This document shows positions 1 to 42,470 of a DNA stretch of 42,470 nt, piece after piece. How positions within the stretch are numbered: position 1 is the first letter of the stretch; each line of letters starts with the position of its first letter. The stretch lies in IMG/VR virus record IMGVR_UViG_3300037991_005648, positions 1 through 42,470 of that record, one strand, 5' to 3'. A model generated the notes under the pieces. It searched no databases and had not been told where the DNA came from. It saw only the letters and a program-made list of their open reading frames with translations. The translations under genes were made by a program, and so were the position numbers. Source of the stretch: a virus (lineage: Duplodnaviria > Caudoviricetes).

Positions 1-431
1 AAAGTAGGTTCATGTTCTGCAAACTGGATTTGATAAACTTTTTCATTCAATGGGAAGAAGATTAAGTCACCTTCTCTTGGTCTTGATATGTTTTGTGTAG
101 CTTGTACTTCATTTTCAAAAGCTCTTACAGCAACAGATAATGTCATCTGGTCTCTAATTTCTAAACCAAACTTAGATAAGAAGTCTCCTTCTCCTTCAAA
201 ACCATCAACGCTTCTAATGTACATAACAACATCAGTAACATTATCAAATACTGCGAGATCTTCTTCGTTATATAATTGATCGTACCCTTCAGAAGTATAC
301 TTCTTTGCCATGTAACCAACATCTATACCATAGATTGCTATAGATTCAGTTACAAGATCAGCAATTAAGTTTTGCTCACCGTGATGGGCAAACTTATTGA
401 AGTAAGTACTTGATAATGATTGTGTTGCCAT
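1..431 (-). CDS. gp14: Neck protein gp14 (head completion), runs off the left edge of the window; not in the ORF track
   Basis: Manual translation from the ATG at 431 gives MATQSLSSTYFNKFAHHGEQNLIADLVTESIAIYGIDV...VDGFEGEGDFLSKFGLEIRDQMTL...RPREGDLIFFPLNEKVYQIQFAEHEP. EQxLxxDLxxESI, SKFGLEIRD and RPxEGDLIxFP are T4 gp14 motifs. It lies downstream of gp13. Confidence 0.93.
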   Translation of the reverse strand, partial: MATQSLSSTYFNKFAHHGEQNLIADLVTESIAIYGIDVGYMAKKYTSEGYDQLYNEEDLAVFDNVTDVVMYIRSVDGFEGEGDFLSKFGLEIRDQMTLSVAVRAFENEVQATQNISRPREGDLIFFPLNEKVYQIQFAEHEPT

Positions 432-2087
432 TTAGCAGTTCCACCTACGCCTTGCTGCTTTACCTCTTGGACCAGTCCAACTTCTTGATCTAGCACAAAA
501 TGATTTACGTCTGTTAGCTGCTTTACTTCCAGGTTTGAGTTTAGAAGGAGGAGTTGTAACAGCTGTACTTAATTTACTACCAGGATTTCTTCTTCTGTAT
601 GCAGCAACACCTTTCTTTGTCATACCAGCACCCTGCTTAACTGATCTCTTATGACCCGATGATACTGACATTCCTTTCATATCATCTTCAGCAACAAAGT
701 CACTAAAGTTCATAATAGTTTCTTCTTTGGCTGATCTCCATGTACCACCTTTGGATTTGTACCATTTAGCAGCCCAGCCATTTGCATATGCAGAAGGATA
801 TACATCAAACTTAGAACGTGCTAATGACTTAGCTCTGGACCATAGTTTAGGATTATTTGGTTTACTTTTTTCTTCGATGTAGTCCATTTCCTCCGTCCTT
901 ACATTAATCGGTTTGTTACCCGTACCTGGTCTATCTACAGATGGATCAGCAGCTCTTTTCCTTCTTGTAGCAGACGCTCTTTCTTTTTTACTCATTGAAT
1001 GCGCTTTAGATCTTGGAACACACTTTGGCTTTCCTTCTCCAGGTTCTCTAGCACAAGCACCTTTTATATTACCTTTTGTATCTAATCTAACCCAGTCACC
1101 TTTTGGTCCTTTACCAAACCAGTCCTTCAAGGATTCGTTGGTAGCATCTTTATCGAGTACCTTTTGTATAGTTTGGTGCTGCTTCTCGTGAGACTTTACT
1201 GACTTCTTCAAAGCCTTTACCATCTTCCTGAACTGCTTTTCTGTAGGCTCTGGAATCTCTGTTGCTTCTTCACTATGCATATTGATAAAAAAGTTAGCTT
1301 GTTTCTTATCTAATGTAGTAGCTCCAGGTTTATTTTTTAGTGCTCTAGCTTTAGCAATGGTCATTTTACCTTTGACCTTTCGCTTTAGTGTACCTGGGGC
1401 ACCTCTTTTTGATTGACTCTTCTTGATAAGTTCAGATGTTGATTCTTCTGGTACACAATTAGGTACCAATCTTTTACCCTTCTTCTTCATACCAGCTTGT
1501 CTATAACCTTGCCAACATGCTTCAACAACATCCAAACCTGTAATCTCTTCATTAAGTTTATTTTCCCACCAAGGTATTTCTGGTGAAACTTTATCTTTGT
1601 CAATTATACTTTTAAGTCTGTTATCATATTCTTCTCTAGTTGGAGGTGCATCACCATTAACAGCATCTATAACAAATTGTATTGTTGCAGCTGCAATAGT
1701 TAGACTTGCACATTTACCAACCACATAACCATTTAACTCATCAATCATGATTGTAGGAGAAGCCTCTTTTAACTTTCCAACCATATCATGAGGAACCTTA
1801 AAATACATATAGCCTTCAACATAAATCTTAGCAGGATATGGATGGAGCTTGTTAGTATTTGAGTCTACAATACGAACTAAATCAAACCCATCTATATTCT
1901 TAAATGTAACAGATTCAGTTTCATTTGTTTCAGGATTCTTTTCAATATAATCTGGTGAACCAAATTCATCCATTAGTTTCATAGCAAATTCTTTAGGACC
2001 ATCATATTTCCAGGTCCCAATGTCGACACCACGGTGAGTGTCTTCTTTTACAAATACTGATACAAATGTACTAAAATCATTTAACAT
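432..2087 (-). CDS. 551-aa multi-module basic phage protein (acidic N-terminal domain plus several Lys/Arg-rich modules); possible internal head polyprotein
   Basis: Long ORF with its stop abutting the gp14 start (TAA-ATG). Modules CWQGY..KKKGKRLVPNCVP, LKDWFGKG..KPKCVP, KFDVYPSAYANGW..YKSKGG and GMTKKGVAAYRRRNPGSKL..RRKSFCAR..RRRWNC resemble small conserved phage domains of unknown function. The function is inferred. Confidence 0.6.
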   Translation of the reverse strand: MLNDFSTFVSVFVKEDTHRGVDIGTWKYDGPKEFAMKLMDEFGSPDYIEKNPETNETESVTFKNIDGFDLVRIVDSNTNKLHPYPAKIYVEGYMYFKVPHDMVGKLKEASPTIMIDELNGYVVGKCASLTIAAATIQFVIDAVNGDAPPTREEYDNRLKSIIDKDKVSPEIPWWENKLNEEITGLDVVEACWQGYRQAGMKKKGKRLVPNCVPEESTSELIKKSQSKRGAPGTLKRKVKGKMTIAKARALKNKPGATTLDKKQANFFINMHSEEATEIPEPTEKQFRKMVKALKKSVKSHEKQHQTIQKVLDKDATNESLKDWFGKGPKGDWVRLDTKGNIKGACAREPGEGKPKCVPRSKAHSMSKKERASATRRKRAADPSVDRPGTGNKPINVRTEEMDYIEEKSKPNNPKLWSRAKSLARSKFDVYPSAYANGWAAKWYKSKGGTWRSAKEETIMNFSDFVAEDDMKGMSVSSGHKRSVKQGAGMTKKGVAAYRRRNPGSKLSTAVTTPPSKLKPGSKAANRRKSFCARSRSWTGPRGKAARRRWNC

Positions 2088-2091
2088 TTTT

Positions 2092-2832
2092 TTAACCTGT
2101 CATATCGTGTACTGGTAATGAGTATGCGCTTATCATTTCTTGTTCAAGTTGAGTCTTTTCTGTCAATGCTTGTGATAATATCTCACCTCCATTGAATTGA
2201 ACACCACCTGGTAATTGCATTCCCGTAAACTTAGATAAATTTTGACCCCATGACTCTTTAAACAAACAAGTTGTATATCTAATCAACCATCTATCAGCCC
2301 ACACATCAGTATATGTATCAGGATCAACTTTATTGTATACATGAGCTACAATAAAATCATCTACATTAACCTTCTCCCAATCCATATCAATATGGAGCTT
2401 GTTAACATGTCTGTTATATCTTAATGGTTGTCTACCAACCAATATCTCTTCAATGAATCTAATGTTTTGAAAGTTCATATAGAAAGGAACTAAATCATAT
2501 CTTGATAGATCATATAGATCGTTCAATGCAATTTGATATCTAATGTTGAATAAGTTATTTGTACTGGTAGCATCTCCAATATCAAACAAATCAATAATAC
2601 CAATAGTGTCGCTACTTATAGAGATATATTGATTATCAATATCTGTTTGTGTAACAGTATGCTTTAGAAACGTTTTTTCAACACCGTCAAAATGATAGTC
2701 TTGATAATATGCTAGAGCTTCATCAATACGATCTTCTAATTGATCATCATCAACGTTTATCTCGATAACTGGTTTACCGAGGTTTCTTAAACATCTCTCT
2801 TTGAATGTGGCTCTTGATGTAGGTACTGCCAT
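2092..2832 (-). CDS. gp13: Neck protein gp13
   Basis: CLRNLGKPVIEINVDDDQLEDRIDEALAYYQDYHFDG and WGQNLSKFTGMQLPGGVQFNG are T4-like gp13 motifs. Confidence 0.95.
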   Translation of the reverse strand: MAVPTSRATFKERCLRNLGKPVIEINVDDDQLEDRIDEALAYYQDYHFDGVEKTFLKHTVTQTDIDNQYISISSDTIGIIDLFDIGDATSTNNLFNIRYQIALNDLYDLSRYDLVPFYMNFQNIRFIEEILVGRQPLRYNRHVNKLHIDMDWEKVNVDDFIVAHVYNKVDPDTYTDVWADRWLIRYTTCLFKESWGQNLSKFTGMQLPGGVQFNGGEILSQALTEKTQLEQEMISAYSLPVHDMTG

Positions 2833-2835
2833 TTG

Positions 2836-3465
2836 TTATCCCCAAGCTGCATCGCCATTGGCGTATAGTATTTGTAATCTGTTTCCGCTCCCATCCTTTA
2901 GTGCTGTAGTAACTTGCAAGTTTGCACCAACTGTAAAGTTAGTAATTGCATTTGTACAATCAAACAAAACATGAGTATCATTAGCTGTAGCTGTCAAACC
3001 TCCAGCTGCAGATATATTTCTAACATGGCTGGTGTTGGAGAATATCAAAAAGTCTCCAGCAGCACCATCATTAATTGTTACATCACTCAACCCATTCAGT
3101 TGTGTTGAACCTCCTGTAACTGCATTTTCATCTACATAATTTTTTACAGCTGCGGCTGAAGGAATTGTAGTTGTGTTTGCTAATTGTGTTAAGTTAGCAG
3201 ATACTCCAACTATTTTAGTATTTGATACACCTGAAGTTGTAATAGTAAGACCACCAGTTTTGATCTCATCGATAAAACTATTAGCATCAACTACTATAGC
3301 TTGATTGGCTGTTAGTGTTCCTGGATCTCTCTTACCTGCAACAGCAATGACAGCATTGTTAGAACCAATAAAAAGAACTTCACCATTAGTGGCATATGCT
3401 GGTTCACCATTTGCTAATGATGTTGGTGTAGCTGTGTTTGCGCTATATTTTAACTGAATAGCCAC
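2836..3465 (-). CDS. Short fibre/collar-type structural protein
   Basis: The N-terminus IQLKYS..TSLANGEPAY....LFIG resembles fibre N-terminal anchor motifs, and LNGLSDVTI is a fibre repeat unit. The GTG start overlaps the upstream TAG. Confidence 0.6.
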   Translation of the reverse strand: MAIQLKYSANTATPTSLANGEPAYATNGEVLFIGSNNAVIAVAGKRDPGTLTANQAIVVDANSFIDEIKTGGLTITTSGVSNTKIVGVSANLTQLANTTTIPSAAAVKNYVDENAVTGGSTQLNGLSDVTINDGAAGDFLIFSNTSHVRNISAAGGLTATANDTHVLFDCTNAITNFTVGANLQVTTALKDGSGNRLQILYANGDAAWG

Positions 3466-3740
3466 TAAAATGATCCTCCATTTAGGTCTGTTCGGTCACT
3501 AGATATAAAAGTATCGTTTGCAGATATATATCTGATAACCTGACCATTACTAACACTTCCTGCATCTACATCATCAAAATCATCAACCCTTCTAGCTACT
3601 TTAGTTGGCATTGTCAAAGTAAGAGAGGTGGTTGCATTTGCAAGATGTATTGTACCAGCCTCTACGTTTGCCAAAGCAGCTCCATTAGCATGTAATGGTG
3701 TTACTTTTGTATTACTACTTATCTTTATTGCAAATCCCAT
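3465..3740 (-). CDS. Small virion protein with a fibre-type DV..G.VI.Y unit and a C-terminal NGGSF
   Basis: Translationally coupled to both neighbours; contains DDFDDVDAGSVSNGQVIRY...DLNGGSF. Confidence 0.6.
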   Translation of the reverse strand: MGFAIKISSNTKVTPLHANGAALANVEAGTIHLANATTSLTLTMPTKVARRVDDFDDVDAGSVSNGQVIRYISANDTFISSDRTDLNGGSF

Positions 3741-3955
3741 TAAAAGCTGCCACCATCCTGACTGTCTTCTGTCAATTCATATTTATCAGTACTTGAATTG
3801 TAAACAAGAATTGAACCATTTGATTTGTTTAATTCAGACACATCTTCACATGCATCTAGTCTGTTGGCTGTTCCTGATAATGGGTTACCGTAAATAGATA
3901 AAGTATTGAGTGTGTTATTAAGAACTTGTGTTCCTGATTGAAAAATCTTGCTCAT
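3740..3955 (-). CDS. Small virion protein, paralogous to 3465..3740 (C-terminal DGGSF)
   Basis: Contains LDACEDVSELNKSNGSILVYNSSTDKY...QDGGSF; overlapping start and stop codons on both sides. Confidence 0.6.
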   Translation of the reverse strand: MSKIFQSGTQVLNNTLNTLSIYGNPLSGTANRLDACEDVSELNKSNGSILVYNSSTDKYELTEDSQDGGSF

Positions 3956-4287
3956 TGAGTTACTCTTGGTGTTACAGTTACAATTCCTTCTACTGCTCTT
4001 AACTTAGTATTTGCAGATGTGTTAAGTAATGTTAGATCATAAACGTATCTACCATCTGTTATACCAGCTGTATTAGCATAATCTAATGTCATTGTAACAG
4101 TACCATTACTTCCACCAGTTGTGCAAGTAAAAGTAGCAGTAGCATTTGTTGAAGAATAATGTTTTCTTATTTGAGAGTTTGCTGTATAATTAGAAAGGTC
4201 TACACGTGCTCCTGCAGCATCCGTGATATCAATATCAGTGGAGAAACTTGCACCTTGCTCTATAACAATGTTTGCTTTTACTGCCAT
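3952..4287 (-). CDS. Conserved small beta-sandwich structural protein of T4-like phages (BppU-N-like)
   Basis: Pattern IEQGASFS...ANSQIRKHY...GRYVYDL...RAVEGIVTVTPRVT; AGGAG RBS at 4294-4298 and a late promoter just upstream. Confidence 0.7.
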   Translation of the reverse strand: MAVKANIVIEQGASFSTDIDITDAAGARVDLSNYTANSQIRKHYSSTNATATFTCTTGGSNGTVTMTLDYANTAGITDGRYVYDLTLLNTSANTKLRAVEGIVTVTPRVTQ

Positions 4288-4306
4288 TTCGCGCTCCTAA
4301 ACTTAG

Positions 4307-4323
4307 CTAAATATATTTATAAT
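4307..4323 (+). promoter_or_regulatory. Candidate promoter for the plus-strand enzyme operon (CTAAATA late-type variant at 4307-4313; TATAAT at 4318-4323)
   Basis: Both motifs lie just upstream of the ATG at 4344 and overlap the palindrome TAAATATATTTA (4308-4319). Confidence 0.45.
4314..4321 (-). promoter_or_regulatory. T4-type (gp55) late promoter TATAAATA for the collar/neck genes
   Basis: Exact consensus on the minus strand in the 56-bp divergent intergenic gap, 27 nt upstream of the 4287 start. Confidence 0.8.
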
Positions 4324-4343
4324 AACAATATTGTGGTCATGAT

Positions 4344-4907
4344 ATGTCAAAAATAAGTGAATTGAGATTACATGCTCGTAACAGAAAACTACCTTCTGTT
4401 TTGCATATAACTAATATTACACCTGAATTGTTAGTACACAATCTATTTATCTATGAAGACCTGTCAAAAGATTCTGATAATCTTACAGGAATAAAGACTG
4501 CTGAAGAACGTCATGAGAATGCTGTGGCAGGAGTCAGTACTGGAAAAGATGTGTATGATTTAGGTGAGTTCTATAATCAAATCCATACAAATGAAATTGA
4601 TCTTACTGTAAAAGATTTAGAGATAGTGAACAAAAGATTTGCAATGTTAGATCCAGGACATAGTATTGAACATCACATGGATCCTCCTAACATATTCAAT
4701 CTTATTTGTCCTCTAACTGATCCTATAACTTTAGAAGTTAAAGAAGATACAACACATTTTTATACTTGTCAACCAGGTGAAGTATGGTTTATCAATCCAA
4801 GCTATATGCATGCTTCACACCATGAAGCAACAGATACACGTGTTGCTATATTAGCCAATTTTGAATACTCTGAGGAAACATATGAATACCTTACCAGGCT
4901 ATTATGA
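4344..4907 (+). CDS. 2OG-Fe(II) oxygenase, aspartyl/asparaginyl beta-hydroxylase-like
   Basis: HxD (IEHHMDP), distal His (GEVWFINPSYMH) and terminal Arg (TRVAIL) in a double-stranded beta-helix arrangement. Confidence 0.75.
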   Translation: MSKISELRLHARNRKLPSVLHITNITPELLVHNLFIYEDLSKDSDNLTGIKTAEERHENAVAGVSTGKDVYDLGEFYNQIHTNEIDLTVKDLEIVNKRFAMLDPGHSIEHHMDPPNIFNLICPLTDPITLEVKEDTTHFYTCQPGEVWFINPSYMHASHHEATDTRVAILANFEYSEETYEYLTRLL

Positions 4908-5811
4908 ATTAGAACCTGAAGATTGTACATTTACAGATGTTACTGCTGATGTTACTCATCAGTGTAACATGACGTGTAGCAATTGTTATATTCCAAATAG
5001 AGATGTTCCAGATATGGATATAGACAAGTTCATTGAATGTATAAGTAAGTTTCCTAAAAGGACAATGATAAGGATCATGGGTGCTGAACCTACGATGAGA
5101 GATGACTTAGTTGACATCATAAAAAAAATTAAACAAGCTAAACATAGATGTACCCTGTTGACTAATGGACTAAAATTGGCTAGTATGAGGTATACGCAAA
5201 GTCTTAAAGATGCCAAATTATCACACGTATACCTTAGTTTAAACGGCGTAGACAACGATGACTGGTATGAGGCAATAGATGAGCTCAGGTGTGCAAAACT
5301 TAAAGTAAAAGCATTAAGTAATATCAAGAAAGCTAACTTTATTGTTGACACTGGTACTATCTTATGTAAAGGTATAAATGATGATGCACCATCTAGATTA
5401 TTGCATTTGTTTAAACAACTAGAAATAGAACATGCTATGATCAGATTCAAGAACGTTGGACAACATGGAAGGTATTTATTAGAAAGTGTAGACAATTGGA
5501 AGCTGGATGATATGATACGTATATGTTCTGAACACTTTGGTGTGTCAGTTGATTATATTAACTCATGGAGAGATAAACCAATATATGGAAACCATGTTGA
5601 AGAAGATACATTTATGTTTCCTATAGATCCTAATTCTGAAACAAAAATGTTACATAGAAGCGGATATTGGGTTAAGTTAGCAGATTGGGATAGTCATGAT
5701 GACACGAGACTGTATCCTTTTATGAATCAAACACGTAGAGGAAGAATAACAGAAGACTTCAAAGTTGCACCTCTTCCTGCACACATTGTAGCTAATGAGG
5801 GTGGTTATTGA
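4882..5811 (+). CDS. Radical SAM enzyme (MoaA-like core, no evident SPASM cysteines)
   Basis: CxxxCxxC (CNMTCSNC), GAEPT, LTNG and YLSLNG motifs. Start moved from TTG 4861 to ATG 4882, which follows a GAGG RBS. Confidence 0.9.
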   Translation: MNTLPGYYELEPEDCTFTDVTADVTHQCNMTCSNCYIPNRDVPDMDIDKFIECISKFPKRTMIRIMGAEPTMRDDLVDIIKKIKQAKHRCTLLTNGLKLASMRYTQSLKDAKLSHVYLSLNGVDNDDWYEAIDELRCAKLKVKALSNIKKANFIVDTGTILCKGINDDAPSRLLHLFKQLEIEHAMIRFKNVGQHGRYLLESVDNWKLDDMIRICSEHFGVSVDYINSWRDKPIYGNHVEEDTFMFPIDPNSETKMLHRSGYWVKLADWDSHDDTRLYPFMNQTRRGRITEDFKVAPLPAHIVANEGGY

Positions 5812-6245
5812 TGGAGATACCTGAGTTCTTTACTAAAGGTAAAGACCATACATTGAATCCTATAAGATTATTATATAATTCAAAGAAGTATAAATATTAT
5901 CATGTGATTACATATGTGGATCGCTACCAAGCATATCTTAGTGCAAATGAATTCAAGGCAGCTAATAGGTTGCCATTTGAGTTTAACAAAACTATGAGAA
6001 TGTTTACTATTGAAAAGTCATTTAAGAAACTAAGAAATCATGGTGAAGGAACTTTCTTAACATTTTCTACTATTGAAGATCATCACACAATCAAAGATTG
6101 GATAGTGACAAAGGAATGGATGCCTTTGGTGTTAATGTATAGAAAAACTATTGTTGATATGAATAAAAATAAACACGTTGATATTGAAATTGTAGATGAG
6201 TTTTTGTCTGTGAAAAGGGAATGGATTGATGACAGCCACGACTGA
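5811..6245 (+). CDS. Hypothetical protein
   Basis: TGATG coupling to the radical SAM gene; fills the operon; no motif recognised. Confidence 0.65.
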   Translation: MEIPEFFTKGKDHTLNPIRLLYNSKKYKYYHVITYVDRYQAYLSANEFKAANRLPFEFNKTMRMFTIEKSFKKLRNHGEGTFLTFSTIEDHHTIKDWIVTKEWMPLVLMYRKTIVDMNKNKHVDIEIVDEFLSVKREWIDDSHD

Positions 6246-7074
6246 TATATGGGTTATCAAAACAGTACATAAAGAATGCCCATACCAAACAGAATGGGAT
6301 CCTAGTGAGTACTATACTGATATTCATGTTTATGATATCAGAGAACAAATTAACACATACTTTAACAAACCGTTTAACTTTCATTTAGTTACTAATGATA
6401 CAACAATTGCAATGCCTGGAATTAAAATTCACGATTGTACTCATTGGAACTTATGGGGTTGGTGGAATAAAATGGGATTGTTTAGTGAAGAACTCTCAGG
6501 TGATGGATTAAACATATACATTGATCTTGATACTGTTATACAAAGAGACTTTACATCGATCAGTGAGTTTATTCCATATGATAAAATATCAATGTTGTAT
6601 TGTTATTGGAAACCAATTGATTGGGAATCTCAAGCATTTAAAGTATCTAAGTTTGATCCAGATTTTGAATTTGCAACATTAATCAACTCATCAATCATGG
6701 CTTGGCATGGTAAGGGTTGGGATTGGATATGGAAACAGTTCATGGAAGATCCAGAAACATTTACATTTAGGTTCAGAGGTAATGATGAATATATGAACCA
6801 TTGGCATAGAGATGTAATCAATACTTTACCAAGAGGTTGGGCTTACTCATACTTCTTTGGTGCAGAAGAAGGTTCTGAGTTCTTTCCTAAAGACAAAGAG
6901 AGTTTTGTAAGAAGAGATGATTATATCTTTAGATTACTTAATGGACAAGGTAAAAAATTTAGAGATGAAGAAGAATATTTAGTTAAACCAACTGATGATG
7001 TAATTAGAAAGTCTGATGAGAAAGTCATTAAGACACATGAAAAAATTATAACACGGAGAGTTGAATATTATTAA
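6229..7074 (+). CDS. GT-A fold glycosyltransferase-like protein
   Basis: WWNKMGLF, DxD (YIDLDTVI), NSSIMAW and GNDEYM motifs. Confidence 0.8.
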   Translation: MTATTDIWVIKTVHKECPYQTEWDPSEYYTDIHVYDIREQINTYFNKPFNFHLVTNDTTIAMPGIKIHDCTHWNLWGWWNKMGLFSEELSGDGLNIYIDLDTVIQRDFTSISEFIPYDKISMLYCYWKPIDWESQAFKVSKFDPDFEFATLINSSIMAWHGKGWDWIWKQFMEDPETFTFRFRGNDEYMNHWHRDVINTLPRGWAYSYFFGAEEGSEFFPKDKESFVRRDDYIFRLLNGQGKKFRDEEEYLVKPTDDVIRKSDEKVIKTHEKIITRRVEYY

Positions 7075-7825
7075 TTTGATGACGATGAAGTGGGGTACAA
7101 AGTTTCCAGCTGATTACCCTAACTTAATTCATAGAATGGCTAAACGTCATATGCCTTGTGAGTTTAACTCATATTGTATGACGGATGATCCAATTGGATT
7201 GGATAAAGATATCATACCAGTTGAGTCAACAGAACAATGGCTATGGCAAGATATTGTTCACCAAAAACAATGGTACTTTTGGGATGGAATCAAGATGTCA
7301 TTGTTTGCACCAAGACTATGTGGTATAGAAGGAAAGATTCTTTTTTCTGATTTAGATAATCTTTTTCTTGGATCACTACAAAGAGTTATAGATACACCAA
7401 CACCTGCCATAATAGGTTGTGACTGGATGCCTCCTTGGCACGTTGGAATGCATGGTGGTAATTATTTTCTTACAATGCTATTCAATGCAAGTTTAATTTA
7501 TGTAGACAATACTGATCCTATTACAACTGAAATCTGGGATCACTTTACAAGAAACTATAAGCGAACTAAGCAAGCCTTGTATAGTGCAGATGCATACTTA
7601 TGGAGAAAGTGGAGACATAAGATCAATACTTATCCAAAAGGAACTGTATACTCATTTAACAGAGGAGCAGCCTATCCAGATAACTATACCGTAGCTGGAA
7701 GCACTTCAAAGTATAAACATAGACCAGATCATGCTGTGTGTGTTTTTATGGAAGACCATGAACCAGATCCACTAGATATAAATGACGGTTGGGTGGCAGA
7801 TGTATGGAGGCAATACCTTGATTGA
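7061..7825 (+). CDS. GT-A fold glycosyltransferase-like protein (paralogue)
   Basis: MKWGTKF, CMTDDP.G, KMSLF, DxD (FSDLDNL) and FNASL motifs. Confidence 0.8.
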   Translation: MNIINLMTMKWGTKFPADYPNLIHRMAKRHMPCEFNSYCMTDDPIGLDKDIIPVESTEQWLWQDIVHQKQWYFWDGIKMSLFAPRLCGIEGKILFSDLDNLFLGSLQRVIDTPTPAIIGCDWMPPWHVGMHGGNYFLTMLFNASLIYVDNTDPITTEIWDHFTRNYKRTKQALYSADAYLWRKWRHKINTYPKGTVYSFNRGAAYPDNYTVAGSTSKYKHRPDHAVCVFMEDHEPDPLDINDGWVADVWRQYLD

Positions 7826-8468
7826 TGTAGTGTGTTTAAAGGTTGGTATGGGTTACAAACATCGATATGTTAACGAACTATTTAAGCAAGTAAAGAAAAC
7901 AACTAAAATTAATGACTTTATTTGTATAACAGATAATTCAAGAGGTATTGATCCGGATATTAACATTAAGATGTATAAACCTATATTCAATGAACGTATG
8001 TGGTGGAATAAAGTAAGTTTGTTTGAGCCAGGTATGTTTGAGAATGATACAATCTATCTTGATCTAGATTGTTATGTACATGGTAACTTACAAGAGTTTG
8101 TGGATGGTCCAGGTGACATTTTACACACTAGTTGGTTCAATAAAGATGTTATTCGTTACATATTTTCCTGTAGTGTAAACTCATCAGTTATGTATATTAA
8201 TCAAAGTAATTATGAACCATTATGGAGAGACTTTCAAGATAATAAAATGAAACTATACAAATCTTTTTATGGATTAGATAGTTGGATATATAGAAGACAT
8301 CTTGATAAGTTAAAATTTTTTCTAGCTGGAATGGCTTATTCTTATCGCTATGGATCCAACTATCCGTATGATTGTGAACCAGAAAAGATAAGAGAAGACC
8401 ATCTTGTTTGTTCATTTGATGACATAGTTGATAAGGAAAGTAAGTTGAAGGAATTGTGGAATGTATGA
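7818..8468 (+). CDS. GT-A fold glycosyltransferase-like protein (paralogue)
   Basis: VCLKVG, CITDN, WWNKVSLF, DxD (YLDLDCY) and NSSVM motifs. Probable TTG start at 7818 after GGAGG (7806-7810); the ORF track start is 7782. Confidence 0.8.
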   Translation: MIDVVCLKVGMGYKHRYVNELFKQVKKTTKINDFICITDNSRGIDPDINIKMYKPIFNERMWWNKVSLFEPGMFENDTIYLDLDCYVHGNLQEFVDGPGDILHTSWFNKDVIRYIFSCSVNSSVMYINQSNYEPLWRDFQDNKMKLYKSFYGLDSWIYRRHLDKLKFFLAGMAYSYRYGSNYPYDCEPEKIREDHLVCSFDDIVDKESKLKELWNV

Positions 8469-9093
8469 TCCAGTATTAGATAAAGTATATGAGCTATTCA
8501 GAAAAGGTATGGGATATGTACATGAAAAACATATCTACAAGTTTAAAGATTATAGTGAGTGTGTTTTTGATACACAGATACAATCCAAGTGGTGGTTAGT
8601 TGGTCACTTACAAAATAAAGAAAAAAGAGGTGGGAGAGATATAAGAACATTTGATATATTAGCTAGTTGGTATGGTATTGTTATTGTACCCATGATAATG
8701 AATTACTTTGGCCAAGTTAAAATTAACCTATATGATGTTGATGAGTATACTTGTGATATTGCTAATCATATATGGCATAATGAGTATAATGGAATGGTTC
8801 AAGTACATCATAAAGATGTAGTATTTGACGATCTTGATTTACAAGGCGATGCTGTCATTAACTGTTCATGTGAACATATGTTTGATATGTCTCATATTGT
8901 ACATCAATATCCAAAAAAGTTGTACATTTTGCAAAGCAATAATAACAAAAATATTAAATGGTTACATATTAACTGTGCAGAGGGTCAAGGTGATTTAGCT
9001 AGACAAGCAGATCTAAGAAATATACACTTTGGTGAAAGTAAAGAGATGTATGGACAAAAAAGAATTATGATCATTGGAGAACACACAAAATGA
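8461..9093 (+). CDS. Class I SAM-dependent methyltransferase-like protein
   Basis: Rossmann-like pattern: DILASWYG (degenerate motif I), YDVD, KDV, VINCSCEHM, LQSNN. Confidence 0.55.
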   Translation: MYDPVLDKVYELFRKGMGYVHEKHIYKFKDYSECVFDTQIQSKWWLVGHLQNKEKRGGRDIRTFDILASWYGIVIVPMIMNYFGQVKINLYDVDEYTCDIANHIWHNEYNGMVQVHHKDVVFDDLDLQGDAVINCSCEHMFDMSHIVHQYPKKLYILQSNNNKNIKWLHINCAEGQGDLARQADLRNIHFGESKEMYGQKRIMIIGEHTK

Positions 9094-9500
9094 TCAGTAG
9101 AAAATCTAAAAGTATATTAAGACTTGATAGTAAGGTATATGGGTTTGTTATGTTGCTATACAGTCAGCAGTTGTTCAATCAATTTTTTAACGCAGAAGAG
9201 AATGCAGAGTGGGAAAGAATTAGACCTATTGTAGGTGAACTACATGAAGCTCTAAGTGAAGAAAATAGATGGGATGGTTACACAAGAGCTATTGAATATA
9301 ATGGTTTAGATCCAATTACATTTACTGGTGTAAACGATTCTTATTATCTTATGTATTGTATATCTAATTACAGAGTACCAGGAATAGAGTTGGATTCTTG
9401 TGTAACGTCAGAACACGAGAAGATTTTGTACTATGTATTTCAAAACATAACGAAAAAATCTCACAAGTACTATAATAAGTTTGGATCACGGCTTATTTAA
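9090..9500 (+). CDS. Hypothetical protein
   Basis: ATGA overlap with the upstream gene; last gene of the plus-strand operon. Confidence 0.65.
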   Translation: MISRKSKSILRLDSKVYGFVMLLYSQQLFNQFFNAEENAEWERIRPIVGELHEALSEENRWDGYTRAIEYNGLDPITFTGVNDSYYLMYCISNYRVPGIELDSCVTSEHEKILYYVFQNITKKSHKYYNKFGSRLI

Positions 9501-10265
9501 CTACTTGATATAATCTTTATCATATGGTGCTAGTGGCCAAACTAAGTCTGTACCAGCTATCTCCTCTACTGCGTTTTTCCATATACCCTCATCGTATATA
9601 ACATATCCTAATGTTATTCTTGGAACATCAGCATATGCAGTGTGCCATACAATCTTTTCATGTTCTTCTTTACGTCCATAGTAACCAACTTTACAAGACC
9701 ACCCTTTAGCATCTGGAATTGTTACTACGTTTGCTTCATTACCACCAGTTAAGTTGGGCTTAGGTGATTCAGATCCTGTTGGATCAATATGTCTCCAGAA
9801 CCCTTCTCCTGTAGGATTATATGTAAACAATATATTGTAACTTGGTACATTCCAGTTAGTATGCCAAGATATATATCCTTTTGGAGGATACCACATCTTC
9901 AATGCACAAAATCTATACCCAAGATAAGCTCCAAGATTATCATCTAACCATTTAGACTTTTCCATCAACGGTGCGCCTACTTCTTGATCAGTATGACCAC
10001 TCTTCATCCAAGTACCAATTTGGTTTAGATCAAATCCATAACTGTCAGGAGGATAACCATCATGCTCCATATGATTAATAGTTTGTAAGCATTCCACAGA
10101 GCAAGCATATTCAGATCGTCCTTCTTTATAAAATTTTCCTCCTCGAGCTTTGTACTTTTTATCTGGACCAAAGTTTTCTTCTAAGTTTAAACTCCAAACA
10201 AACTCTTTCCATTCATCTAAGTACGTCAAAATTTCCGATTGTATTTGATATATCGGGGTCATCAA
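9501..10265 (-). CDS. Cupin/2OG-Fe(II) oxygenase-like protein (HxN...H)
   Basis: WYPPKGYISWHTN, then IVWHTAY and PRITLGY, consistent with a double-stranded beta-helix metal site. The likely start is the ATG at 10262. Confidence 0.55.
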   Translation of the reverse strand: MMTPIYQIQSEILTYLDEWKEFVWSLNLEENFGPDKKYKARGGKFYKEGRSEYACSVECLQTINHMEHDGYPPDSYGFDLNQIGTWMKSGHTDQEVGAPLMEKSKWLDDNLGAYLGYRFCALKMWYPPKGYISWHTNWNVPSYNILFTYNPTGEGFWRHIDPTGSESPKPNLTGGNEANVVTIPDAKGWSCKVGYYGRKEEHEKIVWHTAYADVPRITLGYVIYDEGIWKNAVEEIAGTDLVWPLAPYDKDYIK

Positions 10266-11091
10266 TTATCCCTTCGTCTTGAGGTTTTCCTGGTATTGTG
10301 TAATGGTGAATAACTTTCTGATGTTTTTCACTTAGTTCCCATTCGCGGTATCCGTTAACAAAATTCCACTTAGGGTGAATCTCTTTAATCTTTACTTCAT
10401 AATTTGTATAGAAGTTTGTTCTCCAAAATGCGTAAGTGTCCCAGAACCACAATGAACTTGGATGTTCAAATTTATCTCTCCAGTTCTTCTTACTAGTAAT
10501 TTGTTCTTTATAATTTTGATACCATGCATGTAACATCTTTAATGTATGGGGCTTATTATTATATATAAACATTCCACAATGCCATAACATTCTGTAAACA
10601 CCGTTCTTAGCATTCTCTTCCCATGAGTGCACAGCATACAATGGTTTACCATCTGGCTCACCATTTTCCCAGATCATCTTCTTGTGTTCTTCTTCAAAGT
10701 GGGTTAGTTCTTTTTCTTTAGTAAAGTACACAACCTTAGCGTTATAAGGTCTATTTGTTGTCATTACCATATCATGAGAATCAGGAAGTTCATCAAAGAT
10801 ATATTTTATATCTTCATGCTCACAATATGTATCTGCATCCATATAACAGGTTTTATCATAGTGTGTTTGATCAAGAGCCCATAGCTTTGCTCTACAGTGA
10901 GCAGGTACTCCTGTTACAATCCTATCAAAGATTTGATTATCACGTGTCTCATTAACCCAATCTTTATGAGTAAACAAAGTACATTTAGCTTCTGGCCAAT
11001 AGTCTTTGATTGATTCAGCCGACATAACAGCTGCGTCATAATAAGGTTTTGTTAATGATCCTACGTATAAGAAACCATTATTTTGTGTCAT
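10213..11091 (-). CDS. GT-A fold (GT8-like) glycosyltransferase
   Basis: SAESIKDY, RAKLWAL, DxD (YMDADTY), HCGMF, WDTYAFW, KWNF and HHYT motifs. Probable start MTQNNG at 11091; the ORF track start is 11115. Confidence 0.8.
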   Translation of the reverse strand: MTQNNGFLYVGSLTKPYYDAAVMSAESIKDYWPEAKCTLFTHKDWVNETRDNQIFDRIVTGVPAHCRAKLWALDQTHYDKTCYMDADTYCEHEDIKYIFDELPDSHDMVMTTNRPYNAKVVYFTKEKELTHFEEEHKKMIWENGEPDGKPLYAVHSWEENAKNGVYRMLWHCGMFIYNNKPHTLKMLHAWYQNYKEQITSKKNWRDKFEHPSSLWFWDTYAFWRTNFYTNYEVKIKEIHPKWNFVNGYREWELSEKHQKVIHHYTIPGKPQDEGIIDDPDISNTIGNFDVLR

Positions 11092-11848
11092 CTTTTTGAG
11101 TATACTCCAGAGCAATCAACGCACCAACTGTAGCAATAACCTCCATTGTAGATTTTGCTTTACGAATACGAGACTTTAGTTCTCTATTCGTTGAGTTGGT
11201 AACAACAGGAAGTTCAAATGCTTCAACCTTTGCACCAAACAATCCTTCTTGTTTCACTTTATTTTCTTGATCTTTCATTTCAGATTCTTCACGCTCACGG
11301 AGGCGATGAATCTTGTTGATTTCTCTTTGTGTATTTTTATTCAATTCACTTTCTGGAAATAGTTTCTTTAGATGGTGCCATGCTGCTTCATGCATTGGTG
11401 CTGAGTCAATAGTATGGTTCTCAACACGATCATCTGGCATTCTCAAAAAGAAAGTAAGAACTGATCTTGCATCATTAGTGAAAAATGCATAGATTGGTTC
11501 ACCGTCTCCAAAAGGCCAATCTGGCTCTTTGACTTTTTTTTCAGCCACTCTTGTCTCCTCACGTCTGTCTTCATCTACTGGATCACGAGTCCAAGAATTA
11601 TTATGGATGTCAGCCTTTCGTACTAATCCAAGACGATCACTTCGATCCTTACTAAGGCTTTCTTTGTATACTTCCTTTTCCACACTCTCCTTATCATGAG
11701 GAGCATCGTGGTCAATTTCTTCTTCGAACTCTGGGATGTTCTTGTCTAGTTCTTTATTGACTAGCTCAGCTTCTGAACTGGCAACATTGTCACCAACATC
11801 AACCCTGAACCCATGTTGGGCAGGATCTATTTCTTGCACTTGTTCCAT
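11078..11848 (-). CDS. Hypothetical acidic protein with a helical C-terminal domain; possible fibre chaperone or adaptor
   Basis: AGGAG RBS; directly follows the 1356-aa repeat gene. The function is inferred from position only. Confidence 0.6.
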   Translation of the reverse strand: MEQVQEIDPAQHGFRVDVGDNVASSEAELVNKELDKNIPEFEEEIDHDAPHDKESVEKEVYKESLSKDRSDRLGLVRKADIHNNSWTRDPVDEDRREETRVAEKKVKEPDWPFGDGEPIYAFFTNDARSVLTFFLRMPDDRVENHTIDSAPMHEAAWHHLKKLFPESELNKNTQREINKIHRLREREESEMKDQENKVKQEGLFGAKVEAFELPVVTNSTNRELKSRIRKAKSTMEVIATVGALIALEYTQKDDTK

Positions 11849-11856
11849 TATAACTC

Positions 11857-14800
11857 CTAAGCAATTCTAACCCATAATTTAAGTGTAGTGACAGTACCAA
11901 CATAATTAACTGGTGTATCACTGTATGTATTTATATAGTCTTTATCATAGTTGGTTTCATACGTCTTTGAGAAAACCTTATCATAGTTAGACTCAAAATA
12001 ACCAGTAAATGTACCTTCATATGATTTCTTGTATGCTTTAGTAAAATCAACAAAGCCTTCATACGACTTTTCATAGTTAGTCTCGTAGAGCTTTGCAAAG
12101 TCTTGTTGCCATGCTTTTTCAAAAAGTCCCTCTCCAACATAACTAGGTCCTGACCAATCTTGTATATATTCAGCCGTATAAGTTTTTGTAAATGCTTTAT
12201 CATAATTTGCATCTGCTACATAATCTTTATCATATGATTTACTATAGTCTCTTTCATAATCTTTATCATAGTTCTTCGTATATGAAACATCAGTTAGATA
12301 ATTTTTCTCATAAGCCTTACTATAGTTCTTTTCATAATCTTTATCAAATGTACCTGTATACTCATGTACACTTGACCATGTTTTTGTCCACGTCTTAGTA
12401 TAAACCTTCTCATATTCTTTTGCATAGTCTCCTAAGAAGGTAAGAACCTTTATAAAGGCATTATCATAATTTTTACTATACACCTTTTCCCAGCTCTTAG
12501 TAAACAGTTTATTGTAGTTTACAAAGCCAGAAAATGTACCAATATAATCTGCACTAAAATCTTTTAGATAGTTTTTCATATACAATTTAGTATAGTTAGC
12601 AAACCCAGAAAATTCTGTATGGTATGTTGCATCCCAGTCTTTTGCATATGCTGCTGTATAATCTTTGTTATATGATCTACTATAGTGTTTGATATAATCT
12701 TTATTATAGTTTGCTAGGTAAGCTCCTAAGTAATCTTTAGCATATGCCTTCTGATAGGCTTTAGTCCAGGTTTTGGTGTAGTCTTTTTCATAAGCTGCAA
12801 CGTAGTCTTTTTCATAGGTTTTGGTCCATACTTTTTCGTAGTTCTTTTCATAATTAGCTTCCCAGTTTCTATTATATACACCTAACCATGCTTTCGTATA
12901 TGTACCAACATAGTCTTTGTCATAACTTTTTACATAGTCTTTGTCATATGTTTTAACCCAATTCTTTTCATATGTACCAACATAATTTTTATCATAACCC
13001 TTTACGTAATTTTTTTCGTACGTTCCAACATAATCTTTATCATAAGCCTTTACCCAGTTTTTTTCATACGTTCCAACATAGTCTTTGACCCAGGACTTGA
13101 CATAATCTTTGTTATATATTCCAAGCCAGGCTTTTTCATAATCTTTATTGTATGATGCATCAAATGAGCCCTCGTACGCTTTAACATAATCAACATTATA
13201 TTCTTTTTGATATGCTTTTTCATATGACTTGTTCCAGTCTTTAACGTAAGTTGCATCGAAACCTCCTTCGTATGACTTAACATAATTCTTTTGCCAATTT
13301 GTTAGCCATGCTTTTACCCAATCCTTCTCATACGTTTTAACATAATCTTTTACATAGTCTGTAACATAATCTTTTATATAATCCTTAGCCCAATTCTTTT
13401 CATAGGTCTTTACATAATTCTTTTCATATGCTTTTTCATATGCTTTCTCATAATTTTTAATCCAATTCTTTTCATAATCTTTGTCATAGTTTTTTGTCCA
13501 TATCTTTGTATAGCTTGCCTCAAAACTACCTTCATATATTTTATCATAATTGGTTGTCTGACTACCAGAAGCAAACCCTCCATAGAATACAGGTCCTACC
13601 CATATTTTTGTGTATGCTCCAACCCATGCCTTATCATAAACTTTATCATAGTTTTTATCATATGTTTTTACGTAAGCAGCTACGTAATCTTTATTCCAAT
13701 CTTTGTTCCAAACCTTATCATATGCTTTAACATAATCTTTTTCATAGTTGGTTATGTATAATGTTTCATATGCCTTGAGCCAATTTTTTGTATATGTTTT
13801 TAAATAATTTTTTTCATATGCAGCAACATAATTTTTTTCATATGCTGCCTCATAATCTTTTACATAGTCTTTATTGTAAACACCAAGCCATACTTTGTCA
13901 TAATTTTTTGCATAATCCTTACCCCAAACTTTAACATAATCTTTAGCAAAGGTTTGTGCCCAAGCTCTATCATATACACCAAGCCATACCTTATCATACG
14001 TTTTTACATACGTTGCATCGAAAGAACCTTCATATGATTTTACGTAATTGGCTTCGTAATCTTTTGTCCAATTCTTATCATATGCTCCTACATAATCTTT
14101 TTCATATGTTTTAACCCAGTTCTTATCATAGGCTTTTACGTAATCTTTTTCATATGTTTTGATCCAATCTTTATCGTATGCTCCTACGTAATCTTTATCA
14201 TAACTTTTTACATAGTTCTTATCATATGTCTTAACCCAATTTTTGTCATAGTTTCCATCAAACGATCCTTCGTAATCTTTGGACCAATCTTGAGTCCATC
14301 CTCCAATATAGATTGTATCGTAATCTCTATCATATCCTTTAACCCAATTTTTTTGGTAAGTCTTTACATATATTGTGTCGTAGTTTTTTTCATAATCTTT
14401 AGTATAATCTGTTACCCAATTTTTGGTCCAAGATCCTTCATATGTTTTAACATACTCTTTTGCAAATTCACCTTCGTATGTTTTAGACCAATCCTTTAAA
14501 TAATCTTTACTCCAAGCCTTTGAAAATATAGCTTCATAGTTTACTGATCCCGAATAATCTTTTTCATATTCCTTACCATAATCTTTTGTCCATAATTTTG
14601 TAAATGTTTTGTTATATAAAACTTCACCAGAAAATGAACCAGTATAATCTGTTTCATAATTCTTAACAAAATTCTTTGCAAAAACAGCAACGTAGTTTAT
14701 AAATCCTTCATATGCACCAGTATATAAACGGTCATACATTTTTGTATAATCAGCAGAATATGATACATGAAAGTTTTCTGGTTTACTATATACACCTTCA

Positions 14801-15927
14801 TATGTTTTAGTGTATACTTTAGTATATGTTTTAGTCCATTCCTTAGTATATGTTTCCTCACCAACATAATCTTTTTCCCAACTACCAGCATATGCTTTTG
14901 TATATGTTTTATCATAAGTCTTGGTATATGTAGCATCACCAACGTATGTTTTAGTGTATGTCTTTATCCAATCTTTTTCATACTCACCTGCAAAGTCACT
15001 TTGGTAAGATGGTGCACCTCCATATACACCAATGTAATCTTTCGTGTATATTCTTTCCCAACTTTTTTGATAAATCTTTAAATAGTTTGCAGCACTTGTA
15101 TAAGTCTTGGAATAATCTTTTTCATAACTACCTACATATTGACCAACAAATGTACCAACAAATGTTTTTGTATAATCTTTATGCCACTCTTTTGTAAATG
15201 TCTTTACATAGTTTTTTGAATATGATGAGCTTGCTGAGTCAATAATTTTTGTATCTAATATTGTACCTTGATTTACCCACGTGCCTGTAGCTGGAGCATT
15301 AGCTTGAATAACGTACTTACCAATTCCTGTATCAATTATTCTATTTCTAAGTCTTGCTGCAAGGGTTTGTATTTCTGTGTTTGACATCTGCTTTAATGTT
15401 GTACCAGATATTCTTAAAGGTAACACTTGAGCAGGAGCAGTTGCTACTGAAGTCTTTCTATACAAATTGTATGATGTTGATGTACTATTAGTTGTATCCA
15501 CCAATGCTGGTGTTATAGCCTCATACCTGTCTGAATCAGGATTTGTTGTTGACAGGACATAAGACCCAATTCCGTTAGACACAAGATTAGAAAGAGCAGT
15601 ACTAATGATGTACGTGTTAAGATTTGCATCTGAAGTCTCTTGTATTGTGGTGCCAAGTTCCACTGGCCGAACCATACTACTTTCAGAAACAGAAGTTAAA
15701 TTTTGATATACTGTTGTAGTGGAGGATGTCGCTGTATTTGTATCTGTGAAAGATCCAATACTTTCACCTGTATCTGTTCCAACTGACAATGTTCCAGTAC
15801 CTGAAGTACTAGAAGCAAATTCAGTCAATACTCTATGAACTATGTGGGTTAGTTCTGTATCTGGAGTTTCTTGCAAAGCTATCCAAGTTCCACCTCCAGT
15901 AGTCTTTATCTTGAGCGGCCGTCCCAT
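11857..15927 (-). CDS. 1356-aa aromatic-x-Lys-x tetrapeptide repeat protein with mirror-symmetric arms; putative giant beta-hairpin fibre
   Basis: About 235-aa non-repetitive N-terminal domain, about 1100 aa of [YWF]-x-[KG]-x repeats and a short C-terminal strand. Located in the late structural cluster. Confidence 0.85.
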   Translation of the reverse strand: MGRPLKIKTTGGGTWIALQETPDTELTHIVHRVLTEFASSTSGTGTLSVGTDTGESIGSFTDTNTATSSTTTVYQNLTSVSESSMVRPVELGTTIQETSDANLNTYIISTALSNLVSNGIGSYVLSTTNPDSDRYEAITPALVDTTNSTSTSYNLYRKTSVATAPAQVLPLRISGTTLKQMSNTEIQTLAARLRNRIIDTGIGKYVIQANAPATGTWVNQGTILDTKIIDSASSSYSKNYVKTFTKEWHKDYTKTFVGTFVGQYVGSYEKDYSKTYTSAANYLKIYQKSWERIYTKDYIGVYGGAPSYQSDFAGEYEKDWIKTYTKTYVGDATYTKTYDKTYTKAYAGSWEKDYVGEETYTKEWTKTYTKVYTKTYEGVYSKPENFHVSYSADYTKMYDRLYTGAYEGFINYVAVFAKNFVKNYETDYTGSFSGEVLYNKTFTKLWTKDYGKEYEKDYSGSVNYEAIFSKAWSKDYLKDWSKTYEGEFAKEYVKTYEGSWTKNWVTDYTKDYEKNYDTIYVKTYQKNWVKGYDRDYDTIYIGGWTQDWSKDYEGSFDGNYDKNWVKTYDKNYVKSYDKDYVGAYDKDWIKTYEKDYVKAYDKNWVKTYEKDYVGAYDKNWTKDYEANYVKSYEGSFDATYVKTYDKVWLGVYDRAWAQTFAKDYVKVWGKDYAKNYDKVWLGVYNKDYVKDYEAAYEKNYVAAYEKNYLKTYTKNWLKAYETLYITNYEKDYVKAYDKVWNKDWNKDYVAAYVKTYDKNYDKVYDKAWVGAYTKIWVGPVFYGGFASGSQTTNYDKIYEGSFEASYTKIWTKNYDKDYEKNWIKNYEKAYEKAYEKNYVKTYEKNWAKDYIKDYVTDYVKDYVKTYEKDWVKAWLTNWQKNYVKSYEGGFDATYVKDWNKSYEKAYQKEYNVDYVKAYEGSFDASYNKDYEKAWLGIYNKDYVKSWVKDYVGTYEKNWVKAYDKDYVGTYEKNYVKGYDKNYVGTYEKNWVKTYDKDYVKSYDKDYVGTYTKAWLGVYNRNWEANYEKNYEKVWTKTYEKDYVAAYEKDYTKTWTKAYQKAYAKDYLGAYLANYNKDYIKHYSRSYNKDYTAAYAKDWDATYHTEFSGFANYTKLYMKNYLKDFSADYIGTFSGFVNYNKLFTKSWEKVYSKNYDNAFIKVLTFLGDYAKEYEKVYTKTWTKTWSSVHEYTGTFDKDYEKNYSKAYEKNYLTDVSYTKNYDKDYERDYSKSYDKDYVADANYDKAFTKTYTAEYIQDWSGPSYVGEGLFEKAWQQDFAKLYETNYEKSYEGFVDFTKAYKKSYEGTFTGYFESNYDKVFSKTYETNYDKDYINTYSDTPVNYVGTVTTLKLWVRIA
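11926..15222 (-). repeat. 12-nt-period (tetrapeptide) coding repeat, degenerate at the DNA level
   Basis: aa 236-1334, e.g. YEKD YVKT YDKN WVKA; includes 26-aa super-repeats (5 tetrads + 1 hexad) in both outer arms. Confidence 0.95.
11928..11935 (-). promoter_or_regulatory. Candidate late promoter TATAAATA for the 11848-9501 genes
   Basis: Exact consensus about 80 nt upstream of the 11848 start. It lies inside a CDS in AT-rich DNA, so it may be chance. Confidence 0.35.
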
Positions 15928-15936
15928 TTCAGAGGC

Positions 15937-18900
15937 CTAACTCTGGAACATATAATTAGAGTCACCGATGATGTTCCCTTGATATATCATTGTAACAAAA
16001 TCTGAATTGTATCCTTTAATTGCTGCACCAGGTAGTCCACCATCACCACTTCTTGCATATCTTGACTTTCTTAAAAATCTTTCACCACCACCTGTTCCAA
16101 CATTACCAAGATTACCACCAGCTCCTCCTATAGCTCTAGAGTTACCAAATGCCCAATCTGGAATTCCATGAATACCTCCATCAAGAATATTACCATTTTC
16201 TGGCTTCCTTAGTAAATGAGCCTCTGGTGATCCTGTTGTACCAGCTGTACCAAAATTCCAACCAGCACCACCTGATCCTGCAACACCAGATGTTTCTGCT
16301 GTACCAATATAACTAACTTCAACTTCTCTTGAATATGATGTTGATTCGTATGTTTGTTGGTAATCTTTTGTATACTCTTTGCTGTATATACCAGTATAAA
16401 TCTTTGCATAAATCTTAGTATATGTACCTGTGTAAGTATTGCCATATTCTTTTACATAATCTCTTAGATATGTGGCTGTGTAATCTGCACCATAGTTTTG
16501 TGAGTTACTTCCATCAGAGAAGCCTCCATAGTATACACCACCAACCCATATCTTAGACCATACTTTATCATAAGTCTTAGTATATGCCTTTTCCCAATTT
16601 CTATCAAAAGTACCTGTATATACTTTTACATATTCTTTGTTATAAGCTCCAGTATAATCCTTTACGTAATCTTTTTGCCAGTTCTTTTGATATGTACCAA
16701 CAAACGATGCTATAGCAACATAAGTTCTAGCTGACCCAACAACTTCAAATTGTCTTGCATACGTGCCTTCATATGTCTTAGTGTAGTCTTTAGTATAAGC
16801 CTTTACGTAATCTTTCTCATATGCTTTTTGCCATTCGTGTGTATAAATTCCTGTAAATCCAGCATTATAGTTTGTTACGTCTGTTGCATTTGAGTAACCA
16901 CCATAAAATACTGGACCTTCATATGAAGCACCATATTCACCTGCATAGGCAGCTTCATATTCTTTTACATATAGTTTTGTATATGTTTTTTCATAATCTT
17001 TAGAATATGTGTTATCAAATGTACCTGTAAAAGTTGCAGAGTATATTGTTCCTGCATCTATAAATGTTTTTATAAATGCACCATATACACCACCAGGTCC
17101 TTTGTACTCACCTTGATAGTTTTTCAACCATGTTCTTGTGTAAGTAGCTTCATATACTTTAACATAATCAGCTGGTTCACTTACCCAATTCTTCACATAA
17201 TCATCACTAAAAGATGCAACAAATTCAGCTTGATATGTTCCACGATATCCTTTAACATAGTCTTTACTGTAGTCTTTATTGAATGTACCAGCAAACTGTC
17301 CAGAGTATTCTTTAATGTAATCTTTTGTATATGTTGTTTCGTAGTCCTTAGTATATGTTACACTACCAAAACTAGCTACATATTCTTTTGTGTATGTACC
17401 AGTGAACTCTTTACTATAATCACCAATATAATCTTTGTCATAATGTCTTGAGTAAGTCTTGGTATATGTTCCAACCCAATCTTTGCTGTAATCTTTTTCA
17501 TAGCTCTTTGTGAATACACCAGTATATACTTTTTCATAATCTTTTGTATATGATCCAAGCCATGCTTTAGTGTATGTACCTTCATACACTTTTTCGTAAT
17601 CTTTATCGTATGTTTTAGTATATGTTTTTGAGAAGTCTCTTTCCCAAGTCTTTGTATATTCAATATCATAGTTTTGTGTGTATGTAGCAACAGAAGAGTC
17701 ATATGCTTTTGAATATCCTCTACCATAGCTCTTTATGTAAGCAGCTTCAAATGCTCCGGTGTAATCTTTACTGTAGTCCTTCTCATATGACTTAGTATAC
17801 GCTTTTGTGTAAGCCCCTGTATAAGATCCATCAAACGATCCTTCATATGCTTTTTGCCAAGCCTTAGTAAAATCCTTACTGTATTCCTTATCATAGTTTT
17901 TAGTGTATATCTTAGTATATGTTGCACCATCATAGCTATCACCTTGATATGCTTCTGTTGCACTTTCATACGTTTTAGTATATACACCTTGATAGGTTAC
18001 CGTAAATGTACCTTCATATTCTTTTGAATATTCTTTGTTAAATACACCAGCCCATTCATTTACGTAATCTTTGGACCAAGTTTTATTATATTCTTTTTGA
18101 TATTCTTTCTCAAATGAACCAGTGTAGTTTGTACCAGTGTAGTTTTGAATATAATCTTTTGCATATTCTTTATTATACAAAGCACCTTCAAATGTAGAAC
18201 CGTAAGAAGATTCCCAAACCTTAGTATACGTACTTTGATAATCTTTAGTATAAGTCTTAGACCATAGTTTTGTGTAAGCAGCTGTGTATGCTTTTTGATA
18301 ATTTTCAACTTTGATTATAAATCCTTCACCAGCAAAACCTCCATATGCTTTATTGTAAGGAGCTGAAGAATATATCTTTGTATACTCAGGAATACCTTGT
18401 AAGAAAGATCCAGTCCATGTTTTCTTAAACACTGTTGGGATCCATGCATTACCAACACCACCCATGTAGTCTTTAGAATATGTTGTTTCCCAATTCTTGT
18501 CCCAAGCCTTAGTGTAAGCTGTTTCGTAATCTCTTGCCCAATTCTTTTCATAGTTAGCAGCAGAGCTATCCCAAGCCTTAGCGTATATCTTGGCATAATC
18601 TTTTGAGTATGCCTTTGTATAATCTGTAGAATATTCATTACCATATGCTTTTGTATAATCTTTAGCATAAGCATCAGCACCAGCAAAGGATTCAAACAAT
18701 CCTGGTGATACAAAGCTAACAGACTTGGTGTAAGCTACTTGGCCAGTAAATGTTTTATCATACGTGACATTATAGTCAGCTGCATATTCAACACCACCAT
18801 CACCATATGCTCTAGCTGATGTGAATGAACCAGTTGCACCTACATATGTACCAGCATCTTCATCGATGTAATACAATGTACCTGTATATTCTTTTGTATA

Positions 18901-21900
18901 GTTTTTAACATATTCTCCAAGATAGTTAGCAACATATACTGTCTGATATGCTTTTTCATATGTCTTGTTGTAGTTACCTTGATAAAGTTTATTGTAATCT
19001 TTATCATAATTTTTTGTATATGCTGCATCAAATGAACCTTCATATGCTTTGGTATATGTTTTAGTATATGTCTTTTCCCAAACTTTAGTATATGTTTTAG
19101 AAAAGTCTTGCTCATATACTTTACTATATGTTTTTTCGTACACTCCAACATAAGCTCTTGTATATGTTTTAGTCCAGTTCTTTGTATAAACACCAGTGTA
19201 GTCTTGATCATAATTTTTGGTATACAACTTGGTGAAAGGTCCACCTACAAATTCTTTTTGCCAAACTTTTGTGTAAGATGCTTCATAATCTTTATCATAT
19301 GCTACTACATATGCTACAGCATATTCTCTAGCATAATCAGTATTATACAATGTTGTGTACAACCTTACATAATCTTTGTTGTAAGTCTTAGTCCACGTTT
19401 TTAAGTAATCAACACTGAAGTCACCAACGTAGTTACCAGTCCATGTCTTTTCATAATCTTTCTCCCACGACTTGGTATAAACTCCTGTGTAGTCAGCGCT
19501 GTATGTTTTTTCAAAGTTTGCATCAAAGCTACCTTCATAAGCCTTGACGTAATCTTTTGTAAATGTCCCTCTATATTCTTTAACATAGTCTTTTGAATAA
19601 CTTGCAACATAATCTTTGTTATAGTCTTTATTATACACACCAACCCATGCTTTATCATAATCTTTTTCATATGTTTTGGTATATGTCTTAGTATAGTCAC
19701 CAACATATTCTTTGTTGTATGCTTTAATCCAATCTTTTGTAAACTCTTTAGTAAACGAAGCTGAATAAGGTGCACCTGCTTCGAAAGTACCTTCGTATGT
19801 CTTTTGCCAGACTTTTGTATATGATTTTGTATAGTTTGCATCAAATGTGCCTTCGAAGGCTTGATCAAATACACCTTCCCATGCTTTCTCCCAAACTTTT
19901 GTATATAATGCTCCATAGTCTTTCTCGTAAGACTTGGTGTACGTTGTTGTTTGACTTCCATGAGCAAAGCCTCCGTAGAATACAGGTCCTACATAATCAA
20001 CATCGTAGTTCTTAACCCAGGTCTTTACATAATCAGCATCGTAAGAAGCAGTATATGTACCAGTGAAGCTACCAGTATAATCTCCGGTAAATGTTTTTGT
20101 ATAATCTTTTTCGTATGTTGCTGTATAGTCTTTAATAAAGTCTTTGGCATATGGTCCACCTGATGCTGCACCGTGATAAGTCTCACCAAGGAATGTTTTA
20201 GAGAATACACCAGCTGCTGCACTGTAAGGATCTGTAATGCCTGAAGCACCACCACCGCCACCACCGCCACCAATGATGCCATAGTTTTCAATAAACAATT
20301 CAACATTTGCACAGGTTTCAATAGCATCAGCACCATCACGACCATCATTACCAACGCCTCTTGATGAAACATTTGCATCACCACCATTACCACCTTTACC
20401 AACTACAAAACCAGTTGGGTAAGTTAATATTCTAACAAGGTGTTTGATTTGTTGTTGTGTATCACCGGAAACATTAGCTGTGACAGCATTCATTGTAAGG
20501 TTGATAGCTGGTTTGTTAGCTGTTGTTGATCCAAATACATAGTTAGTTGTATTGTCGTCTTTATCACCAATATAAATGTTTACTAATTGAGGCTCTGTAT
20601 CTGGTTGCTTACCTTTATTAAGTAGATAGTCTCGTAAGTTAAAATCATTTACAAAGTATGTTAACTTCCCAAGATGTTGATCTTGTCCTCTTTGTGATCC
20701 AGCATCACTATCATCAATAAGAGCTTGTCCTTGGTCAAGAACAATATCAGTTGGATCATAACCAACATAACCAATCTTCCATGTATCATCTTGTTTAACA
20801 TTAACGTACTTAACTCTTTTCCACTCACTAGCTTGGTGAACAAATAGGTTACGTACTGATTTCCAATCATTGTCTTGCATAACTGACAACTTAGGTTGTC
20901 CTGAAAGACTTGAATCAAGTTGGCCAGAAGATGGGCCAACATAACTTGTTGTTCCACTGTACGGTTGTATGGAAGATAGAGGACCAGAGTATCTTTGTAC
21001 AAAGTCTCCATCTCCTGTGTATGTTGGTGAAAAGCTACCTAAGTATGGTCCTTCATATGTTTTTGTATATGTGACAGGACCTGAATAATCAGTTGATCCT
21101 TGATATCCAGCATTGAATACTGTACCATCTGAGAAGTCACCCGTAAAGTTTTGTGAGTATGCTTTAGCATATGCTTTAACATAATCCTTTTCCCAGTTTT
21201 TAGACCAATCATGAGTATAGAGTTTATCATAGTTTTTGGTATATGTCTTTGTCCAAACCTTAGTCCAGTCAGTAGAATAATCAGCACCGTAGTCCTTAGT
21301 ATATGTACTGACATAGTTGTCAGTTTGACTACCTGAAGCAAAGCCTCCGTAGAATACAGGTCCTACATATGTTGTACCATCATATGCTTTTTCCCAGTTT
21401 TTAGAATATGTTGCAACATAAACTTTATCGTAATCTTTATTGTAGTCTTTTTCATAACTCTTGATATAATTTGCTTGGTATGTTGCTTCATATAATTTAA
21501 CATAGTTTTTATTGAAGTCACGTGAGAATGCACCTTCATAGGTTCCTGTATAAGTAGTACCCCAAGACTTTGTATAAATTGTTGGACCAACATAGTTCTT
21601 AACATATTGAGCTGTACCTGCAAAGTTTTGAGCACCTTCAAAGAATTTTAAGAACGTAGCAAAAATAGCTTCGTATGCTTTTACGTAATTGCCTTGATAT
21701 AATTTATCGTAAGCTGCTACGTAATCTTTTTCGTATGTCTTAACCCAATTTTTGGTATATGTTTTTGTATATGTCTTAACATAGTCTTTTGTGTAATCAC
21801 CAATATATGTTACATCAAAGTTTTTGATATACCTGGCTTCATAGGCCTTCTGCCAATTCTTTTCGTATACAGCAGTATATGTTTTGACCCAGTTCTTATC

Positions 21901-24900
21901 ATATGCTTTTTCATAACTCTTAACATAATTCTTTAACCAGTTCTTATCATATGTTTTGTCATATGCTTTTTCATATGTTGCTACATAATCTTTATCATAT
22001 GTTTTTGTATACAAAGTATCATAATTTTTTGTATACGTTTTTTCCCATCTCTTGGTATATGCTGCTACGTAATCTTTTTCATATGTTTGATCAAATGCAC
22101 CTTCAAAGGCTTGATCAAAACTGCCTTCATAGTCTTTAGTATATGTTGCGTCAAAAGAACCTTCATATGATTTAGTATATGTTATGTCATAGTTTTTAAC
22201 CCAGTTCTTAGAATAGGTTGCATCAAAAGAACCTTCGTAATCTTTAACCCAGTTCTTTGTCCAAGCTCCTACCCAAACATTTACATAATCCTTAACGTAA
22301 TCTTTTTCATAGTCCTTTACATATACTTTATCATATGCTTTTTCATATGTTGCATTGAAAGCACCTTCATAGGACTTCACCCAGTTCTTAGTATAAACTT
22401 TATCATAATCTTTTACGTAGTCTTTATTGTATACACCAACCCATTCCTTAGCATAATCCTTTACGTAATTCTTTTCGTAAGTAGCGTTGAATGTACCTTC
22501 ATAAATTTTATCGTAGTTTGTTGTTTGTGAACCAGATGCAAAACCACCATAGAAAACAGGGCCAACCCAAATTTTTGTATATGCACCTGTCCATACTTTA
22601 TCATAACCTTTTACATAATCTTTACTATAGGTAGCATCAAATCCACCCTCGTATGTTTTTACATAATTCTTTGCCCATATTTTTGTATAGTCAGTTACGT
22701 AATCTTTTTCATAAACGCCAACCCATTCTTTAGCATATGCTTTTACCCAATCTTTTGTATAATCCTTTGAGTAAGTTTTGACATATGCTTTTTGGAACGA
22801 CTGCCAATCATCTGTGTTAACTTGTTCATTAGCCGTTTCATTATCTGTAACATTGAAGTTAGCTGTATACTTACCATTGGCTTTGTCTATTCTAAGATCG
22901 TCAATGAAGCCACCGATAGATGCATCCAAGTCACGTCTGTTACCAATTACTAATCTATTTGCACCTGTTAAGTTAGCCGCAGTTGTGTATGTTGTAGCAT
23001 CAGCAGTACCATTGATGTATACTTTAATTGTATTGCTTATTCTTACAATTGCAACATGATTAAATGTACTAGATGACCAAGGGCTGTTATCATTAGCTGT
23101 AAGTCTTGCATTAGTACCTTCAAAGAATATTATCTCACTTGGACTTGATGCATTGTTACCTCTAATGGCCCACTTGACACTATTGTCAGATGAATCATAT
23201 GCTTCTAAGATTGTTGCGTTGTTTGTACCTGGAGCTCTCATCCAGAATTCAATTGTGAAGTCTTCATTAGCAAAGTTAAAGTCATCATCAGAGAAGTTAA
23301 TTGTAAAGCCATGTCCACCACTTGGGACTTCTAATGAAGCAGAACCAAATTTCTTTTGATCTGTACTCTTTGCTGCACTACCATGTACTGTAGTTATATG
23401 GTTACCTTGATCAGACAGATCAATTATCTCTGTATCACCATCTGTTGCATTTGGTACTTCAGCATTCAACATCAATACTGTTGTGCTAAAGTCTTCATAT
23501 GGATTGTGATAGACTTTTACATAATCTTTTTGATATACACCAACCCAAGACTTATCGTAGTCAGCAACATAATCTTTATTATATGTTTGGTTGTAATCTT
23601 TTTCATACACACCAAGCCATGACTTACCGTATGCTTTTTGATATACACCTACAAAGCTACCAGTATATTCTCCAACATAAGTTTTAACATATGCTTTTAC
23701 CCAAGCCTTTTCATAATCTGTATCGTAGTTCTTGATATAGTCTTTGTTCCATGTTTTACCATAATCTTTATCATAAGACTTAACCCAGTTCTTATCATAT
23801 GCTTTTACCCAATCTTTCGTGTAAGTAGCAACGTAGTCTTTTACGTAATCTTTTTCATAACTTTTTACATATGTTGCAACATAGTCTTTATTCCAAACTT
23901 GATCGTATGCAGCAACATAATCTTTGACCCAATCCTTGGCCCAAGACTCATCATAATTTTTTACCCAAAGTTTATCATATGTTTTTACATAATCTTTCTC
24001 ATACGACTTAACCCATTCTTTTGTATATACACCAACAAATGCTTTTGTATATGTCTTTTGATAAACCTTATCATAATCTTTTACATAGTCTTTCTCATAA
24101 CTTGCATCAAATGAACCTTCATATGCTTTTGTATATGTTTTTACCCAATCTTTCGTGTAAACATTAACGTAGTCTTTTTCGTATGTTTTACCATAATCTG
24201 TTGTTTGAGAACCAGAAGCAAAGCCTCCGTAGAATACTGGACCAACATAAATTTTGTCGTAAGATTTTACCCAGGCTTTTTCATAAACTTTGTCGTATGC
24301 TTTTTCGTAATCTTTATTGTATACACCAACCCAGGATTTATCGTAAGTCTTAACGTAGTTCTTACTCCATACCTTAGTATAATCTTTTACAAAGTTACCA
24401 TCAAAAGAACCTTCATATGCTTTGTCGTATGCTTTTTGATAATCTTTAACCCAATTTTTAGTGTAAGTATTAGCATATTCTTTATGGTATGACTTGAGAT
24501 ATGTTTGAGCATACTCACCTTGATACAACTTAACATAATTTTTTAGATAGTCTTTGTTATAGTCAGTAACATAATCTTTCTCATATGCTTTTACCCAATT
24601 CTTTTCATATGTTTTTGTGTAATCACCAACATATAGTTTTTCATAATCTTTTGCATAAGCAGCTGCTCTATAAGAATCACCTAAACCTTGATATGTTCCA
24701 AGATAAACTACACCACCTAAGAAATTAGTTAAAGCTGCATAGTCTCTAACACCTTCATAAGTTTTAGTATAAGCTGTTCCATCATAACTTATTTGACCTT
24801 CATAAGCTAGTTGTCCTTGCCAAACATGAGTATATGATTCTTCTGTTTGATATGTTTTTGTATAATCTTTGTGGAAGTTTTCATCTGCAGCATACGAAGC

Positions 24901-25830
24901 TCGGCCAACATAATCTTTGAGATAATTCTTTGCTCCTGTATAATCACCATCCCAAACTTTTGTATAGTTTACTTCTGTTGTCCAGAATCTTACAGCTTGA
25001 TATGTTTTTACGTAATCTACAAAGCCAGTGAAACCTTCACCAGCTGCATTGAGGTATGCAATAGCTCCCCCATACTCTTTATTGAATGGCACAAAGCTAG
25101 TTGCACCAATCCAAGGACCAGCATTGTAGCTTACTAAACCAGTATATGTTTTTGTATATTGTCCTACATATGTTCCAACACCAGTATATGCTTTTTCATA
25201 AGCCCGTTGCCATTCAGCTTGGTATATTGTTTCACCAACATATGTCTTCTGATAATCTTTGTTGTAATCAACTGTACCAGTGTATACTTTATCATATGCA
25301 ACAAATCCTACAAAGCCACTATATGTTGGAATATAATTTTGATAGTTGGTATATGTGGCTGTGTAAGCAGCTCCATCATATCCACCAACACCTTGGAAGT
25401 TTACTACTCTAGAATAGTTAACTTCTGCACTATAGTTTCCTGTATAGTTTGCAAATATATTAGCATCTGCCCAAATACTATCTGGTTGTTTAGTAGCAGA
25501 TGCATATTCTTTTTGATAACCTTGTTGGCCTGCAAAAAGAACATTTGCTTTGTCATAGTTTTTTGTATATGTTGTAACGTCAATAGAATTATAATTGACG
25601 AAGCCTTCATATGACTTTGTATACGTACCTGCAAAGTTAGATTGCCATGATAAGGTAGATGTACGAGACCTAGTATAAACACCTTGGAATCCATTATAGA
25701 ATCCATGGAACGCATTAGTATATATTATGAAAGGAGTACGAGTTCGTTGCCCTGTGTAGGACACTTCAAAAACTCTATCTCCTCCAGCATATTCCTTTGC
25801 GTAGAGTCTTGGTGCGTACGAAGTCGACAT
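15937..25830 (-). CDS. 3297-aa tetrapeptide-repeat fibre/adhesin with an inserted LamG (ConA-like) domain and a split gp38-like glycine-rich domain
   Basis: [YWF]-x-K-x repeats; LamG motifs (KFGSASL, DFTIEFW, HVAIVR, YINGT, GFIDDLRI) at about aa 775-1008; GKGGNGG / NYGIIGGGGGGGG at about aa 1810-1865; GGAGG...GAAIKG...QGNIIG at the C-terminus. Confidence 0.85.
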   Translation of the reverse strand: MSTSYAPRLYAKEYAGGDRVFEVSYTGQRTRTPFIIYTNAFHGFYNGFQGVYTRSRTSTLSWQSNFAGTYTKSYEGFVNYNSIDVTTYTKNYDKANVLFAGQQGYQKEYASATKQPDSIWADANIFANYTGNYSAEVNYSRVVNFQGVGGYDGAAYTATYTNYQNYIPTYSGFVGFVAYDKVYTGTVDYNKDYQKTYVGETIYQAEWQRAYEKAYTGVGTYVGQYTKTYTGLVSYNAGPWIGATSFVPFNKEYGGAIAYLNAAGEGFTGFVDYVKTYQAVRFWTTEVNYTKVWDGDYTGAKNYLKDYVGRASYAADENFHKDYTKTYQTEESYTHVWQGQLAYEGQISYDGTAYTKTYEGVRDYAALTNFLGGVVYLGTYQGLGDSYRAAAYAKDYEKLYVGDYTKTYEKNWVKAYEKDYVTDYNKDYLKNYVKLYQGEYAQTYLKSYHKEYANTYTKNWVKDYQKAYDKAYEGSFDGNFVKDYTKVWSKNYVKTYDKSWVGVYNKDYEKAYDKVYEKAWVKSYDKIYVGPVFYGGFASGSQTTDYGKTYEKDYVNVYTKDWVKTYTKAYEGSFDASYEKDYVKDYDKVYQKTYTKAFVGVYTKEWVKSYEKDYVKTYDKLWVKNYDESWAKDWVKDYVAAYDQVWNKDYVATYVKSYEKDYVKDYVATYTKDWVKAYDKNWVKSYDKDYGKTWNKDYIKNYDTDYEKAWVKAYVKTYVGEYTGSFVGVYQKAYGKSWLGVYEKDYNQTYNKDYVADYDKSWVGVYQKDYVKVYHNPYEDFSTTVLMLNAEVPNATDGDTEIIDLSDQGNHITTVHGSAAKSTDQKKFGSASLEVPSGGHGFTINFSDDDFNFANEDFTIEFWMRAPGTNNATILEAYDSSDNSVKWAIRGNNASSPSEIIFFEGTNARLTANDNSPWSSSTFNHVAIVRISNTIKVYINGTADATTYTTAANLTGANRLVIGNRRDLDASIGGFIDDLRIDKANGKYTANFNVTDNETANEQVNTDDWQSFQKAYVKTYSKDYTKDWVKAYAKEWVGVYEKDYVTDYTKIWAKNYVKTYEGGFDATYSKDYVKGYDKVWTGAYTKIWVGPVFYGGFASGSQTTNYDKIYEGTFNATYEKNYVKDYAKEWVGVYNKDYVKDYDKVYTKNWVKSYEGAFNATYEKAYDKVYVKDYEKDYVKDYVNVWVGAWTKNWVKDYEGSFDATYSKNWVKNYDITYTKSYEGSFDATYTKDYEGSFDQAFEGAFDQTYEKDYVAAYTKRWEKTYTKNYDTLYTKTYDKDYVATYEKAYDKTYDKNWLKNYVKSYEKAYDKNWVKTYTAVYEKNWQKAYEARYIKNFDVTYIGDYTKDYVKTYTKTYTKNWVKTYEKDYVAAYDKLYQGNYVKAYEAIFATFLKFFEGAQNFAGTAQYVKNYVGPTIYTKSWGTTYTGTYEGAFSRDFNKNYVKLYEATYQANYIKSYEKDYNKDYDKVYVATYSKNWEKAYDGTTYVGPVFYGGFASGSQTDNYVSTYTKDYGADYSTDWTKVWTKTYTKNYDKLYTHDWSKNWEKDYVKAYAKAYSQNFTGDFSDGTVFNAGYQGSTDYSGPVTYTKTYEGPYLGSFSPTYTGDGDFVQRYSGPLSSIQPYSGTTSYVGPSSGQLDSSLSGQPKLSVMQDNDWKSVRNLFVHQASEWKRVKYVNVKQDDTWKIGYVGYDPTDIVLDQGQALIDDSDAGSQRGQDQHLGKLTYFVNDFNLRDYLLNKGKQPDTEPQLVNIYIGDKDDNTTNYVFGSTTANKPAINLTMNAVTANVSGDTQQQIKHLVRILTYPTGFVVGKGGNGGDANVSSRGVGNDGRDGADAIETCANVELFIENYGIIGGGGGGGGASGITDPYSAAAGVFSKTFLGETYHGAASGGPYAKDFIKDYTATYEKDYTKTFTGDYTGSFTGTYTASYDADYVKTWVKNYDVDYVGPVFYGGFAHGSQTTTYTKSYEKDYGALYTKVWEKAWEGVFDQAFEGTFDANYTKSYTKVWQKTYEGTFEAGAPYSASFTKEFTKDWIKAYNKEYVGDYTKTYTKTYEKDYDKAWVGVYNKDYNKDYVASYSKDYVKEYRGTFTKDYVKAYEGSFDANFEKTYSADYTGVYTKSWEKDYEKTWTGNYVGDFSVDYLKTWTKTYNKDYVRLYTTLYNTDYAREYAVAYVVAYDKDYEASYTKVWQKEFVGGPFTKLYTKNYDQDYTGVYTKNWTKTYTRAYVGVYEKTYSKVYEQDFSKTYTKVWEKTYTKTYTKAYEGSFDAAYTKNYDKDYNKLYQGNYNKTYEKAYQTVYVANYLGEYVKNYTKEYTGTLYYIDEDAGTYVGATGSFTSARAYGDGGVEYAADYNVTYDKTFTGQVAYTKSVSFVSPGLFESFAGADAYAKDYTKAYGNEYSTDYTKAYSKDYAKIYAKAWDSSAANYEKNWARDYETAYTKAWDKNWETTYSKDYMGGVGNAWIPTVFKKTWTGSFLQGIPEYTKIYSSAPYNKAYGGFAGEGFIIKVENYQKAYTAAYTKLWSKTYTKDYQSTYTKVWESSYGSTFEGALYNKEYAKDYIQNYTGTNYTGSFEKEYQKEYNKTWSKDYVNEWAGVFNKEYSKEYEGTFTVTYQGVYTKTYESATEAYQGDSYDGATYTKIYTKNYDKEYSKDFTKAWQKAYEGSFDGSYTGAYTKAYTKSYEKDYSKDYTGAFEAAYIKSYGRGYSKAYDSSVATYTQNYDIEYTKTWERDFSKTYTKTYDKDYEKVYEGTYTKAWLGSYTKDYEKVYTGVFTKSYEKDYSKDWVGTYTKTYSRHYDKDYIGDYSKEFTGTYTKEYVASFGSVTYTKDYETTYTKDYIKEYSGQFAGTFNKDYSKDYVKGYRGTYQAEFVASFSDDYVKNWVSEPADYVKVYEATYTRTWLKNYQGEYKGPGGVYGAFIKTFIDAGTIYSATFTGTFDNTYSKDYEKTYTKLYVKEYEAAYAGEYGASYEGPVFYGGYSNATDVTNYNAGFTGIYTHEWQKAYEKDYVKAYTKDYTKTYEGTYARQFEVVGSARTYVAIASFVGTYQKNWQKDYVKDYTGAYNKEYVKVYTGTFDRNWEKAYTKTYDKVWSKIWVGGVYYGGFSDGSNSQNYGADYTATYLRDYVKEYGNTYTGTYTKIYAKIYTGIYSKEYTKDYQQTYESTSYSREVEVSYIGTAETSGVAGSGGAGWNFGTAGTTGSPEAHLLRKPENGNILDGGIHGIPDWAFGNSRAIGGAGGNLGNVGTGGGERFLRKSRYARSGDGGLPGAAIKGYNSDFVTMIYQGNIIGDSNYMFQS
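16320..25620 (-). repeat. Tetrapeptide coding repeat tracts with six copies of an 18-aa GPVFYGGF-type motif
   Basis: Motif copies at 24196-24249, 22516-22569, 21316-21369, 19942-19995, 16870-16923 and 16495-16548; a seventh lies at 13549-13602 in the neighbouring gene. Confidence 0.93.
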
Positions 25831-25842
25831 CTAAGACTCTTC

Positions 25843-26136
25843 CTAACTATACGTTTGGTACCAGATGTCCCCATTCGCTCCACCTGTTGGTGTGGAGGTA
25901 CTTACGTACACTACGTACTCGGAGTCATTGTTTGATGAGGCTTCAAAGTTCCTAGATGTTTTAGTAATCTCTGCAGAACTTATACTATTAACGAGACCTC
26001 TATCTGTTACATTTGCAGTTAATGCAAACGTTGTATTACCAAAGTTCCCCGTTGTGATTCCTGTATCTGGTAACGTTGCAACTTGAATATTTGCAGCAGC
26101 ATTAACAATCGTTACTCCAGCAACTTTTAATGGCAT
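25843..26136 (-). CDS. Small fibre-associated protein
   Basis: Contains GITTGNFG...VTDRGLV and STSTPTGGANGDIWY, both common phage fibre motifs; coupled to the upstream gene. Confidence 0.65.
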   Translation of the reverse strand: MPLKVAGVTIVNAAANIQVATLPDTGITTGNFGNTTFALTANVTDRGLVNSISSAEITKTSRNFEASSNNDSEYVVYVSTSTPTGGANGDIWYQTYS

Positions 26137-26795
26137 TACTTACTCTCCAGTTCTTCGACCCGGTTACTCAGCTCTTTAACTGCTTCGATTAACAAAGGAA
26201 TCAACGACTGATACTTAACTGCAAGATTACCATTTCCATTAGTAGACACAAGGAATGGTAGTTCAGCTTGAACTTCTTGAGCTATGACACCCAAATCTGT
26301 TTTTCCGTTTTTCTCATCATCAGTATCCCACTTGAACATATACCCATTTATGTTTTTTACAACCTCAAGAGCATTCTCCATTTGTTGTAAATCAATTTTC
26401 AATCTCTTATCTGAAGAATAATTTGCTTCAACATCACCGGCACTTATAATGTTTTTGAAATATCCATTACCCATCATCATGGTTGTATTACCAAGCTCAT
26501 GTGTAACATTTGCAGATGGGTGAACATTGGAACCAAGAGTTAATACTCCTGCAGTAGGAACAGTTCCTCCTCTAAGAATTTGAGTAACTGCTAATGTATT
26601 TGCAGAAAAGGTTCCATTAACATAACCATTGCCAGAAGTAATTGTATGGTTTGTTGAATTTGGAGTAGAAACATCACCAACAGTAACAACAATAGTACCT
26701 TGATCGTAGACCAATTGATTAGTTCTATTGATCCATTCTCTGAAAGTATCTGTTGAAGTCGATACGTTTGCTCCCAAATACGATGTCTTTGCCAT
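26136..26795 (-). CDS. Short tail-fibre protein with a C-terminal peptidase S74 intramolecular chaperone
   Basis: N-terminal TDTFREWINRTN anchor; YSSDKRLK, GVIAQEV and VKYQSLIPLLIEAVKEL coiled coil. Confidence 0.88.
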   Translation of the reverse strand: MAKTSYLGANVSTSTDTFREWINRTNQLVYDQGTIVVTVGDVSTPNSTNHTITSGNGYVNGTFSANTLAVTQILRGGTVPTAGVLTLGSNVHPSANVTHELGNTTMMMGNGYFKNIISAGDVEANYSSDKRLKIDLQQMENALEVVKNINGYMFKWDTDDEKNGKTDLGVIAQEVQAELPFLVSTNGNGNLAVKYQSLIPLLIEAVKELSNRVEELESK

Positions 26796-26796
26796 G

Positions 26797-27012
26797 TTAT
26801 CCTCTAGCTAGATTCAGTAACAGATTCTTTATTTCACTCATATCAGACTTTAATTGTTCAACGTCATCATGTAGTTTTTGTGTCTTATTAGCATCAGATC
26901 GCTTAGCCTTATACAAAGCAAAAGCACTCTTATCTGTATTTATAAGAGCCATGTTGCTAGCATCACGATGAAGTGTAGGTTCATCTGTTACATATCTTAC
27001 TCTTTCAGCCAT
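26797..27012 (-). CDS. Small coiled-coil protein typical of the position downstream of VrlC-like genes
   Basis: LHRDASNMALINTD...LKSDMSEIKNLL; tightly packed between its neighbours. Confidence 0.75.
   Translation of the reverse strand: MAERVRYVTDEPTLHRDASNMALINTDKSAFALYKAKRSDANKTQKLHDDVEQLKSDMSEIKNLLLNLARG
26937..26944 (-). promoter_or_regulatory. Candidate late promoter TATAAATA upstream of the fibre genes
   Basis: Exact consensus about 140 nt upstream of the 26795 start; lies within a CDS. Confidence 0.35.
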
Positions 27013-27013
27013 A

Positions 27014-30000
27014 TTAAATACTCGTTGCTATTGCTCTAAAGTTCTGTATTCTTGGTACTCTAGCAGCATTTGTACTCAACATCACGAGCTTCAATTGAAA
27101 TTGCTTATAAGTATCAAATTTATTTTGTGCTGAGTTATAGTATGTTGCAATCTTAGAGTTTTGTGGATCTTTGAATGCTGTTTGTGGTGTATCAATTTTA
27201 AACATATCAGCTTGTGTATTATCAAAGCTAATGTCATTACCTACAGTAATAACTGTACTGTTAACTGCTGTAACTGTTTCAATCTGATAATCAATTGATG
27301 CTGATGTGTTAACAATTTTTAATAGATCACCAACTGATAATGCTGTAGATTGATCATCTGTTGTAGCAATTAAGTTGTTAGCTGCATCAGCCAAACCTTT
27401 ACCATCCAGTGCTGTAGAAGGAGGTGTAGCTGGTAATTCATATTCAAATTCTAAAAACTCATCTACTTCAGCAGCAGATTGTTGTGCTGTACCTACTTGT
27501 GTGAGTCTTGTCCAATGTCTGTCAATAAAAGGATCACTTTCTAATTCATGAGCGACTCTTGCATAAACTTCAATCTCTGCTGTACCAGGTTTAGTAGCTG
27601 TCAGAAAAACTTTAAGATCTTCAGCATCTAACCCATCTTCAAGTGTAACAACTTTTGATACATACTTAGCTGTTGCATTACCTGTTTGAGGTAGATGTTC
27701 ATTTGTATTACTATTGTTAACTAAGTTCTCAACTCTTAAAATGTTACTTACTGAGTCATCGATAACAGGAGAAACTTTCTCGTGGTCAGTATTGAATTGG
27801 AATACATGCTTCCAAGACTTACCAAGACCTGATACAATTTCATTTGAATGACTTTTGATAGTACCAACTTCTTTCAATCTGTTTCTATTATTCATTGGAT
27901 AAGAAGTATTTGCAGTTAGACCTGAAGCAGTATTACATTGAGCAAACTGTACAATTTGTGTTCCGGAAGGCTCAATCTTATACATCAAGTTATCAAATGC
28001 AGTTACATTTAGATCATCAACTGTTGTAATAGTAGCGTTTGCTTCACTATCAGATCCAATAATAACACTTGTGTTATTGAATAAGAATGTTGAATTAGTT
28101 GCTGTTGACAAAGCAGCGTGCATTGTTTTTAACTGATCTGTTTGTTCATAATAGAACACTTCAGCAGAAGGAGTCAATTGAGCATCACCACTTGCAACTG
28201 TAATATCTGGAAAGCCTTGAATAGTCAAACTTGTATTGTTAGCTATAGCTGTTACTTTTCTAACTGAATGAGATGTTCCGTTTGTCAAAGCAATAAAATT
28301 ACCAACTGCAAGGTCTGTGGTAAATGCTGTGCCTGTTCCAGTTACTGTTTCACTAGTTGAACTAAATGCTACATTACCAGTAATGTTTGCACTATTGTCG
28401 TACTTAAAGATTCTTTCACCTTGTGTGAAGTTACCATTAATACTAGACAGTGTAAAGAACTCCATATCATGGTTTTGATAATCTACTGTGCCTTGTCTTG
28501 ACTTAAAGTTAGCACGATAGATAGTAAATTTAATATCCTCATCTTGGAAAGGTTTCCAAGCTCTGTTGTTTGAAGATAAGAACATAATACCATCAAAACC
28601 ATCTCGGTTCAACACAGTACCTGTTGTCTTATCAGTTTCACCTGTTCTTCTAACCCAAAGGTTGTAGTTTGGATTATTTCCATCTGGCATCACAACGAAA
28701 CAATATTCTTGTTGAGCAGATACAAAGACTGGTGAAGGAAATGTAACAGTAGTTGCAGTTGTACCATCAGAGCTCACGTTTACATCAGCAGATCTAAGAT
28801 GAACCTCACCATATGGCATAATGTTTTGTGATGGGAATCCGTTGTCAGTTGTTCTTATTTGAACAGTAACACCAAGATTAGGATCTTTAGATTCAAAGAA
28901 TAAATCCATCTTAGTGATAAACATTCCCACATCATCATTTTGATCTTTAATGATAAATGTTTGTGCAATTGGATCATCCCCATCGCCATCTTCATCTACA
29001 GGATCGTTTAATACTTCAGGTGGTGCAGGAATATTTCTTCTTACTTGTTGAGGTGGTGTAGGAGGAGGATTAGGTGTAAACCCTACAACCGCTGATGTAG
29101 TAGCTGTTTGAGATCTTGCACTCCTTGTAGCAGAAGATGTAACTGATGTTCCTGTAATAATTCTTGATTTAGAAACTTGTAGTTGTTTAGTTGTCAACTG
29201 AATGCTGGATTTTTCAATACCAAAGTTGTAAGCATTAAATGTTCCACCTGCAGAAGACATTGTTGTTTTAAGAGCATCTGATTGTGTTTGTTTATCAGAA
29301 ACAACAAGCTCTCTTTCACCAACTGGGTATGTTCTTGAAGGTAAATGAAACACACCAAATAATTCACCAGCATCATCAGTTGTTATTGCAGCACCTAAAG
29401 CTCCTGTTGTTCGGAAGTTAGCTTGTTCAATTGTATCACCACTGTTAACTGTAGCTGGCTGACATTGTGCATCTACATTTTTTGAATCAAAGTAAACATA
29501 GTGTCTAGTATTTTTCTTTAATCCAGTTGCATGGAAATAAACAAATTGTTCTCTGATGAATGGATTAAAAGATATATCTCTTACAAACTCACCAACAGTT
29601 TGAGTGTTTCTAATTTCTTGAGTGTTGAATTGGTTTTGACTACTTTGTCTAGTAATTGTTCTAATAGTTTCAAAACTCTCAACAGTTTCTACAGACGTAG
29701 TTTGAACAGAGTTAGTACCACCTGCTGTTGGAGCTGCTCTAACAGATGTTGTAGTATTTGTTGTTGTACCCAAACTTGCTGTAGATGATGTATCTCCAAT
29801 AACCTCAGTACGTGGTTCTTGAATTGCTTCAATATCTTTTATGCTATCAAGTAGACTTCTAGTACCTTGTGTTAAATCTAACTCAACATGAAAATCATTT
29901 GAAGGTGGATGTCTAACATCCATGAAGTTGTCATAGTCTGGGAATAATGTTACTCTACCTTGATATCTCCAATAGAACTCAGCAGCATTTCTTGTTCTTG

Positions 30001-33000
30001 TAGCAGATCGTTGCTCAAATTGAGCTCTATGATCATAATCCAATGTGATAAGATTACCAGTCTTAACTGTATTAGCATGACTGTTTGGTGTAATATCGAT
30101 AACATTATTTCTTTGTCTTGTTTGTAATACACCTGCAGCATGATCATAACCAGCTTTGAATTCACTGTCAACTAAAGATGCAACGGTCTTATCTAAGAAG
30201 TTATCAACAAGTATTCCGTTTTTGAACCTCTCGAGAGAAGTATTTGCAGCAGATGGAATTACTAAATCAACAGCTTGTTGTTCCAATAAATTTAATGAAG
30301 TATAGTATTGTAACTTCTTGACGCTTTGGTCAATTTGACCAATATCTTTCATTGTAAAGTTACGTTGCTGTTTGTTTATAAGTTTGTATTGATAATCTAG
30401 TCTTGCTTTTGTCTGAGCAACCGCACCAGTCAAGGAAGGATGAACTGGAATCTGTGCAATTGCTAGTGTCATTGCATTAGGTATATCTTGAGGAGGTATA
30501 GGACGTCCTGCTGATTGACCTTCTACTACTTGGAAATATCCTTGAGGTGTTATTACAATTTTATCTATTCTTGGTAAAAAGTGTTGATAATCAACAGTCA
30601 TTCTTTTACCAGGAGCAGCAAAGTATTGCTCACCACTAAATGAAACTGTGTTAGCTGGGTTTGTAGTAGCAGTTGCAGCTGTTGTAGCATTTGTTGTGTT
30701 TGCTGTGTTAGCTGCATGAGGTCTAAAGTCAATAGCATCTCTTAGATCAACTGTAGAGCCATCTAGTGGAGATGAATAGATAGGAATATCTTCTGTTCTA
30801 ATCTTATCAACAGGAAGTGTGTCACTATCATCATCAATAGGATAACTATCAACAGAATAATAACCTAATCCACTACCACTGTTTTGGAAGTGACGTAAAC
30901 TTACTAGAATTCTAGCAGTACTGTTAATTGTAGTATTAGATGCATCTGGCTTGAGTTTTAATTTAGATAAATTGTAAAAACCATCTTGTTGATTTCTAAT
31001 TAACTCAAACTGACTTGTTTGATCATTTGCATCTGCTTCTATACTTGTAAAGTTATCATACTTTACATATACTTTTTGAATATCAAACACATCAGGAATA
31101 CCTAAACTCCAAGGACCTACTGATGTTTTTGCATTAGTAGCACAATTAACTTTTACATATGTATTTGCTGAAAGAGTTTTGTTTCTTTGTATTGATTCTC
31201 GTTTTTGAACATTGTGTTTGATAACTACAGCTAGTGTTGATTCTAAGTTTTTACCACGAGTAATATTTAATGTAGCAGTACTTTGATCTGAGCTTATTTG
31301 AACATTAGCTGCTGTATTGTTTTGTAAGTGGATAGGTTTATCAGCAACATATAATCTTCTATGAGCTTTACCACTTACAGAAGAACTAAATGATTGTAAA
31401 GTAGTTAGATGTGTACCATTTGTAATACCAGTAATTAACTCATCTTGAGCATCAGTTACTCTAATAGTATCACCAACTTGATACTCAGTAGTGAAAGTTG
31501 TGCCAGAACCAGTAACAACATTACCACTTGTAGATACTGTACCTGTAAGTGTAACAGTTTGAGCTGAAGTATTGTTTGCAACAATAATGAAATCATTTTC
31601 TTCATCAGAAGACAAATAGCTACTTGCTGTATAATCAAATATCTGGTTACCAGATAAAGCTATTTCTACAGTACCATTTGTAGCTACAGTTCCTGTTGAA
31701 ATAGTACTATACGTATATGTTCCTTCGTTTGCTGCTTTATGGTTAAATGTTTTTAAACCTTTGACACCGAGAGGAGTTACAAATTTTCTAAGATTTGTAT
31801 CTTTAAGTTTAGCAACACCGTCTGTTAGAACAACATCAGCAAACCCTACACCAGCATCTGCTCCAGTAAAATATGAAATAGCTCTTGTTGAAGAGAATGC
31901 TCTACCTTGCTCCATTTGTACATCAAACAAATATAACCTATATTGACCTTCTGCAGAACCAGGAGTGTTATCTTCATACTTTACAGATCTCACTCTTGCT
32001 GTACCAATGATTGTACCAGAATAAGTAGGTGCTGATCCAGATACAGTTGTTGCTGTATTTGTAGATGGAACTGTTTCAGCAGATCCAGCAGGACATGTTG
32101 ATATTCTGTTACCTGCAGTGTCTAATAGTTTAACTTGGGCACCAGTATTAAAATCAAATGAACCTAAGAATTCATCTACAATAATATAGTTACCATAGCT
32201 TTGACTTACTGTAGCATTTTCAACATTAGCTGTATCTTGACCTTTTCTAATTCTGACACGACCAGCAGCTCTCATTTCATTACGATAACCTTTGACATAT
32301 GCTTTACCAGCTCCAACAACAACGTGATCAAATGTGCTGTTACCAGTAATATTTTCTGTGTGAAATGAGAAAGGTTTGACAACATAGTCACCACTTTCTT
32401 CGTAAGTTCTTCTTGCTAACTCTTCTCCAAGTTTTGAAAATTGTGTATCTTCTTTTACTACTTGAGCTTCACCATCCTGGAATTTTAATAGTGCTAAAAA
32501 GTTATTTGCGGACTCAGCATCTGAATTTGTTTTACTAACTAGAGTAGGATTGAGTTTTAATCTATCTGCACCAGGAGCATTTTCATTATTGAACCCAGCT
32601 GCATTATCTAACAATGCACTGTTAGCTGAACTATTAACAATAGACTCGTTTGTCATAAAACCAATAGAGAAGTTGTTAGGTCTAGGATCGTAATCCTTTA
32701 CTTGAACACCTTGCATAAAGACATCTACAAAATGACCTTTTTGATAAATGATACCATCAGAAACTGTAACTCTTAATGTTTGTCCAATCGTGTTAAATTC
32801 ATTATTACCAGCTTTATTGAATGTAGTATTGGCAACTATAATAGATGCTGTTGAATTAATTGTTGCCGAAATATTTGCACCAGACCCACCAGACGATGTA
32901 ACGTTGATTGCTGGAATATCATCCCATCTATAATCTTGTCCAGCTGTAATCAATGTGACAGCTGTGATTCCTCCTGTGCTGTTTGTAGATACATTAGCTG

Positions 33001-33571
33001 TTGCATTAGTACCTCTTTGTGAAGCAAATGTTAAAGTGTCACCATTAGTATATGCAGCACCACCATCATTAATGGTAAATGTATTAGATATTTGTCCATT
33101 TGCAGGATAGAACACAATAGTATCACCAGGAGCAAATTCATCTTTTTGAACACCACCTGTATTACCTGAGTTAATATATTTACCAAATATTGTGTTCAAA
33201 TCTGGGTTTGTGATTTCAAATCCAGACTTAGTATCTTGTGTTTGGAAACTAAGATTAGAAGAAGCGTGTACCACATATCCATTTGCAAAATTAGCAACTA
33301 CATATGTGTTACCACCAGAATCTCTATCATTTAATTTAACGTAATCAATTTTGTTTGTGTTGAAAGAACAACCACTTACTATACTACCACTTTTAATTAT
33401 ATTATCACCAAACTTTTCAATTTGTGTTTGGAGAATGGTTTGGAGTTGTGTTAACTCTCTAGCTTGAACTGGAACAGAAGGCTTAAACAATACCCTATGA
33501 TGTTGACTGTTAGCATCGTAATCGTCAAAATATGGATTTGTATTTAAGTTGGTATCAAGAGAATTTGACAT
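27014..33571 (-). CDS. Large virion structural protein, VrlC/DUF4815-like
   Basis: NPYFDDYD, RVLFKP..VQARELTQLQ, APGADRLK, LARRTYEESGDY, RFKNGILVDNF and DPIAQTF motifs; follows gp8. Confidence 0.85.
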   Translation of the reverse strand: MSNSLDTNLNTNPYFDDYDANSQHHRVLFKPSVPVQARELTQLQTILQTQIEKFGDNIIKSGSIVSGCSFNTNKIDYVKLNDRDSGGNTYVVANFANGYVVHASSNLSFQTQDTKSGFEITNPDLNTIFGKYINSGNTGGVQKDEFAPGDTIVFYPANGQISNTFTINDGGAAYTNGDTLTFASQRGTNATANVSTNSTGGITAVTLITAGQDYRWDDIPAINVTSSGGSGANISATINSTASIIVANTTFNKAGNNEFNTIGQTLRVTVSDGIIYQKGHFVDVFMQGVQVKDYDPRPNNFSIGFMTNESIVNSSANSALLDNAAGFNNENAPGADRLKLNPTLVSKTNSDAESANNFLALLKFQDGEAQVVKEDTQFSKLGEELARRTYEESGDYVVKPFSFHTENITGNSTFDHVVVGAGKAYVKGYRNEMRAAGRVRIRKGQDTANVENATVSQSYGNYIIVDEFLGSFDFNTGAQVKLLDTAGNRISTCPAGSAETVPSTNTATTVSGSAPTYSGTIIGTARVRSVKYEDNTPGSAEGQYRLYLFDVQMEQGRAFSSTRAISYFTGADAGVGFADVVLTDGVAKLKDTNLRKFVTPLGVKGLKTFNHKAANEGTYTYSTISTGTVATNGTVEIALSGNQIFDYTASSYLSSDEENDFIIVANNTSAQTVTLTGTVSTSGNVVTGSGTTFTTEYQVGDTIRVTDAQDELITGITNGTHLTTLQSFSSSVSGKAHRRLYVADKPIHLQNNTAANVQISSDQSTATLNITRGKNLESTLAVVIKHNVQKRESIQRNKTLSANTYVKVNCATNAKTSVGPWSLGIPDVFDIQKVYVKYDNFTSIEADANDQTSQFELIRNQQDGFYNLSKLKLKPDASNTTINSTARILVSLRHFQNSGSGLGYYSVDSYPIDDDSDTLPVDKIRTEDIPIYSSPLDGSTVDLRDAIDFRPHAANTANTTNATTAATATTNPANTVSFSGEQYFAAPGKRMTVDYQHFLPRIDKIVITPQGYFQVVEGQSAGRPIPPQDIPNAMTLAIAQIPVHPSLTGAVAQTKARLDYQYKLINKQQRNFTMKDIGQIDQSVKKLQYYTSLNLLEQQAVDLVIPSAANTSLERFKNGILVDNFLDKTVASLVDSEFKAGYDHAAGVLQTRQRNNVIDITPNSHANTVKTGNLITLDYDHRAQFEQRSATRTRNAAEFYWRYQGRVTLFPDYDNFMDVRHPPSNDFHVELDLTQGTRSLLDSIKDIEAIQEPRTEVIGDTSSTASLGTTTNTTTSVRAAPTAGGTNSVQTTSVETVESFETIRTITRQSSQNQFNTQEIRNTQTVGEFVRDISFNPFIREQFVYFHATGLKKNTRHYVYFDSKNVDAQCQPATVNSGDTIEQANFRTTGALGAAITTDDAGELFGVFHLPSRTYPVGERELVVSDKQTQSDALKTTMSSAGGTFNAYNFGIEKSSIQLTTKQLQVSKSRIITGTSVTSSATRSARSQTATTSAVVGFTPNPPPTPPQQVRRNIPAPPEVLNDPVDEDGDGDDPIAQTFIIKDQNDDVGMFITKMDLFFESKDPNLGVTVQIRTTDNGFPSQNIMPYGEVHLRSADVNVSSDGTTATTVTFPSPVFVSAQQEYCFVVMPDGNNPNYNLWVRRTGETDKTTGTVLNRDGFDGIMFLSSNNRAWKPFQDEDIKFTIYRANFKSRQGTVDYQNHDMEFFTLSSINGNFTQGERIFKYDNSANITGNVAFSSTSETVTGTGTAFTTDLAVGNFIALTNGTSHSVRKVTAIANNTSLTIQGFPDITVASGDAQLTPSAEVFYYEQTDQLKTMHAALSTATNSTFLFNNTSVIIGSDSEANATITTVDDLNVTAFDNLMYKIEPSGTQIVQFAQCNTASGLTANTSYPMNNRNRLKEVGTIKSHSNEIVSGLGKSWKHVFQFNTDHEKVSPVIDDSVSNILRVENLVNNSNTNEHLPQTGNATAKYVSKVVTLEDGLDAEDLKVFLTATKPGTAEIEVYARVAHELESDPFIDRHWTRLTQVGTAQQSAAEVDEFLEFEYELPATPPSTALDGKGLADAANNLIATTDDQSTALSVGDLLKIVNTSASIDYQIETVTAVNSTVITVGNDISFDNTQADMFKIDTPQTAFKDPQNSKIATYYNSAQNKFDTYKQFQLKLVMLSTNAARVPRIQNFRAIATSI

Positions 33572-33580
33572 TTCTTTCCT

Positions 33581-35350
33581 CTAAAATTTTAGTACTAGCT
33601 TAACTGTTTCAGTTAAAGTGTTTGATCTCGATACAGCTTCAACATTTTTCAAGAGTAGAACCTCTCCTGATCCTCTAACTAAGTCTGGTGGAATGCTGTT
33701 TTTGAAACGAACTGTTTCGGATGAAGTATCCCCTGTTACTATATAGCTGTTTGAAGCACCAAAGGTACCTCTGACTGTAGTCAAAGATGTGTGTGTATTG
33801 TTACTTTGATATACTGTACCATTTGCTGTAGTAGTTGATTGTTCAACTGTTTCATCCTCGGTAAAAGGTGTTCCAGTAACTAAGTTATGTTCAAATTTAT
33901 GTGTTTGTTGGAAGTAATGTGAATTTGATCTAGAAGTATCTTTACCATTAACAAGGAAAGCTGTAAGGTTTGCACTTGCTCCAGAGTCATCTCCAGTAAC
34001 ATTTCCTGTAGTAGAGAAGTGACCATATGCATTAGATAATTCTAGTTTAGTTGTATTTGCAGCTTGTACATAACCTTTTGCACTTGTTGTAGTGTGTGTT
34101 ACTATTTCTCCTACTGTAAAATCAGCAGATGGTGCATCAATAGTTACTTGAACATTAGCATAATAAGGATTCTTCAACAATCCAACAGTTCTAAAGTCAT
34201 TGTCTGTTTGTATATTACTTGATTCTGTATTTGCAAAGTCAGTGCTTATAATAACAAACCTTGCATCTAATTCACTTTTTGGATCAGCTGAGTGTCCTCC
34301 AAAAGGACCAATAACTGCTCTTGCAGCTGCTAAGTTAGCAGAAGCCATATTATTTGCTTCAATACTCACGTTAGCATACGTATATCCTGATCCTCTTTGT
34401 AAGATCTCAATATTAGCAACTGTATTAGTTGATGTGTTAATTAATGCTCTTGCAACAGCGTTTGATCCATCACCGCTTATGGTTACGGTTGGAGTAATTT
34501 CATAGCGGCTTGTACTATCAGGGGCTGATGATAAAGCAGTAGCAATAGTAAGATGCTTACCAGAGGAATTTGATACATAATCAGTGATTTTAGAAATTTC
34601 ACCGTTCGCCACACCAGCAGTAAAATAAATTGAGCAGTTGTTATAAAAATCATTGTTTCCAGATAATGTAAAGTCAGTTGAAGTAATTTTAAAATGGGTT
34701 GTGTTTGTTGAAGATACTACAGCTCCATTAGCAAATTCGTTGTAATTGTTACCGCTGTTTGATACAAAGTATTGATCAATAGCACCATTGATAGCATTTG
34801 CAACGGCATTAGCATGTTCAACAACAGGAATATAGTTATTAGATGTAAATTTATTATACGTAGCTTGTGGAATTGTATACATGAATCTCCACTGATATCC
34901 ATCAGTTGCACTCTTAATATACAATGAATTTAAACTTGCTGATACATCTGAAAACAATGGTTGTGAATTTGAAGCAGTATTACTATTGTTGTTAATACAC
35001 TTCCAAACGTGATAATCAGAACCTTCTTGAGTAACAACATAATATTTTTTAGTATAAAGGTTTGCATCTTGATCATCATATGGATAGTATATTGTATTAT
35101 TAGACCAGGTACAATTTTCAATAGCATGAGAAATATCACTACTTGTAACTTGTTTACCAAACAACATCTCATCATACGTTTGGAATACTGAATTACTTAT
35201 TGATAAACTAGGTGTAGGTGTACTTGACTCTGTGAACGCTGTGTGTTTACTAGTAAACACATAATACATATCATTAGCTGCTTCCGTGACAGATTCAACT
35301 AACTGTCTTGCTCCATGTACATGAAATTCTTTATATATTCTCTCTGTCAT
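33581..35350 (-). CDS. gp8: Baseplate wedge subunit gp8 (extended)
   Basis: VWKCINNN, DGYQWRFMYTI, KFTSNNYIPV and GGHSADP..EL motifs; synteny. Confidence 0.85.
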   Translation of the reverse strand: MTERIYKEFHVHGARQLVESVTEAANDMYYVFTSKHTAFTESSTPTPSLSISNSVFQTYDEMLFGKQVTSSDISHAIENCTWSNNTIYYPYDDQDANLYTKKYYVVTQEGSDYHVWKCINNNSNTASNSQPLFSDVSASLNSLYIKSATDGYQWRFMYTIPQATYNKFTSNNYIPVVEHANAVANAINGAIDQYFVSNSGNNYNEFANGAVVSSTNTTHFKITSTDFTLSGNNDFYNNCSIYFTAGVANGEISKITDYVSNSSGKHLTIATALSSAPDSTSRYEITPTVTISGDGSNAVARALINTSTNTVANIEILQRGSGYTYANVSIEANNMASANLAAARAVIGPFGGHSADPKSELDARFVIISTDFANTESSNIQTDNDFRTVGLLKNPYYANVQVTIDAPSADFTVGEIVTHTTTSAKGYVQAANTTKLELSNAYGHFSTTGNVTGDDSGASANLTAFLVNGKDTSRSNSHYFQQTHKFEHNLVTGTPFTEDETVEQSTTTANGTVYQSNNTHTSLTTVRGTFGASNSYIVTGDTSSETVRFKNSIPPDLVRGSGEVLLLKNVEAVSRSNTLTETVKLVLKF

Positions 35351-35352
35351 CT

Positions 35353-38034
35353 TTATGCCTGAGTTATATTAGAGTTAGCAATAGTAGTTGCGACATTCTG
35401 CCACAGTTCAAGTTGAGCCTTACCAAAAAGTTTATACCCAGCAGTGTGAGTAACTTCTTTAAGAATTTTCTCATATTTATTTAGCTCGAATTCAGATAGT
35501 ACTTCATATGAGAACTGTTGGTAAAAGTTGTTGTCAGGAATAAAATACTTCTCTCCAAGGACACCGCTTCTTGTCTTATGATATCCTTCTGAAATACCTG
35601 TTCCATTGACGTTAGCTGTACCCTCAACAGCCTGAAATGTTTTTCCAATCCTAAATGTAAGTTCTTCACCTTCTTTAAATCTTAAACCAGAATCAACAAT
35701 TTCTACAGTATCAATTAGTCCTTCACCAACAACAACGTTTGCAAATACGTTACCATTTACACCTGCTTTAACAAATCTATTGTAGTTGTTATTATCTTCT
35801 GTCACGCTTAGTACGTTAACAGACTTAGCATTGTTGTTTGATTGTAGACGTTCAGCTGTAGTAGAAGATATAAAAAAGTCATTCTCAATAGAATGAACCC
35901 TTAGAGTCATAGAACTGTTAGATTGGTTACTAGTCAGTACTTTACCAACAGACATTGCATTTTCAGATGTATTAGATTGAACAGTAACAGTGTTTGTAGT
36001 ATGACCAGATAAGAATCCAGTTACAGTGTTATTATTAAATGTAACTTCATGACCAGTGTTGAAAAAATTACTACCATTTGTTTTTTGTATAATATTTCCA
36101 AGAACTAATGTGGATGTATTTGGGATACTTCTGATTGTGGCAAAGTTGTTTACTGTTGAATTAAGAACTTGAACAACACCTTCTCCAACTGAAAAGCTAT
36201 TGGCTGTTGTAGTATTGAATGTTAATGTTTGTGTGTCTAAGGCTTTGTACTGCCTAAACATATCACCTTCTTCAATGGTAGTACCAGCTCTGTTATTGTA
36301 TGTTATTTCAACATTTCTGTGATGATATCCATCTACAAATTTGTTTTGTATAAGTACAATTGGATCAGCAGTATATCCAGATCCAGAGCTAACCAATGTA
36401 AGATCAGATACTTCTCCTAATGATTCATCTTGAAAAGAAAGAGCTTTATCTATAACATCATCAAGACCTGCTGCTGGTGTTTTAGAAAAACCATATCCTG
36501 CTGATGCAACATTACTATTAGCTCCGTTGAGTTTTGTATCAAGGAATAAAACACTACCACTGTTAGTACCACTAATAAAGTCTGTATAAACATTTGTACT
36601 TACAGCATTACCTACTGAATTTATCGTTACGTTAGCACCCTGACCAGATCTATTACCAATAATATCTGCATAAGTGTTTGAAGTATTACCTTTTATAAAT
36701 CCTTGAGGCTCTGCAGGCCAAGACATATTGTTTGCAGTGATACCTACATTATTTCCTCTCATACCAACAAAGGTACCTGTAGCCCAACTGTTAGTAAAAG
36801 AATCAAAATCAGCATTAACAGCAGCTTGTTCTTCAAATCTTAGTTTAACTACTCCAGAAGAAAAAGATCCTGTATTCTCATAAATTATCATTGAACCATT
36901 TGAAAATACTGATGAGTTAGTTGTTCCTATTGAAGATACTCTACCGTTTGCAATAACACTACCTGTAGAATTGATTCCAACAACATACGATGTAACATTT
37001 ACTGTCTCAACAAATGTATTGGTTGAAGAATTGAATGTTACTGTAACTCTTGGTGAATAGATAGTTTCAAACAACTGAAAAGTATTTGCTGGACGTGTTT
37101 CAAGAGGGTGAGTAGTGTTTGCGTCATCAAAGATAGCATTCACAAATGTATTACTAATATTGTTTACCTGCAATGTTGTTTCACTAATAATCACATTAGA
37201 TATAGCACTATTTGCACTGTAACCAGAACCACCTTGTTTCTTTGATATGTTGGGAACACCAGTTCCATTTGCTGTAGTAAGTACTCTGACTATACCTTCT
37301 GTAGAAGTATTTGCAGAAGATTTTACTATAAGTTCATCACCAACACTGTAATTGTTTCCTCCATCTGTAAAAGAAACACCAGATAACGAACCATTTAATC
37401 TAATTCTATGTGTACCACTTGATTCTATAATTAATTCATTACCTATAAACTCTCCATTCAATTGCTCCAAAAACATTACTACTAATAATGTTCCTTGAAC
37501 ATTTGTAGTAATAATAGAATTAACAAACGCTGTTGCTCCAGATGTTTCACCAGTTATTTCATTTCCCATGAATGCTTGTAGTGCTGTAGTGTTTGATGTA
37601 TACATCTCCAAATATCTTGGAGTAACAAACATAGCATCAGATAGTTTTAATAAAAATTCATTAGGAATATAGATATCAGCATTCTTACCATACACTAACT
37701 TAAAAAATAATTCAACTGCTCTTTTAGATCCTTTTGATCTGTAAAGATCAAGTACATGTTTAACAAAGAAACCCGTATCAACTGTTGTTTCCTCTGGTAT
37801 ACTAAACAAATAGGTTTTCTTGAAGTGATCAATAAAATCTCCAGCAAGTTGATCTGGATCTGTATATTGAATCAAGTCTCTTGAATATCCTAATGACTTT
37901 GTAGATTGTTCTAAGTATTCATAGTAAGCCTTTACAAATGCAACCAGTAAAGGTCCATCCTCTCTGAATGTTTCAGGGAATTGCTGTTCAATAAGTGGTG
38001 ATAGAAAATCTTCAATGTCGTTAAGAACGGGCAT
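35353..38034 (-). CDS. gp7: Baseplate wedge initiator, gp7-like
   Basis: QFPETFRE, LYRSKGS...FFKLVYG, FYQQFSYEV and HTAGYKLFG motifs; lies between gp6 and gp8. Confidence 0.75.
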   Translation of the reverse strand: MPVLNDIEDFLSPLIEQQFPETFREDGPLLVAFVKAYYEYLEQSTKSLGYSRDLIQYTDPDQLAGDFIDHFKKTYLFSIPEETTVDTGFFVKHVLDLYRSKGSKRAVELFFKLVYGKNADIYIPNEFLLKLSDAMFVTPRYLEMYTSNTTALQAFMGNEITGETSGATAFVNSIITTNVQGTLLVVMFLEQLNGEFIGNELIIESSGTHRIRLNGSLSGVSFTDGGNNYSVGDELIVKSSANTSTEGIVRVLTTANGTGVPNISKKQGGSGYSANSAISNVIISETTLQVNNISNTFVNAIFDDANTTHPLETRPANTFQLFETIYSPRVTVTFNSSTNTFVETVNVTSYVVGINSTGSVIANGRVSSIGTTNSSVFSNGSMIIYENTGSFSSGVVKLRFEEQAAVNADFDSFTNSWATGTFVGMRGNNVGITANNMSWPAEPQGFIKGNTSNTYADIIGNRSGQGANVTINSVGNAVSTNVYTDFISGTNSGSVLFLDTKLNGANSNVASAGYGFSKTPAAGLDDVIDKALSFQDESLGEVSDLTLVSSGSGYTADPIVLIQNKFVDGYHHRNVEITYNNRAGTTIEEGDMFRQYKALDTQTLTFNTTTANSFSVGEGVVQVLNSTVNNFATIRSIPNTSTLVLGNIIQKTNGSNFFNTGHEVTFNNNTVTGFLSGHTTNTVTVQSNTSENAMSVGKVLTSNQSNSSMTLRVHSIENDFFISSTTAERLQSNNNAKSVNVLSVTEDNNNYNRFVKAGVNGNVFANVVVGEGLIDTVEIVDSGLRFKEGEELTFRIGKTFQAVEGTANVNGTGISEGYHKTRSGVLGEKYFIPDNNFYQQFSYEVLSEFELNKYEKILKEVTHTAGYKLFGKAQLELWQNVATTIANSNITQA

Positions 38035-39848
38035 TACAATCTCAATTCTTTAACCGTGATAGTTGTATCTTCAGGTCTGATTAACACAACATCATTACGA
38101 GCTCCTGTAACATCTGGATCAACGGGTCTTACAAACACCTTTAAGTTACCAGATGTAGCTCCGGAAGCGAAAGATGTAATAATTAAATTAGATATTGTAA
38201 CTGAACCAGTTTCGTAATCTATTGTACCAGTATCAGGAGCCAAAACAACTAGATCATCTTCTGATACTGTAACAACTTGTAACACACCAGCGCCATTATC
38301 TCTTAAAGAAGCTCCTTCAATACTATTGTATACAAACACTTCTGAAGATAATGCAGGTGTTGATTTACCAATATGAGCATCCTGTGTTAATTCATCTACA
38401 GGGTTATCAGCTTTTAGTGGTTGATTAAATTCTAATGTTTTAGTGAATGAAACACCAGCTTGTGGCCCAATTGATTTTCTTATTCTTACAGTCATTTCAT
38501 TACTTACTATAGATGTATCAGCTTCGTTAATTTTTTCAACTAGTTTACTTTTACGAAGTGTTGCATCAAACTTATCTAAGTTGTCAGAGTTAAAGTTTAC
38601 AATAGCATTTGATGTAAGTGTTTGAATTTCACCCAATGTTTTCAACGTTGCATTTTTATCAAACTTAACTGTTGAATCTATTACAATATTAATAAAATCT
38701 GGATCAATCACTTCGGCTCTTACACCAATTGGCATCTTAGGTTTTAAGAAGTTAACTATTTGAGTTTTAAGAACTGATGGAAGATTATCAAAAGATGAAC
38801 TTCTTACAGCTAACTTAACTACACCAAATTGTGGAGTTGGTTCATCTGCACCATCGTAGACATGCATTGATGTAATATCACTAAATTCATTTTTAGCTAG
38901 TGTAACGTAATCTTCTTTTGTAACAGCTCTTTCTTGAACTGCTAATGCTCTTGGAGCTGCAAACTTTATATCATCTAATTCTTGGAACTCATCACCATTA
39001 GTAGCTCTTGTAACTAATGATATTGTTGCTGGTTCTCCAGCTACTGATGCAGCAGAAAAACTATTGGCTCCATTTGGATCTGAACCAGAAGACACTCTAT
39101 ATGTTAGCTCAACAAGATTGTTGTTTGCTAAGTTTCTTCCAAATGTACCATTACCAAAAACTACTTTGTATGAACCATTTGTAGATGGTTCAACGAAAAA
39201 CACATTACTTGATCCTGTTAAACCAAATAAACTATTTGCTCTAGTATATTCACTATTTGTACTATCTGTGTTTGAAGTACGTACTTTGCACGTTAAACTG
39301 GTTACATCTACATCAAAATTATTAATAATAAATTGTTGAGTATTTGGTGAAGTGTTTGTAACAAGGAATGCTTCCTGTATAATTTCACCTTCATATATTG
39401 CTACGTTAGATGCTAAGTAACTATTGTTTGCGTAAACAGTAATATCAGTATTAGTTGAGAATGTATATGTATTATCACCAACTGTAGATGTAAATGATGT
39501 CAATCTTGGAATAGTAATACTGTGTGGATTAGAAGTAGGGTTGACATCAATGTTGATATATGCTACAGATGATCTATATGATCTTGGTAAGTAGTTAAGC
39601 GTCTTTGCAATTGAATATACACTATCTCTCAATTGAGCACTATCTAAAAACATCTCTGTTGCAACATGATTCAAATATACATTATTGTAATATGTATTAT
39701 ATGCAAGTACATCCAACAAAGTACTTAAAGCTGAGCCAGTAAAATTATAATCAGCAAATATTGCTTGTCCTTCCATAAAGGATTGCAAATTTGACTTAAT
39801 TGAATCAAACTCTAAGTTGGCAACCGAAAATTCAGTGTTGGCAGCCAT
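38034..39848 (-). CDS. gp6: Baseplate wedge subunit gp6
   Basis: LEFDSIKSNL, DYNFTGSALSTLLDVLAYNTYY, FLDSAQLRDSV and QERAVTKEDY motifs. Confidence 0.95.
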   Translation of the reverse strand: MAANTEFSVANLEFDSIKSNLQSFMEGQAIFADYNFTGSALSTLLDVLAYNTYYNNVYLNHVATEMFLDSAQLRDSVYSIAKTLNYLPRSYRSSVAYINIDVNPTSNPHSITIPRLTSFTSTVGDNTYTFSTNTDITVYANNSYLASNVAIYEGEIIQEAFLVTNTSPNTQQFIINNFDVDVTSLTCKVRTSNTDSTNSEYTRANSLFGLTGSSNVFFVEPSTNGSYKVVFGNGTFGRNLANNNLVELTYRVSSGSDPNGANSFSAASVAGEPATISLVTRATNGDEFQELDDIKFAAPRALAVQERAVTKEDYVTLAKNEFSDITSMHVYDGADEPTPQFGVVKLAVRSSSFDNLPSVLKTQIVNFLKPKMPIGVRAEVIDPDFINIVIDSTVKFDKNATLKTLGEIQTLTSNAIVNFNSDNLDKFDATLRKSKLVEKINEADTSIVSNEMTVRIRKSIGPQAGVSFTKTLEFNQPLKADNPVDELTQDAHIGKSTPALSSEVFVYNSIEGASLRDNGAGVLQVVTVSEDDLVVLAPDTGTIDYETGSVTISNLIITSFASGATSGNLKVFVRPVDPDVTGARNDVVLIRPEDTTITVKELRL

Positions 39849-40267
39849 TATCTAGTCCTCTCTATAAACAGTGGTAATGTAGCTTGCACACCAGTATTTA
39901 TGATCATAAATGTAACGTCTACAGTTGCAGAATTACGGTCGTGATCAAATGACAAATCAGCATACAAGAACTCAGCTCTTGGTTCATGGTTCTCAATTGT
40001 TTCCAAAATATAATCATGCAGCATTTGGTTGATAAAAGGTGTAGCGTTCTCAAATAACAGAGCTTTGAGATTAGAACCTACTGTAGGTTGAAAAAGTCGT
40101 TCACCTTTGTTTGTAAGAAGTAAATTTCTAACAGATTGCTTTACAGCGTTTTCGTTTATTTTTTTGTTTAACTCACCAGTTTGTGCATGACGAGAAAAGT
40201 CATTAAACAAATCTGAATAAAAGTTTTGAGTTGTTGTTACTTCTGTTGTTAGTCCTACCTTAGACAT
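39848..40267 (-). CDS. gp25: Baseplate wedge subunit gp25
   Basis: NENAVKQSVRNLLLTNKGERLFQP.VGS and IENHEPRA motifs. Confidence 0.93.
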   Translation of the reverse strand: MSKVGLTTEVTTTQNFYSDLFNDFSRHAQTGELNKKINENAVKQSVRNLLLTNKGERLFQPTVGSNLKALLFENATPFINQMLHDYILETIENHEPRAEFLYADLSFDHDRNSATVDVTFMIINTGVQATLPLFIERTR

Positions 40268-41558
40268 TTAATAAATCCTCATCCAGATCTGCTTGATTTG
40301 TTGGTACTCTATCCAATTTTTCACCTAATTGATCTAAGAAATCAAATTGTCCTTGTACTTCATCTTTAAGTTTTGGTCCAGCTTTCTCTAATTCTTTTGC
40401 CAAGTTTGATAAAATGTTCAAAGCATTTGCACTATCAACAGGAACACCGGTTACAGGATCTATCTGTCTGCTAATAGCTTTGCCAGGTTCAGCAGCTGAT
40501 TTAGCTGCTGTTGAAGCAATACTACTCAAAGACTTAGCTGCGCCTTGAAATGCTTTGTTAACTTCTGGAACAACTTGCTTTAACAATCCAGTCGTCGTTT
40601 GCATTGCAGACTTGGCTGATTCACGGGCTTGTGCATATGCAGCATCAAAATCTTCTTGTGATGCAAAGCCAGAAGGTACCATTACTTTGTTACCATCTTC
40701 ATCAACTTGTGTTTCAAAAATAATATTTTCACCTGTACCTTCATCAAATACAATATCAGTAGTTACAGGTCCATCAAAAGTATTTATAGTAGTCATCTTG
40801 GTTGCTACTCTTAAACCTGTATCTACAGCAGCAGTTAATGTCTTAGTAACTTGTTGTAATGATATTGGTTGTGGTGGAGCTTCATTTTTTGAATCTTGAA
40901 CTGGTACAGTTGCTGGAGCTCCTAATTTTATTGGAATTATCTCTTCACCAATTTGTATACCAGCTGCATCAAAAACAGCTTGAGTTTTAAACTGAATGTT
41001 TGGTATCATCTTTCCTGGATCAAATCCTCCTGCAGCAGCACCAGCAACTGAAGAGGTAGTAAGAGCAGATTGTAAACCTCCAGCAGCATTTTGTATTGTA
41101 CCAAGTGCACTACTTGCAGCTCCATCAATTGCACCTTGTAATGCTCCTATACCACTCAAATCAGGAGTTTGTAATGAACCTAATGCAGCACTACTAAGTG
41201 AATCAACACTTGGTATACCTGCAGCAGCACCTCCAGCTGCATCTATAAGAGCTCCAAGTTGAGAAGCTGCAGATCCAGCTAAACCCTGTGCATCACCAAG
41301 AACATCACCCATTAAACTTTGTAAGTTTGGAAGGTTAGGTTTTAAGGCATCAGCTTGTTCAAGTAAACTTTCACCGGCTCCTTTTATAGTGTTGAATGCA
41401 TCATCAGTAACTGCAAAGAGATCAGAAGGTACTCCAGCAGCTATATCAAGTGCTTCAACTGCAGCCATTTTTTCTTTTGTCTTATTAGCAATGTCTTGGA
41501 GTAGATTATCTACACCACTATTAGCTAACTTATTTGCAAATTCTGTTGGATCAATCAT
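40260..41558 (-). CDS. Ala/Gly-rich hypothetical protein between gp5 and gp25
   Basis: 432-aa ORF overlapping the gp5 stop (ATGA) and the gp25 start; low-complexity helical N-terminal half. Confidence 0.7.
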   Translation of the reverse strand: MIDPTEFANKLANSGVDNLLQDIANKTKEKMAAVEALDIAAGVPSDLFAVTDDAFNTIKGAGESLLEQADALKPNLPNLQSLMGDVLGDAQGLAGSAASQLGALIDAAGGAAAGIPSVDSLSSAALGSLQTPDLSGIGALQGAIDGAASSALGTIQNAAGGLQSALTTSSVAGAAAGGFDPGKMIPNIQFKTQAVFDAAGIQIGEEIIPIKLGAPATVPVQDSKNEAPPQPISLQQVTKTLTAAVDTGLRVATKMTTINTFDGPVTTDIVFDEGTGENIIFETQVDEDGNKVMVPSGFASQEDFDAAYAQARESAKSAMQTTTGLLKQVVPEVNKAFQGAAKSLSSIASTAAKSAAEPGKAISRQIDPVTGVPVDSANALNILSNLAKELEKAGPKLKDEVQGQFDFLDQLGEKLDRVPTNQADLDEDLLNV

Positions 41559-42470
41559 GGGTTCAAGTCTATTCTAGTTGATTCAATTACTGTGTTAGCA
41601 GGTTTAGTATTTGTACCAACTAAAAATTTAGTTGGTGTATCTATTGTTGTATCTTGAGAAGAGTCCATATTCAAACCAGATTCTGTATGAATATTGACAT
41701 TACTTACTGCTTTAACATTATAGTTACTACCAACAACAAAGTTAGTATTACCAGCAGTAGAACAAGTAAACGACTTAGATATTTTTCTTCTTTCAAATCC
41801 AGTAATGTTCAAATCAACATTATTTTGATGGATTGTATTTGATGTACCTTTGTATAAGTTTGCTGTATCACCAACTGTTTCATGTTTATCATTACCAGTT
41901 ATTCTCGTGCTTCTGTTACCATTAATCTGTGTAGCTTTGTTAGTAAGAATGACTTTTTGTTCATTACCTGTGATCTTAGTAACCATATCACCATCTACAC
42001 GTAAATGATAATTGCCTTTCACTTCTTGATATAAATTCTTTTCTACAAATAATCTAACATCTCCTTTTACAGTAAGGTTCATGTTGCCTTCGATAACAAC
42101 ATTTTTACCTTTCATAAAAATTTCATAATCATCACCAACTACTTTTGTAACTCTTGATCCATCAGGTTGTATTTCATAGAAAGTACCTTTTTTATGGTAT
42201 TGATGTATTCTTTCTGCACCTTCTGTATCATCATATTCCATAACATGACCAGACTCAGTAGTATAAGTGTGATTAAGAGGATATGCAGACTTATTTGGAG
42301 GTGTTCCAGATCTACCTTCCCAAGGCTGTCCTTTGGCTTTATCATCTATGAAACTTGTACTACCTCCTTGTCCCCCAACTCTAGGATTAGGTTCATCCCA
42401 TCTGTTTCTAAAATAAAATGATCCAGGAGGTACTGCAGCAACATTATCTTTAGAATGTCCAATAGGTGCA
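41555..42470 (-). CDS. gp5: Baseplate hub/needle gp5, C-terminal part; the reading frame is open to the right edge, so the ORF-track start at 42241 is internal
   Basis: Extending upstream gives ...WDEPNP...SAYPLNHTYTTESGHVMEYDDTEGAERIHQYHKKGTFYEIQPDGSRVTKVVGDDY, matching T4 gp5, followed by VxGN-type beta-helix repeats. Confidence 0.93.
   Translation of the reverse strand, partial: APIGHSKDNVAAVPPGSFYFRNRWDEPNPRVGGQGGSTSFIDDKAKGQPWEGRSGTPPNKSAYPLNHTYTTESGHVMEYDDTEGAERIHQYHKKGTFYEIQPDGSRVTKVVGDDYEIFMKGKNVVIEGNMNLTVKGDVRLFVEKNLYQEVKGNYHLRVDGDMVTKITGNEQKVILTNKATQINGNRSTRITGNDKHETVGDTANLYKGTSNTIHQNNVDLNITGFERRKISKSFTCSTAGNTNFVVGSNYNVKAVSNVNIHTESGLNMDSSQDTTIDTPTKFLVGTNTKPANTVIESTRIDLNP

Follow-up and report, generated by a model that had tools for sequence, protein, structure and literature searches.

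A 1356-residue phage protein with mirrored tetrapeptide arms probably folds back as one long two-stranded beta-ribbon

Based on the repeat architecture of a 1356-residue protein encoded in a 42,470-nucleotide stretch of viral DNA (IMG/VR record IMGVR_UViG_3300037991_005648; hereafter the window) and on comparisons with its relatives, we propose that the chain probably forms one continuous two-stranded beta-ribbon of up to ~180 nm, a length that presumes a straight ribbon; it would rise from a small three-module base and serve a T4-like marine phage as a thin filament for host searching. The antiparallel fold-back was put forward in the initial annotation of this DNA, and is supported by anti-diagonal coupling within the chain, by arm lengths that co-vary in close homologues and by the C-terminal strand, which corresponds to the strand missing from base module 3.

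The parse given in that annotation is exact: from Y236 the chain runs through ten tetrads, eight hexads, 78 tetrads and an 18-residue centre, followed by the mirror image of this series, and aromatic parsing returns the same arm lengths of 540 and 541 residues (Table 1). By this parse, the outgoing hexads start at residues 276, 302, 328, 354, 380, 406, 432 and 458, with five tetrads between neighbours, and the returning ones at 1106, 1132, 1158, 1184, 1210, 1236, 1263 and 1289; a single pentad, WSGPS at 1258, lies in the returning hexad zone, and 22 residues follow the last tetrads. In a single register, 115 aromatics are mirrored compared to 52.5 with shuffled spacings, with none of 300 shuffles as high, and the eight hexads occupy eight mirror slots among 131 units (rough chance 6e-13), in agreement with the mirrored register breaks noted earlier. 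The central arms are strictly two-faced, i.e. positions 1 and 3 hold 156 aromatics, 110 Lys/Arg and no Asp/Glu, and positions 2 and 4 hold 104 Asp/Glu, no Lys/Arg and no aromatics. Of 60 family members, 19 have a [YF][YF][GAS]G or [YF]GG motif at the midpoint of the insert (5.5 expected). No Pfam family was detected in the protein, the only PHROG match is weak, of unknown function and located over the repeats, and in the ESM Atlas the arm matches unnamed clusters only (0.86-0.87), as does a homologue (0.93-0.94).

Table 1. Features of the proposed ribbon gene and of its neighbours, in nucleotide positions of the window
Feature	Position	Strand	Basis or remark
Whole gene, 1356-aa proposed ribbon protein, 160 kDa	11857..15927	(-)	ORF parse
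Base domain, residues 1-228, three ~80-aa modules	15244..15927	(-)	hhalign and homologue model
Outgoing arm, proximal, residues 236-463: 10 tetrads then 8 hexads, period 26 residues	14539..15222	(-)	aromatic parse
Outgoing arm, distal, residues 464-775: 78 unbroken aromatic-x-K/G/A-x tetrads	13603..14538	(-)	aromatic parse
Tip/turn motif WVGPVFYGGFASGSQTTN, residues 776-793, FYGG core at geometric midpoint	13549..13602	(-)	aromatic parse
Returning arm, distal, residues 794-1105: 78 tetrads	12613..13548	(-)	coupling to 464-775, i+j=1572
Returning arm, proximal, residues 1106-1334: 8 hexads (one pentad) then 10 tetrads	11926..12612	(-)	aromatic parse; weak direct coupling
C-terminal strand, residues 1335-1356, ending LWVRIA, predicted completion of base module 3	11860..11925	(-)	family comparison, register, homologue model
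254-aa gene, conserved neighbour	9501..10265	(-)	in 10/12 loci
300-aa glycosyltransferase-like gene	10213..11115	(-)	weak PF00535, E 0.0098, below cut-off; in 11/12 loci
256-aa gene directly downstream; candidate chaperone/attachment partner	11078..11848	(-)	in 12/12 loci examined
3297-aa gp38-like adhesin built of the same tetrads	15937..25830	(-)	PF05268 at residues 1776-1871; PF13385 at nt 22798-23499
Two genes before the adhesin: one of 97 aa, and a 219-aa short fibre bearing an S74 intramolecular chaperone	25843..26795	(-)	PF13884, tail-fibre PHROGs

The two arms are coupled in their residues. Mutual information between mirrored tetrads has its sole peak at i+j=1572 (z 12.0 and 9.4; parallel control at most 3.5), which supports the antiparallel contacts anticipated at i+j ~1570 but corrects their centre, the signal being strongest at 1572 and weaker at 1570 and 1574. 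Of the 111 pairs that contain Tyr, 98 set it opposite Lys/Arg, as opposed to 11 of 43 for Trp/Phe (p 1e-13), and the 270 rungs of the aromatic face never hold more than one aromatic, dividing into 131, 131 and 8 without any. A pair score trained on relatives L001, L003 and L004 and then applied across 41 offsets to the window, L026 and L027 selects the mirror register in each (z 9.5, 7.3 and 6.2, respectively), and parallel registers give no score in any of the three. Substitutions between L001 and L003 cluster at the mirror partner or one tetrad away (odds 5.1, p 0.02; 4.6, p 7e-6); the same comparison of L003 with L004 gave no clear mirror clustering. Gly-to-Gly pairing at equal tetrad index was rejected as the main rule, being weak (p 0.004) and accounted for by the rule that sets an aromatic against position 3. 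In the hexad zone direct coupling is weak, the mirror register is best in only three of five proteins, and a folding programme using the pair code leaves this zone mis-paired or unpaired. In the central arms, neither uncoupled arms nor local solenoid contacts, the two outcomes that the initial annotation named as refuting, were found.

The central arms of close relatives measure 78/78, 79/79 and 61/61 tetrads, in line with the suggestion that indels in one arm should be matched in the other, and in L027 they comprise 25 tetrads, a LamG domain worth one tetrad and 53 further tetrads against 79. Landmark pairs found in both arms at window tetrads 24, 32, 36, 56 and 73 correspond to tetrads 15, 23, 27, 39 and 56 of L026 (the 61/61 form, which has an in-frame stop at codon 68); the offsets of 9, 9, 9, 17 and 17 place length differences of nine and eight tetrads at mirror positions of both arms. 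In L001 and L030 the proximal outgoing arm includes an 89-residue insert that nothing in the returning arm matches; its reading as a side hairpin in L001 reached only a weak score of 2.6 and is not established. Strict mirror spacing is significant in 12 of 46 distant relatives, and a gap-tolerant test, in which about ten rows with misplaced anchors were kept, placed one of 40 above all shuffles and so did not support mirroring in this group. Across the family, inserts between the same anchors range from 31 to 1127 residues, and the distant locus L036 has a loop of only ~30 residues with the same downstream genes.

The three base modules are homologous (hhalign probability 98.5-99.7 between modules). 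Modules 1 and 2 each close with a short hairpin, module 3 is without its last strand, and the repeats are inserted in the hairpin of module 3, between its last two strands. The model of a short homologue, P0054 (pLDDT 89.9, pTM 0.82), has long strands flanking a central loop, the insert being its weakest part (pLDDT 50-78), and the base is predicted to adopt a pseudo-threefold, beta-prism-like fold. Module homology and this model agree with the earlier claim that the C-terminus returns to the N-terminal domain, where the C-terminal strand is predicted to supply the missing last strand of module 3; this strand ends 85 of the 152 proteins examined, and the extrapolated register puts W1352 opposite G221. 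A tip construct of the window protein, modelled with AlphaFold on a 20-row alignment with register gaps, was uninformative (pLDDT 35) and did not enter the fold search. In a structure search with the P0054 model against 48,161 chains, MABP/perforin-2 P2 domains were the top five of nine matches (PDB 3tow, 6sb1, 6u23, 2qp2 and 8b6v C-terminal domains; Z 6.0, 6.0, 5.7, 5.3 and 3.5), covering model residues 42-341 up to the chain end. The superpositions (rmsd 3.7-5.0 Å over 110-122 residues, 8-11% identity, Z below 8 (VIA)) indicate a weak likeness that may amount to a common arrangement only. Foldseek with the same model found no match in PDB or BFVD at E<=0.001, a PDB sequence search with the family profile none at E<=1, PHROG none for eight homologues, and Pfam no family common to 71 homologues. 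The base family, 298 sequence clusters at 50% identity, is without annotation, has no solved structure in the libraries searched, and is carried by none of 50,697 cultured phage records.

The mirror order does not come from a palindrome or inverted duplication in the DNA: blastn aligned the arms in inverted orientation over 11 nt at best (E 1.1), none of six short inverted repeats is centred on the tip motif, and reversed-arm identity, at best 89/311, equals the background expected from the common tetrad. An assembly artefact was likewise rejected, as contigs from four runs of four studies cover 30 of 30 bins, joints with sides under 30 letters being taken as cross-matches between repeats. No single contig piece of these runs spans the whole gene; one gap-free piece of run X5 crosses the turn from 13026 to 14631 with two differences.

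We propose that the Gly-rich tip motif would nucleate folding and that the strands would then zip up towards the base, ending with the C-terminal strand locked into module 3. Each rung would place one aromatic on one face, packed over the partner residue of the other strand, with aromatics alternating between strands: Tyr over Lys, Trp over Ala, Gly, Thr or Lys, and Phe mostly over Gly. Aperiodic landmarks, e.g. WLGV facing YEGS-FDAT, would hold the register and keep the strands from slipping by four residues, and paired hexads would create an aromatic-free rung every 26 residues and change the stiffness or twist of the ribbon close to the base. The base would attach to the tail or fibre apparatus, with the aromatic tip, or in relatives lectin domains hung as bulges, touching the host surface. 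The oppositely charged faces may permit face-to-back stacking of ribbons.

Known fibre classes do not account for the arms. Residues 236-1334 contain no G-x-x-G-x-x-G and four Pro, unlike collagen; autocorrelation is 0.01 at lag 7 compared to 0.31-0.33 at lag 4, unlike coiled coils; and only multiples of four correlate and parallel-register controls are flat, unlike beta-solenoids, triple beta-helices or beta-spirals. The statement that this is not a described phage fibre fold needs division: its topology has a precedent in the T4 gp37 needle (PMC6957217), whereas a description of such a fibre was not found in the literature searched, which covers few subscription journals. The needle (D11) is a 128-residue insertion at 882-1009 with its stem at 882-931 and 960-1009 and a distal tip, and the end of the chain completes the base domain D10 (811-881 and 1010-1026). 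Both proteins share an out-and-back insertion in a base closed by C-terminal residues, indicated here by coupling, homology and the homologue model. They differ in that the insertion spans ~1,100 residues in our protein, that the needle is a trimer with seven His-coordinated irons (PMC6957217) while our protein has no His-x-His, that the gp37 base has the gp10/gp11/gp12 collar fold while ours best matches the MABP prism, and that the needle is without a tetrad code. No gp37/gp12 collar or needle homology of the family was detected with Pfam, PHROG or the PDB sequence profile, and T4 gp11 matches the base model with Z 2.1 over 45 residues only. MABP/P2 domains share the three-fold internal repeat of the base, and the perforin-2 domain is described (PMC7593815) with an inserted hyper-extended, twisted beta-hairpin bearing a hydrophobic lipid-binding tip; however, the phage modules each have a helix and our protein has no MACPF domain. 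Similar chemistry is found in small peptides of 12-20 residues. Designed beta-hairpins use cross-strand aromatic-Lys and aromatic-Gly pairs, and ionic self-complementary beta peptides alternate strictly between two faces. The ribbon would combine such pairs and face alternation in a natural chain, where each face has ~270 rungs and the register code is aperiodic.

The likeness to gp38 of T2/S16-type Straboviridae (PF05268) concerns the upstream 3297-residue protein, not the ribbon protein. The PF05268 matches (36.3 and 42.2 bits, cut-off 25) are partial, covering model positions 37-126 of 218, and mark a gp38 beta-helix/Gly-rich segment, and the gene, like gp38, comes after a short fibre gene that bears S74. 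The loops of known gp38 proteins are turns of four residues (PMC12032242), whereas the upstream protein has ~1,280 residues of tetrad repeat between the matched segment and its Gly-rich C-terminal part, for which Pfam and PDB gave no match, and more before. The pair code learned on the ribbon protein folds this adhesin with a score of 154 (shuffles at most 16); its predicted stems are nested and non-crossing, except one 4-unit stem missing from orthologues, and are predicted to form nested ribbons with a three-way junction and the LamG domain as a bulge. Motifs related to the tip motif sit at the stem tips of this protein.

Of the alternatives to a single-chain ribbon, the one with most weight, although unlikely, keeps the fold-back and bundles three hairpins into a six-stranded needle, giving a stiff trimeric fibre. 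The tip of T4 gp37 is such a needle of three hairpins, and a two-stranded ribbon this long would be floppy on its own. Phage fibres are mostly trimers (PMC12143355), and the gp37 needle is a trimer of the same insertion topology (PMC6957217). However, the lack of His-x-His pairs, with only five His in the arms, argues against it, the Tyr/Trp+Lys and Asp/Glu-rich faces both seem unsuited to fill a narrow barrel core, and the adjoining gp38-type adhesin, from a family described as monomeric (PMC12032242), is predicted to branch and would be hard to pack threefold. We hold it less probable still that chains are swapped, the outgoing arm of one pairing with the returning arm of another to give a ~360 nm ribbon with a strand-swapped base at each end. 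Coupling and matched indels would be the same for pairing within and between chains; against this stand the Gly-rich midpoint motif throughout the family, family loops as short as ~30 residues, the confident single-chain model of a short member, the nested stems of the upstream protein (bar the 4-unit stem noted above) and the score for pairing one window protein with the other, at best 15.5 and not above background, compared to 110 for self-pairing.

A real ribbon that is not a virion appendage, acting in or on the infected cell or as a scaffold modified by the transferase-like neighbours, appears marginally less probable than chain swapping. It would fit the continued linkage of the three downstream genes, one glycosyltransferase-like, in L036, where the ribbon is nearly missing, and possibly the modelled likeness of the base to lipid-binding MABP domains, but the gene is co-oriented inside the baseplate/fibre block, and it has the tetrads and the tip motif in common with the adjoining adhesin, as well as a LamG domain in L027. 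The least probable reading by some way is a beta-solenoid or beta-helix with local contacts, or a disordered low-complexity array, with the mirror arising incidentally as the repeats expanded. The arms do share many direct DNA repeats (395 blastn pieces) and the tip model is of low confidence; however, autocorrelation gives period 4 only, with slight rises at 16, 24 and 32 and no coil period, Pro is missing and Gly sparse in the central 624 residues, and tandem duplication would repeat the order of the breaks, not reverse it. Coupling absent from parallel registers, mirror-matched indels and the pair score already largely refute this reading.

If the single-chain ribbon is right, it represents a fibrous architecture distinct from collagen, coiled coils, beta-helices and beta-spirals, in which one 160-kDa chain spans ~180 nm and gives viruses in dilute seawater a cheap, wider reach. 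The T4 long tail fibre is 145 nm long. It consists of ten chains totalling ~850 kDa (PMC6957217). A broader proposal, for which we see the case as evenly balanced, is a protein analogue of base pairing, in which a four-residue code (Tyr-Lys, Trp-small, Phe-Gly, Val-Val) sets ribbon register over hundreds of residues and builds RNA-like structure, i.e. 180-nm stems, lectin-bearing bulges and three-way junctions. Virions would then bear long filaments made of single chains, together with a branched adhesin net, with one positive and one negative face, and a new class of fibrous proteins would have a shape readable, possibly programmable, from sequence. Since register would be a simple pair code, transferable to another protein, the programmability of beta-strand pairing is directly testable; the ribbon might also serve as a scaffold on which to build protein nanowires of set length.

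The ribbon gene comes after the baseplate genes, the S74 fibre and the gp38-like adhesin, co-oriented with them. No family match was obtained for the 254-residue neighbour, a His-containing protein that we take to have an oxygenase-like look. In L036 the counterparts of the 256-, 300- and 254-residue proteins are 35%, 32% and 37% identical to those of the window, and the 97-residue gene and short fibre are linked in all five loci that reach that far.

We propose that the 1356-aa protein (11857..15927, minus strand) is, as judged from its sequence, most probably a phage filament built as a giant beta-hairpin and representing an undescribed structural class. Every element that the initial annotation had listed, in particular two arms of aromatic-led four-residue units (tetrads) whose six-residue interruptions (hexads) mirror each other about a central motif, was found where it had been placed. 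The mirror is far beyond chance, with 115 mirrored aromatics compared to 52.5 in shuffles. A DNA palindrome was ruled out as its source, as was an assembly artefact, the gene being colinear in four independent studies. All aromatics and all Lys/Arg of the central-arm tetrads are carried by positions 1 and 3 and all Asp/Glu by positions 2 and 4, a split that matches the alternation of a beta-strand whose one face is positive and the other negative.

Coupling between the arms was assessed by counting tetrads outward from the centre, with 9 offsets tested for each of the 16 position pairs. The two prominent cells share i+j=1572 (the sum of the residue numbers paired across the arms), and in each an aromatic is coupled to position 3 of the opposite arm (z 12.0 and 9.4). 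Coupling is weaker at 1570, where positions 2 and 4 are involved (z 4.4 and 5.6), and at 1574, between aromatics (z 4.6); there is also one odd-sum cell (z 5.0) for which no explanation was found. In our reading the strands pair directly at 1572, with 1570 as the alternative; in a twisted hairpin, diagonals flanking the direct register are expected. The antiparallel fold-back proposed in the initial annotation is supported, with its strongest coupling at 1572 instead of ~1570. Of 111 Tyr pairs, 98 place Lys/Arg opposite the Tyr; of 43 Trp and Phe pairs, 11 do so, the remainder of the latter facing Ala, Gly or Thr. When a log-odds pair score was derived from three other orthologues (loci L001, L003 and L004), it picked out the mirror register of the window protein (z 9.5) and of its homologues at L026 (7.3) and L027 (6.2), which shows transfer of the code among kin, not independent origin. 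In the hexad zone of the proximal arms direct coupling is weak, and the mirror register scores best in three of five proteins.

Using the base, the N-terminal residues 1-228, as query, six viral and twelve metagenome loci were recovered, some of them duplicates, and the homologues with central arms (see table) are four architectures, not twelve independent cases. Landmark pairs of the window protein are offset from those of L026 by 9 tetrads close to the tip, and 8 more are added between landmarks 36 and 56, both arms alike; these are indels matched between the arms, for which the initial annotation had proposed to look. Against this stand L001 and L030, where 89 residues are inserted into the proximal part of the outgoing arm alone. 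No convincing fold was obtained for this insert; in L001 (10001-14359) and L030 it contains a possible mid-turn, has no counterpart in the returning arm and may form a side branch. L026 has an in-frame stop, TGA, at codon 68 and the distant locus L036 one in-frame TGA at codon 84, both in the base-coding part, for which sequencing error, a pseudogene and read-through are candidates.

The base itself consists of three homologous modules. The last two strands of modules 1 and 2 are joined by a short loop, and the corresponding loop of module 3 contains the entire repeat region. A search of 1.84 billion representatives with the base gave 298 clusters, the best 150 of which were taken. An LWxR-type terminal strand was present in 85 of the 152 proteins examined, and the insert ranged from 31 to 1127 residues among 48 proteins with both anchors found, that of the window being the longest; one family protein, P0135, is longer overall (1601 aa). 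L036 represents a near-minimal form, followed by the same three downstream genes as in the window. The model of a 341-aa member (pLDDT 89.9) has continuous strands, 239-281 and 293-339, about a loop, and its coherent fold matches are MABP/P2 beta-prisms alone, at modest Z and spanning to the last residue; the model of the window's tip was uninformative (pLDDT 35). Distant members have Tyr-x-Gly-x or Tyr-x-Arg-x tetrads, and 19 of 60 members have a YYGG/FYGG-type motif midway along the insert (5.5 expected). Strict mirror spacing was found in only 12 of 46 distant members, and a cruder test that tolerated gaps placed 1 of 40 above all shuffles, which points in many of them to bulges, branches, tip domains or lower regularity. 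In one distant member, P0129 (1335 aa), the arms are of Tyr-x-Gly-x type, and the short turn is replaced by a globular domain halfway through the insert.

The pair score, trained on the ribbon protein family only, was also run through an RNA-style folding programme on the upstream 3297-aa gp38-like adhesin (15937..25830, minus strand), which has the same tetrads. The total score was 154, compared to 2.5-15.6 in 12 shuffles, and four of the nested stems had their tips on motifs of which the programme had no knowledge (see table). Two additional hairpins were predicted, as was a long-range stem of 4 units without orthologue counterpart; both C-terminal tip motifs of the window adhesin were missed by the programme. 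Two adhesin orthologues gave the same three-way junction, the orthologue long stem having 14 additional tetrads on each side and the remainder being equal at 27 tetrads. For the irregular regions, at residues ~5-390 and 2315-2640, no pairing partner was found.

Central arms of the ribbon protein homologues and stems predicted in the adhesin
Protein	Feature	Extent	Remark
Ribbon protein: window, L025	central arms	78/78 tetrads	
Ribbon protein: L001, L003, L004, L005, L030, L031, L033, L035	central arms	79/79 tetrads	
Ribbon protein: L026	central arms	61/61 tetrads	different tip
Ribbon protein: L027	central arms	25 tetrads + LamG domain + 53 tetrads vs 79	LamG counts as one tetrad
Adhesin	stem	472-507/566-601	tip on GPVFYGGF
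Adhesin	stem	1012-1087/1106-1181	tip on GPVFYGGF
Adhesin	stem	1427-1474/1518-1565	tip on GPVFYGGF
Adhesin	stem	1898-1945/1964-2011	tip on GPVFYGGF
Adhesin	32-unit stem	634-777/1186-1329	continues 1012-1181 stem across LamG bulge
Adhesin	outer stem	400-451/1330-1381	closes three-way junction

The mirror pairing is real and strongly supported. A solenoid would be built on local contacts instead; the coupling detected runs between the arms, and the parallel control never rose above z 3.5. The same pairing would be placed between two chains in a chain-swapped dimer; we consider a single-chain, two-stranded ribbon very probable. Regarding a trimeric needle, the T4 gp37 needle is described (PMC6957217) as inserted in a collar domain that the end of the chain completes. 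The ribbon protein shares this out-and-back topology, but it has no metal sites, shows no homology and is about nine times longer. A role outside the virion has to be weighed against the setting of the gene, a T4-like phage contig of 42.5 kb whose minus strand encodes gp5-, gp25-, gp6-, gp7- and gp8-like baseplate proteins, followed by a 2185-aa DUF4815 protein, a 219-aa S74-chaperone fibre, a 97-aa product, the 3297-aa gp38-matching protein and then the 1356-aa protein.

That the ribbon serves as a thin, non-trimeric virion filament is, as a whole statement, probable; we hold it less firmly than the ribbon alone, since gene context and side-chain chemistry are what suggest a place on the virion and a state other than a trimer. 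Zipping would start at the tip, the final base strand would lock the ribbon, and the filament, 173-184 nm long assuming that it is straight, would serve to reach hosts. The base may resemble the perforin-2 P2 domain, the fold match being of modest Z; according to PMC7593815 that domain bears an extended hairpin too. No such fibre class appears in the passages of a tail-fibre atlas (PMC12143355), the main text of which lacks the word "hairpin", and no description of such a fibre was found in the published literature searched.

Of the 24 runs listed as containing the gene, 20 come from marine, seawater or estuary metagenomes. Modifying-enzyme-like genes (Asp/Asn hydroxylase-like, radical SAM and several glycosyltransferase-like) at 4344-11115 converge on the fibre block, and glycosyltransferase-like neighbours flank the ribbon gene in L036 too. 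The 256-aa gene at 11078-11848 (minus strand) has an L036 homologue whose start appears similar to tail-fibre assembly chaperones, although no Pfam or named PHROG match was obtained.

In the window adhesin, ~1,280 repeat residues separate the gp38 match from the Gly-rich C-terminal part. The LamG domain of L027 (4303-5055) and its flanks closely resemble the LamG at 22798-23499 of the window, and this likeness suggests that LamG modules may be exchanged between ribbon and adhesin genes. Adhesin stems end in turn motifs that vary by orthologue (L004 and L005 at residues ~1595 and 2127, L001 at ~2130-2160), and the window adhesin has extra short hairpins; tips and branches appear exchangeable. 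In L003 (585-9990) a frameshift within the repeats, probably a sequence error, divides the adhesin into ORFs of 1527 and 1673 aa.

Follow-up and report, generated by a model that had tools for sequence, protein, structure and literature searches.

The window analysed here, a single 42-kb contig of 42,470 nucleotides, is the tail region of a T4-like phage, and encodes on its minus strand a 3297-aa protein (P; 15937..25830) that is probably the host-binding fibre of a marine T4-like phage, with a chain predicted to zip up as a branching tree, with some nine tips, built around a gp38-like core. At the level of sequence, we show mirror covariation between strands, the registers of the stems and their nesting, a junction at residues 444/448, 626/630 and 1334/1338, and a LamG domain placed laterally on one strand. 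The pairing and topology of the hairpin tree appear well supported, and its three-dimensional form is predicted. The fuller picture towards which we lean is of one chain that uses a base-pair-like code to build a tree of β-ribbons of about 100 nm with true three-way junctions, acting as a host-catching net derived from a gp38 loop.

The fibre locus and the repeats of P

Pfam and PHROG scans identified gp5, gp25, gp6, gp7- and gp8-like baseplate genes in the window, the gp6 product being about 35-36% identical to those of Cr30, HTVC008M, phiM12, Mosig and Melnitz. Next in gene order come a structural protein of 2185 aa, a short tail-fibre protein of 219 aa that bears an S74 chaperone domain (26136..26795, minus strand; PF13884), a 97-aa ORF (25843-26136, minus strand) with no family match, P, and its paralogue Q (1356 aa; 11857..15927, minus strand). 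P is thus located after the baseplate genes and the S74 fibre gene. An adaptor role for the 97-aa product is possible. The gene of P is a genuine ORF; a second assembly, L017, agrees at 9032 of 9046 nt across the downstream genes and the C-terminal 869 aa of P. A search of the protein database returned no full-length relatives of P. In L002, at about position 6530, the P gene is frameshifted, probably through an assembly error (the contig has Ns).

Two other groups of genes in the window were recorded. After the fibres, positions 4344-11848 encode a conserved 256-aa protein, glycosyltransferase-like genes, radical SAM and Asp/Arg-hydroxylase-like proteins and other ORFs, in an order that is similar in the relatives' loci compared; this cluster may modify or chaperone the Lys/Thr/Tyr-rich fibres. 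At 432-2087 (minus strand), adjoining the head-tail adaptor gene, lies the gene of a 551-aa protein with lysine-rich modules, a DUF6321 match and nine PHROG matches without known function.

P is built from the four-residue unit [YWF]-x-[K/G/A]-x: 513 of 684 aromatic-to-aromatic gaps are exactly 4, Gly occupies the third position in 78 of 452 tetrads, and Thr and Val are abundant. A sequence-only reading had located an 18-residue motif at aa 528, 1088, 1488, 1946, 2970 and 3095, and all six starts were recovered. Counted as aromatic anchors, the runs flanking copies 1 to 6 are 35/59, 20/72, 17/16, 14/14, 11/11 and 14/13, one or two more than counted before, the tip-adjacent anchor being included here. 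The near-equality reported for the arms of copies 3-6 holds in these counts, and is not that of randomly placed motifs: the chance of at least four of six motifs falling within one tetrad of the middle of the joined run is 2.4e-5.

Mirror covariation and the pairing rule in Q

Q was used both as an internal control and as a training set for a pairing score. It contains one motif copy (13549-13602) with 79 tetrads on either side, followed outwards by mirrored blocks of six tetrads, the arrangement of an unbranched fold-back. Its run order is a near-perfect palindrome (11, eight blocks of 6, 79, motif, 79, blocks of 6, 11), which is inserted after a base domain of 230 aa and before a C-terminal strand, and would measure about 180 nm if extended. 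The two arms of Q co-vary in mirror order only at the motif-centred register (z 17.5); other registers were rejected, with the next antiparallel shift at z 2.8 and the best parallel one at z 5.9. The same leading offsets were recovered in 5 of 5 stems from five different proteins; double counting of same-phase pairs inflates the z values of those pairs, and the three Q stems are related to one another.

The rule that emerged joins unlike residues in reverse order (F with G, W with A or T, Y with K) and is not one of mirror identity. F:G was seen 20 times, a 6.6-fold enrichment, while W:A and W:T were enriched 3.5-fold and 3.0-fold, respectively; Y:K, G:G, N:D, V:E and D:T were also favoured. 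Conversely, F:K was seen once against 19 expected, and W next to W not at all against 45 expected. Each aromatic has a co-varying cover residue on the partner strand. A rule placing W opposite G was considered and replaced by F:G and W:A/T on covariation counts. The leading offsets differ in sign between the aromatic and the polar face, which we infer to be the pattern expected of a twisted two-stranded β-ribbon; such diagonal contacts are part of the geometry of a twisted β-hairpin.

A log-odds score was trained on three Q-type stems only, i.e. Q and two relatives. When applied to held-out proteins, register 0 was positive and eight other shifts were negative in both of the two proteins scored. 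Separately, phage C48C1 (OQ984149; L001, 19722-29765) encodes a 3347-aa Q-like protein that carries an Arg/Gly version of the repeat, with mirror covariation (z 26) about a 70-aa tip and several variable domains on the return strand; some 74 aa are directly duplicated near aa 2009-2156.

Stems, junction and lateral domain of P

The four best stems of P by the Q-trained score were 634-778:1186-1330 (83), 1016-1084:1110-1178 (36), 400-436:1346-1382 (27) and 452-524:550-622 (21), against best scores of 8.9-13.6 in 28 tetrad-shuffle controls, and they match those predicted beforehand from run arithmetic in relatives. In a partner-register test, 11 of 17 segments ranked first, among them every motif hairpin as well as trunk and shaft. 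The other six were four guessed segments from the proximal YDSS arm, the WDSS hairpin and the inner portion of the YNTDY hairpin. All six motifs are located at a chain reversal, as had been proposed, register 0 being the best of 7 shifts and ranking first among 158-320 alternative partners. The likeness to an RNA stem-loop tree is borne out as well: the stems of P nest without crossing. The branch topology, which could not be read by eye, is now assigned for 458 of 499 tetrads in runs of at least 4, some stems being weak; like aa 1-391, the irregular linkers found no partner.

All features described below are on the minus strand. From the N-terminus, aa 1-391 (24658..25830) form an irregular, aromatic-rich region whose length and sequence are conserved in 7 aligned proteins. 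No partner strands were detected for it either in the single protein or averaged over the 7, Pfam and PHROG returned no match, and ESM Atlas leads were at most 0.87. In L003 (10271-19519), aa 228-292 form a 6/6 hairpin where P has YNAGPW (aa 235-240), which suggests defined sprouting sites in the N-terminal region. The 5' strand of the trunk (aa 392-447; 24490..24657) then pairs with aa 1338-1390 (i+j=1782; best of 268, z 5.2). It is followed by the side-branch hairpin (aa 448-629; 23944..24489; 21 rungs, i+j=1074), with motif copy 1 at its tip (24196-24249), and by the 5' strand of the shaft (aa 630-781; 23488..23943), whose 38 rungs with aa 1186-1334 (i+j=1964) make up the highest-scoring stem (z 9.1). 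Residues 1012-1393 (21652..22797) provide the distal 5' strand of 20 rungs, motif copy 2 (22516-22569) and an unbroken return of 72 tetrads; this hairpin 2 (i+j=2194) was the best of 182 alternatives. The side branch was considered as a recent copy of hairpin 2 and the idea was set aside, identity being 0.39 against a background of 0.30.

Between the 5' strand of the shaft and the distal 5' strand lies a LamG/concanavalin-A-like domain (aa 782-1011; 22798..23487), matched by PF13385 with an E value of 1.6e-18 and 67.7 bits for a cut-off of 27.6. A PDB match, 4qvs_A, is weak (E 0.0066), and a weak Toxin_R_bind_N match, below cut-off, was rejected as reflecting the shared fold. The domain occupies the interval between 778 and 1012, while the partner strand runs from 1186 to 1182 unbroken. 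LamG is thus a lateral insert on one strand and not a tip.

The remaining arms are single hairpins or bulged arms. Hairpin 3 (aa 1419-1569; 21124..21576) carries motif copy 3 (21316-21369; best of 240) and hairpin 4 (aa 1894-2019; 19774..20151) motif copy 4 (19942-19995; best of 277). A register scan also revealed a hairpin of about 36 rungs at aa 2022-2318 (18877..19767), absent from the sequence-only reading, whose YNTDY tip (aa 2162-2166) lies inside an unbroken tetrad run. That reading had raised the possibility of a second, shorter turn type, and both proposed turns are present, WDSSAANY at aa 2420 and YDSSVATY at aa 2710. The latter stands, its distal hairpin being the best of 193 alternatives within a long bulged arm (aa 2511-2912; 17095..18300; tip 17680-17703) of which the proximal part has moderate support after re-registering on 7 proteins. 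The former is weak, 4 of 322 alternatives scoring as high as the WDSSAANY hairpin (aa 2388-2459; 18454..18669; tip 18550-18573; z 2.1). Finally, hairpin 5 (aa 2930-3031; 16738..17043; motif copy 5 at 16870-16923) was the best of 320, at a low absolute score of 0.5 (z 3.3), and hairpin 6 (aa 3043-3164; 16339..16704; motif copy 6 at 16495-16548) the best of 277, at an absolute score of 5.3 that is also low (z 3.2).

Trunk, side branch and shaft meet at a three-way junction that closes without spare repeats, the last pairs being 444:1338, 448:626 and 630:1334 of strands 392-444:1338-1390, 448-528:546-626 and 630-778:1186-1334, with hairpin 2 beyond. Side-branch pairing in P ends there, the outer 12 rungs scoring -20.7. 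Past the junction, all six proteins give negative scores for the side-branch register (-13 to -25), whereas in each of the five complete ones that strand scores positively with the far 3' strand (+11 to +26). Residues at the junction are conserved at 9 of 15 positions, compared with 36 of 213 elsewhere (three lineages), and include the words SYHK, NYDESW and YEA[RH]Y.

Twelve P-type proteins were scored, that of the window included. The same junction is found in five (the window, L007, L014, L015 and L037), and the incomplete L029 has a side hairpin with the same ends; these six represent about three lineages. It is absent from L003, L005, L006, L009 and L038, the stems of L038 being weak, and L010 shows a weak candidate fork on the opposite strand (score 18.6). 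Arm lengths appear to be encoded, as the sequence-only reading had it, strand lengths being compensated across relatives. Indeed, the register analysis across homologues that it had called for shows strand totals that stay balanced while lengths change: 80/80, 62/62, 65/65, 41/41 and 51+19=70. The shaft has 38 rungs in P and about 51 in L007 and L014, both strands being longer together. In proteins that have LamG and no side branch, the totals match exactly (95+22=117, 74+13=87 and, for a Q-type protein, 54+26=80). The register persists in relatives at 52-64% identity, and whole arms are gained or lost among relatives: L006 has hairpins of 4/4 and 5/6 where P has 14/14 and 36/37. Tips are also swapped, motif 3 being replaced by YVDGSGDTY in L014, and YNTDY by FNGGGTDY in L014 and FNTDW in L007. 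The motif family is not confined to tips, because a motif-like loop of L003 sits as a bulge in the place of LamG. Among further observations, relatives of Q are balanced at 80/80 and 62/62, one with a lateral LamG, and the P relative in L038 (9998-19729) has a main arm of 63 versus 15+47 tetrads and an elaborate tip with many GP/GN-x-YYGG-like loops.

A gp38-like core, the proposed fibre and known systems

Two separated parts of P make up a gp38-like domain. The first (aa 1645-1866; 20233..20898; PF05268, phrog_2056) holds three W-K repeats, a beta-helix-like part and the first glycine-rich motifs; the W-K repeats, at aa 1656-1685, are internal and lie outside the Pfam match. The second (aa 3176-3297; 15940..16305) holds the remaining glycine-rich motifs and aligns with the C-terminal part of uninterrupted relatives. 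PF05268 scores 36.3 bits on whole P and 42.1 bits on aa 1645-1895 (cut-off 25), covering profile positions 37-126 of 218, compared with 4-216 in P0004 and P0005. The domain is whole in P0004, P0005, P0006 and others, several of which carry a simple tetrad hairpin in front, and alignment with these intact relatives places glycine-rich motifs on either side of the insert. The simplest form of the system is seen in an 800-1200-aa family (P0005, P0012, P0013, P0015, P0019, P0023 and P0024), with one N-terminal tetrad hairpin, often plus a 26-tetrad basal stem, and then a gp38-like domain. Phmmer and profile searches of P against the PDB found no solved relative, S16 gp38 included. ESM Atlas gave nothing beyond unnamed clusters at 0.87-0.90, all with low recognition values.

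Alignment with the relatives in which this domain is intact shows about 1300 aa of arms inserted at sequence level in one gp38-like loop. The loop that splits the domain is 1334 aa long in P and ranges over 863-1608 aa across all seven P-type proteins in which it was measured, compared with about 30-40 aa in P0005 and P0006. Since P does not have the short hypervariable loop of gp38, it is not filed as a plain gp38 member; it would work like gp38 with a loop and the N-terminus grown into arms. In gp38 itself, receptor binding falls to short loops that separate the glycine-rich motifs, and the monomer attaches to the trimeric fibre through three Trp (PMC6851490, PMC12032242).

In the fibre that we propose, four-residue repeats would match in reverse order to give thin two-stranded arms, probably β-ribbons, with aromatics and Lys/Gly/Ala on one face and polar residues on the other. 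Direct pairs would lie at i+j=S, the F-over-G, W-over-A and Y-over-K diagonals at S+2 and polar diagonals at S-2, with pairing inside a single chain. The W-K repeats may dock one copy of P on the short S74-bearing protein encoded two genes upstream, which is likely a trimer and which, from gene order, the gp38-like domain would cap. Fully extended at 0.33 nm per residue, the arms would measure about 12-95 nm, with roughly 95, 28, 21, 18, 48, 12, 66, 15 and 18 nm predicted for the nine, and less if they coil. They would hold apart several tip loops of identical sequence (GPVFYGG) together with a single lectin-like LamG domain; the spread tips would widen the capture volume and could bind the host surface multivalently. 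Growth and shrinkage of arms would proceed via paired insertions on both strands, with whole units gained or lost.

It is unlikely, although conceivable, that the stems are right and the shape is different, the arms being packed or coiled into a compact or thick rod, with the 21-rung side hairpin lying against the shaft for instance, or forming no regular β-ribbon. An aromatic-rich face may need burial, and AlphaFold2 gave no confident β-ribbon for a motif hairpin (pLDDT 30); strands drawn at 29-45 and 93-109 would, if antiparallel, be at most 2 residues off the predicted register, and were given no weight. On aa 385-1395 (pLDDT 24), even LamG had no confident fold and some repeats were drawn as helices. 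Against packing, a co-varying cover residue already lies opposite each aromatic, and free variation of arm length and the loss of whole arms in close relatives fit independent arms.

We also consider it improbable that the pairing rule holds but that the long-range stems join different copies of P, as in a strand-swapped dimer or trimer, the junction being a chain exchange within a network or bundle. Most phage fibres are trimers, and covariation is blind to chain identity, within-chain and between-copy pairing being indistinguishable by it. However, pairing within one chain comes naturally to strands joined by tip loops of 4-18 residues, the nesting of all P stems without crossing argues the same way, and gp38 adhesins are monomers (PMC12032242).

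That the repeats are antiparallel α-helical hairpins is very doubtful. Lys, Glu and Ala are numerous and the low-confidence model drew some helices, but a coiled coil would not fit a period held strictly at 4.0 through as many as 72 repeats, the Gly-bearing third positions and the wealth of Thr and Val speak against helix, and the opposite-sign offsets on alternate faces fit a twisted strand pair. It is scarcely credible that P forms a single long stem without branches, capped by LamG, with motifs 1 and 2 looping out at the side. The symmetry about LamG noted earlier (382 and 378 aa) stands as near-equality, 94 and 92 tetrads flanking the domain, and the motif-like loop of L003 does sit in a bulge; the idea that LamG caps a stem fails, all three model stems being negative at all 7 shifts (-21 to -108), and L005, L006 and L019 are unbalanced about LamG and balanced about the motif. 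Finally, repeat genes are prone to slippage and the L002 gene is frameshifted, but it is barely tenable that the symmetry stems from duplicated DNA, inverted repeats or faulty assembly and means nothing for the protein: inverted DNA repeats reach 36 nt at most with none centred on motifs, simple mirror duplication is rejected by a mirror identity of 28% against a background of 28-33%, and the rule pairs unlike residues in a register kept at 52-64% identity.

If the single-chain tree is correct, the pairing rule predicts topology where AlphaFold2 fails, and P would be a natural protein origami, its topology readable by RNA-folding logic, with interchangeable tip loops and side-mounted domains. 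It would offer a genetically encoded scaffold whose arm lengths and cargo sites could be programmed and, to phages living in dilute seawater, a new means of extending their reach, the host-range loop of gp38 being expanded about forty-fold in P. No description of such a fibre was found in the open-access literature searched. Isolated two-stranded ribbons hundreds of residues long and forked in unbroken repeat phase were not found described there.

Parts of the design have counterparts. In the needle of T4 gp37, the chain runs out and back antiparallel in the tail fibre tip, as proposed for P; unlike P, the needle is short, trimeric and metal-bound, and is not known to have a four-residue code or branches. 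MORN repeats and the cation-π ladders of tryptophan zippers and thrombospondin have, as proposed for P, aromatic-over-Gly and aromatic-Lys cross-strand contacts, and the MORN word YxGxW/F resembles YEGSF of P. MORN proteins, however, form many short hairpins in a sheet from a 23-residue repeat, whereas the strands of P are 40-290 residues long; Pfam gave no MORN match in P at E 0.01, and the period is 4. Ackermannviridae and KP32-type phages have branched receptor-binding systems in which several tips arise from one anchor point. The same is predicted for P and is seen in phiKp24, where branching arises from up to 14 separate trimeric proteins via T4gp10-like domains (PMC9700779). In P, by contrast, branching is predicted from one chain by strand pairing: Pfam and PHROG scans found no T4gp10-like domain and the branching signal lies within one ORF. 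Phage 7-7-1 has bushy tail fibres and curly capsid fibres (PMC12796354).

The closest counterpart compared is gp38 of T2/S16-type phages (PDB 6F45; PMC6851490, PMC12032242). It shares with P the Pfam family, the glycine-rich motifs including a poly-Gly run, a gene placed after an S74-bearing fibre gene, and variation concentrated in a loop between glycine-rich motifs. In gp38, such motifs form a polyglycine sandwich at the C-terminus. The three Trp-bearing repeats ahead of the beta-helix-like part of P may correspond to the N-terminal three-helix attachment domain of gp38 with its three Trp. P differs from it in the 1640 aa in front, and in carrying about 1300 aa of predicted hairpin arms in place of a short turn.
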